Positions 1-64,000 of a stretch of DNA of 64,000 nucleotides are shown piece after piece; the stretch's first letter is position 1; each line of letters opens with the position of its first letter. The DNA is taken from IMG/VR virus record IMGVR_UViG_3300020411_000002; one strand, 5' to 3'. The translations under genes and the position numbers were made by a program. The notes beneath the pieces are model-generated. The model saw nothing but the letters and a program-made list of their open reading frames with translations, made no database searches and had not been told where the DNA came from. The stretch is from a virus (lineage: Duplodnaviria > Caudoviricetes).

Positions 1-2428
1 AATAAGCAGTATAAGTATTTAAAACAGCCTCAGCGATACGGTCGTTAAGAACACTATCTTCTCCCGTAGTATATTCACTGAACGTTTCAAAGCTAGCAGA
101 CGATACAACGCTAGGTGCAGTAGTTAAGATACCATTGTACCCTGCTTCTGCTGTCGGTGCATTACCAGACTGCTGTGCCGATTCTCCTAGTATACGAACT
201 ACTGTAACTTTCAAATCTTCAATGTGACTTGGAACAGTTCCGATAGTACTATTCCACGTTGAGCCTTCTTCGGCAGTTACTTCATCTACTTCAATTGTAG
301 TAGTATTAGCTTCGCTTTCTTTCGGGTGGTTGTCGCTTGCAGAGCTGTATGTATAGAACATAGTTGTAGTAGGATATCCATCTGTGGCATCAGTTATGTA
401 CAGAATACTTACTTTCTTTTGAGTGGTAGGCACGTTGTCTAAAACATATCTAACGTAAGAAGTAAACATGGATACGGATGCAAACTCACCACCTATAATT
501 GCATTACTTGGTATTGAGAAGTCATTTAGTATCTGAATTATAGTATCGTCACGAGTTTGTTCAGGTGTCCCATTTAAAGTAATATCACTACCATTCGAAG
601 TAGAGCCTGACATATCTCGGAAGATATATACTTGAAAGCTTTCGCCCTCACTAGCTAACTCAACTTCCGTAACATCAGGAGTATTATCGACTATTGTAGC
701 AATGCCCTCCCTTTTGCCTATAGTTCCGATACTAGGATTAGAAATAATAAGCTTGAATGTTTCGTCATGCTCTGGAACGTCATCACACTTGATAACGATA
801 TCCACCTGCTTAGATGTATCGCCTTCATCAAATGTTACTGTACCTGTTGCTGCCGTAAAGTCGCTACCAGAAGTAGCAGTTATTCCAGTTGTCGAATACT
901 CTACGGTACGACTATCTCCTATGACTGCTTCACTCGAAGTAATGGTGAACGTAGCTGTAGTATCTGTATCAGAAGCACTACACTCGGCAACGTTGATATC
1001 ATTAACAGAGAATTCAGTTCCGTTATTTACAACTACGCAAGGCATTTCAAAGGTTAGTATTGCATCGTCTGAATCTTCTACGCCTGCTGTAGAGTAATCT
1101 AAATCAGATACTGTGACGTTAACTGTGTAAGGTATCAACTGTCTAGCATCTTCTTCCTTAATAGTGCGAGTAAGTTTGAATATGCCTATACGTCCACCTT
1201 GTTCAACACCTTTAAGTGTTAGTTCTCTGGAAGGACTAGACCATACATACTTATATCGTCTAAGTTGCCAGTCAGGTGGATCAACAAATCTAACTTCAAC
1301 TTTGACTTCTGAAACAAACGTATCGCCTACGTTCAAACATCTATCTTCACATGGAATAATCGGGTCTGGTTCTGGTGGCGGTGGCGGTGGTGGCTCAGGT
1401 GGTTCTGGCTCTGAATACTCTTCTACTGGAACTTTCTTGAAGATTTCTAACCATTGACCTCCTCTTGGGCGCACCGACCAGTACAAAGAAAAAGAACTTC
1501 CTACTACTTCCATCCAGTGATCAGTACCAACTTGATGTGCAAAGCCAGCTCCGTTAGATAACAAAGGCATAAGCTTTTCAGAAAGTATCATGTGACCTTG
1601 TTGGCAAAGCTCATTAGTTTTGTACGTATCAAGAGTAGAGAACATGTATTCACCATCTACAGGCATAGATGCTTTTGATACTGACATTGTGTTAAGAGGA
1701 CCTGAGCCCTTAGATACAGATTTAAACGTGTTATAAAAACCTTTGTCCAAATCGTAGTTCATAGGTCTTCTATAGATTCTATAGATTTTGTGGCTACTTA
1801 CTCTGAACTTAGTTTGTGTCGTTTCTGTAGTTCCAGAAAGATTTATCCAGTCATCCCATCCACTACGGCCCCAGTACTTTATCATTCTATTGCTAAAGTA
1901 CTTAGTTTGCGTATATGCACTTCCGAAGTTATAGAAGATTGTGCCGCTATAATATCTTTCTTGGCTAGACTGATTACATTCTACTACAAACAAATACTCA
2001 TAGTCTTTTTCAAAGTTAGTGATAGTAAGAGTCTTGCCTTGTGTTGTATACCAAAGCTCAAACTCGGCAGTATTATCGGCAGGGTCTAATAGAGAAGTAT
2101 CTGGAACTAAGTTTCTTTCACTTATTCTAACTATTCCACTACCGTCCTTACTTCTGACGAGTCTAAATCTCTTTGTTCCACTTGTAGTTATTTCAGCCGT
2201 AGCTAAGTGGTCAATACCTCCACTAGCTCTCCAACCAATAGTACCACTTGTAGGCTTTTGGAGATCCATATCAGGAGGTATATTTATAAATGTATGACCT
2301 ACTTCATCGTCTTTACTTAGTTCGCGTACTTGTATGCAGTACTCTTTATTCGGGGCCCACTCATAATTAAATGTTTGGACACCCGATGGGTTGTAAAATA
2401 TCTCAACCCACGGGTTCACTTGTGCCAT
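1..2428 (-). CDS. Large putative fibre/adhesin protein (runs off the left edge) with a Pro-rich hinge, a Calx-beta domain and a vWA-like domain
   Basis: Not in the ORF track. I translated it by hand: ATG at 2428, 2 nt after the stop of 2431..6534, open to base 1 (>800 aa). Contains EPEPPEPPPPPPPEPDP, Calx-beta-type TATSGSDFTAATGTVTFDEGDTSKQVDIVIKCDDVPEHDETFKLIISNPS, MIDAS-like IFRDMSGS and later VSILYITDATDG. Confidence 0.8.
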   Translation of the reverse strand, partial: MAQVNPWVEIFYNPSGVQTFNYEWAPNKEYCIQVRELSKDDEVGHTFINIPPDMDLQKPTSGTIGWRASGGIDHLATAEITTSGTKRFRLVRSKDGSGIVRISERNLVPDTSLLDPADNTAEFELWYTTQGKTLTITNFEKDYEYLFVVECNQSSQERYYSGTIFYNFGSAYTQTKYFSNRMIKYWGRSGWDDWINLSGTTETTQTKFRVSSHKIYRIYRRPMNYDLDKGFYNTFKSVSKGSGPLNTMSVSKASMPVDGEYMFSTLDTYKTNELCQQGHMILSEKLMPLLSNGAGFAHQVGTDHWMEVVGSSFSLYWSVRPRGGQWLEIFKKVPVEEYSEPEPPEPPPPPPPEPDPIIPCEDRCLNVGDTFVSEVKVEVRFVDPPDWQLRRYKYVWSSPSRELTLKGVEQGGRIGIFKLTRTIKEEDARQLIPYTVNVTVSDLDYSTAGVEDSDDAILTFEMPCVVVNNGTEFSVNDINVAECSASDTDTTATFTITSSEAVIGDSRTVEYSTTGITATSGSDFTAATGTVTFDEGDTSKQVDIVIKCDDVPEHDETFKLIISNPSIGTIGKREGIATIVDNTPDVTEVELASEGESFQVYIFRDMSGSTSNGSDITLNGTPEQTRDDTIIQILNDFSIPSNAIIGGEFASVSMFTSYVRYVLDNVPTTQKKVSILYITDATDGYPTTTMFYTYSSASDNHPKESEANTTTIEVDEVTAEEGSTWNSTIGTVPSHIEDLKVTVVRILGESAQQSGNAPTAEAGYNGILTTAPSVVSSASFETFSEYTTGEDSVLNDRIAEAVLNTYTAY

Positions 2429-2430
2429 AC

Positions 2431-5400
2431 TTATACCTTTCGATTGACTGTATCTACGTTGTGTACTAGGAAAGGATTTCTACCAACGTAGTAAGAATCA
2501 CTTTCTTCAACGTCTATACAGACTACATCAATCGGATCATCTACGCGTGTTAAAGAACCTACAAGAACTTCTTCTTTGTCTCCATAACAAGAAAGAAGTA
2601 CATCGCCTACTTTCATATCCCTAACGTCCATCCACTGCCAAGTGTCATCGCGTTTAACAAAGATAAGGTGTTCTTGGGTTATTTCAACATCACCATTAAT
2701 AATCCAATATTCTCTAAACCAATCGTGTTTGATTGCTCGAATTGTACTAACTACAGGATAACGTCCGTTTATGTCTTTAGTAGTCCAGTCTTCCCAACCA
2801 TCTACGTTTTCATCAATCATATTAGGAATGAATTCACTAACGAGTCGGTCACCTACTTTAAGTCTTTCTGCGTTAATAGATTTTCCATCTTCTAGCACGA
2901 CCATCGTACCAAAAGATATACAACCACCACCGCCACCACCTGAATAAACTTGTGCTTTCTGCTGTAAGCTTACTTCAATAGGTGCAGACTTTTGTACGTT
3001 ACCCAAGTCGTCTTTAACAAATATCTCTACTGTTAAATTGGCAATTCCTGCTAAACTTGAATTAGAAACCGCACGTTCAAACTGAATACTCATGCACTGA
3101 TTATTAGCGCCGTAGTTTGAAACACTATTAGGTACATCGGCTGTTTCTTTAGATTCATCAAAAGCACAATACGGCTTTATCGATACGCGAGACCCTGGGA
3201 TTGAATTGTTAACTGTAACAACGTTCCACTTATAGGTGTAAGAACGCGCTGGGTCAAATTCAAATTCCGCTAATAGTCTGCTAGTCCAATTAGTGCCTGC
3301 TGCTTTGTCGTCAACTCCACTTGTAGCGCTGTCCGCAGTTTTAGACATAGTAAAGCAAGCTACCTTTCCATTGTCTTGTGCATACTGAGGAACACCGTCA
3401 CCTAAGTCACCGTCAGTGCCCCAATCCATATCCAACTTATTAGAGTTAATCTTGAAAGCTAGAATAGTTTCAGGGTGTGCGTACTTAGTTGCAGTAACTT
3501 TTGCAGTACCAGTACTTCTAAGAGTTCCAGTATATACAATGTTCATATCTCCTTGAACAGGGGCAGATGATTCTACAATAGTAGCAATGCCTTCATCTTG
3601 AATGATAGCACCAACGCTTGCATCGTAGATGATAACTTTAAACTGTTCATTCGGGTCACGTTCACTATCAGCAAAAGTATTAATGCTAATAGTACCACTG
3701 CCTGCACCTGCTGGAATAGTAAGACTTCCAGATTTAGATTGATAATCTGCATTTGATGTAGGAGTAGACGGGCTTCCATCTGAACCAGTATTAGCTAGCG
3801 TAAAGTTTGTCATACGCTTAACACCGCTCTGGTTTTCGAAAGAACTAGACCCAGACAAGTCTTCAAACAGATAGCTGTCACCTGCTTTGTCTTTTATTTG
3901 CTGAACAGAAACACTACGCGCACCAGACGGGCTAGATACGGTAGAGTCAGACGCTGGAATATCTACCAAGCTCTTAATGTTGAAAGAGTTGATAAGGTCT
4001 TTAGCGTGAGCGTTAGCAAATCTGTAGTAGTTGCCTGCGGTACTTATATCAAATGCTGCTGCACTGATCACTACCATAGGCTTAGAACCTTTAGCTGCTC
4101 TCGCTACTGCAACACCAAACGCTGTACCTTGTTCAAGATTAAACATCTTGTTCAAGAAGTGATTAGAAGTATCTACTCCTGCGTTTTCTTTAGCGTGGTG
4201 TCTCCATTCTCCAAACTGGTCAGATACAATAATGTCATAGTTACCTACTACGTTTTTAGGTGAACTATAAGTTGCATCTTGGTACGAGTAGCTACCTTGC
4301 TTGACAGTTCCATGTGCATCAAACTCATTGACTACGTGAACATCAACCTGAATACCGTAAATGTTTGCCAGTGACTTAGTGAAGAAGTCCATAACAGTAG
4401 ACATTTGGTAAACGATTTCATATTCACGCTCATTTACTCTTGGATCAGGGTCATAGGGTGTAGAGTAAGATTGAATACGCTGGTGGGTTACTACCAATAG
4501 CTTTTTACCAGATAAAGAACCAAGACGGTGCTTTAACATATTAACAATCATCTTTTGGTAATCGTTAAGTTCTTCGAATGTAGAAACGCTACGGTCAACA
4601 TCCCTATTTGCATCAGTTCCATTGTATGCAGTAACTGTCTCTAGATAGTTTTCAACATCGTAAAGTCTGTGTGGGTCTGCTTCTAACATTAACGTATAGC
4701 CGTCAGTATCGTTAGAGTAAACAACTGTAGAAACATGATTACTATCTCTGAATAACGGATATGGATTAACTTCACCTGCTGCAACGGCTTCGCTGCTAGC
4801 AGTCATATCTTCCGTTCTATAGTTCAAAGACAAGTCTTCATTGATTGGATAGTTAAGACCTACTGTAAATTTAGCTGTAGAGCCTTCCGCTACTGTAATA
4901 CTATTAATAGCTATTTGAACATCAGGACAATTTGGAACTTCCTGATCATCAATCTCTACATCTAAGAGAGGAATATAACAGCCAACCCAATAAGCCCAAC
5001 TACTGTCAATAGGGCAATCGATACGTACACTGATTTCTCGCAAGTCATCGTAGTCCGCACTTTCTTCTAGTCTAAACCACTGTAAGAAAGTTGTACCTCT
5101 GCTTCGTTTAGCAGTTACTAACTTTCCTTTCTTGTTGAATACGCTAGCTGTATACGTAAAGTCTCCATAACCAGTAACTTTAATTGAAGCTACGCCGTTA
5201 TCGAGGTCGTTCATTAAGTAGTGGTCTTCTGTACTGTGGTGTCCAGCACTGTTTATGCCTGACTCTGGTACTTCACAAGGCCAACGATTCTCTTTGTACC
5301 CGCGAGTATTTGGATCATAAAGCATGTACTCTTGCGAAAGCACATCTGACCCGTACTCCCGTTGACTTGCCATTACTTTAACTACGATATCAGGAACAGC

Positions 5401-6534
5401 GTTTGCAAATCTCCAAGGGTCAAACACAATAGACAAAAGCCCATCTGTGTCTTTATTTCCCATAGTTGAAGCAATACGTTCACCGCCATGATAGACTTCA
5501 ACCCAGTCTGCATTTTCCCAAGTCTCGTAGTTAAGATGAAGAACATAAGGGCCTGTAGCAGGGTCAACTAGTCCAACTGTGTGAACGTACTCTACCCAAT
5601 ATTGTCCATCTGTGATTCTGTTCTCAAATGGAGTTACACGGCTATGAGCAGGTGCTGGAAACAAGCTAGTACCAATATACTCAGTAGTACGAATTTGTGC
5701 TAAATGTCTATTGTTGCCCGGCTCAAAGTCTTGAAGCGTAAGAAACGATTTAGGACCTATAGCAGAATACATCCATCTGCATTTGTCTTCACCACGAACA
5801 CGAATCATTACTCTATCTTCACCAGAACCGATTGCAGGGTCTAGACCGAACTCTAGTTTTCCTCTACCAGTAACTCTGCCGCATGTGGAAGCAATTAAAG
5901 CACCAAGATAATATACGTCAATAGAGATACCTTGTTCGTGGTAGCAAGCGTAAAGAATTTCAAAGATACCACCTCTATCACCTAACTCATAAATAGTTTC
6001 AGTTATTGCACTACCATTAGAGAAAGTATGCGTAGACAGGTAACTAGGATTCTCGTAACTTCCTCTACCAAGAAAAGAGTTAGTGCCCGGATTAGTATAA
6101 GTTTCTTTTGTGTTTTCAATTCCGGGTCTGTTAATTACTTGACCTTCATAAGTACCATAAGCACGTTCTAGACCAAAGCCTGCTTGACCTGCATCTGGTA
6201 AGTCGTAACCTTCTGGATATCCACGTAGTATGTCAAATTCGTTTCCACCACTACCGCTACCATCACCAGAACCTGCTTCTGTAATAGGAATAGAGTTAGA
6301 ACAAGTAAGAGAAGTAAGCATAGCTAGGTTAGCACAAGGGTCATCTAGCACATCGTCAAAAGTACAGTCCACCTGCATCCAAGTGTTGTTTCCGCTATCT
6401 CTTACTTGCGTTTGGTCTGGATAGAAACGAATCCACGTACTATTAAAGCCGTCGCGAAAATAGAACTCGCTGCTGCATTGGTCGAGCCAACCGTTATCTT
6501 GTGCATTACGAACTGTTAGTCTTGTAGTTGTCAT
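2431..6534 (-). CDS. 1367-aa multidomain tail fibre/adhesin: tandem beta-sandwich repeats, interrupted Calx-beta domain, C-terminal Hint domain
   Basis: Calx-beta halves INSITVAEGSTAKFTVGLNYP...RTEDMTA and ADYQSKSGSLTIPAGAGSGTISINTFADSERDPNEQFKV. C-terminus GGGGGG-CISFGTMV...ITQEH...IDVEESDSYY...LVHN-VDTVNRKV has Hint blocks A, B, F and G. Confidence 0.8.
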   Translation of the reverse strand: MTTTRLTVRNAQDNGWLDQCSSEFYFRDGFNSTWIRFYPDQTQVRDSGNNTWMQVDCTFDDVLDDPCANLAMLTSLTCSNSIPITEAGSGDGSGSGGNEFDILRGYPEGYDLPDAGQAGFGLERAYGTYEGQVINRPGIENTKETYTNPGTNSFLGRGSYENPSYLSTHTFSNGSAITETIYELGDRGGIFEILYACYHEQGISIDVYYLGALIASTCGRVTGRGKLEFGLDPAIGSGEDRVMIRVRGEDKCRWMYSAIGPKSFLTLQDFEPGNNRHLAQIRTTEYIGTSLFPAPAHSRVTPFENRITDGQYWVEYVHTVGLVDPATGPYVLHLNYETWENADWVEVYHGGERIASTMGNKDTDGLLSIVFDPWRFANAVPDIVVKVMASQREYGSDVLSQEYMLYDPNTRGYKENRWPCEVPESGINSAGHHSTEDHYLMNDLDNGVASIKVTGYGDFTYTASVFNKKGKLVTAKRSRGTTFLQWFRLEESADYDDLREISVRIDCPIDSSWAYWVGCYIPLLDVEIDDQEVPNCPDVQIAINSITVAEGSTAKFTVGLNYPINEDLSLNYRTEDMTASSEAVAAGEVNPYPLFRDSNHVSTVVYSNDTDGYTLMLEADPHRLYDVENYLETVTAYNGTDANRDVDRSVSTFEELNDYQKMIVNMLKHRLGSLSGKKLLVVTHQRIQSYSTPYDPDPRVNEREYEIVYQMSTVMDFFTKSLANIYGIQVDVHVVNEFDAHGTVKQGSYSYQDATYSSPKNVVGNYDIIVSDQFGEWRHHAKENAGVDTSNHFLNKMFNLEQGTAFGVAVARAAKGSKPMVVISAAAFDISTAGNYYRFANAHAKDLINSFNIKSLVDIPASDSTVSSPSGARSVSVQQIKDKAGDSYLFEDLSGSSSFENQSGVKRMTNFTLANTGSDGSPSTPTSNADYQSKSGSLTIPAGAGSGTISINTFADSERDPNEQFKVIIYDASVGAIIQDEGIATIVESSAPVQGDMNIVYTGTLRSTGTAKVTATKYAHPETILAFKINSNKLDMDWGTDGDLGDGVPQYAQDNGKVACFTMSKTADSATSGVDDKAAGTNWTSRLLAEFEFDPARSYTYKWNVVTVNNSIPGSRVSIKPYCAFDESKETADVPNSVSNYGANNQCMSIQFERAVSNSSLAGIANLTVEIFVKDDLGNVQKSAPIEVSLQQKAQVYSGGGGGGCISFGTMVVLEDGKSINAERLKVGDRLVSEFIPNMIDENVDGWEDWTTKDINGRYPVVSTIRAIKHDWFREYWIINGDVEITQEHLIFVKRDDTWQWMDVRDMKVGDVLLSCYGDKEEVLVGSLTRVDDPIDVVCIDVEESDSYYVGRNPFLVHNVDTVNRKV

Positions 6535-6543
6535 AGCACTACC

Positions 6544-7038
6544 TTAGCGAGGTTTAATCCATAAAGCACCAGCACCAACAGGACCTGGGTCTTCTGTAGT
6601 TATATAGATACTTACTTTACCATCTAATCCATGTTCGCCTTGAGGTCCAGTAGCACCAATAGGTCCCTGCTCCCCTTGCTTTCCTTGCGCACCACGAACA
6701 CCACGTTCTCCAACTGGGCCACGAGGACCTCTACATCCACGTTCACCACGCAATCCATTTTCACCAAGAAGTCCATTAATACCAGCGTTACCAGAAACAC
6801 CTTGAGGCCCTTCTTTACCAGTACCAACATCACTTTGAGTCATAAAGTTATTGATACGTAGAACAGGATAGCCTGGGATGCTTAGCGTAAGAGTACCAGA
6901 CGTATTATCGTAGTAACCTTCTAACGTGTCTGCTACTTCATCATCTGTTACAATAGACAAACCTCTACCAGAAGATTCTACATTACCTACAGTAGAACCA
7001 CCACTAATCATGTTCAAGTTAGCTTTTGTAATAGCCAT
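6544..7038 (-). CDS. Collagen-like fibre chain C (about 22 Gly-X-Y triplets)
   Basis: Uninterrupted GXY run GKEGPQ...GLDGK; N- and C-flanking domains are paralogous to 7051..7686 and 8150..9661. Confidence 0.85.
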   Translation of the reverse strand: MAITKANLNMISGGSTVGNVESSGRGLSIVTDDEVADTLEGYYDNTSGTLTLSIPGYPVLRINNFMTQSDVGTGKEGPQGVSGNAGINGLLGENGLRGERGCRGPRGPVGERGVRGAQGKQGEQGPIGATGPQGEHGLDGKVSIYITTEDPGPVGAGALWIKPR

Positions 7039-7050
7039 AATAAGTCTCTC

Positions 7051-7686
7051 TTAAAATTGGTCTAAGTCATCATCGTACTGACCGATATCTGGATTTACCC
7101 AAATAGAGCCAGGTCCTATGCTAGAGCCAGGGTCTGTACTACTAATAACTATGTTGATGTTTCCAGCAGGGCCTTGCTCTCCACGTGGGCCAGTAGGACC
7201 TGTAGCACCAGTAGGTCCAGTTGGGCCTACATCACCACGCTCACCTTTCTTTCCTTGCAGTCCACGTGGGCCCATAGGTCCAGCACATCCAGCAGGACCT
7301 GGAAGTCCAACTTGTCCATCACGACCATTCTGTCCATCTTCACCACGAGGGCCTGTAGGTCCAATAGGTCCAATACAGCCTTCGTCACCAACTTCTCCAT
7401 CTTTACCATCGCGTCCATCACGACCATCTTCGCCAGCTTCTCCTTGAGGACCTTGCTGACCCTGAGGAATGCTATCGAATGTAGGAAAGCCAGTAATAGC
7501 AATCTCATTACCGCTAGCAAATGTTAGAGTAAGAATGCCGCTTCCTTGGTCATAAAATCCAGCTTCGATTTCGCTGGTGGTGTCAACTGCTTCGCTAGAC
7601 GTAGCAAGCTTTCCGTTTTTGACAACTACACTACTGCCTTCGTCACCTGATGACCGTACCATAGTTACAGGAATTTTTGTAAGCAT
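7051..7686 (-). CDS. Collagen-like fibre chain B (about 33 Gly-X-Y triplets)
   Basis: Uninterrupted GXY run GQQGPQ...GPAGNI; same flanking motifs as the other two chains. Confidence 0.85.
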   Translation of the reverse strand: MLTKIPVTMVRSSGDEGSSVVVKNGKLATSSEAVDTTSEIEAGFYDQGSGILTLTFASGNEIAITGFPTFDSIPQGQQGPQGEAGEDGRDGRDGKDGEVGDEGCIGPIGPTGPRGEDGQNGRDGQVGLPGPAGCAGPMGPRGLQGKKGERGDVGPTGPTGATGPTGPRGEQGPAGNINIVISSTDPGSSIGPGSIWVNPDIGQYDDDLDQF

Positions 7687-7688
7687 AA

Positions 7689-8150
7689 TTAAACCCTGTT
7701 ATGTACTAAAATGCCATTTAGAAAATATGTATCACACATATCAACCTTTAGCTCGAATGTTTGTACACTAACTTCTATAAAAGAAATTGTCTCTACTTGA
7801 AATTGCGTAGAGTGTCCAAACATAACATCACCTTTTTGAATTTGTGGAGGCTTTTTCCATTCCCAAAAATCATTACGCTTGATTAAAATGGGTTGGTCGG
7901 CTACAAAGTGCATCAAGTTTATTTTATAGTATCCACTACGTATAAATATTTCGCGGTCTATAACAGTGCCTTCAATAACTTTTCCTTGAACGTCTTTTGT
8001 AGCCCATTCCATAGCGAACTCTTGATTACCAAATCTAGAACTAGGCATAGCACCTATTCTTAATGCAGTAATCTGATCGCCTACGAATACATCTTGTGTA
8101 TTCTTACTTTTAAGAGTATCTGTTCCTGTAGTAATCCTTTGCTTAATCAT
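7689..8150 (-). CDS. Stand-alone, catalytically degenerate Hint-domain protein
   Basis: Aligns by eye along its whole length with the Hint domain of 8150..9661 (VFVGDQI, YYKIN, PILIKRNDFWEW, IQKGD, DTYFLNGILVHN). No Cys1; the block-B His is replaced by Gln. TAATG stop/start overlap with the upstream gene. Confidence 0.8.
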   Translation of the reverse strand: MIKQRITTGTDTLKSKNTQDVFVGDQITALRIGAMPSSRFGNQEFAMEWATKDVQGKVIEGTVIDREIFIRSGYYKINLMHFVADQPILIKRNDFWEWKKPPQIQKGDVMFGHSTQFQVETISFIEVSVQTFELKVDMCDTYFLNGILVHNRV

Positions 8151-9661
8151 TAGTGCTTAACCGTTTGTGTTGTGTTATGGACAACAATAGGCTCATGTCC
8201 GGCAAAGTAGTTATCGTATGGTTCAACGTCTAGTACGACAACATTGAGATTTTCTTTAACTTGATCGATAGACTTGATTTCAATAACTCCATCTGTACCT
8301 TTAAGAAAGTCACCAACTTTAATGTCAGTCGCATCATACCAACCCCACTGCTGATTCTTTCTAACTAGAACAGGGTGGTCTTGGGTAATACATACGTCAT
8401 TGTTAATCTTCCAATACTGAGTGTAGCTAGCATTGTAAGCAACTCGCGCTGTAGTAGGTACAATCTTCGGATTCTTGAACTCTGTAGTCTTCCAATCTTT
8501 CCAATTTCTTTCGTCTTCGTCTAGCATTCCTGTCGAAGTAAAGGACTGTAGAGTATCGCCTACTTTAACATATTTAGCTCGTTTAGTACTTCCATCCCAC
8601 ATAAGAATTGGAGTATCTTCGTGTACACAACCACCGCCACCAACTATGATAGGACCTCCAGGCTCAGTCTCTTCACTATTATCTCTGCTGTTGTAACCTG
8701 AGAAAGAGAAGCGAATATTCTTGATAGACAAACGTTTATTGTTATCGCCTCTATCTGTAATAACGAGTTCCATCTTACCAGAAAAGCTATAGCTTTGTTG
8801 AGGTTGAATAGTACGTAATGCAGCAATCTTTAGTGAACGTGACGTAGTAGAACCGTCAATAGAAATTCCAGCTTCACGCATACTGTTATCAGTATCGACC
8901 CACTTGTAACTGAAAGGACCTATTCCACCTTCAAAGTTCGTTAATGAAAGAATAGCGTTACCGCCGTAAGAATCATCAGTAACGTGAGCTAGTCTAACAC
9001 TAACATCTGTTACTTGTCCTGACATTGGATCAGCTTCTACTATCGGTGAGGGAAGAGAAGTGCCACTAGGTCGCGCCCAAAGAAAGTAGTTTGAGTCTGG
9101 TGCGTTCTCTCCATAGTATACTGTTTCCGCTGGTTTGATTCCTTGTATACCACGTTCACCAACTATACAGCTAGGCCCAGCAGGTCCAACAGGTCCCATG
9201 TTACCAACGTCACCATCTTCACCAGTGTCTCCACGCAATCCAATAGGACCGGGACACCCCATATATCCAGTAACACCAGTTTCACCATCATTACCATCTA
9301 GACCTTTATTGCCAGCTTCACCAGTAGGTCCAATCGGTCCTTCGCATCCAGTCTTTCCTTTCTTACCATCACGACCAATTCTACCATCACGACCTTTCTT
9401 GCCAGCAGGGCCTTTATCTCCACGAGGACCTTCACCCATCTGACCGAGCGTTAAGAATCCAGACACCTCTACAACTTCACCATTATGTCTGACAAAGTTG
9501 AGTGTGCCTGTTCTCTTGTTGAATCCGATTTGTGCAATAGCTCTTTCGCTAACAGGTTGTTCTGAACTGTATGCTAAACTTTTTAGGGAATCAGTCTTTA
9601 AACTAGTTCCCTCTTTATTCTTGCTAGGTACAAGACTTTTAATGTTAGCTTCTTGTGCCAT
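8150..9661 (-). CDS. Collagen-like fibre chain A with a beta-sandwich domain and a C-terminal Hint domain
   Basis: About 33 GXY triplets, then a globular domain, then GGGG-CVHEDTPI...ITQDHP...LDVEPYDNYF...VVHN-TTQTVKH. Confidence 0.85.
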   Translation of the reverse strand: MAQEANIKSLVPSKNKEGTSLKTDSLKSLAYSSEQPVSERAIAQIGFNKRTGTLNFVRHNGEVVEVSGFLTLGQMGEGPRGDKGPAGKKGRDGRIGRDGKKGKTGCEGPIGPTGEAGNKGLDGNDGETGVTGYMGCPGPIGLRGDTGEDGDVGNMGPVGPAGPSCIVGERGIQGIKPAETVYYGENAPDSNYFLWARPSGTSLPSPIVEADPMSGQVTDVSVRLAHVTDDSYGGNAILSLTNFEGGIGPFSYKWVDTDNSMREAGISIDGSTTSRSLKIAALRTIQPQQSYSFSGKMELVITDRGDNNKRLSIKNIRFSFSGYNSRDNSEETEPGGPIIVGGGGCVHEDTPILMWDGSTKRAKYVKVGDTLQSFTSTGMLDEDERNWKDWKTTEFKNPKIVPTTARVAYNASYTQYWKINNDVCITQDHPVLVRKNQQWGWYDATDIKVGDFLKGTDGVIEIKSIDQVKENLNVVVLDVEPYDNYFAGHEPIVVHNTTQTVKH

Positions 9662-9664
9662 ACG

Positions 9665-12091
9665 TTACCCCAAATTAGGCGATACATCGACTACCAAGTT
9701 AATCGTTAGTGCTGAACCATAATCACTTACGCGACCGTTACGTACACGCATTTTAGCAACTATCTCAATAGCACCAGTTGGGTTATTAGCTTTCAATACG
9801 TTCCAGCTTTGAGTAATTGATTTATCTGCATAGGCATACGTGCCTTGCTGTTCTGGATTAGTTACATTGAAACCACTGCTACCAGTACCTTTAATGTTTC
9901 TACCATATTCAGGTTCGTTAAGGCTGTGCGTTCTAAATCCAAGAACAAATTCAATGTTCTCTAATCCATTAGCTGACGTAAAGCCGGGACCTAGTCTAGC
10001 ATTGAAGTCTGCTGTAGCTTTAACAATAACATCACCTTTAAAGTTCACACGTTGAGTATAGATAATCTCTTCCGCGTTAACTATTCTGTGTTGGTTATTG
10101 AACACAACAGGTTTGTCTTTTGCTATTTGCTGACTTAGTTTAGATTCAATCGTGTACTCAGGAAAAGTACCAGAAACTTTAATACCCGTTCCACCTATCA
10201 TATTGAATCGAGGAACTGGAATACGTAAAGGTTCTAAGTTGTGACGTACAAGCTCAATACTCTTAGACGTTACTAACGCATCAGTAACAACACCTTGGAT
10301 ACTGCTATCAGGATTGCCTTGGCTTAGTACGTTTCTGAATATCTGAACTTCGATTTCTTGATTCGCATCAATGTCTCTGCGGAAAATCAAACGGTCATCT
10401 ACAATATCGTACAAGCTACGATTAGCGTGAAGACCTTGTTCAGAAACAAACACTAGACCCTTATCTTGGGGACTGAATGGTAGTTGAAGAACACGCGTCA
10501 GGTCTTTAGTGACATAGTTCTGAGTGTGAACATGAGTTGCATACCCACGAACTTCTTGTGTAATGAACGCATTGATTTCTACAAGTAACCCTTGTGCAGG
10601 TGCAGTAGTGAAAACAATCTTTTGATTATCTTCATCGATAACGTAGTTGTTTATGCTCTGCAAGAAAGGGTCTACGTATACCAGACACTGACTAGAACTA
10701 GTTATCTTTTCTTCACCTACTACAGGGATATCGAATTCAGTTTGATTACCATCTGCAATGTATTCTGCATAACGAATATTTAGCAAAGCACCTGTACTTG
10801 GAGTAAGCGTAAACAAACGCGCATCAATTTGGGTTTCACTAGGTAAGTCTTCTGAGAATTCAATTGCGTTTTCTGTAATCTCAAAAGCTTCTCTGTGTTG
10901 TGTGACGCCGCCAAGTGCTACCATTGCATAGTTGTTATTCTTAGCATGGCTGTAGTAATGAATTTGGGCTTTCTGACTCTGTACTTGCGACAAATCTTTT
11001 TGATAGAGAACAAATGTACGAGAACCTGCTGCGTCCTCTGGCTCTGTTACATAAGCACTCATTTTTAATGTGCCGGGCGGGTGGTACAACGTACTACCAT
11101 TACCAGAAGCTTTTAGTGGAGGCACCCAACGTGGACTAGTAACCCCACGCTCTAATACATAGTTAGACGGTACTTCTTCGTTTAACCAACTTAATGACGT
11201 AGCGCCGTAGTTGCCTGAACGTGGATACCAGATTGAAATAACGCTGGTATCTGATAGCGCACTAAATCCAGTTCCTTTAGCAATGTATGCAATGTTATCA
11301 CCGTTCTGAGTAGCATCGAAGATACGAGTCTCACCAGCCCCAGGTCCTTGAATAACTTGCACTACAACTACATCGCCAGCTTGTACGTTACCAAGTTCGC
11401 TAGCATCAGGCTGTTTGAATTCCGTTTCGTCGTAAACGTTTTCGTATCCAACTTCACCGTTAAAGATTCTAGTATATCCAGAGAAGCCCCAATGTGCGCC
11501 TCCAGGTCCGAACTTCTGAGCAATGCCGGGTACTGCGTTTCCATCTAGCGACCATTCAAGTGTCTGTACACCAACTGCATTTGCAATAGCACTAACAGGG
11601 CTAGGTAAGTCTTCAACTGTAGGTACAGATGGGATAGAACCAAACTCAGATAACGTTACATCAATAGTGCCTGCTTCTACTTCGCTAATGTGCAGCATAG
11701 CTTCAATGCGAATTGATTCGGCAGACGACTTAACGTAAGGCTCAGAATAAACACAATGACCTAGCACTGTGTTGTCTTCTAATAAAACAACTAGCTCACC
11801 AATAGTGATAGAGCTAGTTGCGTTTGCATCAGGTATACCTTGTGGAATATCTAATGTGAATCTAACTGTATTTTCTGACAATACTTGTACGTAAGAAATG
11901 TTACCTGTATAGACAGTGTTGCTTACGAGGTTGTCTGGGATACCACCCTCTTGTTCGTAGAAGTCTTCAACGTCTGATACTTCTAAATCACCTAGCTTGA
12001 ATGCTTTAGGGGCGACACGAATGCCACCCGCATCTGCATTAAGAAGTGATTGACGACCTGCTTCTGTTAAGTGAATTATGTTTGGTGTCAT
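9665..12091 (-). CDS. Baseplate-anchored tail fibre/attachment protein (808 aa)
   Basis: N-terminal IHLTEAGRQSLLNA...FKLGD resembles tail-collar/fibre-attachment domains. Three internal repeats of the type DGxxTxF...LVxV...Q...Y.I....I.F...P..G..V.I. Confidence 0.6.
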   Translation of the reverse strand: MTPNIIHLTEAGRQSLLNADAGGIRVAPKAFKLGDLEVSDVEDFYEQEGGIPDNLVSNTVYTGNISYVQVLSENTVRFTLDIPQGIPDANATSSITIGELVVLLEDNTVLGHCVYSEPYVKSSAESIRIEAMLHISEVEAGTIDVTLSEFGSIPSVPTVEDLPSPVSAIANAVGVQTLEWSLDGNAVPGIAQKFGPGGAHWGFSGYTRIFNGEVGYENVYDETEFKQPDASELGNVQAGDVVVVQVIQGPGAGETRIFDATQNGDNIAYIAKGTGFSALSDTSVISIWYPRSGNYGATSLSWLNEEVPSNYVLERGVTSPRWVPPLKASGNGSTLYHPPGTLKMSAYVTEPEDAAGSRTFVLYQKDLSQVQSQKAQIHYYSHAKNNNYAMVALGGVTQHREAFEITENAIEFSEDLPSETQIDARLFTLTPSTGALLNIRYAEYIADGNQTEFDIPVVGEEKITSSSQCLVYVDPFLQSINNYVIDEDNQKIVFTTAPAQGLLVEINAFITQEVRGYATHVHTQNYVTKDLTRVLQLPFSPQDKGLVFVSEQGLHANRSLYDIVDDRLIFRRDIDANQEIEVQIFRNVLSQGNPDSSIQGVVTDALVTSKSIELVRHNLEPLRIPVPRFNMIGGTGIKVSGTFPEYTIESKLSQQIAKDKPVVFNNQHRIVNAEEIIYTQRVNFKGDVIVKATADFNARLGPGFTSANGLENIEFVLGFRTHSLNEPEYGRNIKGTGSSGFNVTNPEQQGTYAYADKSITQSWNVLKANNPTGAIEIVAKMRVRNGRVSDYGSALTINLVVDVSPNLG

Positions 12092-12127
12092 TATAAAACT
12101 TCCATTAATGTTTCTATAAAATTATAG

Positions 12128-15100
12128 TTATTCTGGTATATACCTTACAGAGAACTTGCCTCGACTAAAACCTCTAGCCGTTGTTCTATACAGATACCAA
12201 GCTTCATCTAAGTCGGTTTCATAGACGCGCGTAACAGTAATAGGTTCTTGCCATTCGCCAAACAATGATGTGTCACTATTTGGTTCTGGAATGTACGTAA
12301 ACTCTGCTCGACCCAGTGCTTTAGGGTGTGCGAAGTATCCATACTCGTCTGCATCTGGATTGATTTCAAACGTACCACCTGTTCTACTAGCCTGCTTTTC
12401 GAACTCACCCAAGTTATCATTGAAGCGAACAGAATTGTTAACACCATCTAAGTATGTTCCGAATAGTGGAAAGCTGGAATACACTTTGATAGTCTTCTTG
12501 TCCGTAAAACTAGGATAGTCTTTGGCTTTGATAGAGATTTCTATTTCTTTGTTTTCAACGATTGGAGAGATAGACAAAACGTTTTCGTCAAACTCTGCGT
12601 CAGGTTCATTGTAGTTAAAGAAAAAGAAAGCACTGTCTGAAACATCAAGAGTATCAGGACCTTGTGAAGTAGAACCAGTCATGATAGCACCAAGTTCATA
12701 TTCACCTGCATCTATAATAGCAGTCTGTACAGTTTGAGGCAGTGTTAAGGTTATATCCGTAGGAGTAAACTGCATAAGCAACGTATACTCAAAATCTTCT
12801 GAGATAGTTCTTAACCCTTCTTTCGCTGTAGCACGTAGTACCATTACTGTGTTGTTCGTTAACTTGGGAATCTTAAAGCCTTTAGTTTCGGCATCATACG
12901 AAATACCAATAGGTCCGCTTACTACATACCATGTTACCATAGCATTTGGGTCAGTAACGTATGTTCCATCACGCCTTTGAATTCTAACAGTAGGAACAAA
13001 GATTGAATCAGGGTCATCATAAACAACTGTTTGACCCGACTGCTCGATTACATCTATTGCTTTAGAGCTTTCAATGATGAAACGTAATGAGCTAGCAACT
13101 GTTTCAACTCTATCTTGGGCAGCAGCAGGGTTACCTGCATCTACTGCGTCTGTGCTTCTAGCGAATTCCTCAGTGTACACACCGTTAATAATAACTTGCG
13201 TATCTGTTTCGACAGGATTAACAAGAAGTCCAATTACGTTTCTACTAGGCTGAGTAAGGCTTACTTTGTTACTCGATGTTTCTAGCGACCACTCAACAAC
13301 TTCTGGATCGTAGAAATTACCTAATTCATCGTTACGCTCGACCTTTGCTTTAAATCGATAGAACAGTTTACCGCTTGTAGGGTCAATGTCTGCAAAGCTA
13401 TCGGGATTGCCGGGCAATACTGCTACATCAGGAAGACGAATAATCTCACCAGCACCAGTTGCATCTGACGGTGTTGTGTTACTGCTACGTTCAAACTGAC
13501 CATCGTTAGTAATGTTGTACATGTACATGCCTGTAAGAATAGCATTAGTACTTTTCATGAAAACATCTAACTGTTCAGTAAACTGCGTAATGCCGTCATC
13601 ATAGTCGGCGTATACCAAAAGCTGCGCATTGATATTGATACGAGGATACAAGTAACCTTCGTTATCTATTTCAGCAATTTGAATTGACTGGAAAACCTCT
13701 GATAACTGTTCTTCATCTAATTCACTAACTTCATAGATACTCAAATCATCATGAGTAGGCAACAATGAACGGTAGCTTTCATTTACTGCAAGTAAAGCAG
13801 TTAGTACTTCCGCTTTGTTAACTACATCTACACGCCAATCACTCGATACCATGTAGGTGTCACCAAGGTCATCGTAATCAACAACTAATCCATACGAGAA
13901 GTCTAGCGTGTTGTCTGCGTAAATCTCACCAGGTCCTTCAATACGCGAATTCAGAATCTTATCGATTGCTTGAACAGGGTTAGCATTGCTAGTGATAGTC
14001 ACTGATTCTACTTGTTGGAAATATCGTGCAGTTACTTTGAAGCTTTGCTGCTCTCCGTCAAGTAAGGTTCTTGTTTGAATCACTGCGCGTGGATATTCAG
14101 TTTCAGGGTCATTGTCGATAATGTTCTTAACTGCTTGCGTCCAATCTGCTTGAACCTCTTCTGCTAGAACTTTAAAGAACAACTCACCGTCAATTAGTCT
14201 ATCTACTTGTGCTTGCGTTAGTTCGTTACTGTCTAACCAAACTCGGTCTACACCTATAAGTGCTTTAACTATTCCCTCAATCGTAAACTGACCTTGTGTT
14301 AAGTCTGCTTCAATTTCTTGATCGATAAAGCTAGGCTCAATACTCCATGTAGCGTTTGCTTGTTCTTGTTCACCATTCGCATAAGTAACAATAGCAGTCA
14401 AGAATGTACGCGTACCCTCAGGCATGTTTTCGGCGTAAATAATCTCCAAGTCTTCTGTTAAGAAAATCTTAGGTGTTACGCTGATAGAGGTAGCATAAGT
14501 AGAGTAAGGAACTTCCGTTAAGTCAAGTTCTTCATCAGTTAGGACAACGCCCTCTTCTGGAACGTCTAACGGGTTTATATAGTAGATGTATATATCCACC
14601 AGCCCTTTAATCTGTTCGAAGTTTGTTTCTTCTGTATCGCTTAGATATTCAATAAGAAACTGCGGGTGGTCTAGGCTTTCATCGATAGCATTGAACTGAT
14701 CGTCAGATAGAGAAAGAATAACAGGCACGTTGTCTTCATGTTCTAACTCGTATCCAGAATCAAGACGAACGTACTTAGATAAAACCCTGTCACCTTGTTT
14801 TAGTTCGACACGATACGGAATAATCTGAGTATTGCTATTGTCATTCCAATCAACATAGAAGCGAACTCGATTAGTGTTACCTTGAGAAAGTGATTGAGGC
14901 ATAAGGGCTTCAATACTGTTTACTTCTCTACGTAATGCTTTGACTTCTACTGTTTTTGAAGTTGCTAACTTAACAATACTTTCGTTGTCGTCCTCGTCGT
15001 AACGGTACACATCAATGATTGCATTCACGCTTACATTGATTGCGTCATCGTCTACACTAGGTGCAGTCATTAAACCAGAGTCAGATATTTCTGTGCTAAC

Positions 15101-16930
15101 TGCATTAGCTGTTTGTCTGCTAGACCAGTCTGCATCTACAATGCTGATCATTCCATTAGACCAAGTAGCCTGCAACTGGTAAACGTTACGTGTTTCTTCA
15201 AGAACAGAACTAGGTCCTATAATCTCGATAGACTCAACTACTAGTCTAGGCTTTTTGAAGAATACTTTGATAGAACCATTAAGCACTCTATCATCTTCTT
15301 GGTAGTTTACTGCAAACTCTGCCGTAAAGTCCCTGTAAACAATTGGAATCTGAATCTCACCTGTCTCACTAATACTAGTTGCAGTAGTAGACGTTTGCCA
15401 GTAAGGTAAAGTAAGCTCAGTACTTCCAGCACGAAATTGGGCTGGTAAACTATAAAGCTCTTTCTCACTACCATCAGTGTATTCTACAATTGCAGTAAGG
15501 AAAACACCTGTCATGCCTTGAACTATATCAGTCAAAGTATTCAACTCGACCCAAGCATTGTCAACGTACTGCTCTGCAACTATGCGAATGCTTTTAGCAA
15601 CAACGTTACGCTCTTTAGGTACTAGAGTTATAGCTAGTGTTTCAGAACTGGTAGTGCCGTCAACGTTGCGGTGTTTAGCAGTAACAGTAGCAGGGTGTTC
15701 TTCGAAGATTTCTTCAATTACAAGGACGTTATCTTTGAAGCTAGCATGTTCGCTATCTATGCTCCAAGTAATTCTATCCTCGTCACCGTACTCTCTTACG
15801 TTGTCGTGTCGTGTAATTAGACGATAAGTATTGGTAGCTTCTTCAAGAGGTCTAACACTTCCAACTATCTGCAATTCATCAGGAATGAAAGGCGTACCGA
15901 TAGGATAAAGCTCTACCGTTACGGTCTTTGTTGTTCCTTTTGCAGTATACGTGAATTCAATATCCGTAACAAAATCAATGTCTGAGAACTCAATCGTTTT
16001 GCCGTCAAAGCTTTTAACGTACTCGCCAGAAACAGAAATAGGATATTCGCTGGCTTGCGTTTCATCCATGTAGGATACCAGTACATGCGCTGGATACTTT
16101 CTGAACCCTTGCACTTTAGATGGAATAACAAACTCCATACTTACAATAGCAGGCTTGTTCGGGTCTACGTAGCGCTTTGGTTTAATTAAGCTAGAACCAA
16201 ACATACCTATATTTGCTACTGCTGAAATTGTCAGATAGATATCTCTAACAACTTTCTCAATAGGTGCAAACTGATAATAAACTTTAAGTATTCTATTCTC
16301 TATCAGCTTACGAACAATAGCTGGGTTGTCCGAAGTAGTTAGCTCTTTTAATTGGAGTACACGAATCGTTTCATTGATTGAAACACGTTCTTCATCAGTA
16401 GCCGTAGAATAACCTAATAGTTCGCGAATACTAGGAATATCTTCTGTAGTGATTCGCAGTGTTAAGCTTTCTTTCAGGCCTTGTACATCAACTGCTATAT
16501 CTACTGTGCTTGTGCTATACCAGTTACCGCCGTCTACAACAAGCTTTCCATGAGTAGGTGAAAACTCAATGTAATCACTTGTATAAAGAACATCTTCTTT
16601 GAAGTCTCTACCAAGTAAGAAGCTGATAAACTTAGGATAGTTCGGATTGCCGTCTGTTTCCCAAAACTTAATCAACTGATAGAATGAATTGGTAAGCTTC
16701 TCTTTGTTGTGTTCAAAGAATTCACTAGTAAGGTTTATGCCTGCTTGACGAATAGCTCGTTCAATAAATACAGGGTCTGTGTCTTGATCGATGTAGCGAA
16801 TTCTTTCTAGTTCTTTTAGAGGAGAACCTAGCTTACTGTCGTATACTCGCTGTGCAACATCTGCAAAGGAAGACCATAAATCATCTTCCTTTAGAATATC
16901 AACAAGCAAGTCTGTAGCTGTCTTACTCAT
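12128..16930 (-). CDS. 1600-aa baseplate wedge protein with multiple Ig-like repeats
   Basis: Follows the gp6-like gene. Helical N-terminus (gp7/P2 gpI-like position), then repeats such as IVGSVRPLEEATNTYRL..., IIGPSSVLEETRNVYQL...WS and IEGPGEIYAD...WRV. Confidence 0.55.
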   Translation of the reverse strand: MSKTATDLLVDILKEDDLWSSFADVAQRVYDSKLGSPLKELERIRYIDQDTDPVFIERAIRQAGINLTSEFFEHNKEKLTNSFYQLIKFWETDGNPNYPKFISFLLGRDFKEDVLYTSDYIEFSPTHGKLVVDGGNWYSTSTVDIAVDVQGLKESLTLRITTEDIPSIRELLGYSTATDEERVSINETIRVLQLKELTTSDNPAIVRKLIENRILKVYYQFAPIEKVVRDIYLTISAVANIGMFGSSLIKPKRYVDPNKPAIVSMEFVIPSKVQGFRKYPAHVLVSYMDETQASEYPISVSGEYVKSFDGKTIEFSDIDFVTDIEFTYTAKGTTKTVTVELYPIGTPFIPDELQIVGSVRPLEEATNTYRLITRHDNVREYGDEDRITWSIDSEHASFKDNVLVIEEIFEEHPATVTAKHRNVDGTTSSETLAITLVPKERNVVAKSIRIVAEQYVDNAWVELNTLTDIVQGMTGVFLTAIVEYTDGSEKELYSLPAQFRAGSTELTLPYWQTSTTATSISETGEIQIPIVYRDFTAEFAVNYQEDDRVLNGSIKVFFKKPRLVVESIEIIGPSSVLEETRNVYQLQATWSNGMISIVDADWSSRQTANAVSTEISDSGLMTAPSVDDDAINVSVNAIIDVYRYDEDDNESIVKLATSKTVEVKALRREVNSIEALMPQSLSQGNTNRVRFYVDWNDNSNTQIIPYRVELKQGDRVLSKYVRLDSGYELEHEDNVPVILSLSDDQFNAIDESLDHPQFLIEYLSDTEETNFEQIKGLVDIYIYYINPLDVPEEGVVLTDEELDLTEVPYSTYATSISVTPKIFLTEDLEIIYAENMPEGTRTFLTAIVTYANGEQEQANATWSIEPSFIDQEIEADLTQGQFTIEGIVKALIGVDRVWLDSNELTQAQVDRLIDGELFFKVLAEEVQADWTQAVKNIIDNDPETEYPRAVIQTRTLLDGEQQSFKVTARYFQQVESVTITSNANPVQAIDKILNSRIEGPGEIYADNTLDFSYGLVVDYDDLGDTYMVSSDWRVDVVNKAEVLTALLAVNESYRSLLPTHDDLSIYEVSELDEEQLSEVFQSIQIAEIDNEGYLYPRININAQLLVYADYDDGITQFTEQLDVFMKSTNAILTGMYMYNITNDGQFERSSNTTPSDATGAGEIIRLPDVAVLPGNPDSFADIDPTSGKLFYRFKAKVERNDELGNFYDPEVVEWSLETSSNKVSLTQPSRNVIGLLVNPVETDTQVIINGVYTEEFARSTDAVDAGNPAAAQDRVETVASSLRFIIESSKAIDVIEQSGQTVVYDDPDSIFVPTVRIQRRDGTYVTDPNAMVTWYVVSGPIGISYDAETKGFKIPKLTNNTVMVLRATAKEGLRTISEDFEYTLLMQFTPTDITLTLPQTVQTAIIDAGEYELGAIMTGSTSQGPDTLDVSDSAFFFFNYNEPDAEFDENVLSISPIVENKEIEISIKAKDYPSFTDKKTIKVYSSFPLFGTYLDGVNNSVRFNDNLGEFEKQASRTGGTFEINPDADEYGYFAHPKALGRAEFTYIPEPNSDTSLFGEWQEPITVTRVYETDLDEAWYLYRTTARGFSRGKFSVRYIPE

Positions 16931-18393
16931 TATCTGTCCTCACGTTCTGTGTACTTAACGAAAACGTTCAAACTGTTAAGTGTCACATACTCTAGTTTTG
17001 AATCTGGCTCAAGGTCGTTGGTAGGACTTAGTACTTCTACGTAGTCAACACCATCACGGCGCGTGTCTTCATCTGGAATAAACTTACATACGTCAATAAC
17101 ATCTGACTTGGAAAAGCGTTTGCCTAACATGCCTGGCTTACGTTTGAATAGCTGTATAATTGCTTCACGTAATGTAGCTTTCATTTCTTGCAAGTTAACC
17201 CAGTCTTGTACAGATACTTCAACATTCAAATCAACCAGAATCTTTTTCGGGTTGTATGTTTGAATCGTAATGTGAGGACCTATACGTTGCTGTGCGTATG
17301 TTACAAAGTCATTCCATATTGCGCTACGTGGATTAGGATTATCACCGCCCCAAGTAGCACTACCAATTGGCAGAATACATACACGAACTACATTCATCCA
17401 GCTTGGGTCATTTGGGGCAATATCGCGCTGAGACATAATAGTACAATCAGCAACGCCCGGATACTTCATGATGTTGCCTTTCCAGCTAGACGGTCTAGTC
17501 CATGTATTCTTAGACTGGTAAATATGTGGGGCATACTTTTTGTAATACGCTGCTGACTTTGGAAACGTACCACCTTTAATGTTCTCAATAGAAGAACCTG
17601 TAACTAATGGATTAGCTACTACGGTTGCTCGTGTACCAGTATTACCAACGTTGCCGTTCTGACCTTGAGTAATTACATACTGAACAATAACAGTATCTTT
17701 CTTTGTCAGTGCTTTACCAAACGTACCATCACCAAATAGAAGAGAAACATCACCATCACCTGTTGTAGATTCAAAATACTTTGTATCTGATGAAGTGAGA
17801 TCAGTTAGAGATTCTTCGTGGTCTTCCCATTCTGTGTAATCGCCTTTTTCATCTACTGTATAAACAAGTAGATCGTGATCAGCAACTGAGAAGTTAGGTT
17901 CACCTAGTACAATCTCTGGCATGTTTATGTTTCTGTTTGCCATTGAGAATTCTTTACGACGAACAATGCCTTCATAGAGTGTGAATATCTTTGTTTCTCT
18001 TACTTGCAGTATAATACTTTCACGACAATAAAAGCTTCTACCAGAAACGTTTATCTGGGCGTATGGAGGCACGTTAACTTTTTCATTTGAGTTGTTCGTA
18101 AGTTGGAACTCTGCTCTTGCACTGGTACGGCGATTTATCTTAACGCCTAACATTCTTGTACAAGCAAAGATACTGCTATCTCTTCTAGCATGAGTAATAA
18201 AAGATTCTAGCTGTGCAATGTCTAGGTTAACACCTGCATTGGTATAAAGACCTGCCATTACATCTACAAGAAACGTATTTAAACTAGAAGTAAGTTTATC
18301 TTGCCAAGGGTATTCTTGTGCAAACTGTTCTTGGATTTCGTCAACAATGTTTTGGAAACCTACTGTAGTTCTCGATAGTTGAATGTTGTTCAT
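16930..18393 (-). CDS. Baseplate wedge subunit, T4 gp6 / baseplate J-like
   Basis: ESFITHARRDSSIFACTRMLG, LLFGDGTFGKAL, YVITQGQNGN, GGTFPKS...YKKYAP; next to a gp25-like gene. Confidence 0.8.
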   Translation of the reverse strand: MNNIQLSRTTVGFQNIVDEIQEQFAQEYPWQDKLTSSLNTFLVDVMAGLYTNAGVNLDIAQLESFITHARRDSSIFACTRMLGVKINRRTSARAEFQLTNNSNEKVNVPPYAQINVSGRSFYCRESIILQVRETKIFTLYEGIVRRKEFSMANRNINMPEIVLGEPNFSVADHDLLVYTVDEKGDYTEWEDHEESLTDLTSSDTKYFESTTGDGDVSLLFGDGTFGKALTKKDTVIVQYVITQGQNGNVGNTGTRATVVANPLVTGSSIENIKGGTFPKSAAYYKKYAPHIYQSKNTWTRPSSWKGNIMKYPGVADCTIMSQRDIAPNDPSWMNVVRVCILPIGSATWGGDNPNPRSAIWNDFVTYAQQRIGPHITIQTYNPKKILVDLNVEVSVQDWVNLQEMKATLREAIIQLFKRKPGMLGKRFSKSDVIDVCKFIPDEDTRRDGVDYVEVLSPTNDLEPDSKLEYVTLNSLNVFVKYTEREDR

Positions 18394-18890
18394 AGTCGCT
18401 TCAATCCAAATTCTATGTTTTCAAAAGTTAGCCCAAGTCTAGGTATCTCTATAGCGATAGAAACAAAGTAATTGCCGTTGTCTACATCTGGTAGAACTTC
18501 AACGTTGCGCACATTAACTCTGCCGTCCCCTATTCTACTTCCAGTAAGACCAGTAATGATAGTGCTACGAATAGCGTTAGCAGTTACTGTATCTAAAGGT
18601 TGAAATAGGAGTCGTTCTAAGTCTACACCAAACTCAGGTCTAAACCATCTTGTTCTTTTGCTTACACCTAGTATCATCATGATACTTTGCACAACGCTTT
18701 CTCTGTCGCGCACTTCTGTTTGAGAAGTTTTATTCATTTGAAGGTTTACGTCTGAGAATAAAAAGTTGCGCTGGGCAGTTCTGTGGGTATCAACTATATT
18801 ATCTCTTTGAGCTATAGCTGTATTGTTGGTAGGGATTTCTTGTGCTGTGTGTCTTTCGTAATAAGAAAGATTGATAGGAGAACGTGCCAT
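18390..18890 (-). CDS. Baseplate wedge subunit, T4 gp25 / gpW-like
   Basis: FSDVN...DRESVVQSIMMIL...RWFRPEFGVDLERLLFQPLD, typical of the gp25 family. Confidence 0.85.
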   Translation of the reverse strand: MARSPINLSYYERHTAQEIPTNNTAIAQRDNIVDTHRTAQRNFLFSDVNLQMNKTSQTEVRDRESVVQSIMMILGVSKRTRWFRPEFGVDLERLLFQPLDTVTANAIRSTIITGLTGSRIGDGRVNVRNVEVLPDVDNGNYFVSIAIEIPRLGLTFENIEFGLKRL

Positions 18891-19174
18891 TAACCACCTG
18901 CCTTTACATTAGAGCTTCCTTGTCCTGCTGTGTCTCCACAAGTAAGCTTCTTTCCTGTAGTATGAATACCTTTACCATTAACTTTAACAGTCGATGAACC
19001 TAATGCTGCGCCTTGGTGACAACTGCTAGATATACAATGGACGGCGTACTTATCGCCTTGACGCACAACACCAATACCATTAGCTTTGACGTTGCTGCTT
19101 GCTTGGATGGATGGAACAGGCGGATAGCCGTGACCTACACTCTTATCTCCAAGTCTCATAACTGAACTACCCAT
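18890..19174 (-). CDS. PAAR-domain spike tip protein (T4 gp5.4-like)
   Basis: MRLGDKSVGH...VKANGIGVVRQGD..AVHC...CH...VKVNGKGI..TG.KLTCGD. Start moved to the ATG at 19174 because AGGAG lies 6 nt upstream. Confidence 0.85.
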   Translation of the reverse strand: MGSSVMRLGDKSVGHGYPPVPSIQASSNVKANGIGVVRQGDKYAVHCISSSCHQGAALGSSTVKVNGKGIHTTGKKLTCGDTAGQGSSNVKAGG

Positions 19175-19262
19175 AAGTACTCCTGCACTCAGTAATTTTA
19201 TAAAACTGTAAATACCACGTAATAATAGTAAATTAGCAAATTGCAAATCAAGGGGTTGCTCC

Positions 19263-19892
19263 ATGCTCTATGCAAGAAATGTTTTACAAAGCCTGTATGA
19301 TGAAGCTAAGACCGATACAGAACGAAAGAAGCTTCTGGACGGTCTAGTTGTCAATGCAAGCGTTAACCACTTCTCCCATCTATCGGACTCTAATACTACT
19401 GTAAGTAAGCCTAATATTTCTTGCAGACACTCTTGGACTTTAACTGCTGAGGCGGGCTTTAAAATTGTAGGTGTCACTTTAGATATACTGGATACGGTAG
19501 AGAAGGCTACAAAAGAACTGGTAGATAATATTATCGACGCAAGAGACTTTAAAGTCTTAGAATCTTATGCGCAGATTCAGAAAGTTCTGGGCGACGATGG
19601 TAAGACTTTAATGAATGGTAACACGCGTTATTTAATAAAAGCTATGCCTGAACTGTCCCAGTCTGTCTATGATGCATTGACGTTTACTGACACACCTAAT
19701 AATAATGTTTCTATTTTCGCTATGGAAAGTAGATACATAATTAAAATACCGCAATTTGGGTCTGCATTTAGAGTAGACATTAAAGAAAGTACGTTTGACT
19801 CAAAAGCAAAACCCGTATACAAAGCAGAAATAGACTTCAATTGGGACTTTGAAGGTCTAGAAGTTTATTTAATTAACAAGAGTATGTTATGA
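19263..19892 (+). CDS. Hypothetical protein (first gene of the plus-strand block)
   Basis: 209-aa ORF divergent from PAAR; overlaps the next start (ATGA); no recognised motif. Confidence 0.7.
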   Translation: MLYARNVLQSLYDEAKTDTERKKLLDGLVVNASVNHFSHLSDSNTTVSKPNISCRHSWTLTAEAGFKIVGVTLDILDTVEKATKELVDNIIDARDFKVLESYAQIQKVLGDDGKTLMNGNTRYLIKAMPELSQSVYDALTFTDTPNNNVSIFAMESRYIIKIPQFGSAFRVDIKESTFDSKAKPVYKAEIDFNWDFEGLEVYLINKSML

Positions 19893-20416
19893 AAGACAGA
19901 ATCGAATACGAAAAGAAACACTTAATAGCCTTGGATGCAAACAGTAAGTGGTTGCAAGACCTATACCTAATCCTATCTAGTGAACACTTCTTTACGGTTA
20001 TAGATAGCAAGTTAGAAAATCAAATAACGGTAGGACCCTTAAACGCTTTTGTAATTCTCTTTCCTAGTATAACAGATGCAAAGCTTTTTGACTCACTTGG
20101 TAATTGCCTATCACTAGGCTGTAACGTTATGAAAAACGAAGAAGAGTTTGAAAAGCCTTTAATGAAGCTCCAAGCTCTTGCTGCACAAGAAACAGTTACC
20201 AATCAAGAACTGTCTGAGTTAGCTATTGCTTTCAACAAAGCTGATACAGAACGCTTTATGCGAACTGACCGAACAATCCTTATGGAAATAATGACACAAT
20301 TCTTTTTGTATTCAAGTTTCCTAATTGAAGACGGCATTCTCGATATCAACTTCGAAGAAGCCAAACAAAAACGCATAGATTTTATTATGCAAAGCAACAC
20401 TAGCACCACCCACTAA
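19889..20416 (+). CDS. Hypothetical protein
   Basis: 175-aa ORF in a tightly packed operon. Confidence 0.7.
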   Translation: MKDRIEYEKKHLIALDANSKWLQDLYLILSSEHFFTVIDSKLENQITVGPLNAFVILFPSITDAKLFDSLGNCLSLGCNVMKNEEEFEKPLMKLQALAAQETVTNQELSELAIAFNKADTERFMRTDRTILMEIMTQFFLYSSFLIEDGILDINFEEAKQKRIDFIMQSNTSTTH

Positions 20417-20432
20417 TCTTTTTGGAATATTT

Positions 20433-20837
20433 ATGAACTTTCTTTTTATTACTGAACGCGAAAAAACTATTGCTGGCGAAGTATGTCCAACTCTAGCAGG
20501 TGTTGATTTAAAATCATTTGAAACTGAAATGCCTGTAACAGTTAAAAAGCTTCGTAGTGAATATGGAGAGCCGTTTGACCTTCGTCTAGAACAATTCGAA
20601 ACTTTTAGCACGTTGTCTTTTCCTTTGTTTGGCAGTGATGCCGACTTTATCAAGTGCTTCGAACAAGTTAAAAAGAACGGTATGATGTTTACTCATATCT
20701 TTCTAGATGTACGAAATGCTCAATTTGCTTGGGCTGCAACCGAATCTTACAGACAGTGCTTGAACAACAACGAGCGCGTGTTCAATTCTTTCATTAAGCA
20801 CCCTGTGTTCCACCACTGGGTCCCGTCATTAGGATAG
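20433..20837 (+). CDS. Hypothetical protein
   Basis: 134-aa ORF with a GGA ribosome-binding site (RBS). Confidence 0.7.
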   Translation: MNFLFITEREKTIAGEVCPTLAGVDLKSFETEMPVTVKKLRSEYGEPFDLRLEQFETFSTLSFPLFGSDADFIKCFEQVKKNGMMFTHIFLDVRNAQFAWAATESYRQCLNNNERVFNSFIKHPVFHHWVPSLG

Positions 20838-20840
20838 TCT

Positions 20841-21503
20841 ATGACTATTACAAACTGTAACTTGCGTGACGAAGTTAGTGTATCTATCTCTGCTCCATCT
20901 GTTCAAGTAGACCCTGATGTAGGAGCTAGCGCTAAAGTAACAACTGCTTTTTCAGCCTTTAACGATTTTTCTATAAGTGTTGAAAGTACTGTTATCTTTC
21001 CAGATTATTTGAATTATCACACAACTAGTCTTTCTGATAATCCAGAATTCGTTCGGGCTATTAAGGACGATATGACGGTTAAGTTTGGACGTTGTATTAA
21101 ATCTCTGCAAAACTTATTACCTGAAAAGGAGAAAAATAAAATGGATATTTTAGATTCAATACCGAACTCGTCTTCTATTGAAAACATAAACATGCCTGTT
21201 GAGAACATGCTTCAACTTATTGCGGTTGCGATACAGGCAGTAGTGAGAAAAGAAGAGGGAAAAGACAACAAAGATTTTGATGTTATTGTAGTAGACAGTC
21301 CTAAATATCCTAAAGCTTGGACAATTACTTTTCAAAACTCGAAAAAGAACTACGACGTTATTGAAAGATTTCACTACCCTCTGCTTAATACGTATCTAAA
21401 GTCTAAAGGCTGGGAAGTAGAGCATACCAATAGAAAGCCTGACCAGTGGGACAATCCTCACACTGCATCTTTCACATTAAGAGCTATAGAGAAAACGGAA
21501 TGA
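20841..21503 (+). CDS. Hypothetical protein
   Basis: 220-aa ORF with an AGGA RBS. Confidence 0.7.
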   Translation: MTITNCNLRDEVSVSISAPSVQVDPDVGASAKVTTAFSAFNDFSISVESTVIFPDYLNYHTTSLSDNPEFVRAIKDDMTVKFGRCIKSLQNLLPEKEKNKMDILDSIPNSSSIENINMPVENMLQLIAVAIQAVVRKEEGKDNKDFDVIVVDSPKYPKAWTITFQNSKKNYDVIERFHYPLLNTYLKSKGWEVEHTNRKPDQWDNPHTASFTLRAIEKTE

Positions 21504-21856
21504 TGAATCTTATACTTGTAGTAGGAAAAGATTTTGATGAATCTCCTTGGAGTCTAGATACAGTAAGTGAAGTTCAAGAATGGTTTCACGTTGACCCGTA
21601 TAAAGGCTTTAAGAATTTAGTATCAAGATTTTTAAGCGAAGCAGGTCGTCAAGTTCGTGTAGTTCATTATGAAAATATTTTCAACTGGATAGACAATACG
21701 GGTTCTGACGAAAAATTCTATTTAAAGGTATGTCCTTTCTTCAACGAATCAGAAAGCGAATACTCTTCTAGGGAACATGCAGTTTCCGAGAAAATACAAA
21801 GCTTAGGAAGTGCCTCTAATAAATCAGTCATACTTAGGAAAAGGAAAGACAAATGA
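21500..21856 (+). CDS. Hypothetical protein
   Basis: Start moved to the ATG overlapping the previous stop (ATGA); ends overlapping the next start. Confidence 0.65.
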   Translation: MMNLILVVGKDFDESPWSLDTVSEVQEWFHVDPYKGFKNLVSRFLSEAGRQVRVVHYENIFNWIDNTGSDEKFYLKVCPFFNESESEYSSREHAVSEKIQSLGSASNKSVILRKRKDK

Positions 21857-22398
21857 GCGGAAAAGATATTGCAACAATTGAAGAACGTACTCGCGACCGT
21901 ATTCGTGAGGTCTTTGCTGGACTTCTTTCGGACGAAGAGCTAGATACACTTATTAAGAAAGCGTATGACAAGTTCTTTAACGAACCGAGTGATCGTGTAA
22001 TTATTGATAGAACTATTCGTGAGGAAGGCGGTAACTTTACTGGCAAGCCTCAGCGAAAGGTTTTAGAAACTACTGGTGTAAAAGCTAGCCCATTCGAAGT
22101 TATTTGCTTTGACTTCTTTGCGCGTGAAGTTCATAAACATATATCGGGTATATTTGAATCAGAAGACTTTAACATATCGCATAAAAGCGAGTTTGTTACT
22201 GACGAACACGGCCAGAACGGTATGTATGTTCCAACTATTAATCTAGGTAAAGAGCTAGAAGAGCGTTGTGAAAAGCTTGCTAAAGAAAAGTCACACATTT
22301 TCTTTGAATCTATCTTTGCAGGTTTTATGTCTACTGCTCGTGTCGATATGATTAATCAGATCACTAACAATCTACACGGTGGTAACAATCAATGGTAA
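21853..22398 (+). CDS. Hypothetical protein
   Basis: 181-aa ORF, AGGA RBS, coupled to its neighbours. Confidence 0.7.
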   Translation: MSGKDIATIEERTRDRIREVFAGLLSDEELDTLIKKAYDKFFNEPSDRVIIDRTIREEGGNFTGKPQRKVLETTGVKASPFEVICFDFFAREVHKHISGIFESEDFNISHKSEFVTDEHGQNGMYVPTINLGKELEERCEKLAKEKSHIFFESIFAGFMSTARVDMINQITNNLHGGNNQW

Positions 22399-22946
22399 GT
22401 CCTGTTCGTGTAATGCACCGAGTTATTCCAAGCATGGTAGACAACGGTAAAGTCTATCGCAATGATAACTTGGTGTTTGGATACTCGAATGGGCTTTACT
22501 ACAGAATTGTACTTACAGAAGAACCGTTCGGAACGCAGGACTGGATTGTAGAAACTATTGAAACAAGCAGTACAATGAGTTGTTTCAGAGAAGACGATTT
22601 AGAACTGACCCTTACTCCGTTCAATGTTAACTATGATTTTGATTTGGTACAGAAAGTTGCTGAGCCTGAAATTGGAACAGTAGAAGACGTAGACCGCGAC
22701 TTAATTATAGCACTAATGGAATACGGCTTTAGAGAAAGAATGGTATCTAACAGACTATCTTCTATCTCTGGCATGACGGTCTGCATGGGTGGAGTTGCTA
22801 AGTATCTAAGTTACTACTCTACTCTTCTTGATGATGCTGGAATAGAAGTTGAGTTTGAGAGTAGCTTTCTTACTATAGGTAAGAACGGTCTTGTTCTACA
22901 TTCTGGTATCGTTGATTCAAAAGATAAATTCTTTGTAAGACTATAA
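22392..22946 (+). CDS. Hypothetical protein
   Basis: 184-aa ORF followed by a terminator. Confidence 0.7.
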   Translation: MVSPVRVMHRVIPSMVDNGKVYRNDNLVFGYSNGLYYRIVLTEEPFGTQDWIVETIETSSTMSCFREDDLELTLTPFNVNYDFDLVQKVAEPEIGTVEDVDRDLIIALMEYGFRERMVSNRLSSISGMTVCMGGVAKYLSYYSTLLDDAGIEVEFESSFLTIGKNGLVLHSGIVDSKDKFFVRL

Positions 22947-22967
22947 GGGGGCTATGCTCCCTTTTTT
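22945..22967 (+). terminator. Rho-independent terminator
   Basis: AAGGGGG-CTATG-CTCCCTT stem-loop running into a T tract, directly after a stop codon. Confidence 0.75.
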
Positions 22968-23010
22968 AATGTCTGAGTTTCACGCTAATTTAAAAGCGTG
23001 GAGGTCATGA

Positions 23011-23916
23011 ATGGAAATAGAACAATTCTTAAAAAACGTTCTTGGATTCGAACCAATTTCTAACGTAGAGAAAGAACCTCATACGTTGCCTTTTTTGCCT
23101 AGCGGATTTTTCCAAGAGTTTGTTAGAGGGAAGTGGAGAATTAGAATCTTAGATACTCATTCGCTTGAAGATAGAGCGAAGATAGGTGTTATTGTTTTGG
23201 TAGATATAGGACTAAAACAGCACACCTTGTATAAGGGTTATATAAATCAGAACGATGGACTTTCTCAGTTTCGTCGTATGTTACAATCATGTACTGATTT
23301 ACTTGATAACCCTGATGATTATTCTTGTGAAAAAATAATTCTATCTCAGGATAATCCTAGCTTACATTCTAGTGCGTGTATTCACATGTACTACATTTGG
23401 AAATTTGATGACCTTCTTGCAAGTTCAATTCCATCCGGCTTTAATGTATTAATACCAGAAAACGTACCCTTTGATGATTGCATAGATTTCGTAAATGGAT
23501 ATCTTTTGAATCTAGGTGCGTCGCATATTGGAACTAAGACATATAAAGCTTTACCCAATTTCAACAAAAGTTATGCACAACATTTTAGAAGCGTAGGAGT
23601 CAACGTATTAGACTTAGACGAATCGGGTAGACTGGTACTTAATAAGGACACTATTAAGGACAAGATATACAAACTTAAAAATGTTGAGACTGCATACATA
23701 GTAAGATTCGCACTCAAAGCCATTCTAGAAAAGCGAACGGACTATGCTATAGAATTTCTAAAGGATGTAGGTTTAATCAAGGATATGATTATAAGTCGTA
23801 CCAAGCACAACACTGTGCGTATAGCTTTTATGAGTGTTAACTTTGGAGATATTGAGGTAGTAGGATGCTTGGATGAAATTCTCAAAAATATTCAAAGAAA
23901 GTTTGGTAAGTTATGA
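23011..23916 (+). CDS. Hypothetical protein
   Basis: 301-aa ORF with a GGAGG RBS. Confidence 0.7.
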   Translation: MEIEQFLKNVLGFEPISNVEKEPHTLPFLPSGFFQEFVRGKWRIRILDTHSLEDRAKIGVIVLVDIGLKQHTLYKGYINQNDGLSQFRRMLQSCTDLLDNPDDYSCEKIILSQDNPSLHSSACIHMYYIWKFDDLLASSIPSGFNVLIPENVPFDDCIDFVNGYLLNLGASHIGTKTYKALPNFNKSYAQHFRSVGVNVLDLDESGRLVLNKDTIKDKIYKLKNVETAYIVRFALKAILEKRTDYAIEFLKDVGLIKDMIISRTKHNTVRIAFMSVNFGDIEVVGCLDEILKNIQRKFGKL

Positions 23917-24143
23917 AAACAAAAGACCGTGTGTTTAACTGCATCAAAAGGCAGATGGGTAAGTCAGATATAAATCTTAGCACTGACTTGAAAAATGACC
24001 TCAAAGCAGACGACCTAGATTACATAGAACTGACTATGAGATTAGAGTCAGAGTTTGGTATTGCTATAGACGATGAAAAGTTTAGTACTTTGAAAACTGT
24101 AAATGATGTATATAGATACGTAACGGAACTTGCAGATGCTTAG
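23913..24143 (+). CDS. Acyl carrier protein homologue with the attachment Ser replaced by Asp
   Basis: DLKADDLDYIELTMRLESEFGIAIDDE...LKTVNDV aligns with E. coli AcpP [27 protein letters not shown]...ITTVQAA. Codons read GCA GAC GAC CTA GAT. Confidence 0.85.
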   Translation: MKTKDRVFNCIKRQMGKSDINLSTDLKNDLKADDLDYIELTMRLESEFGIAIDDEKFSTLKTVNDVYRYVTELADA

Positions 24144-24249
24144 GCAAATACCAGTAAAGGAGTTAGTGCTATTCGTAGTGCTTTCTCCCATTATCCTATT
24201 AGTCTTTCTTTACTGCTACGTTCGATTTAAAAATAAAAGTAGGGAATAA
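24136..24249 (+). CDS. 37-aa single-pass membrane protein (not in the ORF track)
   Basis: MLRQIPVKELVLFVVLSPIILLVFLYCYVRFKNKSRE. Fills the gap between the ACP homologue and the deaminase; overlaps the ACP stop and ends 2 nt before the next ATG. Confidence 0.55.
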   Translation: MLRQIPVKELVLFVVLSPIILLVFLYCYVRFKNKSRE

Positions 24250-24251
24250 AA

Positions 24252-25100
24252 ATGCTTTTGAAGAACTATCCTGAACTGATGGTAAGCATAATGCATCAAG
24301 CGTTTAGTTTTGCAGGTTTAAGCTATGCGCGTAGAAGAAAGACAGGTGCTATCGTGCTTCGTCATTTGGAAGGCAAAGAGTTTACACCAGTAGCGTTTGG
24401 CTATAACGGTACTCGACCTGGAGAATCTAACTTATGTGAAGATGCGAACGGAGATACTTTAGATACTGTTATTCATGCTGAGCGTAACTGCATTAGAAAG
24501 ATGATGAATCAAGGTGTTGCCACTCCCGGAAGTATACTGGTAGTAACGTTTGTCCCCTGTCCTGATTGCGTTGAGTTGATTATCGATGCCAAGTTCAAAG
24601 AAGTTATTTACTGTCACGATAGTAATAATCCGCAAAAAGTAAAAGGTCTTGAAAAGCTGTTTAATAAAGTTAGCGTATCTCGCGTAGATATCAAAGACGT
24701 TATTGAATGGGGCAGCTATGTTCAAGATGGATTGAACATGCCCAAGTTTTTAGGTACTGTTGCAGAGTCTGAAAACAAAGCACTAGATAGATTTGTCCGT
24801 ACTAAGTCTATAGAAGAAATCGATAGAATAGTTAAGCACTTCTTTGATACGGTTCAAAGAGTACATCGTTTAGAGTCTACGGATTTTCATAGAGAACTGT
24901 ATTTCAATACTCTACACCGCAATCTTCACGGTACTAGACGAGAGTTTTTCAAGTGGTGCAATCTAGCATACGAAACTATTTCCGAAATACAACTTAAATC
25001 AGAAGACCCAATATTAGGCATAGAAGAGTTCATTGACTTTTATCTACTAGCGCCTTTTATTAAATCTCCAAAGCAAAGTAACAATGAGTATAACCAGTGA
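24252..25100 (+). CDS. dCMP deaminase with a C-terminal extension
   Basis: RRRKTGAIV, FGYNGT..G..N.CE, HAERN and PCPDC zinc-deaminase motifs; about 130 extra C-terminal residues. Confidence 0.85.
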   Translation: MLLKNYPELMVSIMHQAFSFAGLSYARRRKTGAIVLRHLEGKEFTPVAFGYNGTRPGESNLCEDANGDTLDTVIHAERNCIRKMMNQGVATPGSILVVTFVPCPDCVELIIDAKFKEVIYCHDSNNPQKVKGLEKLFNKVSVSRVDIKDVIEWGSYVQDGLNMPKFLGTVAESENKALDRFVRTKSIEEIDRIVKHFFDTVQRVHRLESTDFHRELYFNTLHRNLHGTRREFFKWCNLAYETISEIQLKSEDPILGIEEFIDFYLLAPFIKSPKQSNNEYNQ

Positions 25101-25353
25101 AGCGCGTATTTCTGTCTATTTCGTAAAGCGTACATTTAGTCAGTATTACGATATTGAAGTAGGTGAGTACTTTATTAGTATTCACGGCAATTATCGAAAA
25201 GTAGAAGTGTTGAACTTAGACGATGCTTCTTTTAGAATCTTGTCCTCCACATCGGTTGATGTTACACGCATAGACAAAGAATACGTAGCAAGCGTACATG
25301 TCACTGTGGAACTATCGGATACCGGTTTAATAACAAAGCGAATAGTTGAATGA
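25084..25353 (+). CDS. Hypothetical protein
   Basis: 89-aa ORF overlapping its neighbours. Confidence 0.6.
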   Translation: MSITSEARISVYFVKRTFSQYYDIEVGEYFISIHGNYRKVEVLNLDDASFRILSSTSVDVTRIDKEYVASVHVTVELSDTGLITKRIVE

Positions 25354-25748
25354 TAAAATATGATTTAGAACCTTACTTTATTAACAGTACTTGGAGAGCA
25401 ATCGTTGATAACGGGCTTACTCCTTACATTACACTTGTCGTAGATGAACGTTGCAATGTTCCGCAAGAACACATCAAAGAGAAGAACGGTCTTCCTACGA
25501 TCACGTTTAACACAAGTCTTGTTGCTACTCCTAATATTGTGATGAACGATAAAGAAGAGTACATTACGTTTAGCGGTTCATTTAGCGGTCGTCGTATAGA
25601 TATTCAGTTTACGTATGACAACATCGTAGCAATCTACGCTAAAGAACTTAAAGACTTTGGCATAGTAGTGCCGTACACTCCTCCAAAGCAAGTTGAGCAA
25701 GAACAAGAACCAGAACGCGCTAAGCCTGTGCTGCAAGTGGTGAAGTAA
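25350..25748 (+). CDS. sspB: ClpXP adaptor SspB homologue
   Basis: PYFINSTWRAIVDNGLTPYI...VPQEH...ITFN...FSGSFSG...IVAIYAKE, plus C-terminal KPVLQVVK matching the E. coli SspB ClpX-binding tail RPALRVVK. Confidence 0.85.
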   Translation: MIKYDLEPYFINSTWRAIVDNGLTPYITLVVDERCNVPQEHIKEKNGLPTITFNTSLVATPNIVMNDKEEYITFSGSFSGRRIDIQFTYDNIVAIYAKELKDFGIVVPYTPPKQVEQEQEPERAKPVLQVVK

Positions 25749-26077
25749 TGAATCCATTATTTCCTACTCCGATAAAAGGGTTTAGTATTTGTACTATAAC
25801 ACAAACAGTTGGTGACTTGTATATAGGTCAGTGGTTCTACAAAGAGCAAAATAGCAGTAAAGGTTATCTAGCAGAGTACGCTAGTGATAGCTGGTTTAAG
25901 GGTAAAGAGTTTGATACATCTGCTGTCCCACATGCCCAAGTATATCCTAACAATTTGCAAGAGTTTGAAGCGATAGACACTGAACGAGCTAAGAGCATGA
26001 CTGTAGAGTCTATTCTCAAAGAGTATGGTATTGAAAACAAAGGCTTAGAGTTGAGCCTACTTAGAAGAATGAACTGA
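25748..26077 (+). CDS. Hypothetical protein
   Basis: 109-aa ORF, TAATG-coupled. Confidence 0.6.
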   Translation: MNPLFPTPIKGFSICTITQTVGDLYIGQWFYKEQNSSKGYLAEYASDSWFKGKEFDTSAVPHAQVYPNNLQEFEAIDTERAKSMTVESILKEYGIENKGLELSLLRRMN

Positions 26078-26084
26078 GGAATAT

Positions 26085-27470
26085 ATGAAAAGTTTGGAAT
26101 TTGAATGTTCGGATTTTACCAAAGTATACACTACTACAGGTCTGTATCCTAAGTTCTCAATCTCTGTATTTCTAATGGATGCAGTTGACCTAGAACCAGG
26201 TCAAGTGTTTGAAGATATAAGAATCACTAATTCGTCTGGTACTTATGTCCAAGAAGGTTTCTTTAAACTTACTTCTGTTATGCAAGGTCCTAATACTCAT
26301 ATATTAGAGCTTTCCACTATGTCCTCGTCTGGTATTCTCAATGATGTAGATTGCCAGTACTTGAATGTTGCGCAAAAGATTTTAGACGAAGGTTATCACT
26401 CAGAAAACAGAACCAAAACAAACACGTACAAACTGTTTGGCGATGCGCAATTAAAGTTCGACTTACGTGAAGGTTTACCTGTTCTAACTACCAAGAACGT
26501 ATTAGTAGGTGCATTGAAGAAAGAACTGTGCTGGTTTAATCGTGGTGAGACTAACATCAAAACACTTGGTACTCCTATTTGGGACGAATGGGCAACTGAG
26601 TCTGGTGAGCTAGGTCCTGTCTATGGTGAGCAGTGGAGAGACTGGCTTGCTTGGCATGAAGTGCATGAATCACAAGTTGAGAAAATCAAGTTCTTAGAAG
26701 AGCAAGGTTACACTAAAGGTTATCAAATTGGTGGATTCCTTTTATTCCACAAGCGCATTGACCAACTCAATCAGTTAATTGAGAACATCAAGAACGATCC
26801 AAACAATCGTCGAATGATTGTTTCTGCTTGGAATCCTACTGTAGACCCAGACACTAAGCTCACACCAAACAAGAACGCTGAACTTGGTATGCAAGCGCTG
26901 CCACCTTGTCATACATTATGGCAAGTAGGTTGCACTAAAATAGCTAACGTATATGATCGCGAAAAAGAATGGATTCGCCTTGAAGCTATTAAGAACATGC
27001 ATGAAATGGGCATCTATTATGATGAAGCGTATGTTATAGCTAACAACCAATGGGTACTATTTGTATCGGATACTGCGGTGCGTCTGGATGAACGTAACGA
27101 TGAAATAATATTAACAGAAGCATTGGATTCAGTAAACGCACCTGACTACTATCTAGACTTAAAGCTTTATCAGCGTAGTGCAGATTGGTTCTTGGGCGTA
27201 CCGTTTAATATAGCTAGCTACGCTATGCAGGCTGAAATACTTGCCGCTCATACAGGCACTGTAGCTCGTAACTTCTATCATTCGTTTGGTGATTTCCACA
27301 TTTACGAAAACCATGTTGACCAGTTACGAACTCAGATAGAGCAACCGCACAAAGCACTTCCGCGTTGCTACATTGAAAAGCAAAAAGACATTGCGCACTA
27401 TCTGCCAGAGCATATTCATGTACTTGGATATGAAGGCGGTATCAAACTAACAGGGGACGTTGCCGTATGA
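26085..27470 (+). CDS. thyA: Thymidylate synthase with an N-terminal extension and insertions
   Basis: LPVLTTK, ELCWF.RGETN, IWDEWA, LGPVYG.QWR, RRMIVSAWNP, ALPPCH, YQRSADWFLGVPFNIASYA, GDFHIYENH. Confidence 0.95.
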   Translation: MKSLEFECSDFTKVYTTTGLYPKFSISVFLMDAVDLEPGQVFEDIRITNSSGTYVQEGFFKLTSVMQGPNTHILELSTMSSSGILNDVDCQYLNVAQKILDEGYHSENRTKTNTYKLFGDAQLKFDLREGLPVLTTKNVLVGALKKELCWFNRGETNIKTLGTPIWDEWATESGELGPVYGEQWRDWLAWHEVHESQVEKIKFLEEQGYTKGYQIGGFLLFHKRIDQLNQLIENIKNDPNNRRMIVSAWNPTVDPDTKLTPNKNAELGMQALPPCHTLWQVGCTKIANVYDREKEWIRLEAIKNMHEMGIYYDEAYVIANNQWVLFVSDTAVRLDERNDEIILTEALDSVNAPDYYLDLKLYQRSADWFLGVPFNIASYAMQAEILAAHTGTVARNFYHSFGDFHIYENHVDQLRTQIEQPHKALPRCYIEKQKDIAHYLPEHIHVLGYEGGIKLTGDVAV

Positions 27471-28540
27471 CAAGTAAAGTATTAACAAACAAAGAAAAAG
27501 CATTTCTGAAAGAAATTCGTAGACGGTCTAAGCCTACAGAAAGCAACATGAAAAACTTTCTAAAGCAAGATGAAGACCCAGAAAAGCTATTAAAAGTAGC
27601 TGTTTGGTATCATGGCGGATGTAACGATGGACTAGGCTCTGCGGTATCTATTGCAGTCTTCTTAAAAGAAGAGTTGGACTTTGACTTAGACTCAGTTGAC
27701 TTTGTTCCAGTTGGGTACGGTAAGCCTGCACCAGAAGTAGATCATGATTTTGTGTTCATAGTTGACTTTGCGTATTCGCCCGAAGATACAGAAGAGCTTT
27801 GTAGCAAAAACAAAGATACTTGGTTCTTAACCGTTGACCACCATGAAACGGCGTACAATAAGTATTTGACTTACTATAAGAATAACTCATTCTCTGATAG
27901 AAACTGTTTTGTTATCAATGCTAATGGAAATTTAGCAGGCGCAGACCTATCTTGGATGATACTTAATCCACATATAGATGTACCTGATTTGATTAAAGAT
28001 GTTGCAGACAGAGACTTGTGGAAGTTCGAAAGACCTTCATCAAAGCCGATGCATTTGTTTTTAGTAGGTCTACGCGCTATTAAAGAGTACTGCCCTGTAA
28101 AAGTTTACTACAGATTCTTAACTGGAAAAGATTCAGAGTATGACGAGGCGCTGGTAATAGGTAAAAGCTTATTGCAATTCCAAAAGTCTTTGATTAGAGA
28201 AGTAAGCTATCCTGCTAAAGCTGGAACTATACAGATGGGTGACGAGAAGATGCCTGCTATATTCTGTAACTGTTCCAACTACTCTTTAATTTCAGATACT
28301 GGTGATTATATCCTTAATCGCCCAGATAAGTTTAAAATAGATACCGACAAACACGTTGCTATTTTATATTTATTCTCTGCTGATTTAAAACAAGTAAAGC
28401 TGAGTTTTAGAAGTAAGAACAAGCAGGCAAAGGTCTATGCGGAATTCTTTGGAGGAGGTGGTCATCCTAATTCAGGTGGTGCTGCAATACCAAAAGAAGA
28501 GTTCGATAGAATTGTTGAACTAAAAACTAACGAAGCATAA
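27467..28540 (+). CDS. DHH/DHHA1 family phosphoesterase (NrnB-like)
   Basis: YHGGCNDG, IVDF, VDHH, DRDLWKF, SFRS and GGGGHPNSGG motifs. Confidence 0.85.
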   Translation: MTSKVLTNKEKAFLKEIRRRSKPTESNMKNFLKQDEDPEKLLKVAVWYHGGCNDGLGSAVSIAVFLKEELDFDLDSVDFVPVGYGKPAPEVDHDFVFIVDFAYSPEDTEELCSKNKDTWFLTVDHHETAYNKYLTYYKNNSFSDRNCFVINANGNLAGADLSWMILNPHIDVPDLIKDVADRDLWKFERPSSKPMHLFLVGLRAIKEYCPVKVYYRFLTGKDSEYDEALVIGKSLLQFQKSLIREVSYPAKAGTIQMGDEKMPAIFCNCSNYSLISDTGDYILNRPDKFKIDTDKHVAILYLFSADLKQVKLSFRSKNKQAKVYAEFFGGGGHPNSGGAAIPKEEFDRIVELKTNEA

Positions 28541-28549
28541 GGGACTACG

Positions 28550-29194
28550 ATGCAAAACAGCTATATCACTGTAACAAACAAAGTAATAATTCTTAATTAT
28601 TGTATGCTAAAGTCTACTCTAAAGGAGAGATTAGGTGCGCTAAGTGTTCGTGTACTGGAAGACCTAGAACCATGTGTTGTGCGTTACTGTGATATAGAGG
28701 TTCATTGGAGAGAACATCAGTTAGACATATTGATCGACTTAAAGGTTGAGCCATTGGTCGTAAACTGTATTAATATAAATCACAAAATAATTATTAATAC
28801 TAAACCCGAAGTAGAGATAAATGACAAACGCTTTGAGAATATTCTTTCAGGCGCTGTAGGTCGAATACATAAAAATATACAACTACAAGTAGTTAATGAA
28901 TCTAGTGGTAACACTAAGCAGCAACGTCTTCAATTTGTCGAAGGTCAAACTGTAGATGGATGGTATGAAAACTTACAACCTGGAAAAGATTTTGTAACTA
29001 AGAGAGGTGCTAAAGGTAAAGTAGTTATGTTAGACTACTTTGGTTTAGGTCAGTCTTTCCCTCTAGACCCTCTTATCGTGGTAAAGTGGTTATCTAAAAG
29101 CGAGATAAAAGATACTGCTTTTTGGAAAGAAGAATTTACCAATATGACAGGTGTAAGCCTTGAGAATTTCAAAAGTAGCTCAGACATTGCGTAA
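28550..29194 (+). CDS. Hypothetical protein
   Basis: 214-aa ORF. Confidence 0.65.
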   Translation: MQNSYITVTNKVIILNYCMLKSTLKERLGALSVRVLEDLEPCVVRYCDIEVHWREHQLDILIDLKVEPLVVNCININHKIIINTKPEVEINDKRFENILSGAVGRIHKNIQLQVVNESSGNTKQQRLQFVEGQTVDGWYENLQPGKDFVTKRGAKGKVVMLDYFGLGQSFPLDPLIVVKWLSKSEIKDTAFWKEEFTNMTGVSLENFKSSSDIA

Positions 29195-29381
29195 CACTCT
29201 TTCGTGCTTGATGGCATGGCTGGTGGTATGCATAAACTATTACATTATACTTTTCGTAAGCCCAAGTATAGCGTATTTAACTTTCATTACTCTAAATATT
29301 TTATCAATTTTTATTGTAAGGGCTATTGATAGGTTTATCAAAATTAAAAAGCCTGATGTATGGTACGACTTTATGAATTGA
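29160..29381 (+). CDS. Small putative membrane protein (start uncertain)
   Basis: Hydrophobic stretch YYIILFVSPSIAYLTFITLNILSIFIV; fills the gap between flanking genes. Confidence 0.5.
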   Translation: MRISKVAQTLRNTLSCLMAWLVVCINYYIILFVSPSIAYLTFITLNILSIFIVRAIDRFIKIKKPDVWYDFMN

Positions 29382-29390
29382 GGAAAGACA

Positions 29391-29807
29391 ATGACCGAGA
29401 CAGAACGTGCAGAACTACTATTGAACGGAAAAGTTCTATTAGGACCCAATGCCACTGACGAACAGTTAGATAGATTTGTTGACTATGTGTATACTATAAA
29501 GCAAGAAGTGTCATTAGGTTCTCAAACTAAGATACTAACTAAAGCCCAATCCGAAGGCGTTTACAATAAGCTTATCTTAGAACACAACTCTAAGCTAATA
29601 CAAGCTGGTAAGAAGAACGCATCACCCGCCAAGCCTAAACAAAATCTTTCATTTGAACAGCGCTTACGCGAGATTAATATTCTTATTGAAAAGATTCTTG
29701 CCTTGAACATAGAAATAGATGTAATGAACTCTATGGGTGCTATTGACGGAAACGAAACAGTAGCAACAACCAACCTCAAACTTGCCACACTTTACGGCGT
29801 ATCTTGA
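29391..29807 (+). CDS. Hypothetical protein
   Basis: 138-aa ORF with a GAGG RBS. Confidence 0.65.
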   Translation: MTETERAELLLNGKVLLGPNATDEQLDRFVDYVYTIKQEVSLGSQTKILTKAQSEGVYNKLILEHNSKLIQAGKKNASPAKPKQNLSFEQRLREINILIEKILALNIEIDVMNSMGAIDGNETVATTNLKLATLYGVS

Positions 29808-30147
29808 GGTCTTTTGATAATACTAATTTTATATAACTGGAATACAATTCGCGTGTATTCCAGTGTTGCATTTCAGCTTGTGAAGCGATAGCCTAACAAT
29901 GTATCTATCAAACAGTCTCGATACAGGCTAAAGGTAAGACTGTTTAGAACTTACTAGAAAGTAACTTTGGAAGAACTTGACGTAATACACTTAGAATAAG
30001 CTAAGGCGTTAGGTGTCCAAATGGAAGTCAGTAAGAAGCGAGGATCGAACATTAGTTTCTATATGGATGGTAGAAAGCTTAACTCAGCAGCCTGTGTTAC
30101 TCAGGTTTCTAATGTTTTAACTTGCAAATTTATTAGAAGGACTTATC

Positions 30148-30948
30148 ATGAGTAATGACATTTATAACGCTAGAAATTTATTTGAATCCACATCGGAAAG
30201 CAATAAAGAATTCAACGAAATACTTCCTTCTTTTGTAGAGTATCCTTTCAAAAAAGGTTCGAAGAAAGTTGATTACTTAGCGGAAACTATAAATATTATC
30301 AATTGTGATAAGATTACTTTCTATATCACAACTAGCGTAAAGTTCCACAATAGAACCCATAAGCTTTTCAACATAGCTATGCTAGTTGACTACAAAAGTA
30401 TATTAGAGCCGTTTGCTGACAACATTGTTGAGCATCCATCGCAAATGACAGGTTACGGCCTAGTATCTTCTTCCCATGTAATTCATCACATGGACAGCTT
30501 TCTTCAATGGTTTAGATCTGCTAAACGTAATGTTTGGGGTGTTACTACTTTAAGTGGAGTATACTTGAAAGGAAACCCTAGACGCGAAGAACATGCATTG
30601 AAAGACCCCAAGTATCCTCTTCCTCGTTCCCAAGATATACATAGCAAGTATCTAAAGTATATGGAATATCTGGGCGATGAAACTTTTGACTACGAAGAAC
30701 TTATCTATATAAGATTTCACTTAGTCCTATCTATGTTTATTGAATGCTTAAACAGTTCTGACATTCCTATTACTGTTAATTATATGGGAGCGTTAGGTAT
30801 GTTGAAGCGATATTTATTAACCCACCAGTTTAATCCATCTACAAAGACTCTACTCGATAAAGTTAAGCCTTCTGTTCTTGGTAACTTCATTACTGACGTA
30901 TTAGACGAAGCCTCTAGGCCTTGTTTTATACAAGCAATGAAACTGTAA
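30148..30948 (+). CDS. Hypothetical protein
   Basis: 266-aa ORF with an AAGGA RBS. Confidence 0.7.
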   Translation: MSNDIYNARNLFESTSESNKEFNEILPSFVEYPFKKGSKKVDYLAETINIINCDKITFYITTSVKFHNRTHKLFNIAMLVDYKSILEPFADNIVEHPSQMTGYGLVSSSHVIHHMDSFLQWFRSAKRNVWGVTTLSGVYLKGNPRREEHALKDPKYPLPRSQDIHSKYLKYMEYLGDETFDYEELIYIRFHLVLSMFIECLNSSDIPITVNYMGALGMLKRYLLTHQFNPSTKTLLDKVKPSVLGNFITDVLDEASRPCFIQAMKL

Positions 30949-30985
30949 ACTGTACAAACCATTAAGTAAATCAATTCGGAGCGTC

Positions 30986-31270
30986 ATGAATTGGGAAAAA
31001 GCTAACCATCGGAACGGATTTGTTTTCTCTGGAGACATATCACCCGAAAACCCCATAGACTTACGTGAAATAGTCGTAGGCAAAAGCAAAGTAGTATTGA
31101 AAGCGCCAGACGGTTGTTGTGGAACAACACTATGCATGAAAGAGTATGTAGTAGAAGGCGTAGGGAAATATAAAGATGCTGGACTGAAACAAATCATTCC
31201 AGTGTTTAGGTTAGAAAGCGGAGTGTTTTGTACTCCAAATCAGATAAGCTATGTACTCAACCCTGAGTAG
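30986..31270 (+). CDS. Hypothetical protein
   Basis: 94-aa ORF with a GGAG RBS; last gene of the plus block. Confidence 0.6.
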   Translation: MNWEKANHRNGFVFSGDISPENPIDLREIVVGKSKVVLKAPDGCCGTTLCMKEYVVEGVGKYKDAGLKQIIPVFRLESGVFCTPNQISYVLNPE

Positions 31271-31282
31271 ATTGTAGACATT

Positions 31283-31322
31283 AAAAAGGCTGGATACTCA
31301 ATTACGAGTCCAGCCTTTTTTT
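31283..31322. terminator. Bidirectional Rho-independent terminator between convergent blocks
   Basis: AAAAAGGCTGGA-TACTCAATTACGAG-TCCAGCCTTTTTTT, with A and T tracts on either side. Confidence 0.85.
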
Positions 31323-31395
31323 ATATAAAAAAGAACATCCTTGTTCTTATAAAAAGCGTCTATCCATGTACGCTACGCTTGCCTCCACAGCCGCG

Positions 31396-33450
31396 TTAAA
31401 TCAAACGTTCAGTTCCATCAAGACTGTATACGTACTTCACTGACTCTGCTCCTGTACCTTTCCGTCCACGTACTAAACGTACCAACACTTCACCTTTAGG
31501 AATATCTAAGCCAACAATCTCAACTGGCAAATATGCAGAGCCTGTTTTGATTGAGTACATCGGTGCATTTTGTACTAATACTTTGGACTGTATTAGTTCG
31601 TTACTTAGCTTGTTAAGTTGTCGCTCTAGCTTAGTAATCTCAGCACTTGTACGGGCATCCTTTTCCTTAGATGACATATTCTTTAAGCGCTCAATCTCAT
31701 TATACAAATGGGTGTATTCAGATGTACCAGAGTTTCTACGCTTTGAGTTTCTCCAATATTCAAGAAGCTTCAATGCGCGTTCTTGTTTATCGGCTGGATA
31801 CGGTTTAAGTAGTAAAGCAACTTGCACTGTCAGACCTTTGTTAGCGTCTAGTACAACTTTGCCTTTAATTCCTTTTCCGTATGTATTCTGTAATCGCTCA
31901 ATGAATAGCTCAGCTTCGTTCTTGTACTTACGGCTTACTGTAGAGTTTTTAAGAATAAGAACAGGCTTACCTTTACTATTAGCGAACCCTGTCTTAGATA
32001 CGTTATTACTCTTCTTAAAGATGCCAGTAAATTTACCATCAAGAACTGTTAGCTTTTCAATCTCTTGAAGTACTGCTTTCTCGTTGCCTGGGAATATAGG
32101 TTCTTCTGGTTTTACTGTGCTATCGTCGTAATGAGGAACTTGAATTGTTTCATCGTACATTACAACACCGTCTGGAACGTAACGTTTATCTTGGATAACA
32201 CCTTTTGCTTTAAGACGCATAGCGTGGGGTGTAGAAAGATAAGAAATCTTTTTGTTGCGCACTTTATTCAAGAAGCTTTCTATCTCGCCGCGCTTAAACT
32301 TGTATATTGTAGCAGGGCTGCCAGAGGCATCAGACATAAACTTGTCTAGTGCTATACGTGCAGTAGTTACGTTAAGGCCTTGAACTATGGCAATTTTGTC
32401 ACTATGTAATGATTGCTTATAGAAACCTAAGAACACGTTACCAGTAAGAGCTTCTGCACTAATAGAATGCATACCAGTTAAGTGTAGATTCTTAGTATAA
32501 GCAGGGTCTTTAACCTTAGAGCTAATAGAACCTTCCAAGAAATCTAACGGGTCAATAACAGATGTAGATACCGATTCAGCAAATACTTTAGCGGCTTCCA
32601 TTGCTTCGTCTTCTGATGCAATAGTATATTCACCTCTTCCACGCGGTACAAATTCTTCATGATGTAGATCGTCAGAGCTAATCTTGAACTTGAAGCCGTT
32701 GTCTGTGTCGTCAACTATTAGCACTTTAGATTTGTCCCAAAAGTTTTGAACTTTCTCTATAGCAGCTTCTTTGGTATCTGGTAGATAAGCAATATCGCCT
32801 TGTTTGACAGTATCGCCCTCACCAAATCCATGCAACGCACGATGCGACCAACCATACCACTTACCATCTTTTCCTTTACCGATAGTACAGATGTTTGCGT
32901 TAGGTTTAGCAGGTTGTGGATAGATACCACACTCTTCACACAAGAACTTAGCGTCTTCTGGTGAACCAATGTAATGACCATCTGCATTATAAGCAGAGCG
33001 AAGAACTACAGGCTCGTTCAGGTCAGAAATCATTACTGATTCTTCCGCACTGATGTAGTAACCGTGGTCTTTCAGCATTGTAGAGTCACGCGATATCTCA
33101 CGCTTTAAAAGATTGTAGTCGTTGGTAAACTGGAAACCGTCGTCTAGCATTTGCTTTATTTCACTGCTATATCGAGGTTCAACAGGAGATTCTTCGTTGT
33201 CTTCCCAATTAGAGTAAAGACGCGTAGGCTCCCATTGCCAGTTCTGCCATTTCTTACCGATTTTTGTACCATCACCTATTGGTGCAATGTTCTGCTCTTC
33301 ATACATTGCGTCTTCACGTTCAATAGTAGATACCAAAGATACAGACTTAACACCTGTTTGTGAGGCATAATCAAAAGCGTATAGACGGCGATTGATTCCA
33401 GCTAGCGATGCAGAAGTTGCTTCACTTACTATAAGATTTAAAGTATCCAT
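31396..33450 (-). CDS. 684-aa mosaic hypothetical protein, possibly virion-packaged
   Basis: Several apparent modules, including WYGWSHRALHGFGEGD; basic C-terminal half; AAGGA RBS. Confidence 0.65.
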   Translation of the reverse strand: MDTLNLIVSEATSASLAGINRRLYAFDYASQTGVKSVSLVSTIEREDAMYEEQNIAPIGDGTKIGKKWQNWQWEPTRLYSNWEDNEESPVEPRYSSEIKQMLDDGFQFTNDYNLLKREISRDSTMLKDHGYYISAEESVMISDLNEPVVLRSAYNADGHYIGSPEDAKFLCEECGIYPQPAKPNANICTIGKGKDGKWYGWSHRALHGFGEGDTVKQGDIAYLPDTKEAAIEKVQNFWDKSKVLIVDDTDNGFKFKISSDDLHHEEFVPRGRGEYTIASEDEAMEAAKVFAESVSTSVIDPLDFLEGSISSKVKDPAYTKNLHLTGMHSISAEALTGNVFLGFYKQSLHSDKIAIVQGLNVTTARIALDKFMSDASGSPATIYKFKRGEIESFLNKVRNKKISYLSTPHAMRLKAKGVIQDKRYVPDGVVMYDETIQVPHYDDSTVKPEEPIFPGNEKAVLQEIEKLTVLDGKFTGIFKKSNNVSKTGFANSKGKPVLILKNSTVSRKYKNEAELFIERLQNTYGKGIKGKVVLDANKGLTVQVALLLKPYPADKQERALKLLEYWRNSKRRNSGTSEYTHLYNEIERLKNMSSKEKDARTSAEITKLERQLNKLSNELIQSKVLVQNAPMYSIKTGSAYLPVEIVGLDIPKGEVLVRLVRGRKGTGAESVKYVYSLDGTERLI

Positions 33451-33568
33451 ATACTTCCTTTAATCAGTTGGTGCAGGTGGAGTGCCTTCATAATCAGGCT
33501 AATTTGCCCACTCTACAAATTTTAATTCTTCGAGTGTATTGCATTTCATTTTACTTTACCGTAAAAAG

Positions 33569-34066
33569 CTATAGTTTGTTTTTATCTACGTCTAATTTTG
33601 AACGTATATCAAATAACCCTCTTCTACTATGCTGTTCGATATAGGAAATGCTACTGAACTCAAAAACAAATTGTGTATTCTTCAAGTCCTCTTTTGGAAC
33701 AGGCATGCCTAAGTAATAGAATTGTTTATCCCAGTCTATATCACAATGTTCGTGTACTCGACCTTTCTTATCTACATTAAATACGTGCTGAAACATTTCC
33801 CACTTAGAATTATTTCTATACACAAAGTATCCAATGTAGACAGGTAGACCTTTCTCTTCATATACTTTAACTGCTGATTCCGCCGGATTGTTACGACTGT
33901 ATTCTACTGTCTTGATACCTCTATCAATAACAGGTAGTTTATAGAGTCTTATAGGCAAGTCACGAATATGAAAGTAACGATTAGAAAGTTCTTCTATCGT
34001 ACTCATATTCAAATGCTTTGGGCTTCTAGATAGACTTAGACTCGTTAAATCTAATATTGCCTGCAT
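33569..34066 (-). CDS. Hypothetical protein
   Basis: Start moved to MQAILDL (GGAAG RBS), which shortens the overlap with tmk from 98 to about 41 bp. Confidence 0.6.
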   Translation of the reverse strand: MQAILDLTSLSLSRSPKHLNMSTIEELSNRYFHIRDLPIRLYKLPVIDRGIKTVEYSRNNPAESAVKVYEEKGLPVYIGYFVYRNNSKWEMFQHVFNVDKKGRVHEHCDIDWDKQFYYLGMPVPKEDLKNTQFVFEFSSISYIEQHSRRGLFDIRSKLDVDKNKL

Positions 34067-34724
34067 ATATTTCTTCCAATCTATCTTTAACAAATTCAAT
34101 AACCTTACCAACCGTTTGTTCAATAGTAAGCTCAGATGTATCTATTAAAGTTATGTTTTCTGGTTCTGCGAGATTCCACTCTTTGTATTTGCTGACTGCA
34201 TTTCTGTAACACCCAGAAAGACGGTCTGCATCGGAATACGCTTTTTCAATTGCATCGTTTTCTAAATCGGCTGTGTCTCTGTCTAAACACTCTAGCTTAC
34301 GCTGTGCAGAAACTTTACCGTTAACGTCTAGAACTATGTAGATGCGATTAACAGGCTCTTCGAAAGGTCTGTTAAGTATTGTTCTAGTTGCAGCAAACAC
34401 TCGGCTTGCTTCATTGTCTTTCATGTACTCACACTGGTACGCATAAGTAGACATATCAGAGCGGTCAAAAATATGTAGGTTTGTTGGCGATTCAGCAACA
34501 TGTTCTAGCAATACTGATCTGCTAAGAAGCATAGCAAACAGATTAGAAGTATTACTTAGTGAATTGCTTTTAACAATGTCACGTACAGCTTCACCAACAA
34601 GAGTACCGCCAGGCTCTCTGTGTCTTTCCACCAGCATTGTTTTACTGAGGAAGTTATATAGAGAACTAACAGCATGAGTTTTGCCTGAATAATCAGGACC
34701 GTCTATTGCAATTATTGTTTTCAT
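34026..34724 (-). CDS. tmk: Thymidylate (dTMP) kinase
   Basis: P-loop IAIDGPDYSGKT, REPGGTLVGEAVR, FDRS..STYAYQ. Confidence 0.85.
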   Translation of the reverse strand: MKTIIAIDGPDYSGKTHAVSSLYNFLSKTMLVERHREPGGTLVGEAVRDIVKSNSLSNTSNLFAMLLSRSVLLEHVAESPTNLHIFDRSDMSTYAYQCEYMKDNEASRVFAATRTILNRPFEEPVNRIYIVLDVNGKVSAQRKLECLDRDTADLENDAIEKAYSDADRLSGCYRNAVSKYKEWNLAEPENITLIDTSELTIEQTVGKVIEFVKDRLEEIYAGNIRFNESKSI

Positions 34725-34748
34725 AAATACCAACTGTGGAGGATTGTT

Positions 34749-35369
34749 TTATTCTAACCAAGCATTCTCAGCACTGATAACACGTTCGGGGCCCAGCTTT
34801 TTAGTTTCTGGGTCTTCTATTCGAACTTTAACTTTGTTACCGAATGGCTCTACACCTAACAAGACACCTTGGTATTGTTTATTCTTACCAATAAGAATTG
34901 TTTTGTTAAATGAAGTTTGAGCACCCTTGGTCTTTCTTGGATTGAACATAAGAGATTTTAACCCCTCTGCCCTTTTAAGGTGTTCAGCACACCACTTTCT
35001 AGAATCTGCTGCATCAGAATCTTTAATGCGTTGCAGATCTAAGTTGCAGAAAAAAGCTTGGATAGCAGGCTCTTTGTCTGCAAACATGTAAGCACTTGGT
35101 TCAGCTAGTCTAGGGCTGGAACGACTTACCATGTAACGCCCAATACCCAAACGGCTTAGAGTTGTTACGCTATTAGTAAATCGACTTTTCCAAATGCATC
35201 TATACAGTTTAGAATCTTCTTCATATATCCAATTAAGGATAATGTGACCTATCTGAGTGTTATCGATAGGAATAGCTCCACCTTTTCTCTGGGAGAGCTT
35301 CTTATTAAAAGTCTTTACGAAAGAGCTTTTCTCAGATAGAGCTATTAGCCCCTCAATATCTAAGCGCAT
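34749..35369 (-). CDS. Hypothetical basic protein
   Basis: 206-aa ORF with an AAGGT RBS. Confidence 0.65.
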   Translation of the reverse strand: MRLDIEGLIALSEKSSFVKTFNKKLSQRKGGAIPIDNTQIGHIILNWIYEEDSKLYRCIWKSRFTNSVTTLSRLGIGRYMVSRSSPRLAEPSAYMFADKEPAIQAFFCNLDLQRIKDSDAADSRKWCAEHLKRAEGLKSLMFNPRKTKGAQTSFNKTILIGKNKQYQGVLLGVEPFGNKVKVRIEDPETKKLGPERVISAENAWLE

Positions 35370-35418
35370 AGCACGACCTTATTGTTAGTTTTGTACAATA
35401 CTTTAAATTAGTTAATTG

Positions 35419-35763
35419 CTACCATAGATCATTCAGTGCCCAATAAGCAGCCTGAAACTTATCTTTATATGCTAGCTTACCGTCTTTTGTTTTGATGCCC
35501 ATGTGGCGCTTACGATAGTTATCTCTACGCTTTTTATCTTTATGCGTAGTATAGTCTTCGTAGTCCTTATGTCCGTACTTAACTAACTTAAACTGATTTC
35601 CTTTCTTAGCAAGCACACATCGTTTGTGTCTGCTGTCAGTAGGATTATCTATTGGTTTGTTCCAGCCGGGAAAAGTCATTCCACGATACTTTAGCTTACC
35701 GTTTTCTTTTTCTACCTTTTCTATGGGCTGGCTTGTTGCTGATAGACTTACTAGTATCTTCAT
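35419..35763 (-). CDS. Small basic protein (K.V.FG...YED.T.HKD..RR..Y..RH family, DUF5754-like)
   Basis: KLVKYGHKDYEDYTTHKDKKRRDNYRKRHMGI...AAYWALNDLW. The family name is recalled from memory, not searched. Confidence 0.55.
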   Translation of the reverse strand: MKILVSLSATSQPIEKVEKENGKLKYRGMTFPGWNKPIDNPTDSRHKRCVLAKKGNQFKLVKYGHKDYEDYTTHKDKKRRDNYRKRHMGIKTKDGKLAYKDKFQAAYWALNDLW

Positions 35764-36502
35764 AGATAGATTCTCTGTTCTGGACTTTCTGAATACGCAT
35801 CTGTATCTCAGGGTCTTTAAGTCGGTCTTTGAAACTACTTTTGGGAAACTTCTTTAAGTACTTTTCTTTTTCGTGAGGGTCAAACTCGTACAAGAATGTA
35901 TGCTCAGAAACACTTGCATCAAAGTGGTAAGTGTCTTGAAGATAGACACTGCCTCTACTGGGCTTTAAGTTAGCAACACATAAACCACCACGCCATGCTA
36001 ACTTGGTAATTAACCATCGTCTGTTCTTACCTGTTACTTTGCGCTTACGTGCTGGAACTCTATTTGTAAGCCAAACTCTAAGTCTCTTCTTACCATTCTC
36101 TACCGTAACATCAGGTTCTTTTTGTTTACCAGTTACAGGGTCTTTAAAGTTGCAGCATAGTGTAAGCAATCCCACTTTATGTTTCTTACATTCGTCTACA
36201 ATGAACTGACCTTTATCTGAATCATATAACCATTCTGGAATACAGAAATACATTTTGTTGCAGTAGTCTAGGTATGTGTGCCACTTGGTATCTGTAGCAA
36301 AGTCTTCCCAACAGCTTTTTATTTCTGTTATTATGATTTCACCTTTCATACTGAACGCAACTAAATCGGCGCGACTGCCTTTGTTTTTGCTTATGCCTAC
36401 TTCTTCGTATAGACTGTAGTTCTTATCTGCAAAGTACCTGACACACGCTTCGGTCGACCTTGCAGTTATTTCTTTTCTTCCAAATGTTTTTTGAACACTC
36501 AT
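35696..36502 (-). CDS. MmcB-like PD-(D/E)xK endonuclease
   Basis: RADLVAF..KGEIIITEIKSCWEDF.TD.KW..YLDYCNKMYF, characteristic of the MmcB family; Arg/Lys-rich tail. Confidence 0.75.
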   Translation of the reverse strand: MSVQKTFGRKEITARSTEACVRYFADKNYSLYEEVGISKNKGSRADLVAFSMKGEIIITEIKSCWEDFATDTKWHTYLDYCNKMYFCIPEWLYDSDKGQFIVDECKKHKVGLLTLCCNFKDPVTGKQKEPDVTVENGKKRLRVWLTNRVPARKRKVTGKNRRWLITKLAWRGGLCVANLKPSRGSVYLQDTYHFDASVSEHTFLYEFDPHEKEKYLKKFPKSSFKDRLKDPEIQMRIQKVQNRESIYEDTSKSISNKPAHRKGRKRKR

Positions 36503-36951
36503 TCTGATTTTATAACATGGACAATACGAACATCGTTAGTAACTTGACTAAGAGGTAAGTACCCGATTCCGCCTTCGTCTAATGTTATTCCATTAATTAA
36601 CTGTGAGGGCTTGCTTACAAGCACTGGAGGCTGTACGTTGTTAGTATACAAATTCTTAGCCCAAGAACTCTGAATTTCAAACAAAGTCTTATCAGCTAGA
36701 AAATTTTTATTAAATTGATCGATAAGTACTGGGTCGTTTACCATATAGATAGTGAGGAAGAGATTAACTTTAGAATAACCTTTCCGTTTACCTAGAAATA
36801 TCTCTCTTATATTTGAACGTGTTATGTCTGAATAGTTAGACTGATTTACAACGACTACTATATCTGAACTTGCATCGTATATAGGCTCTTCTAATGAGTA
36901 CGAAAAGAAAGGCATCAAAGAAAAGAAAGATAGCGTTAGCAGCTTTTGCAT
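36499..36951 (-). CDS. Secreted protein resembling the small 'phosphate ABC transporter substrate-binding' family
   Basis: Signal-peptide-like N-terminus; VVVVNQSN...ITRSNIREIFLGK...W.K.LYT...P......GGIGYL. Confidence 0.65.
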   Translation of the reverse strand: MQKLLTLSFFSLMPFFSYSLEEPIYDASSDIVVVVNQSNYSDITRSNIREIFLGKRKGYSKVNLFLTIYMVNDPVLIDQFNKNFLADKTLFEIQSSWAKNLYTNNVQPPVLVSKPSQLINGITLDEGGIGYLPLSQVTNDVRIVHVIKSE

Positions 36952-36952
36952 A

Positions 36953-37396
36953 TCAGTCCTCTTGAATAGGTTCTATATATTCACCAGCAAGCTCTAGTTT
37001 AAAATTAGCTAAATCCATTTCTAGGAATTTTTTCTTTTCTTCACTAGTTGGTTGATACTTGATAGAAATGTGTGGGCTGAACTCAGGATAAGAGTGTCTA
37101 AGTTTATAGACTTTCTTTAACGCTTCGTGTCTGCGTGAAAGAGCAGGTGCGTCTAGCTTTAAAACCAATGCTTCCCACTTATCGCCAGCTTTACCGAATA
37201 CGTCTTTACCTGTTACAGTAGCTTTGAAAGTTCTGTAAGGTGCAGGGGTAAACTTGTGATGTACATCATCTTCAGGAGCGTAAATAATTGTTGCATGTAA
37301 ATCATCAATCATTCTTGTGAAGTGTGCGCGGAATAAGTTTCTCAATTGCGCTTCGCTTTCAGGTGTAAGCCTAATACCTATATAAGTTCCAATCAT
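36953..37396 (-). CDS. acb1: Anti-CBASS 2H phosphodiesterase, Acb1 (T4 gp57B)-like
   Basis: TYIGIRL, LHATIIY, LVLKLD...L..RH, HSYPEFSPHISIKY and GEYIEP follow T4 Acb1 (LYVAAKF, IHSTICY, LVLVLD..YL..RH, HDFDDYTPHITLSY, REYKEP); similar length. Confidence 0.8.
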   Translation of the reverse strand: MIGTYIGIRLTPESEAQLRNLFRAHFTRMIDDLHATIIYAPEDDVHHKFTPAPYRTFKATVTGKDVFGKAGDKWEALVLKLDAPALSRRHEALKKVYKLRHSYPEFSPHISIKYQPTSEEKKKFLEMDLANFKLELAGEYIEPIQED

Positions 37397-37761
37397 GATA
37401 TCTTTCCCAATGTTTTAAACTTTGCTATGTGTACTACGTGTCTTCTATCCAACGAACCAAAGCGATACGTAAGAGCAGTAGGGTTGAATCGGTCTTCAAC
37501 GCGTTTGTCTTCGTATGTATCAAACAGAATAAATTTCTTTTGTTCGTCTAATACAATCATGTGAGAAGGGTCATTACTTCCCTTGTGACTTAGTAATGCA
37601 AAATGCAAATCAGGTCTACGTCTATTCTTAAAGTAATACATACTTCCAGCGTAGCAGCTTGCCTCTGAATGAGGTATGCGTTCTCTTCCTTGTGCTATGT
37701 CTTCTAACCAAGAAATACGCTCGTGTAGAGTACGATTAGATAGAGATATTAATAACTTCAT
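37393..37761 (-). CDS. Hypothetical protein
   Basis: 122-aa ORF; N-terminus MKLLISLS. Confidence 0.6.
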   Translation of the reverse strand: MKLLISLSNRTLHERISWLEDIAQGRERIPHSEASCYAGSMYYFKNRRRPDLHFALLSHKGSNDPSHMIVLDEQKKFILFDTYEDKRVEDRFNPTALTYRFGSLDRRHVVHIAKFKTLGKIS

Positions 37762-37776
37762 AAGAGTCTCTAATTG

Positions 37777-37800
37777 AAAAGAGGGGCATTGCCCCTCTTG
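37777..37800 (-). terminator. Rho-independent terminator closing the paralogue array
   Basis: AAGAGGGGC-AAT-GCCCCTCTT followed by TT on the minus strand. Confidence 0.75.
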
Positions 37801-37809
37801 ATAAGTTTA

Positions 37810-38334
37810 TTAAGTAAACGCTACGTCTAAATCGGTAGTAGAGTATTCGCGAGAATCAACAAAACCACCAAGTAGTTTCAAATCGGCGTCTGACTCTTCA
37901 TCGCCTACAGTACCTAGATATGATACGTTGGATCTTTCTGCTAGAGCAGGTAAGTCTGATTCTGTAACAATATTAGAACCTATATCTCTTTCTAATACCA
38001 AGAAAGCAAACCAAGTAGGCGTGCCTTCATTTATTTGTCTGAACAGTTCTAAACTTTCGCTTAGAGGCCACTGAACAAAGTTATAGTTCGGGAATCGAGG
38101 CTGCATACTCGAACCATACACGTTGAAGTTTAAAAGCGTATCTCCACGGTCAGAAGCCCAACTAAGAAGATTATTAACGATTACTTCTTGGTTGTCATCC
38201 ATTCCTTTTATAGCTTCTAGCTCTTCACGCGTAGGTTGCGTACCACCTGCAAAGACAAAAAGCATTTTAGAGCAAGGGGCACTAAAGGCAGAATAGTTAG
38301 ATAGTCTAACAAATGAATCTGAAACGTTTATCAT
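37810..38334 (-). CDS. Array paralogue, short (scaffold-only) type
   Basis: FVFAGGTQPT..EL, GTPTWF, GTVG....ADL.L. Confidence 0.75.
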   Translation of the reverse strand: MINVSDSFVRLSNYSAFSAPCSKMLFVFAGGTQPTREELEAIKGMDDNQEVIVNNLLSWASDRGDTLLNFNVYGSSMQPRFPNYNFVQWPLSESLELFRQINEGTPTWFAFLVLERDIGSNIVTESDLPALAERSNVSYLGTVGDEESDADLKLLGGFVDSREYSTTDLDVAFT

Positions 38335-39260
38335 TATACGTCCTCCACTTCGTCTGCAACAATTTCGCAGTGAACTAATCGAGCCGCTTGAGCAGGCTGG
38401 TGGTTTGTTTTAGCTAGAACCATTTCGGATGGTGATAGAGCGGAACCTACATTCATCCAAATGAAAGGAAAAGTTGTACCAAGTACATTTACCGAAGTAT
38501 GACTAACTAAGTCAAATAGAATAAGACCCCAAGTAACGTCATTCTTTGGAGTATTTACAAAGTCTGTTTTGTTAGAGAAGAAGTAAATACTTTCTATCCC
38601 CACTGTAGATATAGGTGCTACGTCAAACTGAACACGAACACGACTGCTATTAATAGGCTCTGCAAACTCTATTCTATCTTTCAGTTCATTTGAATCTACA
38701 ACTAAAGCAGTAGCCCAATCGCCGTTACCTTCATTTAGTGCTTCATCAAAGTACTTTACACTAAAATGTCCGTAATTGTAGGTAGCTGGAAAACGATAGT
38801 CAATACCATCAATTTGTGAATTTGCTTCAAATTCAAATTCAATGTAGTCCCCTACTTGTATGTACGTGTTACTGTACCAACGGTTAGACGGTAGGTGGTT
38901 AAATACATTAAGAAAATCGAAACGCTTAGCTTGTTCTATCTCTATATTTGTATCGACACTCAAAGGAACTAAATTGTTTACTTGTCCGCTACGATAAATA
39001 TCACTCCCATGACCCTTAAAGTGTATTCCAGTGTCTCCTGGTACACCTCTAAAGATAATAGAACTAGTATCGTCATTGTAAAGGAACTCAGACTCAATGA
39101 CTGCACTGCACTCGTTATACATAGATATCGGGTCTGTAGGGTCGAAAGTAAACAAATTTTTGTTAGCTGGAATATCTGAGCTAAACAAGAATATTTTACA
39201 TTGCTTTTTAGAAAGATTCTTTAAGGTCTTTCCTAGGCTTTTTGATTGCTCTATAATCAT
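38334..39260 (-). CDS. Array paralogue, long type with a discoidin (F5/8 type C)-like insert
   Basis: FLFSSDIP...FTFDP; insert EFEFEANSQIDG...DEALNEGNGDW...SRVRVQF...IESIYFF; VTWGLIL. Confidence 0.7.
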   Translation of the reverse strand: MIIEQSKSLGKTLKNLSKKQCKIFLFSSDIPANKNLFTFDPTDPISMYNECSAVIESEFLYNDDTSSIIFRGVPGDTGIHFKGHGSDIYRSGQVNNLVPLSVDTNIEIEQAKRFDFLNVFNHLPSNRWYSNTYIQVGDYIEFEFEANSQIDGIDYRFPATYNYGHFSVKYFDEALNEGNGDWATALVVDSNELKDRIEFAEPINSSRVRVQFDVAPISTVGIESIYFFSNKTDFVNTPKNDVTWGLILFDLVSHTSVNVLGTTFPFIWMNVGSALSPSEMVLAKTNHQPAQAARLVHCEIVADEVEDV

Positions 39261-39270
39261 TACATCAACC

Positions 39271-39831
39271 TTAATTAAGTTTGAATTTAATAGAAGACAG
39301 TTTGATAACTTTATCTAAAGTAACCTCAGTGTCAGAAATTTGAACCTCGCCGCCGTTTTCAACAGTATCAACGCGAGACATATTAATATAAAAAATAGCG
39401 TCAGTAGCGTCCACCAAAGGGTTTTCTAAATTAAAGTAATAAGATCTTACTACCATTGTAAGCAAGAAGCCTGCTTGACCTTCGGCTAATATATCAAACT
39501 TCGTTTCTGGACTTAATGAAGAATCAAATTCTATCAAGTCTTCATTAATTAGCGTCCACATTGAAGAATCGGCGTAAGTAAAACCTGTCGTACCCAAAAG
39601 AGTGTGTCCTAAATCATCTGAGATATAAGACAAAACATCTTTTATATTTACATTACCTATGTCACCAGTCGTTTGATTAAAGCGACCATCTTCTACAGCT
39701 TGTTGGAATTCATCAGCCGTAGGAGGCGTACCTGTGAAAAGTGCAAAAACCATTTGACCTTCATTAGTAACTTCGTATTCAATACCAACATAGTTGTTTG
39801 CCACAATAGACATTGATTTATTAATAAACAT
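39271..39831 (-). CDS. Array paralogue, short type
   Basis: FALFTGTPPTADEF, GQAGFLL, GGEVQISDT. Confidence 0.7.
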   Translation of the reverse strand: MFINKSMSIVANNYVGIEYEVTNEGQMVFALFTGTPPTADEFQQAVEDGRFNQTTGDIGNVNIKDVLSYISDDLGHTLLGTTGFTYADSSMWTLINEDLIEFDSSLSPETKFDILAEGQAGFLLTMVVRSYYFNLENPLVDATDAIFYINMSRVDTVENGGEVQISDTEVTLDKVIKLSSIKFKLN

Positions 39832-40859
39832 TAAAAGCTCTCCTTGGCTACAAACTTAAATTCAAGATTGAGCAAACTGTTAACACGCCCGGGTATAGGG
39901 TCTTCGTTAGAGAATATAGCTTCTCTTGGATCAAGAGGCCCACCAGCAGCGCTGACAATGTAAGGCATTTCAGGACTTACTTCAATAAATGTCTGATTTA
40001 CAGATAGTATACATGGAACTAGCAGCATCCAGCCGATAGTTGTTTGCGTATCTACTACAGTAGGTGTAGCACCGTAAAAAGAGATTTGTGCAATACGAGT
40101 ATTCAAGCTAGGAGAAGGTTCATTGAACTTAAAGCGAATTTTTCTAGTAGTCACTTCATCGAACCGAATCGTACTAAGACTAGATAGAGTTAAATCAACG
40201 GTATGGAAAGTTACCCAATCGCCGTTACCTTCATTCAAAGTATTATCCCAGCGCTGAATTTCTGTAGTCCCTACAAAAGCGTTGCTTTCTCGACTACTAT
40301 CGAACTCGATTAGATCGACAGGAACTTCTTTTTCAAAATCACACTCTAGATACAAGCCCGTAGTGCCTTCAGGAATCTCAGTATAAAAAGCAGCGTTGGT
40401 ATTAAAATCGTTCAGACCTGGAGTGAAGATAAAAGGAAAAGGAACTGTCGTTTCGTTTTCTGAAACTATCGAGTTTTTATCATAGTCTAATAGATTAGTA
40501 TTAGCAGTCTTAGGGATGTGTCTTGTCTTCTTCTTAGCATAGTCATAGTATCCTAACTTAGGAATACCAATAGGAACACCACGCTGCGACCATGCCACCT
40601 TGTCTTTTCTAGGACGAGAAGCTGTAACAAAGTTGGCTTGAACCATATTATTGTAGATAGCTTGCCAATTTAGAGTTCTGAAATCCTTAACAGGATAATC
40701 TAATATCTCATTAGAGTTAACAAACAAATCAAATGGTATTTCAGAGGGATTGGTAGGGGCAGTCCCTTCAAAAGCAAACGCGTAGTAATAAGGCCCTAGC
40801 TTGTCTACTATGTTGTGGGATCTAGTGTTACCAGAATAATCTAACATGCGTTTCCTCAC
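39831..40859 (-). CDS. Array paralogue, long type with a discoidin-like insert
   Basis: FAFEGTAPTNPSEIPFDL; WDNTLNEGNGDW; TRKIRFKF; IAQISFYG; IGWMLLV. Confidence 0.7.
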   Translation of the reverse strand: MRKRMLDYSGNTRSHNIVDKLGPYYYAFAFEGTAPTNPSEIPFDLFVNSNEILDYPVKDFRTLNWQAIYNNMVQANFVTASRPRKDKVAWSQRGVPIGIPKLGYYDYAKKKTRHIPKTANTNLLDYDKNSIVSENETTVPFPFIFTPGLNDFNTNAAFYTEIPEGTTGLYLECDFEKEVPVDLIEFDSSRESNAFVGTTEIQRWDNTLNEGNGDWVTFHTVDLTLSSLSTIRFDEVTTRKIRFKFNEPSPSLNTRIAQISFYGATPTVVDTQTTIGWMLLVPCILSVNQTFIEVSPEMPYIVSAAGGPLDPREAIFSNEDPIPGRVNSLLNLEFKFVAKESF

Positions 40860-41602
40860 ATACTAAAACGGGGGTTATTAGAAGGTTCACCAGACGGAAT
40901 GAATTTTAAACCGACAGGTGATACGAATTTAAAGCTTGTTGGTTGAACTTCATTTTCTACAATGTTCATAAAACTAACAGGCTTGGTTTCTGTACTGACA
41001 CCAGCAACGTCAATAGTAGAATTTCTTGAAGCTACTACTGACTCAACATCTATATCGAAAGAGACTTGACCCTCAAAATAGGTTGCGGTAGTCCAAATAG
41101 ACTCGCCGTTCAAGAACTTTACGTCTAACGATGCAGGAGTCTTTAAAGTTCGAGTATCTAAGATTCGTGGAACAAATTCAGAAGGACCTAGTGCCTTGTC
41201 TATCTGTTCATTTATCTGCGAAAAGAACACAGTAGAGTACGTTACTTCTAAAGCTGGTTCAGCTTGCATCTGTTTTGACTCTGAACCTACTAGATAGGTC
41301 ATATAGTTAGAAGTTGTTACTGTACTTATTGTAGCATCTGCTACAAACTCACCTAGTATTGTAGCATCAAGAGAGTAAAGCATTGCAACCTTCTTAAACT
41401 CTTGATCTTCTAAGAAGTAAGTACTTTGAGTAGCTCCACTGGATAGGATACTTTCGGTGTTGAAGTTGCTTTGTGTTATCGAGTAAACTGATACAGGGCC
41501 TGGAGTCTTAAAGAAGTGAGAACCAGATAGATTCTCACCATCGAATACATAAGTACCGGGCTCAAACTGATCAGCTACATACGGAATGACTTGTAGTAGC
41601 AT
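40856..41602 (-). CDS. Hypothetical beta-rich protein within the array (non-paralogue)
   Basis: 248-aa ORF lacking the array motifs. Confidence 0.6.
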   Translation of the reverse strand: MLLQVIPYVADQFEPGTYVFDGENLSGSHFFKTPGPVSVYSITQSNFNTESILSSGATQSTYFLEDQEFKKVAMLYSLDATILGEFVADATISTVTTSNYMTYLVGSESKQMQAEPALEVTYSTVFFSQINEQIDKALGPSEFVPRILDTRTLKTPASLDVKFLNGESIWTTATYFEGQVSFDIDVESVVASRNSTIDVAGVSTETKPVSFMNIVENEVQPTSFKFVSPVGLKFIPSGEPSNNPRFSM

Positions 41603-41611
41603 ATCTTTCCC

Positions 41612-42193
41612 TTATTCAGCAGGAGGTGTCTCTGGCTCGGCAGCAGGTGGAACAGGTTGTACATCAAATTGAATTACAACATCGTTCATTTTATGTCTGC
41701 GTGAAGTGCTGATTAGTGTATTTGCAATTTCCATATCCGACCCAGAGTCTACTGCACCTACTGTACCTACAACGTTCCAATAAGATACACTGTTAGTAGG
41801 GTTATTGTCTGGGTGTTGATACATCCAAAACCAAGTTGCCGTTTTATCGTCAGTAAGTCCGAAAGCAGTTTCATCACGTTGCGAAAACAAAAACTCTATT
41901 TGAGATTGCGTTACCAGTCGGCGCTGATTCATGTTATTGAACATGATATTCAAAAGCTCTGTATATCCAGCATTTGCGATAGCGTCTTTCATTTGACCTG
42001 CATACAACCAACCATCAGCATGGTAATTAGTTGTATCAGCAAGTGCTTGCATTTCTGCTTGCGTAGGAGGAGTACCGTCAAACAATATAACAGATATACT
42101 ATCGTTAGCGTTGCCGTAACACTCCCAATAGAGTTTAAGCAACATAGCCCTAAAGTCGTCATTAATTTCAATGTTCTGCATGTTTTTCTCCAA
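41612..42193 (-). CDS. Array paralogue, short type
   Basis: VILFDGTPPTQAEM, KTATWFW, GTVGAVDSGSDMEI. Confidence 0.75.
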   Translation of the reverse strand: MEKNMQNIEINDDFRAMLLKLYWECYGNANDSISVILFDGTPPTQAEMQALADTTNYHADGWLYAGQMKDAIANAGYTELLNIMFNNMNQRRLVTQSQIEFLFSQRDETAFGLTDDKTATWFWMYQHPDNNPTNSVSYWNVVGTVGAVDSGSDMEIANTLISTSRRHKMNDVVIQFDVQPVPPAAEPETPPAE

Positions 42194-42210
42194 ACTCGTT
42201 CATCTTTAAA

Positions 42211-43278
42211 TTAAAAAGTGTTGTCTATATCGATAAAGCCTCTTTGCAGTCGAGGTATATCTAAATTAGTCGCCTGTAGTGTATCAAACTCCAAGGGTGC
42301 GCCAGAGTTGTCTCCACTCTTACCTACGTTCAATAGCATAGCAGGATATCCTGGGTCTGGTTCAGCAAATGAACTAGCATATATCTTCTCATAGTAGCCA
42401 GAGTAAGTATCACGCTCAGGTAACATAAGAGCCCATGTAACAGTTCTTGAATCTTTACCCCAATCTGGTTCGTTTCCATAGAACTGAATTTGGTTCATAG
42501 CGAAAGTGCCGCCAGGTCCGTTACCAATTACCTTGAATCTGGTAGATATTATATCTGGAAATTCAAAATACATTTGAGTGCTATATACAGTATCATAAAG
42601 ATTATACTGGTCTACTGCTGTATACCAACCACCGTTACCGTCATTTAGTGTTTCGTCCCAAGCCTGTATAGTCCATAAGTTTGGTACGTTACCTGCGCTA
42701 GTCCAAGTCTTTAGAACCATTTGATTGATAGTTACAGGTTGGTCGTAAATAAACATGTGACCTGACGGACTAGAGTCATCAATAACTGAGCCGCCGTAGT
42801 TATTGATACTTTTTATTCGGTGTTCGTCATAGCGGCGAATCAATAAATCGTATCGATAAAGCCAGTGTGACTTACGTAGTGTATTTTCATCATCGTCATG
42901 AGAAGCTGGGTCTAGTAGTTGAGGTTCAAGTTCATCAGTCCAGTACTTTAGTGGAACACTACGTCTAGGTACTAGATGCCACTTGCGCCACTTAGGACTA
43001 AAGCCGTGTATATACGTTCCGAACTCCATGTCACCAGTAAGTGCCCAGTAATGTTTTGAATTTTCCGAAACTCTTTCTACATCAATCTGCTGGCTTGCAA
43101 CAGTATGCTTTTGCATTTCAAAAGGGTCTTTAATATCAAAAGGAAGATCGTTAATAGACTCAGGTGGCGTACCATCAAACAAGTGAAGCATAGCTGAACC
43201 TGTTTTCGGTGCATTAGTAGAAAACGCATAATAGAAAGCACTGATAGAAAAGCTTTCTTTAGAAGAAAATAAAAACAT
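42211..43278 (-). CDS. Array paralogue, long type with a discoidin-like insert
   Basis: LFDGTPPESINDLPFDI; WDETLNDGNGGW; STRFKV; MNQIQFYG; VTWALML. Confidence 0.7.
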   Translation of the reverse strand: MFLFSSKESFSISAFYYAFSTNAPKTGSAMLHLFDGTPPESINDLPFDIKDPFEMQKHTVASQQIDVERVSENSKHYWALTGDMEFGTYIHGFSPKWRKWHLVPRRSVPLKYWTDELEPQLLDPASHDDDENTLRKSHWLYRYDLLIRRYDEHRIKSINNYGGSVIDDSSPSGHMFIYDQPVTINQMVLKTWTSAGNVPNLWTIQAWDETLNDGNGGWYTAVDQYNLYDTVYSTQMYFEFPDIISTRFKVIGNGPGGTFAMNQIQFYGNEPDWGKDSRTVTWALMLPERDTYSGYYEKIYASSFAEPDPGYPAMLLNVGKSGDNSGAPLEFDTLQATNLDIPRLQRGFIDIDNTF

Positions 43279-43279
43279 G

Positions 43280-44410
43280 TTAACCCTCCGAGAACTTTAT
43301 GTTAAAGCTATTACATCTAACAATAGACCCACCATCTAGGTCTCTAGCTTTGTTTAGAATCAACATGTGGTTAGAGTCTGTTATGTCTCCTACGCTACAC
43401 ATCAAAATAGGAAGTCTACCTACTTGGGTCTCGCTGGAAGTATACACTCTTGGGAAATCATCAGTGCGATTTTCGTATGCATGTGGATAAACAAGAGCCC
43501 AAGTAATATCGTGAGTATCTTGTGCGTCATCAGGTTCAACACTAGACAACAAAGATATATGCTTGATATGCCAACTATATCTACCTGTATTTACCCCACT
43601 AACTTTAAACTTACGTGCAGTTACTTGTGGAATGTCCACAATTATATCTGACTCTACGTTAAAAGAAACTACAGATTCATCGTTGCGCCAGTGTTCTACC
43701 CACACAGAATTGGTTTCGTCCCAAACTTCAACAACTACAACACCGCTGGTATAAGGGGTTGAGCCGTGCGAATACACTTCTAACTTATCTACTGTTACAT
43801 CTTTACCGAAATCCATATATAGGCCAGTATCGTCGGAGAATGCGTATCGCCCACCAAAGTTTAATCCGTAATTAGCCCAAGTATCACCTTGGATGCCTGG
43901 AGTTCCTATATAACGCTCGTTGTAATAAGAATATGAACCGAAATAAGTTATCCAGCGGTGATGTTGAACTTCATTTAACGACAACTCATTTTCAGATCCA
44001 GGTTTAAGCGAGTATCTATCAGATGCATCCGCTCTATCAGGATTTGCTTCTAGATAATCAGTATGCAGTTCATACCTGCCTTGTGTCTTGGCATAAAGTC
44101 TCCAACATTTACGACGAAGATCCCAATGTGAAGATTTTACAGGAACTACGTTTAAGCTATGAAAAGATTCATGCGTATCGGCATTAGGTAATTCTCGAAC
44201 TTTACCAGATATCATAACTTGTGCAATACTGTTTCTATCAGTATCGTAAACGTTTTGAATATCCCAAGGAATTTCTTCTAGCGACTGAGGAACAGGACCA
44301 GAAAAAAGATAAACGTAGCTACGATCCCTACCTCCGGCGGTAGAATCATACGAAGTAAAGAACCTTGAAAAGGAATACGCGAAGCTACTTTTTGAACTAA
44401 AGGTAAACAT
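43280..44410 (-). CDS. Array paralogue, long type with a discoidin-like insert
   Basis: YLFSGPVPQSLEEIPWDI; MDFGKDVTVDKLEV; ARKFKV; WHIKHISLLS; ITWALV. Confidence 0.7.
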   Translation of the reverse strand: MFTFSSKSSFAYSFSRFFTSYDSTAGGRDRSYVYLFSGPVPQSLEEIPWDIQNVYDTDRNSIAQVMISGKVRELPNADTHESFHSLNVVPVKSSHWDLRRKCWRLYAKTQGRYELHTDYLEANPDRADASDRYSLKPGSENELSLNEVQHHRWITYFGSYSYYNERYIGTPGIQGDTWANYGLNFGGRYAFSDDTGLYMDFGKDVTVDKLEVYSHGSTPYTSGVVVVEVWDETNSVWVEHWRNDESVVSFNVESDIIVDIPQVTARKFKVSGVNTGRYSWHIKHISLLSSVEPDDAQDTHDITWALVYPHAYENRTDDFPRVYTSSETQVGRLPILMCSVGDITDSNHMLILNKARDLDGGSIVRCNSFNIKFSEG

Positions 44411-44412
44411 AA

Positions 44413-45486
44413 TTACTCCAAAAACAGTTTCAAAGAAGTAGGTTCAATCTTTTGTTTTGCACCTATGTCCGTAGCTTTTTCTACAAACAGTGTTCCAAAA
44501 GAATCATTATCCCCTACAGTCATTGCCAGCAAAGGACAATTACTTTGTGTGCTATAGTCTGCATGTATGTTATACATATCAAAATCAGTACCACTATATC
44601 TATTATAGACACCGTTCCAGTAAGGCAGCATTATACACCAACGAACTGTTTTGGTAGTATCAATATTGACAGGCTCTGCATTGGTATAAAACGTTAGATA
44701 CTTTAATATCCAACCGTAATAACCTGTGTCTCCCGGTACAAGTCGAATCGTCTTAGCAACTACAGGATTAGCGAGAGCAACAAATGATTTATCATTGCCG
44801 CCTGGATACGACACACGTTCCGCTCTGTCCCACTCTTGGGTGTCTTCGTTAAACACATCTAAGTCAAAGTATGAGTTATCGTAACGAGAGCCTGAATGAG
44901 TTTGATGAATACCTACGTGTGAAATAGTCTGCTCCGTTTCAAACTCTACAACAAATGGGTCGTTGTATGCATATCGATTAGGAGATACATAGAACTGACT
45001 TGCACTATTGCCTTCTACATAATCGTCAGGGTCTAAACTCATAGCCAAGAAAGTAGGTACTATAGTTCTAAATCCAGAGAATTGATCTTCTGTGGTTAGC
45101 GTACCTGCTCTTTCTTTTTGCCAGTTTTCCTCGTTCACTACTAAACGTGGGAAAATGCGCCAAACACTATTCGCTTCGTCTAGATAAGGAATGTTGATAA
45201 GGCTAGCCTGGTCAACTGAACCATCACCTCTTACCAGATAAGGGTCTAGTTCGAAAGCACCACTGTCTGAGTGGTACGTTATGTTTGAGTGCGTGTGTGC
45301 GCAACTATTTCTGACTATATCAAAAATGTTCTTGGTATCAAAAGGCGCTTGTGCTAAAGAGCTAGGTGGTTCACTGTCAAAGTAGAAAATCATACCTCGA
45401 CCACCACCGCTTTGCGCTTCTGCTTTTCCTAAGAATATTTCCGACATAGAGTGCATCTGTGCATGTTGATGTTTAAATAAATACAC
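44413..45486 (-). CDS. Array paralogue, long type with a discoidin-like insert
   Basis: FYFDSEPPSSLAQAPFDT; VEFETEQTISHVGI; AKTIRLVP; WILKYLTFY; VRWCIML. Confidence 0.7.
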   Translation of the reverse strand: MYLFKHQHAQMHSMSEIFLGKAEAQSGGGRGMIFYFDSEPPSSLAQAPFDTKNIFDIVRNSCAHTHSNITYHSDSGAFELDPYLVRGDGSVDQASLINIPYLDEANSVWRIFPRLVVNEENWQKERAGTLTTEDQFSGFRTIVPTFLAMSLDPDDYVEGNSASQFYVSPNRYAYNDPFVVEFETEQTISHVGIHQTHSGSRYDNSYFDLDVFNEDTQEWDRAERVSYPGGNDKSFVALANPVVAKTIRLVPGDTGYYGWILKYLTFYTNAEPVNIDTTKTVRWCIMLPYWNGVYNRYSGTDFDMYNIHADYSTQSNCPLLAMTVGDNDSFGTLFVEKATDIGAKQKIEPTSLKLFLE

Positions 45487-45497
45487 AAGTTACCTCT

Positions 45498-46859
45498 TTA
45501 TTCTTTAACTATAAATAAACCATCGCTAGTATAAACCTGGGCTAAGTTACCTGACCTACGATAATCGAAGTAATAATATCGATAGTAGTCCCTAGGTCCT
45601 GCCATCATTAAACTAGTTCCTTCGTCTGCTGAGTAACTGCCGTACCCACTATAGCCGTAAGCATCATGTAATGTCCTACCAAAGTCACGATACCATAAGT
45701 CTAGTTTTTCTCTACTAAATGTACCAGTAGGTCCGTTACCTGCATAGTCTGCTTCTTCCTCTGCAAACCAAGACAGTAAAGCTTGAACCTCATCTTGAGT
45801 AGCCAGACGGTGGTTTGCAAATTCAGGTCTGTCGGTATCTAAAAACTCTTGAATACTCATTTCTCTAGTATGGTAAAGCTTCAACCAAGTTAAGCCTACA
45901 TGCGTAGAGTACTGAGCGTCTGAGAATAGAGTTTCTTTTGGATACAAAGGAGTTTGGACAATGTAGTCAGGCTCAATGCCTTTACGTACAAGCATAACAC
46001 CAGTATCAGATCTAGAATACGTTATGTCTTGGTCGTATCTCCAATCAAAGACACTTCCATTAGACCAGTAACCCCCTCCACCTAATTTCTCACTTTGCTC
46101 TGAGTTAGGTTGATCTCTGGAAAACTCATACCACCAGCCGTATGCAGGTCCACCTAAATATTCTCTTAAAGCGTTATCAATTTCAGTAGGATAACTACGA
46201 GATATAGCAGGAGATCCACAGATAGAGTCAAACAGAGTAGCAGAAGGGTCAACAGATCTAATTATGTTATTTATAAACGTAATAGCTTCGTAGTTGTTAG
46301 CTACTCTCCAACCTGAGAACATTGGGTCATCTTCAACTTCTTGTATACTCTTGCCGTTAGTTTCGCTAAGTTTCAACCACTCTAGACCAGTATAGTGATC
46401 GGCTGTTATTAAAGCGTCACCTCCTCCTATCATGTCTCTGTGTGTAATGCCTTCATCAAGTTCTACGTTAGTCGAGGGCTCTTCAATAGTTAAAAGATAT
46501 TGATGATCAGTTAACGTATAAGGACTATCTACCTCGAACAAAGCAAATAAAACATCAAGTCCGCTGCTTTTAAAATTTAGACTGCAAGAATCTAAGTCAA
46601 CTGTAGCAGGAATACTTAAAGTGAAAACAGGTTCAGCATACAAGTAATATTTAGAACTGTCTGTTAAGTCACTAGGTATAGAACCTGATATAGTTTTAGG
46701 TTTAAATATTTGAGATACATCAGACTCTTTTACCAATATGTTATCGAATGTACCTTTTTCAGTAGTTACTTTTATGTCTATTTTGGCAGGATACGGGTAT
46801 ATCCTGCCTGGGTCTCCAAACGCACTATAAATAGTGTCTACGGAAAGTAGCTTACTCAT
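45498..46859 (-). CDS. Protein with two tandem Lcl/DUF1566-like (C-type-lectin-fold-like) repeats
   Basis: TGLEWLKLSET..KSIQE...GWRVAN..E and VGLTWLKLYHT..MSIQE...HRLAT..EV. Confidence 0.55.
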   Translation of the reverse strand: MSKLLSVDTIYSAFGDPGRIYPYPAKIDIKVTTEKGTFDNILVKESDVSQIFKPKTISGSIPSDLTDSSKYYLYAEPVFTLSIPATVDLDSCSLNFKSSGLDVLFALFEVDSPYTLTDHQYLLTIEEPSTNVELDEGITHRDMIGGGDALITADHYTGLEWLKLSETNGKSIQEVEDDPMFSGWRVANNYEAITFINNIIRSVDPSATLFDSICGSPAISRSYPTEIDNALREYLGGPAYGWWYEFSRDQPNSEQSEKLGGGGYWSNGSVFDWRYDQDITYSRSDTGVMLVRKGIEPDYIVQTPLYPKETLFSDAQYSTHVGLTWLKLYHTREMSIQEFLDTDRPEFANHRLATQDEVQALLSWFAEEEADYAGNGPTGTFSREKLDLWYRDFGRTLHDAYGYSGYGSYSADEGTSLMMAGPRDYYRYYYFDYRRSGNLAQVYTSDGLFIVKE

Positions 46860-47396
46860 TTACATCACCAATAAATCACCTACGTCAATACTTAGACTGG
46901 ATGGGAAAATTAAGTCTTGGTCTGTAAGATTTAATTTAACTAGCTGCATATCTCCGCCTTCACCCATAAGACTTACTGCACCTGTGAATGCATAGTGCTG
47001 ATTATCAAGAGAAGCCGACATTGACCGTATAGCAAACCAACTAGCAGTACCAGAATTAAACTGATTTTGTGCGTGTGCGTCTTTGGTGTAATCAGCTCGG
47101 TCTCGTTGATTAAACTTAAAAGATACCACGTTATCTTCGATAGAGATATTTTTAGAAAAATCGTTTAAGACAAAACGGCGAATTATATCCATACTTCTAT
47201 TAGAAGTGAAGGCATCCCACTTAGAAGGGTCAATCCATCCAGTTCCATCTGGTAGGTAAATGTTTGAAAGTTCTAATTCAGATTTAGTAGGAAGAGTACC
47301 AGCATAAATATCTAGTATCATTGAGTGACCTAAGTCCTGACCAAATCTATTTTGCAAAGAGAAATTTAATATATCACTAGTTGCAAGAATAGTCAT
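46860..47396 (-). CDS. Array paralogue, short type
   Basis: LDIYAGTLPTKSEL, GTASWFAI, GAVS..GEGGDMQL. Confidence 0.75.
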   Translation of the reverse strand: MTILATSDILNFSLQNRFGQDLGHSMILDIYAGTLPTKSELELSNIYLPDGTGWIDPSKWDAFTSNRSMDIIRRFVLNDFSKNISIEDNVVSFKFNQRDRADYTKDAHAQNQFNSGTASWFAIRSMSASLDNQHYAFTGAVSLMGEGGDMQLVKLNLTDQDLIFPSSLSIDVGDLLVM

Positions 47397-47938
47397 TACG
47401 CAATCCTACCATTGATAGAGAAGTTTAAAGTAATATCACTGAGCTTGAAAGGTATAGAAGGGTCAAGCTCAACATTAGACAGTTCCATATCAGCACCAGA
47501 GCCTACAGCACCAATACTTCCAGCAACGGCCCAATAACTAGTGGTGTTCTGAAACATTGCTGATGCAGCACCGTATTGGATAAAGAACCAACCTGCTGTA
47601 CCGGCTACATCCGGGTTGAAACGCTCACTACGTTTAGAAAAATACATACGAACTTTCTCAGGCTCTAGATGCTCTTGATACACGAAGTTGATATAAGAAC
47701 CAGTTAAAAGAACTGTATTTCCAGAACCGAGTGCTTCCATGTTGGTACGAAAGGATGCATTGAAATAAGGCCAACCGTGCGCATGATAACTATCTACACA
47801 GCCAAGTAAGTCTTCTTTACTTGGCAGAGAGCCTTGCATAATAGCAAAAGTTATTTCATCGTTTCTATTAGTACTATCTGCGAACATTGTTTTCAACAAA
47901 GAAGATTTGAATGAGTTATTAGGTATAATTTTAGGCAT
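47396..47938 (-). CDS. Array paralogue, short type
   Basis: FAIMQGSLPSKEDL, GTAGWFFI, GSIGAVGSGADMELSN. Confidence 0.75.
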   Translation of the reverse strand: MPKIIPNNSFKSSLLKTMFADSTNRNDEITFAIMQGSLPSKEDLLGCVDSYHAHGWPYFNASFRTNMEALGSGNTVLLTGSYINFVYQEHLEPEKVRMYFSKRSERFNPDVAGTAGWFFIQYGAASAMFQNTTSYWAVAGSIGAVGSGADMELSNVELDPSIPFKLSDITLNFSINGRIA

Positions 47939-47948
47939 TGCTGTTACC

Positions 47949-49184
47949 TCAAGCGTCTGTAAAGTCTAAAATGAAATTGGCAAGTTCAGGCACTTGACCC
48001 GGTTTAATGTTACGTGCTTTGGTTAGAGTTACCGCAGCATCTTTGTTCGGTCCGTCTACATCTACGAGAAGTAAAGGAATTGGAAGTTTGCTTACTTCTG
48101 GACTTTCAACAAGATTTTGGTCAGTGAACCAAGCTTCTTTTACGTCATCAGAGGCATAGTAATCACGATACATAAAGTCATCAAAAGAGAAAGCTCTATC
48201 GTGATAAGGAAGAATAAGGCCCCAAGTTATATCAGTATCAACAGGCATTGTAGGAGGAGGAGTAGAACTTAACAGTCTTACGTATCCAAAGTTCATATCG
48301 TAATAACCCGAATCGTTAAAAGTAAGTCTAAACGCTTTACCCGTTACAATAGTTTCAAGCTCAATGTACTGAGCTTTACTGTCAACACCGTTTTCTTCAA
48401 GGTCAACACGTTGAGTACTAGTCCAATCTCCATTTCCATCATTTAAGGTCTCGTCCCAAACTTCAACGTCTACCTGAGAACTTGAGTATCTGTTATCTGA
48501 GAAATCGCCTCTGTAGTATTCTAAGGCGTCTACTTCAATAGCTTCATCAAATTCTAGTATTAAAGGATAATCTTGGGCACCGCGTGGACTGTATCTGCTA
48601 TAGTAACTGTAATCTCTACCGTTAGTAGCGTTACTGTCCTGCGGCTGATCTGAGCGATTACGGTCGCGGAAACGATTTAGATTCCAGTAATAACGCATAC
48701 CTAGCATTATATAGTTGTACCTGAACTCGGTATGAATCATAGAGCTGTGGTTATACTCTACACGTTGAGCAGGCGAAGAAGAAGTGGTTAAGTTTTTAGA
48801 TCTAATGTTGTCTAAAGTACCTGACTTCCAATCCTTCCATGCTTCTTCACGCAACATTACGCGTGGATAAAAAGACCACTTGTTGTAGTTCAAATCCAAG
48901 TAAGGTTGCTTGGGCGTAAGATACGTTCTAGTATGACCAGCCATAAACGAATCAGACGTAGGTTCTGTTTCTAGTTTATTCATAGTCATTGAGATACCAA
49001 CTTCTGCTTGCGCATACATTTCTAACAAATCACTTTGGTCGAAAGGCAAAGAGTCTAAGTCAGTAGGAACAGGGCCTTTAAAACCAAGAAAGAATAAATC
49101 ACATGCGTATAATCCTCTATTGTCATTAAGACCTGAATAGCAAAAGCTGTGTGCAAAAGTAATTGAAGGTTTAAGTGTATACAT
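47949..49184 (-). CDS. Array paralogue, long type with a discoidin-like insert
   Basis: GFKGPVPTDLDSLPFDQ; LEFDEAIEVDALE; WDETLNDGNGDW; GKAFRL; ITWGLIL. Confidence 0.7.
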   Translation of the reverse strand: MYTLKPSITFAHSFCYSGLNDNRGLYACDLFFLGFKGPVPTDLDSLPFDQSDLLEMYAQAEVGISMTMNKLETEPTSDSFMAGHTRTYLTPKQPYLDLNYNKWSFYPRVMLREEAWKDWKSGTLDNIRSKNLTTSSSPAQRVEYNHSSMIHTEFRYNYIMLGMRYYWNLNRFRDRNRSDQPQDSNATNGRDYSYYSRYSPRGAQDYPLILEFDEAIEVDALEYYRGDFSDNRYSSSQVDVEVWDETLNDGNGDWTSTQRVDLEENGVDSKAQYIELETIVTGKAFRLTFNDSGYYDMNFGYVRLLSSTPPPTMPVDTDITWGLILPYHDRAFSFDDFMYRDYYASDDVKEAWFTDQNLVESPEVSKLPIPLLLVDVDGPNKDAAVTLTKARNIKPGQVPELANFILDFTDA

Positions 49185-50311
49185 TATTCACTTCCCAAAA
49201 GCTTCAAGTTAAAATCTAAAATCTGAACCTCACTTAGTGCTTCCAGACCTCGGCTCTTGTTTAAGGTAACTGCACAACCATCACCAGATTCTCCTACGTC
49301 TAAGAATAGAAAAGGATAGCCTTCACGATTCCATAGAGTAGATTCTGTTTCAAAAGAGCCGTATCTAATATTGGGAGAGTCATAGATGTTGGTGGCGTTT
49401 GTATAAGAAAGAGCAGCCCATGTAATATCTACAGGTCCAGTACCGTAAGTAGGTTCTGTACTTGAACATAGGTGGATAAAGAGCAAATACGGGTGATACC
49501 CGCCTGTGTCGGACATGCGTAACTTGAATTTCTTTGCAGTGTAAGACTGAGAAAAAGAAACCAACTGCGCCTGTGATGTACCTTTAGTTACAGATAGTCT
49601 TTCCATATCTACCCAAACTTCATCTACTTCGTTCCAATATTGGAAGTCGTAGTGCTCACTTGCGTAAGCGGTCCCTGTAGAACCTAAAGCCAAGAACATA
49701 CTATCTACAGTAACAGCCTGGTCATACGTAAATACCATTGGGAATCTATAAGGGTATCTAGATAACTTGGTGTTAAAGTTATCAGTCTTGTACCAGCGTT
49801 GTCTAGGAGAGTAACGCAATACATCAAGATTGTACGCATCCCGCATTTCATTCATTTCCCAAACTAGGCTTCGAGAAAGACCGTCAGTGCCTTCGCCTTG
49901 TAGGTCTCCAGGCTCTACGTTCTCTAACCACTTAGCTGTGCCTTCATGAGTTCTAGAAAGCGTTAGCAAAGAGTGTGAAAGAATCCACTTTTGCATTGCA
50001 GGTACAAACTTGTGACGTTTAACCGTTATCCAGTTTTCCACATTACTGTAATTGAATTGAGAAACACCGGGTTTATCTAAAATAGGATCGCCGTTAAGCT
50101 GACTCATTGCTATGCTGTTTCGAGAGAACTCAGCAAAGTTAGTCTGCATTTCTATTGGAACGTCTTGTACTGAGTTTGGCACATCACCTGTAAAGAAGTA
50201 CAGTACAGTGTTATGATTGTAGTTCGATACGTAGTTTGCAAAGTTATTGGTAAAACTATGACCTAAAGCCATTTGTGAAATTAAGCTATACATGTTAGTC
50301 CTTAAATACAA
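49184..50311 (-). CDS. Array paralogue, long type with a discoidin-like insert
   Basis: YFFTGDVPNSVQDVPIE; FTYDQAVTVDSM; AKKFKL; ITWAAL. Confidence 0.7.
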   Translation of the reverse strand: MYLRTNMYSLISQMALGHSFTNNFANYVSNYNHNTVLYFFTGDVPNSVQDVPIEMQTNFAEFSRNSIAMSQLNGDPILDKPGVSQFNYSNVENWITVKRHKFVPAMQKWILSHSLLTLSRTHEGTAKWLENVEPGDLQGEGTDGLSRSLVWEMNEMRDAYNLDVLRYSPRQRWYKTDNFNTKLSRYPYRFPMVFTYDQAVTVDSMFLALGSTGTAYASEHYDFQYWNEVDEVWVDMERLSVTKGTSQAQLVSFSQSYTAKKFKLRMSDTGGYHPYLLFIHLCSSTEPTYGTGPVDITWAALSYTNATNIYDSPNIRYGSFETESTLWNREGYPFLFLDVGESGDGCAVTLNKSRGLEALSEVQILDFNLKLLGSE

Positions 50312-51659
50312 GATTGAACTTTACTAACCCAGGCGTTTGTCCTGTAATTAGGCTCAGATTGTCTACTTCGATACTATCAGTTTCTGTAGTACCTACATCA
50401 CACAATATATAAGGAGTGAAGCCTCTAGAAGCTGTTAGAATTCTATCTTGTTGAGTTTCGAAATCCTCTGTAGGAATAATCATTGCCCACTGTATAGTCT
50501 CTAAAGACTCTGACGTATAGATAGGTTCAGCTTTAGAATAAGCAGACATGTGATTAATCGACCAATGTGGATCTCCACTGTATATGACAGTCTGTTTCAT
50601 TAGGCCATCAATGCATACAATTCTAACAAAGCTTTCTACCATTACTGGATCTATCTCTTTGCTAATGAAGCCTTCACCAGAAATAGAGTAAGTGTTACCT
50701 ATATCCCAAGTGTTACTTTCTGTATTCCATACGTCTACTCTAAAAGTTTCGCATGATGTGCTGTAAAGAGAGTTACCGCTCCAATGGGCTTGCTTTTGTC
50801 GAGAGTCAATTAAACGCTGGCGTAAAGATATAGCGCTCAGTATGATAGGCACTTCTGTTTCTGGAATATCATGTTTCTTGAAAGAAGTAAAATCTTCAAT
50901 AGTACCTGCATCGACCCAATATCCATTGTTATAAATATCGTCGTTTTTAAGTACATATATAGAAACGATTTCAGTACCACCAGCAACTAAATCAACTGCG
51001 TAATCTAATACAGAAACTACATTGCCTAATTCGTCGGCACTAGCAGTCTCTTGCTCAAAAGAATACGTTGACTGGTACGTACCTGAATCCAATGTGCTTA
51101 AATGGTGTTCGAATACAGTATCTAATAAAGACTGTTCTGACATTGTAGGTACGTAGTAATAAAGACGAGAGTTAAACAGTTGCTTAGTTCCAGAGAAGTC
51201 TAGTACTACACTGCTGTCTTCTCTACCTACACGTAAGAAGGCAGAATCTGCGATAGAGTTTTTGAATCCGTAGTCATATTCCACCTGGGCCCAAGTAGAT
51301 ATTGCACTTGTAAAAACAGGCATATCGTTATTTAGAATCTCGGTAGTGTAGAAGTTCTTGTACGGAACTTTTGAAAAGTTTTCTTGTGTAAGTCCTTCAC
51401 CTGTTTCTGGTATTGACTCTATCGTATTAGATAGAGATACACTGACAGTGGACTCGCCGGGCAAGCTCTGTGTTTGAAAATCGTTTAATCCAATAGCCCA
51501 ACTATGAACATGTTGAGAAATATCAACAATATCCAAAGGATTAAAAGGGAGCGATTGTAAGTCAGAAGGCATTTGTGACGCAAAGAAAAATACTTGATAC
51601 TTCAAGCCTACTTCGCTCATGCCTTCTGACATTATGTTTGAAATATTAATACCTTGCAT
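50295..51659 (-). CDS. Array paralogue, long type (largest insert)
   Basis: FFFASQMPSDLQSLPFNP; VWNTESNTW; SFVRIV; WSINHMSAYS; IQWAMII. Confidence 0.7.
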   Translation of the reverse strand: MQGINISNIMSEGMSEVGLKYQVFFFASQMPSDLQSLPFNPLDIVDISQHVHSWAIGLNDFQTQSLPGESTVSVSLSNTIESIPETGEGLTQENFSKVPYKNFYTTEILNNDMPVFTSAISTWAQVEYDYGFKNSIADSAFLRVGREDSSVVLDFSGTKQLFNSRLYYYVPTMSEQSLLDTVFEHHLSTLDSGTYQSTYSFEQETASADELGNVVSVLDYAVDLVAGGTEIVSIYVLKNDDIYNNGYWVDAGTIEDFTSFKKHDIPETEVPIILSAISLRQRLIDSRQKQAHWSGNSLYSTSCETFRVDVWNTESNTWDIGNTYSISGEGFISKEIDPVMVESFVRIVCIDGLMKQTVIYSGDPHWSINHMSAYSKAEPIYTSESLETIQWAMIIPTEDFETQQDRILTASRGFTPYILCDVGTTETDSIEVDNLSLITGQTPGLVKFNLVFKD

Positions 51660-51667
51660 GTTATTTC

Positions 51668-52654
51668 CTAAGTATTAAAACGTATAGATGTTCCTATAAC
51701 TTCTGGATACTGATTTTCGTCAGGTTGCACATCTAAAGCAGAAATGTCCGCGACTATTATAGGTTTATCAATAAGTGCCGAAGCTAAGTTTTCTAATGCG
51801 CTGTCTAATCTAGGGACTATCAAAAGCCAATCAGCACTTGGAAAGCTATCAACAGGTTCGTCTGTTAGCGCTGTAAGATACTTAACGTTCCATTGAGGGT
51901 TTCCAAAAGTTCTATGACCTGGGTGGTTTCCCCAACTGCCGTCCCTGCTAACTATCTTAATAGCGCGAGTCTGTACTGGTGTATCTAAAGTTATTACATT
52001 TCCATTAGTGCCTAGATTTTCATATCTCTGCACTAGAACGAAACCTCCAGCACCTTCATTTTCATCATCAGACCAGTAATAAAAATCAACAGACGTAGCG
52101 TAAGCATACGCTCTATATCTAGCACCACCATATCGGTACTCTATAGAATTCTGATCAAAAGAAAACCCTGTTACGTTACGAACTTTATCGAATACTGCAA
52201 ATAAAGGTACGCCTGATCTACCTATACTAAATCCATTAAATCCATTGTTGGCTGTATTTTCTCTATAGAATAAAGAGTTGACCGAAATTTCAGTGCGAAA
52301 GCGTTCTGGATAAGAATCAAAGCTTATCTGATCCTCGTCAAAAGTTTTCCACCCTATATAGAAAGGACTGATTTCGTTATGCCCTTCTACAACACTAGGT
52401 CGAATTCCTATAGGTCTCATTCTCCACTGAGTTTTTGGACTAGACAAAAAATCAATAAATCCTAATGGCTTAGAATCTATGCTACCGTATAGATTATAGT
52501 AAACGGAATTTTCTATAAGAGATATGTAGTTCAAGTCGAATGGTATAGCATCTAAGCTTTGCGGCATAGTGCCTTGAAAAAAGAAAGCATCGAACCAATC
52601 GTAGTCGATAGAAAATCCAAATGCCGCTAATTTGTTTAAGTTAATTCCTTGCAT
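51668..52654 (-). CDS. Array paralogue, long type with a discoidin-like insert
   Basis: FFFQGTMPQSLDAIPFDL; AVFDKVRNVTGF; TRAIKI; WNVKYLTAL; ADWLLIV. Confidence 0.7.
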   Translation of the reverse strand: MQGINLNKLAAFGFSIDYDWFDAFFFQGTMPQSLDAIPFDLNYISLIENSVYYNLYGSIDSKPLGFIDFLSSPKTQWRMRPIGIRPSVVEGHNEISPFYIGWKTFDEDQISFDSYPERFRTEISVNSLFYRENTANNGFNGFSIGRSGVPLFAVFDKVRNVTGFSFDQNSIEYRYGGARYRAYAYATSVDFYYWSDDENEGAGGFVLVQRYENLGTNGNVITLDTPVQTRAIKIVSRDGSWGNHPGHRTFGNPQWNVKYLTALTDEPVDSFPSADWLLIVPRLDSALENLASALIDKPIIVADISALDVQPDENQYPEVIGTSIRFNT

Positions 52655-52665
52655 AATCCTCGCCT

Positions 52666-52704
52666 AAAAACGCGGAAAGGGAGGGACCGTAGTCTTACTC
52701 CCTT
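52666..52704 (-). terminator. Possible terminator/attenuator upstream of the array
   Basis: Minus strand AAGGGAG..GAC-TACG-GTC.CTCCCTT (UNCG-type tetraloop), with a T5 tract a few nt downstream. Confidence 0.45.
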
Positions 52705-52711
52705 AACAGGT

Positions 52712-53128
52712 TTATTCTCTGATTACTGCAAATACTGCTTTACCATCGATAGGTGTAGTGTTGAAAGTAATCTCTACAGTGTTTTCGTCAACTGTAGTAA
52801 TATCGTCAGGAACGATAACTTTGCCCGCACTATCAAATACCGTTACCAAGTACGCTACGCTATTCATGTTGTGAACAATATTCCACGTAGTAGCAGCTTC
52901 GCTTTGAGCATGAACATAGTTATCGGTGTTACCTGCAACATCGTCTAGTAGCACTGCTTGAAGTGTACCAGAAATGTTCATTAGTATTTCACCTTCTTTA
53001 AGCTCAATACCAGTAAGCTGACGAGGACCTGCACCTTGTCGAACAATAACAGAGTTAGCTGGAACATCACTAGGCAAGTACGGTCGCAAAGGAAGTTCTG
53101 TCTGAATGAAATCAGTAAAAGCACTCAT
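52712..53128 (-). CDS. Putative virion structural protein
   Basis: YVHAQSEAATTWNIVHNMN...VTVFD..G..IVPD.I...DENTV.ITF, a motif common in phage virion proteins. Confidence 0.55.
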   Translation of the reverse strand: MSAFTDFIQTELPLRPYLPSDVPANSVIVRQGAGPRQLTGIELKEGEILMNISGTLQAVLLDDVAGNTDNYVHAQSEAATTWNIVHNMNSVAYLVTVFDSAGKVIVPDDITTVDENTVEITFNTTPIDGKAVFAVIRE

Positions 53129-54786
53129 TAATCAGTCTCCTCTACTTCTAGTACAAATGTACCTGATGTGTTAGAACCAGCAAACGCGCTATCTGAAATC
53201 CAGATGTGATCGCCATTTGCATCAAAGTCGCCGTCGCTATTTACAACCGTAAAGCCTTTCTGAACTTCACGCTTATCTGGATAGTACGTAAGAACGTCTG
53301 CGCCTTTGTATGAAACAATTAGGTTATTAACGTCATAAACGTTAGTACCAATAGCAACATACTGAGCTAATGCAGGCACTGTAATATCACGTTGTACCAT
53401 ACCAGCAACAAGATACGAATCACCAGAAGTAATTGTACTACCTTGTACGTCGGCTAGGTTAGTAATAGTAAGTCCAGAGAAAGTGTGGTCGCCACGAGCA
53501 ACAGTGTCATCGACTGTTAGCGTAGTACGCCAGCGTGTATCGTTAACTTTAGTCCAGTTACCAGAAAGAACACCACCAGAAGCCGATAGAGAATCAGGTG
53601 CGTTAAGTAACTTCTGATCAGCACGAACTTCAACAGTGTAGTCTTCACCTTCTTGGCTTGAACGTAAACTGTTACCACCGTTAACAATAACGATTTGTGC
53701 ATCAGGTACATCATCTGCTACGCTAACTTTCCAGTTAGTAGTAGCCGTTGAACCGTTAGCTTCACGAACTGCATAGATTTCTACGTTGTTCGTATCGACT
53801 TGATAACCAATAGTGTCACCGCTACGAGTAACAGTTTTAGTAGCACCGTAAGTGTTTGCATCTGCTACGCTTAGACCTGCATTCGGGCGATACTCTACAG
53901 TGTCGGCATTGCTGATAGTCATAGACACATCAACACTTTCACTGCCTTTAACTGCTTGCTGTCCAGCAGGATAGCTGTAACCAATAGCAGCAAACGTAGG
54001 CTTAACTTGCGAAACAATCATTGTATCTGTAGAAGTGAATACATCACCCTCAGTACCTAGCAAGTTAGTAGCAACTGCACGAATCGCTAAATCACCAGAG
54101 CGGTTAGATACAGTGAACGTACCAGTAATCGCTTTGAATCCAGCACCAGCACTATCAGCAGCACCTAGAGTTAGATTCTTTTCTTGACTGCTTACACCGT
54201 AGTTAAGCAGACGTACTTCTTCTGCATCGTTTCCAACAACACCAGATAGAGTAACAGTGTCGCCTTGTTTAACTTCTGTCTGAGAGCCTGGATAAGCACC
54301 GAGATTTAGCTGAGTGATTTCAGGACCGCCAATAAGAACGTTTAGTGTACATGAAAACTCTGCACCAGTTGAACTAACAACAGTGATAGTTTGGTCAGTA
54401 ACTTCTGGGTCTAAAGTCAGTTCTACGAAACCATAATAAAGACGAGGGTTATTTGGGTCTGCACTAATGTTTTCAATTAAAGCAGCTTGACCATTTACAG
54501 TAGCTTCAATAGAAGAAGCAGCCATATCAGGCTCAGCCATGAATTGAACACGTACAGTTTCAGTGTTAGTAACAGCATGATCGAGATAGAAATCAGCAGG
54601 GATAGTATTTGGAACGTACTCTTTCAAACCAACAATGCCTTCACCTACAGGCTCTATGTCGATAATAAAAATACCACCTGCTGTTCTCAAATCCACGTAC
54701 TGTTTAGGCACAGCGTGTAATGCATCTACTGGATCACCAGAGAGCGAAGCATGCCCAACAACCTTGGGGGAATGGAGTTTCATCAA
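53128..54786 (-). CDS. Putative fibre/neck protein with Ig-like domains (552 aa)
   Basis: N-terminal GDPVDALHAVPKQYVD fibre-type motif; Thr/Ser/Val/Gly-rich beta-sandwich repeats. Confidence 0.6.
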   Translation of the reverse strand: MMKLHSPKVVGHASLSGDPVDALHAVPKQYVDLRTAGGIFIIDIEPVGEGIVGLKEYVPNTIPADFYLDHAVTNTETVRVQFMAEPDMAASSIEATVNGQAALIENISADPNNPRLYYGFVELTLDPEVTDQTITVVSSTGAEFSCTLNVLIGGPEITQLNLGAYPGSQTEVKQGDTVTLSGVVGNDAEEVRLLNYGVSSQEKNLTLGAADSAGAGFKAITGTFTVSNRSGDLAIRAVATNLLGTEGDVFTSTDTMIVSQVKPTFAAIGYSYPAGQQAVKGSESVDVSMTISNADTVEYRPNAGLSVADANTYGATKTVTRSGDTIGYQVDTNNVEIYAVREANGSTATTNWKVSVADDVPDAQIVIVNGGNSLRSSQEGEDYTVEVRADQKLLNAPDSLSASGGVLSGNWTKVNDTRWRTTLTVDDTVARGDHTFSGLTITNLADVQGSTITSGDSYLVAGMVQRDITVPALAQYVAIGTNVYDVNNLIVSYKGADVLTYYPDKREVQKGFTVVNSDGDFDANGDHIWISDSAFAGSNTSGTFVLEVEETD

Positions 54787-54887
54787 TATACCTCATAGTA
54801 TGAGAATAATTTAACCAGTTAAATAGGAGTTATTCTAATTAACACCTAACATTAAATTAGTATGTTTGTATATTGACTTATAGATAC

Positions 54888-54919
54888 AAAAAAGCTCACT
54901 AAGAAAGTCAAAGTGAGCT
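54888..54919 (-). terminator. Rho-independent terminator
   Basis: AGCTCACT-N11-AGTGAGCT, followed by a T tract on the minus strand. Confidence 0.6.
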
Positions 54920-54925
54920 AGTCTG

Positions 54926-55243
54926 TTACAGTATGAAGTGAGGAACGCGTTTCTTTTTAGCTAACCGTAGTTCTCGGCTTCTGGCAGGTACTATAGCATA
55001 GTCGTGATCGCCTATAGATATTTCATCTACTACTTCAAAGTTCATAGAATTAATGTTACTAAACTGCTTAAAGATATCAAACAATTCACAACCGTGTTCA
55101 AACACAAACTTTATTCTAGGCGTTTGGCAATCAGACCTTTTACATGCAGAGTTTCTTAGCTCTACAAACATATTCTCTAAGTATTCTGACCGTGAACGCC
55201 GTATTGATTCACTAGAGAACGCGCAAATAGTTACAAAGCTCAT
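54926..55243 (-). CDS. Hypothetical protein
   Basis: 105-aa ORF; start is approximate. Confidence 0.5.
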   Translation of the reverse strand: MSFVTICAFSSESIRRSRSEYLENMFVELRNSACKRSDCQTPRIKFVFEHGCELFDIFKQFSNINSMNFEVVDEISIGDHDYAIVPARSRELRLAKKKRVPHFIL

Positions 55244-55244
55244 T

Positions 55245-55553
55245 CTATTTCCTCAACATTGGGTTTTCTGGTAGAGCAATACCGTAATAGCCTAGCTTTC
55301 TTTCGAGTAAAGAAATATAGAGAAGTAAGTCTGTTTCAGGGTGAGCAGACAATGCTTTTACAGTAGCTTTGCATTGATTGAGTTCTACTAGAGCAGTAAT
55401 CAATTGGTTGTTACTAGATAGCGCGGCTTGTTGTAGTTCTTCTACAGACATAGTTCCGCTTTGTATTGAATCACCACGGTCTTCTAGGTTCTGTATTGTT
55501 TCAGAAGTTTCCGCAGATGACACTTTGGGTTGTTTTGACATATAGCTACTCAT
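55245..55553 (-). CDS. Hypothetical protein (coiled-coil-like)
   Basis: 102-aa ORF. Confidence 0.55.
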   Translation of the reverse strand: MSSYMSKQPKVSSAETSETIQNLEDRGDSIQSGTMSVEELQQAALSSNNQLITALVELNQCKATVKALSAHPETDLLLYISLLERKLGYYGIALPENPMLRK

Positions 55554-55590
55554 AATGTATGTTTTTGTTGTCTACCATCTATTTACAGTA

Positions 55591-56430
55591 TTAGTTTAGA
55601 TTAATGATACTGCCTTTAGCATTCAAGTTACCACTAGCTTTTAAATCCATAGTAGCAGAAGTACGGTCTTCTATCTTACCAGTAACTTTACGCGAGTAGC
55701 GGCCTTTAATCTTTTCTTCAACATTGCCCTCTACTTCCATAGTGTAGTTACCAGTTACTTTTGTATGGTAGTTACCAGACTCACCACCTAGTAAACCTTG
55801 GAAAGCTACTTTCTTTTGTGGATTAGCAGACAAAGAACCAAGTACAAAGTCTGGTGCATTCAACAGATAGCCGGGCACATCACCTTTGTTTCCTGTCACT
55901 ATTTGTTGCAAGTTGCCAACGATTGTTTGATTCACATCACCAAGTATAGTTAAGTTAACATCGCCTGGGTTATGTAGAAACACTTCATTGGTTTTCAAAT
56001 CAATAACGAATGTAGAACCATTTGGAAGCACTGTACCCTGTCTATTAGGATAGTTCTTTTCAAACTCTGGAAGTAAGTTCTGAGTATCAATAGGAACAGG
56101 GCCGTAGCTTGGATTGTTAGCGTCACCTTTATTTCTAAAGTATACAGCTACTTTGTTTCCACGTTTGGGAACTCCACGAAAAGAACCAGTGCGTTGTTCA
56201 ACATCACCACCTCTTAGACCGTTTGGATGAAAGTTAGTTTCGGGAATAGCCCAAGGAAGTTTGTCATCTGGAATACTATCTTGGAACACATCAAGACGAA
56301 CTCTAACACGACCTAGATATTCTGGATCGTTATCATCAATCACTACACCAATATACGGCTTGTTTGGGTCTAATCCTTTTCTGTGGATTATCTTACTTAA
56401 ATCTACTGTAGGTTGCATTATATGCTCCAA
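55591..56430 (-). CDS. Baseplate central spike, gp5/gpV-like (OB-fold plus beta-helix, no lysozyme)
   Basis: YIGVVIDDNDPEYLGRVRVR...LPWA...VP..GNKV.V.F OB domain; beta-helix repeats ending GSIINLN. Confidence 0.85.
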   Translation of the reverse strand: MEHIMQPTVDLSKIIHRKGLDPNKPYIGVVIDDNDPEYLGRVRVRLDVFQDSIPDDKLPWAIPETNFHPNGLRGGDVEQRTGSFRGVPKRGNKVAVYFRNKGDANNPSYGPVPIDTQNLLPEFEKNYPNRQGTVLPNGSTFVIDLKTNEVFLHNPGDVNLTILGDVNQTIVGNLQQIVTGNKGDVPGYLLNAPDFVLGSLSANPQKKVAFQGLLGGESGNYHTKVTGNYTMEVEGNVEEKIKGRYSRKVTGKIEDRTSATMDLKASGNLNAKGSIINLN

Positions 56431-56442
56431 CTCATTTGCAAC

Positions 56443-56473
56443 AAAAAAGGGCTACACGTCAATGCAGCCCTTT
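56443..56473 (-). terminator. Rho-independent terminator
   Basis: AAAGGGCT-N12-AGCCCTTT, followed by a T tract on the minus strand. Confidence 0.6.
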
Positions 56474-56485
56474 GTATTTACACTT

Positions 56486-56782
56486 TTATTGTACTGTGAC
56501 AGCACCGACAATCAATGCAGTTATCAATACTATTAAAGATATGACTACCATCGTGACCCAGTTATTAGCCCACGAATGCCAGTACCCATCTAAGCTGACA
56601 GGTCTGTTTTGTGGGTACGGTTGGTAAGGTATACCAGCAACAATAGCTAAAACTGCTAAGAATGATAAAGCAGATAGGAATGATTGTATTTCAAAACCAA
56701 AGCCTACAAAAACTCCAATAAACATAATCAGCAAAGTACGAATAAGTACATCAACTATTGTTAGTCCAAAGTATAGTGCCAT
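56486..56782 (-). CDS. Small multi-pass membrane protein
   Basis: Three hydrophobic segments in 98 aa; AGGAG RBS. Confidence 0.65.
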   Translation of the reverse strand: MALYFGLTIVDVLIRTLLIMFIGVFVGFGFEIQSFLSALSFLAVLAIVAGIPYQPYPQNRPVSLDGYWHSWANNWVTMVVISLIVLITALIVGAVTVQ

Positions 56783-56791
56783 GTTATCTCC

Positions 56792-58825
56792 TTATGTACC
56801 TGTTCCTACAGTAGTTGTAGTAGAGCCAGGTCCGTTCAACGTAGCGTTAGCAGAAGCGCCCTCACCATTTGCACACAACAAGTCATTAACTAGAGACTCT
56901 AATTGTTGAAGTCTTCTAGCTAAATCATTTTGAGGTATAAACAACTTAGCAAGAGCTAGTCTATCAAGACAGTTTGTAGGAGGCATTGCTAAGTCCGACA
57001 TTCTATCTTGAATTCTTTCGTTGAGTTGTCTACAAGTAGATTGTACTCTTGGGTTATTCAGGTACTGATCTGGTATATTACCTTTACTAGCGAGTTCGTT
57101 CACATCAGCTTGGAACTCTTTAGATAATTGGTCGATACGATTGATACGGTTTGCTACCATTCCAATTATATCACCTAGATTAGGACCGAATAAATCAAGT
57201 GCAGCCAACTCACTCGGAATGAGTTCGTTACAAAGTTCTTCCATCTTCTGTATAGCAGATTGAAATTCTCTACCAACAGCAGTAAGGTAGTCTTTGGCTT
57301 CCCCGTACTTATCTACAATTCTCTGATCTGCAAATGCTCGACCTTCTTCCTCAAAGTCATTGAGCAACTTATCTATTTTCTTTTTCTGATTTTCTACAAA
57401 CTTGTTAAAGCTATCAGTTGGATTAGCTTGGGACTCAGCAGGTTCTTCGTACTCGCCTAGTTCTTTAGCTAACTGTATTTGCTCTGACTCGTTTGCTGTA
57501 TCAGTTTTTACTTTTGGATTAACAGTGTTTTCCAACGTAGTCTCGTTATGAGGGTCAGTTGGGTCTACCGCTGTATCTACTTTGTTTGTTTGCTTTGGAG
57601 ATACACTGCTCGTATTCTTAGACTCACTTAAAGGAGTTGAACCTGAATCAGTCACATAGCTTCGATAGAGTGTGTATATCTCGCTGTAATGATTAGAGCG
57701 AATGGCAATGATTTTATTACCGATAATGTACTTACCAGAAAACGATTCGTTTAACGACGGTTCGCCTTGATTAGCTTCTGGGTTTACATGCTCGTAATCA
57801 CACACTTGCAACAAATCTAAGTTGTTGAAGTTATCACATATACCTCTAACTGTTTCAGTGAACAGCGACAAGTGACGCATATTCAAGTACTGAGCTTTGT
57901 AGTAATGCTCATGCATGTTAGAGGCTGAAAGAGGTGCAGTACCACTATCGAAGTAGTAACCAGATGTAAGACTTGTTAAGTCGATAGAGTTTTTCAAGTC
58001 CTCGTTTAAAGGCAATCCATCACCAAACACTTCTGGTTCTGACTTTTCAAACTTCAACAAGTCACCGCTTAAACTATGCTGTACATGCGTATGCCCATAG
58101 TTAGTTAGCTTGTTAAAGAATCCGCTAGTTGTATCAATACTGCTTTCACGTAAAGCGATTCGGTTTTCTTTACCAGATACATTGGATACGTTAAACATAC
58201 CAACTTCGGGTTCGCGTTTAAGCTCTTGGAATAAATCATTTAGAAAGTAAGTGCTATTCCAATCTAAGCAACCTTTCATGCAGGTGGATTTACCAGAGTA
58301 AGAATGTTCCAGTATTTCTTTGATAAACTGAATCTGACTCTTACCTATGTTTCTCCAACACATAAAGTCACTAAGAGATAATCCACCCTCAGGCTGTTTA
58401 ACCTCAATATTGTACTTCTTCAATATGTCTGTAATAGCAGTAGCGCTAGTGCCGTCATAAAACTCGCGTTGCGCTTCAAGTATGTATTCAGGTATATCAG
58501 GAACTAATGTAGCTCTTCGTAATAGACCTGCACTAATAGTCTCGCTCTTCACTTTACCAAGCACACGGGTTTTTATTTCCATGCTGTCACCAGTTCTATC
58601 TACTCCTTGAGATAGAACGATATCAACTTTAGTCCCGTCTACTAAGGCATAGTCACCAGTATTGAATATTGCATGAACGTCATTTAGTTCTAGAACAGCT
58701 ACAGGTATTTCATAGCCAATTCCAGAGTACATTGTTAGAGATTTAAAAACATTCGACGAAGGAGGAATCTCTTGATCGTTTATTTTTATCTCTAAGAAAA
58801 CACCGTTCTTTAATTCAATAGCCAT
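56792..58825 (-). CDS. Baseplate hub protein (gp27/gpD-like) with a C-terminal helical extension
   Basis: Sits between gp53-like and spike genes. GT..AIT.IL, WRNIGKS..QFI.EIL and FSGKYII.NKII.I..NHYSE hub-type segments; residues past about 390 are low-complexity then helical. Confidence 0.6.
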   Translation of the reverse strand: MAIELKNGVFLEIKINDQEIPPSSNVFKSLTMYSGIGYEIPVAVLELNDVHAIFNTGDYALVDGTKVDIVLSQGVDRTGDSMEIKTRVLGKVKSETISAGLLRRATLVPDIPEYILEAQREFYDGTSATAITDILKKYNIEVKQPEGGLSLSDFMCWRNIGKSQIQFIKEILEHSYSGKSTCMKGCLDWNSTYFLNDLFQELKREPEVGMFNVSNVSGKENRIALRESSIDTTSGFFNKLTNYGHTHVQHSLSGDLLKFEKSEPEVFGDGLPLNEDLKNSIDLTSLTSGYYFDSGTAPLSASNMHEHYYKAQYLNMRHLSLFTETVRGICDNFNNLDLLQVCDYEHVNPEANQGEPSLNESFSGKYIIGNKIIAIRSNHYSEIYTLYRSYVTDSGSTPLSESKNTSSVSPKQTNKVDTAVDPTDPHNETTLENTVNPKVKTDTANESEQIQLAKELGEYEEPAESQANPTDSFNKFVENQKKKIDKLLNDFEEEGRAFADQRIVDKYGEAKDYLTAVGREFQSAIQKMEELCNELIPSELAALDLFGPNLGDIIGMVANRINRIDQLSKEFQADVNELASKGNIPDQYLNNPRVQSTCRQLNERIQDRMSDLAMPPTNCLDRLALAKLFIPQNDLARRLQQLESLVNDLLCANGEGASANATLNGPGSTTTTVGTGT

Positions 58826-59151
58826 TAGATAGATACCGTTCTGTTTCTGTTCAAGCTTTTAGAAAATGCTAGCACTTGGCTACTGTCAGGAATACGCAAA
58901 GTATCACCTGCTCGAATACTCATGCCGTTAGATATCCCATTGAATGCCAAAATCAAACCAAACAGTTCAACATCGTCATAGTAATCGAATGCGATTAGCT
59001 GAGGATTACTTTCTTCACTATTTGTAACAGTGTGATTAGTGTACTGAGTTATTCGATCTAAGTTTTCGTATAGCTTATTTTTTAAAGGGTCTATACCTAG
59101 TTTATCAATGTGTACGAATCGCGTTAAGTCTAATGCCATTACACACCCCAT
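58825..59151 (-). CDS. Baseplate wedge protein, gp53-like (LysM-like)
   Basis: NPQLIAFDYYDDVELFGLILAFNGI.N...I.AG..LRIP. Confidence 0.75.
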   Translation of the reverse strand: MGCVMALDLTRFVHIDKLGIDPLKNKLYENLDRITQYTNHTVTNSEESNPQLIAFDYYDDVELFGLILAFNGISNGMSIRAGDTLRIPDSSQVLAFSKSLNRNRTVSI

Positions 59152-59882
59152 CTGTCAGTACTAAACCAAGTTTCAATATCTTCTCTCGACACTGGATAGT
59201 AAGACTCAATCTGTACGTTCATTTCTACGCTCATAGGCAAACCTGAACCATGTTCAAACATACCATCGAATGCAGCAGAAACGTTTTTGATAACACAAGG
59301 AGTCATTTGAAAGAAGTTACCTATAGTACAGGTAAATATTTTACCAGTAATAAGAGAACTCGCATCACTAGATTGTCCTTCTTTAGTATTCTTTCTATAC
59401 TGTGAAATAGCTTCTGCAACTGGACTAGGACCTGGAATAAGCATACGTCCAAGCTTATCAGTTTCGGGAGTAACGAGTCTAAGCATAGCAGCCAAAGGAG
59501 TAAGTACATCTTCCTTTGAGCTTTTCCAGTTAACTAAATCGAATGGAATAGAAAGCGATAGATAGCTAGGACCTGACCATGTTTGGGGCGATAAGTATTT
59601 AAACTTCTGATTACCACCAAGAACACGACGAGTAACGCTATCTACTGCTTGTGAAATACCAGCAGCAGCAGGCAATGCTTCTGCAAGACCGTCGATCGGG
59701 TCCCAGTTATTAGCTAAGTCAATATTAAAGTCTTGTGGAACTTTGCCTTCAAATACGTCTTTACCGTCACTGCTAATGATAGTACTTTTGTACATACCAT
59801 CTACATCAACTAGTGCGTTATCATCACCAGTCAATGCAGGTCCGCTTGAAGGTCTTCTAGATTCTGGTAATAGATAATTCAT
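59139..59882 (-). CDS. Tail tube initiator / baseplate cap, gp48/gp54-like
   Basis: WSGPSYLSL.IPF.L, CTIGNFFQM.PCVIKNVS..FD, G.PMSVEMNV; directly after the tape-measure candidate. Confidence 0.65.
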   Translation of the reverse strand: MNYLLPESRRPSSGPALTGDDNALVDVDGMYKSTIISSDGKDVFEGKVPQDFNIDLANNWDPIDGLAEALPAAAGISQAVDSVTRRVLGGNQKFKYLSPQTWSGPSYLSLSIPFDLVNWKSSKEDVLTPLAAMLRLVTPETDKLGRMLIPGPSPVAEAISQYRKNTKEGQSSDASSLITGKIFTCTIGNFFQMTPCVIKNVSAAFDGMFEHGSGLPMSVEMNVQIESYYPVSREDIETWFSTDRWGV

Positions 59883-62608
59883 TACAAATACCCTAATGAA
59901 ATAAGATTAAATGTACCATCGTCAACAAGTATAGGAACATTGTTCAATGATGGAACATCACGATAAGGACCGGAGCCTTGCATAGTTGGAGACTTAGCTT
60001 TACGTGCAGTAGCTTGAACTGACTTAGGCTTAGACTTCTCTTCTACTTTGGGCTGTTCAACCGTTACATTAACGTCTGGAAGTCTAGTCTGCGTATTCTC
60101 CATATTGCCAACATCTTTTTCAGGCAACACACTGCTAACCATTGGACTACTGCTTTTGATATCAGGTTCAATAGAATCTTGATACGTGTTTTCAAAACCC
60201 TCAATGATATCGTTCTGCATATCAATCTGCTTGAAAGAAGTAACAGGCTGACCGGTAGTCAAGTCATACTCTCTACCACTCGGCTCAGGAGAAAAGCCGT
60301 ATTTCTTTCTAACTACTTTCTCTGCATCAGTCAATGATATAGACCCACCAGAGTTTTTATGCATAGCGATTATTTCATCTTCTACAGCATAGTAATCGGA
60401 AATATAAATACGGTTACGTCTTTCTTCTTGCTCTTTCTTCAAAGCATCAATATTCTTAGAACGTTGGGCAAAGTGGGCATCTTCTAAAGTTCGAACAGCA
60501 GTAGAAACTTCCTCAACTGCATTACCAGAACTTTCGATAGTAGGTAAAGATTCCGTAGTTATGCTATCTACTTTTCTAGATACAACTTCACCGTTTCGTA
60601 TTTTGGCACTACCATCAACAATGTTTCCAGCATCGTCCATAAGGTCAGCTTGCTTTGCAGCATCGTTAATAGACTTTTCTATTTCAGCGAATTCTCTATC
60701 TTGGAATGAAGTGTCAGGAGAAGTAGGCTTAACATCGGAGGGTGCGTCACTTGAAAACCAATCAGAAACTAAACCTTCAACAGCTTCTTCGCCGTAAACA
60801 GCACCAAGCAATCCACCAGCAATACCACCAATAGCAGTACCAAACCCGGGTATAACACTTCCAAGAGAAGCACCAAGAGCAGCGCCAGCAGCGCCGCCAG
60901 CTAAAGAACCACCAGCACCAGCATATTGAATGTTCTTCTCTTCGTCTGTTAGCGTATCGTCAGTAGCAGTACCGTAAATGTCAGCACCAGCATACAGCAA
61001 ACTCAGACCGGGAATTCTACCAAGACCTTTTCTGACTTTGGCCCACTTGCTTTCTTTAGGAAAGTCAGCATCTACAGGTAAAGCAGGCGTATTGATTGCA
61101 GGTGGTTTATTAGTTGGAACTACACGATCTCTAACTTGTGTGAATCTATCCGTAGCAAACTGACGAGCATTTGGATTGAGCGCTAACGCACCCGCAGCAG
61201 CGGCAGTACCATAAGCAGCATAGTTAGATTCATCTGTCTCAGGCATAGCTAATTCTATATCAGGAGACTCTGATACATTCTCTAACGTTGGTTGTTCGTC
61301 TTCGTCATCAGATAAGAACGGAAGTAAAGATAAGCCAGTTAGAAGCATACCTACTTTACCACCCATAGCACCACGTAACTTACTAAAGATTCCTTTCTTA
61401 GCTGGACTGTCTGGACTTGCTGGACTAGGCTTCTGCGTTGGAGCTTCATCACCTATAGGTCTAGCGTTTTGTTTTCCTTGTAGATACTTACGCGTACCAA
61501 TTGTTCCAGCAACACCTGCTGCACCCAACGCTGCTAATCCAGTACCAGAATCCATTACGCTTTGAACTGCTTGTGCGTTTTCTTCGCCGAGTATGTTCTC
61601 TACTATACCACCAGTAGCTTCACGCAACATCTTAAAGCCCGGTACTAGGTCTAACATAGATGTGAATATTTCTCTGATAAATGTTCCTACTTCTCGAATC
61701 ATGTTACCAAACATGCCCGGCAAGCTATCAAACATTTCACCAATCTTGTCGTACATTATTGAACCGAGATTGTCCCAGTTATCAGTAATATAACTAAATC
61801 CATCTGACACCATTTGAATTAAATCGATACCAAAGAACTGTCTTAGTACATCACTAACTAACAAGAAGCCTGCACCAACTACTGTAACGATACGTAAAGC
61901 TTTACCTAGTATTCCAAGTATACCACGCGCTTTACCACCCTCACCAAATCCACCAAGAAGACCGCCAAGTCCACCCATACCAAACGGCATTTGAAAGAAT
62001 GGATTACGTTGTTTTTCTTCTTGTGGAATATCTTTAGTATCAGGATTATTTACGTTTTCGCCAGCCGCTTTCTGATCTAAATCGAAGTCCCGTTCTTTGG
62101 TATACTCCAAGCTTTCTCTTTCTGTATCTCTAACATCCGTAAGTAGCTTAGAGCTTTCCATCATTACGTCTAGTTGACGTTTAGATTGGGACTCTACGGT
62201 ATCTGTTAATCCATCAAGCTTGGTTTCAGTAACAGACGCAAGCTTCTCAACAGTTTCTTGTAACTCTGCATTATTCTCTACATAGTCAACAATCTCACGG
62301 GACTCTACCGAATCGTCGTAGTCTATAGACATTGATTTAGGTTCATCAACGAATGTACGTAGAACTTCTGCAATCTTTTCAGGAAAGCCCGATAAGTCGG
62401 TTCGTGCATTGCTGTCATGAATACTGATAGACTCAGGGCTCATAACATTAACAAAGTCTGGATAGACTGTATAACCCTCTCCCTCTGCTGAACCATTGTG
62501 TTCCAGACCTGGAGGCATGATGACAGGGCCGCGTTGTCTTTTCTTTGGTGCTGATCTACTCGCTAGTTTATCAGCAAAATCAGTAAGGAGTTCGTGTCTA
62601 TCTGCCAT
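59882..62608 (-). CDS. Probable tape-measure protein (908 aa)
   Basis: Helical N-terminus, Gly/Ala-rich hydrophobic segments and glycine zipper GGSLAGGAAGAALGASLGSVIPGFGTAIGGIAGGLLG; position between chaperone-like and gp48-like genes. Confidence 0.65.
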   Translation of the reverse strand: MADRHELLTDFADKLASRSAPKKRQRGPVIMPPGLEHNGSAEGEGYTVYPDFVNVMSPESISIHDSNARTDLSGFPEKIAEVLRTFVDEPKSMSIDYDDSVESREIVDYVENNAELQETVEKLASVTETKLDGLTDTVESQSKRQLDVMMESSKLLTDVRDTERESLEYTKERDFDLDQKAAGENVNNPDTKDIPQEEKQRNPFFQMPFGMGGLGGLLGGFGEGGKARGILGILGKALRIVTVVGAGFLLVSDVLRQFFGIDLIQMVSDGFSYITDNWDNLGSIMYDKIGEMFDSLPGMFGNMIREVGTFIREIFTSMLDLVPGFKMLREATGGIVENILGEENAQAVQSVMDSGTGLAALGAAGVAGTIGTRKYLQGKQNARPIGDEAPTQKPSPASPDSPAKKGIFSKLRGAMGGKVGMLLTGLSLLPFLSDDEDEQPTLENVSESPDIELAMPETDESNYAAYGTAAAAGALALNPNARQFATDRFTQVRDRVVPTNKPPAINTPALPVDADFPKESKWAKVRKGLGRIPGLSLLYAGADIYGTATDDTLTDEEKNIQYAGAGGSLAGGAAGAALGASLGSVIPGFGTAIGGIAGGLLGAVYGEEAVEGLVSDWFSSDAPSDVKPTSPDTSFQDREFAEIEKSINDAAKQADLMDDAGNIVDGSAKIRNGEVVSRKVDSITTESLPTIESSGNAVEEVSTAVRTLEDAHFAQRSKNIDALKKEQEERRNRIYISDYYAVEDEIIAMHKNSGGSISLTDAEKVVRKKYGFSPEPSGREYDLTTGQPVTSFKQIDMQNDIIEGFENTYQDSIEPDIKSSSPMVSSVLPEKDVGNMENTQTRLPDVNVTVEQPKVEEKSKPKSVQATARKAKSPTMQGSGPYRDVPSLNNVPILVDDGTFNLISLGYL

Positions 62609-63554
62609 TTTTATTAACCAGTGAATTGCCCAGAGCGCCTCTTTGTGCTTGACGTTTCTTTTCAGCTTCTTCTTGCTTCTGCTTATCTTTGACTAATCGA
62701 CTATGCCAATAGAACAGCTTCATGCTAGGAGTGTCTTCATCGAGTACAGCGCCGGGAAAGTTACCAAACAAATTGTACTGCAAGTCCATAACTTTGTCGC
62801 CGGGAAGACTAGGTAGAATACTAAACAAGTCCGGGTCTTTAACGATATCGTACTCATGATCGCATGTTCCACATTTAAGCTTGTAGTTTATGCGAGTACC
62901 ATAAGGCAATGCTTTGAACTTATCAATGTTGGCACACGTTTCAAATATGTCGCCGTCCATTAATTCAAAGATTTCTAATGCATCATTTAAAGGACTGTCT
63001 ATCCACATCAAGTAAGGAACAAGATGTTCTAAACTCTCGTCTTCTAATAATTCTTCGGCATCTAATAGGTCTTGAACAATAGGGAATTTGTAGCCTTTGG
63101 GAAGTTTGAAGTTTGTGGGAATGACTTCAACAGAAGAACGTACCATATAGACTATCTCGGTATTCAAACGTGAACACGTTGACCGTTCATAGCCCATACG
63201 GTGTAGTGAAGCAGAATTAAGTGTGTCGAGTTTTCCAGACTTGTCTATTCGTTTAGGGAAACCCTCTACGTGAACAACTGGATTGACACACCGCCATTCT
63301 ACGGTGATAGAATTGTCAGGAAAGCTTTTCTGCTTCAACCAGAATAACAGATATTTAAAGTCAATGACTCTTAGTGTTTTAACATCAACGCTTATGTGCG
63401 TTTGAATCAAATCAACTAGAGTATGTATACTGCGGTGTCTGACGGCATTATCCAGAACACCTAAGTCTCCAATCGTAAGAGGTCTAAGCTTGATAGACTT
63501 GAAAGGATAAACAGAATAGTCGGAAATAATGCCACCAACGTCTAACCAACTCAT
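62598..63554 (-). CDS. Baseplate hub assembly chaperone, gp26/gp51-like
   Basis: IKLRPLTIGD, DFKYLLFWL...F and CGTC zinc-knuckle motif. Confidence 0.65.
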   Translation of the reverse strand: MSWLDVGGIISDYSVYPFKSIKLRPLTIGDLGVLDNAVRHRSIHTLVDLIQTHISVDVKTLRVIDFKYLLFWLKQKSFPDNSITVEWRCVNPVVHVEGFPKRIDKSGKLDTLNSASLHRMGYERSTCSRLNTEIVYMVRSSVEVIPTNFKLPKGYKFPIVQDLLDAEELLEDESLEHLVPYLMWIDSPLNDALEIFELMDGDIFETCANIDKFKALPYGTRINYKLKCGTCDHEYDIVKDPDLFSILPSLPGDKVMDLQYNLFGNFPGAVLDEDTPSMKLFYWHSRLVKDKQKQEEAEKKRQAQRGALGNSLVNKNGR

Positions 63555-64000
63555 GCAGTTCTAAAGAAGCTTTTAGCGGATAACTGAATGCGCTGTCTAA
63601 CTTTAGTCTTACATTTAGTACACTCGCCTACTATTGTATCACTAGGTCCGTGGGCTAGTTGTTCATTGAGTACAGCAGCTTTGTCGAATAGAACAATGTC
63701 CTGACTTCCTTGCTCTTTCAACCATTCAAGCTTTTGCATTAACGTGTTGCCCGGCTTAATCCATTGTAGCGCTGGAAGTAACTGGGTCATTGTACCGTCT
63801 TTACTTAGTCTATCGTATTCTGCAAGTAGACTAGCATTAGGCAGTGTGAATTCTTCTTCCAAGTCTTCTAGTTTGAAGCCCTCTGGAAGCCTAGCAATAT
63901 CGAATGCTTCAAAAGGAAACACTTGATAGTTAGAAGTGTTGCAAACGTGAGGAACTAACTTACCATCACGATTGTTTGGGTCTTCTGCGGCGCTACGTGC
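63551..64000 (-). CDS. 3' part of a second hub-chaperone paralogue (continues past the right edge)
   Basis: The frame of 63551..63922 stays open to base 64000 (ARSAAEDPNNRDGKLVPHVCNTSNYQVFPF...). LPEGF..., LQWI and CTKC parallel 62598..63554. Confidence 0.65.
   Translation of the reverse strand, partial: ARSAAEDPNNRDGKLVPHVCNTSNYQVFPFEAFDIARLPEGFKLEDLEEEFTLPNASLLAEYDRLSKDGTMTQLLPALQWIKPGNTLMQKLEWLKEQGSQDIVLFDKAAVLNEQLAHGPSDTIVGECTKCKTKVRQRIQLSAKSFFRTA

Follow-up and report, generated by a model that had tools for sequence, protein, structure and literature searches.

Fourteen garland-like paralogues at the end of a tail gene block in a marine jumbo myovirus, nine of them with a galactose-binding-type insert

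The closest described relatives of the proteins studied here are the baseplate garland proteins of phages 7-7-1 and Milano. In Agrobacterium phage 7-7-1, gp014 (141 aa, annotated as a virion structural protein; PDB 9RKV, with 139 residues in chain 9rkv_A) was observed by cryo-EM as garland dimers surrounding the fibre tips. The garland of Milano consists of two paralogues, gp125 and gp127, that form homo- or heterodimers, and its fold and dimer were reported to resemble gp8 of T4 and gp105 of Listeria phage A511 (PMC10811340). T4 gp8 and A511 gp105 are dimeric baseplate proteins that join receptor-binding proteins to the baseplate.

The window analysed here is a 64,000-nucleotide stretch of virus DNA (IMG/VR record IMGVR_UViG_3300020411_000002). 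Positions 37810-52654 hold 16 closely packed tandem ORFs of the minus strand, transcribed from 52654 down to 37810. They comprise five short genes (S, 174-193 aa), nine long ones (L, 308-454 aa) and two unrelated ones (x248 and x453), in the transcription order L L L L S S x L L L S x L S L S. The ORF layout agrees exactly with the 14 paralogues, five S and nine L, and the gene order given in the preliminary description. The gene junctions range from a 17-nt overlap, which depends on an uncertain TTG start of L375, to a 17-nt gap, and four of them are 1-nt start/stop overlaps. In the direction of transcription, the features are:

52712..54786, minus strand: upstream neighbours in the same orientation, a 138-aa Ig-like protein and a 552-aa protein.
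51668..52654, minus strand: L328, array gene 1, garland-like scaffold with galactose-binding-type insert (BLASTP and family alignments); position evolutionarily fluid, positional group not monophyletic.
50295..51659, minus strand: L454, L paralogue by BLASTP and alignment, with an additional insertion of about 100 aa in the insert domain; positional group not monophyletic.
49184..50311, minus strand: L375, L paralogue (BLASTP; S-HMM full E 3e-3; orthologue clade support 1.0); with an alternative ATG six codons downstream of the TTG, the overlap is gone.
47949..49184, minus strand: L411, L paralogue (BLASTP; Pfam F5_F8_type_C E 5e-4, below the cut-off), overlapping L375 by 1 nt.
47396..47938, minus strand: S180, scaffold-only, garland-like (S-HMM E 5e-45; BLASTP to S193 1e-22).
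46860..47396, minus strand: S178, scaffold-only, garland-like, 1-nt overlap with S180 (S-HMM E 2e-33).
45498..46859, minus strand: x453, non-member inside the operon.
44413..45486, minus strand: L357, L paralogue (BLASTP); Pfam F5_F8_type_C E 2.5e-4 at residues 157-260, below the cut-off.
43280..44410, minus strand: L376, L paralogue and modelled reference (S-HMM two-piece match, E 2e-6).
42211..43278, minus strand: L355, L paralogue (BLASTP; S-HMM E 5e-3).
41612..42193, minus strand: S193, scaffold-only, garland-like, modelled reference.
40856..41602, minus strand: x248, non-member inside the operon.
39831..40859, minus strand: L342, L paralogue (BLASTP; Pfam F5_F8_type_C_2 E 0.011), followed by S186 with a 1-nt overlap.
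39271..39831, minus strand: S186, scaffold-only, translationally coupled to L342 (S-HMM E 1e-34).
38334..39260, minus strand: L308, shortest L paralogue (BLASTP), overlapping the next gene, S174, by 1 nt; modelled as chain 1 of the complex.
37810..38334, minus strand: S174, scaffold-only, last array gene (phrog_17152 E 5e-15; S-HMM E 2e-44); predicted partner of L308.

Family membership was established by all-versus-all BLASTP, which joined the nine L proteins, in most pairs at E 1e-3 to 1e-22, and likewise S193, S180, S186 and S178 (E 1e-3 to 1e-22). S174 was linked to the S group through phrog_17152 and the S profile. Against the S and L profiles, x248 and x453 gave hhalign probabilities below 3% (x248 below 1%) and are therefore non-members. 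When the S profile was aligned to the L profile, hhalign found two separate matches. The N-terminal one joined S 5-99 to L 1-111, with the confident columns in the first 45 residues or so (E 1.4e-3), and the C-terminal one joined S 28-178 to L 205-375, with confident columns at about S 100-178 to L 290-375 (E 2.6e-5). Similarly, an HMM built from S proteins only matched L376 in two pieces on either side of the insert (full E 2e-6) and recognised the C-termini of the L proteins of Phage NCTB (E 1e-6). A BFVD search with the S model matched L-type proteins of NCTB, Dickeya phage JA13 and Erwinia phage Yoloswag. All 14 proteins have in common an alpha/beta scaffold of about 170 aa, marked by an N-terminal helix and by F-x-G-x-x-P, G-T-x-x-W-F and G-x-V-G...D-L strands. 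A single scaffold in both types had been proposed before, and the two-piece matches bear this out.

The AlphaFold2 model of S193 (pLDDT 89.8, pTM 0.84) superimposed on 9rkv_A with a VIA Z of 10.8 and an rmsd of 3.5 A over 132 of the 139 residues, where the runner-up reached Z 6.0; Foldseek gave E 1.3e-5 for the same pair. In sequence, the GTATWF and G-x-V...DL motifs of the S profile recur in gp012 and gp014 of 7-7-1 (hhalign E 4.5e-5; genome-wide E 0.0046). Since this sequence similarity is weak, the garland link rests mainly on the fold. The garland proteins of 7-7-1 (gp014, gp012) and Milano (gp125/gp127) have the alpha/beta fold that is predicted for S (Z 10.8), and their x-G-x-x-P, G-T-A-x-W-F and G-x-V...D-L motifs recur in the array proteins. 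Both are small paralogous proteins encoded in gene clusters of myovirus tail modules. Homology and predicted fold together show the 14 scaffolds as likely old paralogues of a phage baseplate garland protein. Because the Milano paper reports the likeness to gp8 and gp105, the S scaffold probably falls into this broad group of baseplate adaptor dimers. No sequence similarity of the scaffold to T4 gp8 or A511 gp105 was found, and the S193 model gave only a weak fold match to a baseplate chain of Staphylococcus phage phi812 (9euf_b, Z 4.3).

The array also differs from the known garlands. It has 14 paralogues where 7-7-1 and Milano have 2-3, its S proteins are 30-50 residues longer, and nine copies carry a lectin-type domain of 130-280 aa spliced into the scaffold, which is absent from any described garland protein. 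The phage is a jumbo phage of about 250 kb from another lineage, and its array is not beside the recognisable fibre genes.

The model of L376 was of moderate confidence only (pLDDT 72.6, pTM 0.79). It divided the protein into the scaffold (1-94 and 295-376) and a galactose-binding-type domain (about 95-294), in which residues 113-196 form a variable loop modelled at low confidence. With this insert, Foldseek returned 76 PDB matches at E <= 1e-3 (best E 5.5e-5), and the best 50 of these 76 were all F5/8-C, CBM32, discoidin or related galactose-binding-type domains. VIA gave Z 8-10.3 to 48 chains. In Pfam, PF00754 and PF22633 were near-threshold matches of the insert; of 31 L-family members, four matched F5_F8_type_C (best E 3.1e-6), and the copies in the window did not reach the curated cut-off. 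The predicted fold confirms a beta-sandwich of the galactose-binding/CBM32/discoidin type, as had been read from the sequence, with the Pfam support being weaker. Compared to CBM32 and F5/8 type C (discoidin) domains, which have the same fold, the L domain is inserted into another domain rather than appended, and a long low-confidence loop of 46-118 aa follows its first strands. Among the paralogues this loop is 12% identical. The preliminary description of highly divergent, aromatic-rich loops holds for the divergence between paralogues; the aromatic content (F+W+Y, 11-15%) is high along the whole L proteins and not enriched in the loops. In one relative, an array-type scaffold is fused to a Laminin_G_3 lectin-type domain.

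Garland proteins are dimeric, and the array dimer, which is predicted only, uses the same scaffold. The complex model of L308 with S174 reached an ipSAE of 0.67, compared to 0.00 for the best of three controls. Of 80 solved complexes, 58 attained this mark, as did 2 of 110 mismatched pairs; these counts are only rough here because our own alignments were used for L308-S174. In the predicted interface, each scaffold contributes its N-terminus and its VG strand. Such a model does not distinguish a true partner from a close paralogue and may echo memory of solved garland dimers. The L-to-S overlaps of 1 or 4 nt are kept in five phages (the window, the relatives L003 and L006, NCTB and Y3), and the L342-S186 overlap is kept in L003 and L006. 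With the ipSAE contrast and this conserved coupling, the co-assembly of S and L proposed before is plausible, and L-S pairing has support in silico.

The count, order and lengths of the array genes are identical in the window and in the marine metagenomic relatives L003 and L006; NCTB has the same gene number and order and is nearly identical overall. Homologous arrays of the same lineage are found in Erwinia phage vB_EamM_Y3 (gp079-gp097) and the Dickeya phages JA11 and AD1. At their 3' ends, L-S pairs alternate and overlap in the same way, but these arrays are distant (22-39% similarity where detectable) and lack public annotation; at least 8 members were recovered by profile in Y3, compared to 14 in the window. 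Twelve of the 14 positional groups were monophyletic with support of 0.83-1.0, the exceptions being the first two positions. With the conserved count and order and this monophyly, the set of 14 paralogues is old and fixed.

The array had been proposed to diversify by gene amplification, in a combinatorial display with ongoing gain and loss of copies. Numerous tandem paralogues, the fluid positions 1 and 2 and a copy number that varies somewhat among distant relatives, from at least 8 (Y3) through 11 (L011, a partial locus) and 13 (L012) to 14 (NCTB), would fit this. However, count, order and lengths are fixed among the close relatives, the positional groups are monophyletic, paralogues are only 12-20% identical and no long DNA repeats occur between copies, the longest shared DNA being 46 nt at 67-78%; selection on the array is also purifying. 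Ongoing amplification is therefore largely refuted and very improbable. Hypervariability was observed between paralogues only; between orthologues, divergence was even across all protein regions. Amplification-driven hypervariability was contradicted by this evenness together with the fixed gene number and order and the monophyly. No repeats of DGR or invertase type were found for the array, in agreement with the earlier reading.

Compared to L003, nucleotide identity was 64-82% in the array and 91-96% outside, and the drop started and stopped near the array borders. Accordingly, dS was 0.8-3.0 in the array and 0.24-0.49 in the flanks, and dN/dS in the array was 0.04-0.22. The whole array is thus a divergence island under purifying selection, and differences between phages are attributed to divergence or exchange that affects the module as a unit. 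The upstream neighbours at 52712..54786 are outside the island.

The phage is a marine jumbo myovirus of the Lu11/PaBG/NCTB/Y3 lineage, and the array is at the far end of its tail/baseplate-hub block, with the tape measure, baseplate hub and gp5-like genes closely upstream in the same orientation. The 552-aa neighbour matches a PHROG family labelled tail sheath; the NCTB annotation calls it "Phage tail assembly", that of Y3 "virion structural protein". This raises the question of whether S and L are subunits of the curly hairs or whiskers along the sheath of "hairy" jumbo myoviruses instead of a baseplate garland. Y3 and Dickeya JA11, both described as hairy, carry S/L arrays, a simple garland needs fewer than fourteen different subunits, and the hairy-phage literature we found does not name the hair proteins. 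Against this, the S profile had no match in Lu11 or CBB, both reported hairy, a search of limited sensitivity that leaves absence unproven, and it does find gp012 of 7-7-1, while the S fold matches gp014, located in the baseplate by cryo-EM. We regard the hair reading as doubtful.

The array borders an Acb1 anti-CBASS homologue as well as further small accessory genes, and defence and counter-defence loci also typically form divergence islands. In Y3, the Dickeya phages and NCTB, the annotation of S and L proteins goes no further than "hypothetical protein". The recognisable tail-fibre genes are at about 2431-9661, at least 28 kb away, which counts against the garland reading. Small genes 3' of fibre genes often encode chaperones, which also counts for proteins acting in or on the infected cell, e.g. 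as fibre-assembly chaperones, superinfection-exclusion lectins or counter-defence factors. Such a non-virion role is improbable: fold and motifs match proteins found in virions by mass spectrometry annotation and cryo-EM, the 16 genes are one tightly coupled operon continuous with the tail genes, and nothing about a lectin domain inserted in a structural scaffold that dimerises hints at an enzyme or inhibitor. The two non-members inside the operon remained without family matches, x248 in family searches and x453 in Pfam. Orthologues of x248 occupy the same position in NCTB, L003 and L006. In x453, a G-L-x-W-L-K-L module is duplicated (internal repeat E 2e-6), possibly an Lcl_C/DUF1566-like lectin repeat, which we give as a lead only.

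In conclusion, we consider it somewhat probable that the array encodes garland-like lectin dimers of the virion for host adhesion, as 14 old garland paralogues and two unrelated genes. The surface role proposed earlier is plausible since the scaffold is homologous to the garland proteins of 7-7-1 and Milano located by cryo-EM. For this garland reading, we count the divergence island as a population-level sign that the module interacts with the host; the placement in the virion, the mesh and its binding of glycans are what we infer. The 16 genes would be co-transcribed as one fixed operon, and the scaffolds would pair as dimers in the manner of garland proteins, with at least some being defined L-S heterodimers from translationally coupled genes. 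The dimers would build a multi-subunit mesh at the periphery of the baseplate or tail fibres. Variation between phages would arise by divergence or recombinational exchange of the whole module, not by copy-number change or targeted mutagenesis. Because nine garland copies carry a sugar-binding-type domain, the array probably builds a sticky, multi-part tail adhesion structure, in which the lectin-type domains of the mesh would bind host-surface polysaccharide weakly and at many points as the phage adsorbs.

The array at 37810-52654 consists of 16 open reading frames that follow one another nearly without spacing on the minus strand. They are transcribed in the order L328, L454, L375, L411, S180, S178, x453, L357, L376, L355, S193, x248, L342, S186, L308 and S174, where S denotes the five short scaffold-only proteins, L the nine long proteins with an insert, x two unrelated genes and the digits the length in amino acids. 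This is exactly the order of the preliminary description. The gene junctions range from a 17-nt overlap, which depends on an uncertain TTG start, to a 17-nt gap, and start and stop overlap by 1 nt at four of them. In an all-against-all BLASTP comparison the nine L proteins were linked to each other, most pairs with E-values of 1e-3 to 1e-22, and so were S193, S180, S186 and S178; S174 was tied to the other S proteins via phrog_17152 and the S profile. The genes x248 and x453 are non-members, since their hhalign probability was below 3% against both the S and the L profile.

For x248, the Atlas feature search gave no match. The x453 gene (45498-46859, minus strand) has an internal duplication of a module beginning with G-L-x-W-L-K-L (E 2e-6) and received a weak Atlas pointer to Lcl_C/DUF1566, a C-type-lectin-like fold, while its sub-regions had no Pfam match. 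Its counterpart in the phage relative NCTB is a 136-aa gene that retains only the first ~60 residues. x453 may be a further lectin-type component of the same assembly.

The relation between the S and L proteins was analysed by profile-profile comparison, which gave two separate local matches. One covered S 28-178 and L 205-375 (E 2.6e-5) with confident columns at about S 100-178 and L 290-375, and the other S 5-99 and L 1-111 (E 1.4e-3), where the first ~45 residues were the confident columns. Similarly, an HMM built from the S proteins only matched L376 in two pieces, N-terminally over model positions 8-37 and C-terminally over positions 97-171 (full E 2e-6), and also matched the C-termini of the NCTB L proteins (E 1e-6). 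The AlphaFold models of S193 and L376 agreed in the order of secondary-structure elements outside the insert, and the S model retrieved L-type proteins of NCTB, JA13 (Dickeya) and Yoloswag (Erwinia) from a viral structure library. Since the S profile splits around the L insert and the models agree, the core of the preliminary description, a single scaffold that occurs both alone and with an insert, was correct. The L proteins have similar N-termini, e.g. M-F-x-F-S-S-K-x-S-F, because they are paralogues; residues 1-16 would form a helix in the predicted dimer interface.

An exhaustive search with the S profile yielded 306 cluster representatives at E <= 1e-3. Among the 150 representatives listed, nearly all were 120-215 aa long and unnamed, and cluster look-ups of the S relatives gave no informative names. 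Word-indexed protein searches found 18 S and 9 L relatives, all without names. No phage genome was matched by the array in Megablast, and no relatives carrying L376 were found in IMG/VR.

The identity of the scaffold emerged from the S193 model, which was computed with an alignment of 93 profile-search relatives (pLDDT 89.8, pTM 0.84). Its sole clear solved relative was chain A of PDB 9RKV, "Agrobacterium phage 7-7-1 tail fibers", with a VIA Z of 10.8 (rmsd 3.5 A, 132 of 139 residues aligned; next match 6.0) and a Foldseek E-value of 1.3e-5 at probability 1.00. The length of this chain is consistent with gp014 of 7-7-1 (141 aa), a protein annotated as virion structural and one of the garland proteins of the baseplate. 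Garland proteins enclose the distal ends of tail fibres and spikes in the virion, and their genes belong to the receptor-binding-protein cluster. By sequence, hhalign of the S profile against gp012-014 gave E 4.5e-5. The S HMM was run against six 7-7-1 proteins and matched gp012 (E 6e-7) and gp014 (E 1.3e-4), whose G-T-A-T-W-F and G-x-V...D-L motifs align with the S profile, and a six-frame search of the whole 7-7-1 genome with the S profile returned gp012 (E 0.0046). The sequence homology of S to gp012 and gp014 is weak but specific. None of gp012-014 had a Pfam match. The solved 147-aa "Structural protein" 44nx_B was also matched by the S profile (E 0.0017-0.0033), with G-T-A-S-F-F and G-T-V...S-G-A-D-M aligned, and is probably another member of the garland family. 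Troponin C and calmodulin appeared in the same PDB search only through a short G-T-x-P-T-x-x-E-L stretch and were taken as chance matches; the L profile found nothing in the PDB by sequence. The garland of the phage Milano consists of two paralogues, gp125 and gp127, which are ~30% identical and form homo- and/or heterodimers, and the authors likened their fold to the dimeric baseplate adaptors T4 gp8 and A511 gp105 (PMC10811340).

The insert of the L proteins had been described as discoidin-like. The model of L376, built from 31 family members, reached pLDDT 72.6 and pTM 0.79 with a confident core; residues 158-184 fell below pLDDT 50 inside a weaker stretch at ~131-190. Residues ~96-294 form a distorted beta-sandwich (jelly-roll) of the galactose-binding type, with 76 Foldseek matches in the PDB at E <= 1e-3. 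All 50 of these that were listed were CBM32, factor V/VIII C2, discoidin, neuropilin b1/b2, APC10 and similar domains, and VIA with the L376 insert gave 48 chains at Z >= 8 (top 10.3). On these matches the term discoidin-like holds for the fold, with weaker support by sequence: three window copies matched Pfam F5_F8_type_C or F5_F8_type_C_2, all under the curated cut-off (20.6-21.6 bits against 28.2 bits for PF00754), and L376 had no Pfam match. Among the 31 family members, four matched F5_F8_type_C at E <= 0.01 (best 3.1e-6). Domains of this class bind carbohydrate or lipid by way of loops located at one end of the sandwich. From the modelled fold we infer that the L insert may bind glycans.

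Four of the L genes share a conserved 46-nt stretch that encodes a D-E-x-L-N-[DE]-G-N-G-D-W loop, which we take to resemble a calcium-binding-type loop.

Positions of the conserved 46-nt stretch (minus-strand genes)
38702-38747, in L308
40202-40247, in L342
42612-42657, in L355
48410-48455, in L411

A related loop is present in L328, and the N-x-G-x-G insertion is absent from L376, L375, L357 and L454. In the partial locus L011 (8001-9836), a related metagenomic array, a 611-aa protein fuses an N-terminal S scaffold (S-HMM E 2e-25) to the concanavalin-like Laminin_G_3 domain, showing that the scaffold accepts different lectin-type domains.

L and S genes take turns at the 3' end of the array (L-S-L-S), and L342/S186 as well as L308/S174 overlap by 1 nt. 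Overlaps of 1 or 4 nt from L to S are kept in NCTB, in the Erwinia phage Y3 and in two marine metagenomic jumbo-phage relatives, L003 and L006, and the alternation is present in two further metagenomic arrays. These conserved gene pairs point to defined heterodimers. The complex of L308 and S174 was modelled with an ipSAE of 0.67 (runs 0.55, 0.67 and 0.73), whereas the best of three controls scored 0.00; 58 of 80 solved complexes attain the ipSAE mark, as do 2 of 110 mismatched pairs, which is approximate since own alignments were used. To the predicted interface each chain would contribute its N-terminal helix, G-x-x-P region and V-G strand, giving a pseudo-symmetric scaffold dimer. The proposed hetero-oligomers of S and L were thus scored over controls for this one pair, in a model that does not discriminate between the cognate partner and other paralogues and possibly reflects memory of solved dimers. 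It supports, but does not show, binding of L308 to S174.

Tape-measure, hub and gp5-like genes are the immediate upstream neighbourhood of the array, and the recognisable fibre genes (~2431-9661) are at least 28 kb off, in a second tail module with baseplate-wedge and fibre genes at 1-18890.

Genes around the array
62598-63554, same orientation as the array, upstream: baseplate hub gene
59882-62608, same orientation, upstream: tape-measure-like gene
55591-56430, same orientation, upstream: gp5-like baseplate hub gene
upstream, same orientation: 552-aa protein of a PHROG family labelled tail sheath
upstream, same orientation: Ig-like protein of 138 aa
36953-37396, minus strand: 147-aa homologue of Acb1, an anti-CBASS phosphodiesterase (Pfam PF23474, E 1e-17)
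6544-9661, minus strand: three adjacent proteins with many PHROG tail-fibre/collagen-like families and virion structural phrog_38766, the recognisable fibre module

A PDB sequence search with the 552-aa protein gave no match. The Acb1 homologue is found ~400 nt downstream of the array with one small gene between, a position kept in L003 and L006, and nucleotide-metabolism genes also follow downstream. The two tail modules are separated by an opposite-strand block that contains a thymidylate-synthase homologue (26085-27470, plus strand), whose PHROG match leaves out the first ~70 residues, and also a DHH phosphoesterase (27467-28540, plus strand). That the array proteins have a role outside the virion appears improbable to us.

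In scans for sigma-70 promoters, terminators and the TGTAAATA motif the array was not enriched. Contigs from metatranscriptome libraries covered the array at >=99% identity, which does not prove that it is transcribed, since DNA can be present in libraries of this kind. The phage is uncultured and its DNA recurs in marine metagenomes from several studies. It belongs to the Lu11/PaBG/NCTB/Dickeya/Erwinia jumbo lineage (PMC7412058).

The preliminary description attributed the diversity of the array to gene amplification. All 16 genes recur, in unchanged order and at nearly equal lengths, in NCTB (LT598654) and in the two marine metagenomic jumbo-phage contigs (239 and 250 kb). In the trees, the positional groups were monophyletic for seven of nine L and all five S positions (support 0.83-1.0), and only the first two array positions are evolutionarily fluid. 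The duplications are therefore older than these phages. No long DNA is shared between the paralogues: the longest direct repeat among them spans 46 nt (67-78% identity) and codes for the conserved W-D-E-T-L-N-E-G-N-G-D-W. Ongoing amplification as the source of diversity is thus largely refuted and we regard it as very improbable. A diversity-generating retroelement or an invertase, discounted from the outset, was rejected on the repeats: the inverted repeats reach at most 31 nt with 71-85% complementarity, and the direct and inverted repeat search of the array found no repeats of the retroelement or shufflon type. The variable loop of the insert is hypervariable between paralogues, where it is 12% identical and 46-118 aa long, but not between orthologues. 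There, identity was even over the N-terminal scaffold, insert core, variable loop and C-terminal scaffold (76-81% against L003, 54-60% against L006), which rules out localised hypervariability. Aromatic residues, thought to mark the loops, make up 11-15% all through the L proteins and are not loop-specific.

Compared with L003, the closest relative, the flanks are 85-96% identical in nucleotide sequence (mostly 91-96%) and the array 64-82%. The shift starts and stops within a few hundred bases of both array borders (37800-52700). The dS against L003 was 0.24-0.49 in the flanks, 0.80 in the border gene S174 and 1.2-3.0 in the other 15 array genes, and dN/dS stayed at 0.04-0.22. The high dS and low dN/dS show that the array is a much older allele than the backbone and is under purifying selection. 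The intermediate dS of S174 suggests a recombination breakpoint in or beside this gene. Either the whole module was exchanged or divergent alleles are maintained, the usual signature of host-interaction modules, and this divergence or exchange of the whole module takes the place of the amplification idea.

We propose, with moderate confidence, that garland-like scaffold dimers at the periphery of the baseplate or fibres present lectin-type domains for the binding of host glycans. The scaffolds would form garland-like dimers, partly as defined L-S heterodimers, these would assemble at the periphery, and up to nine different lectin-type domains would be presented for multivalent binding of host surface glycans. 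The "hairy" nature of Y3 and the Dickeya phages (PMC6143709) makes it attractive to regard the array proteins as the tail "hairs", but this reading is weakened by the S profile, which finds no match in the hairy phages Lu11 and CBB, and we consider it rather unlikely. It is similarly doubtful, though conceivable, that each baseplate sector holds about seven different pseudo-symmetric dimers, five L-S and two L-L, which together build a large ordered lectin lattice underlying the bushy or "hairy" ornament on the tails of this jumbo-phage lineage. This would be a new multivalent glycan-recognition organ, which arose as a garland scaffold able to take up different lectin domains (discoidin here, Laminin_G_3 in a relative) was duplicated repeatedly.

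The literature search found no published description of the array. Garland proteins first entered the literature in 2024-2025, from two small Agrobacterium phages that have two or three very small paralogues whose role was unclear, whereas the present array holds 14 fixed paralogues, nine of them with a spliced-in lectin-type domain. New are this expansion of the garland scaffold, the spliced-in lectin domain and the conserved L-S gene pairs. Conservation of the array extends from marine phages to those infecting the plant pathogens Erwinia and Dickeya, in which all its genes are still annotated as hypothetical. If the peripheral dimer reading is true, ~6% of the genome in a whole jumbo-phage lineage would be annotated, and the garland would get a concrete role in multivalent glycan adhesion. 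It is directly testable in cultivable relatives of the phage. The array would then be a unit that diverges or is exchanged block-wise, and hence a likely determinant of host range.
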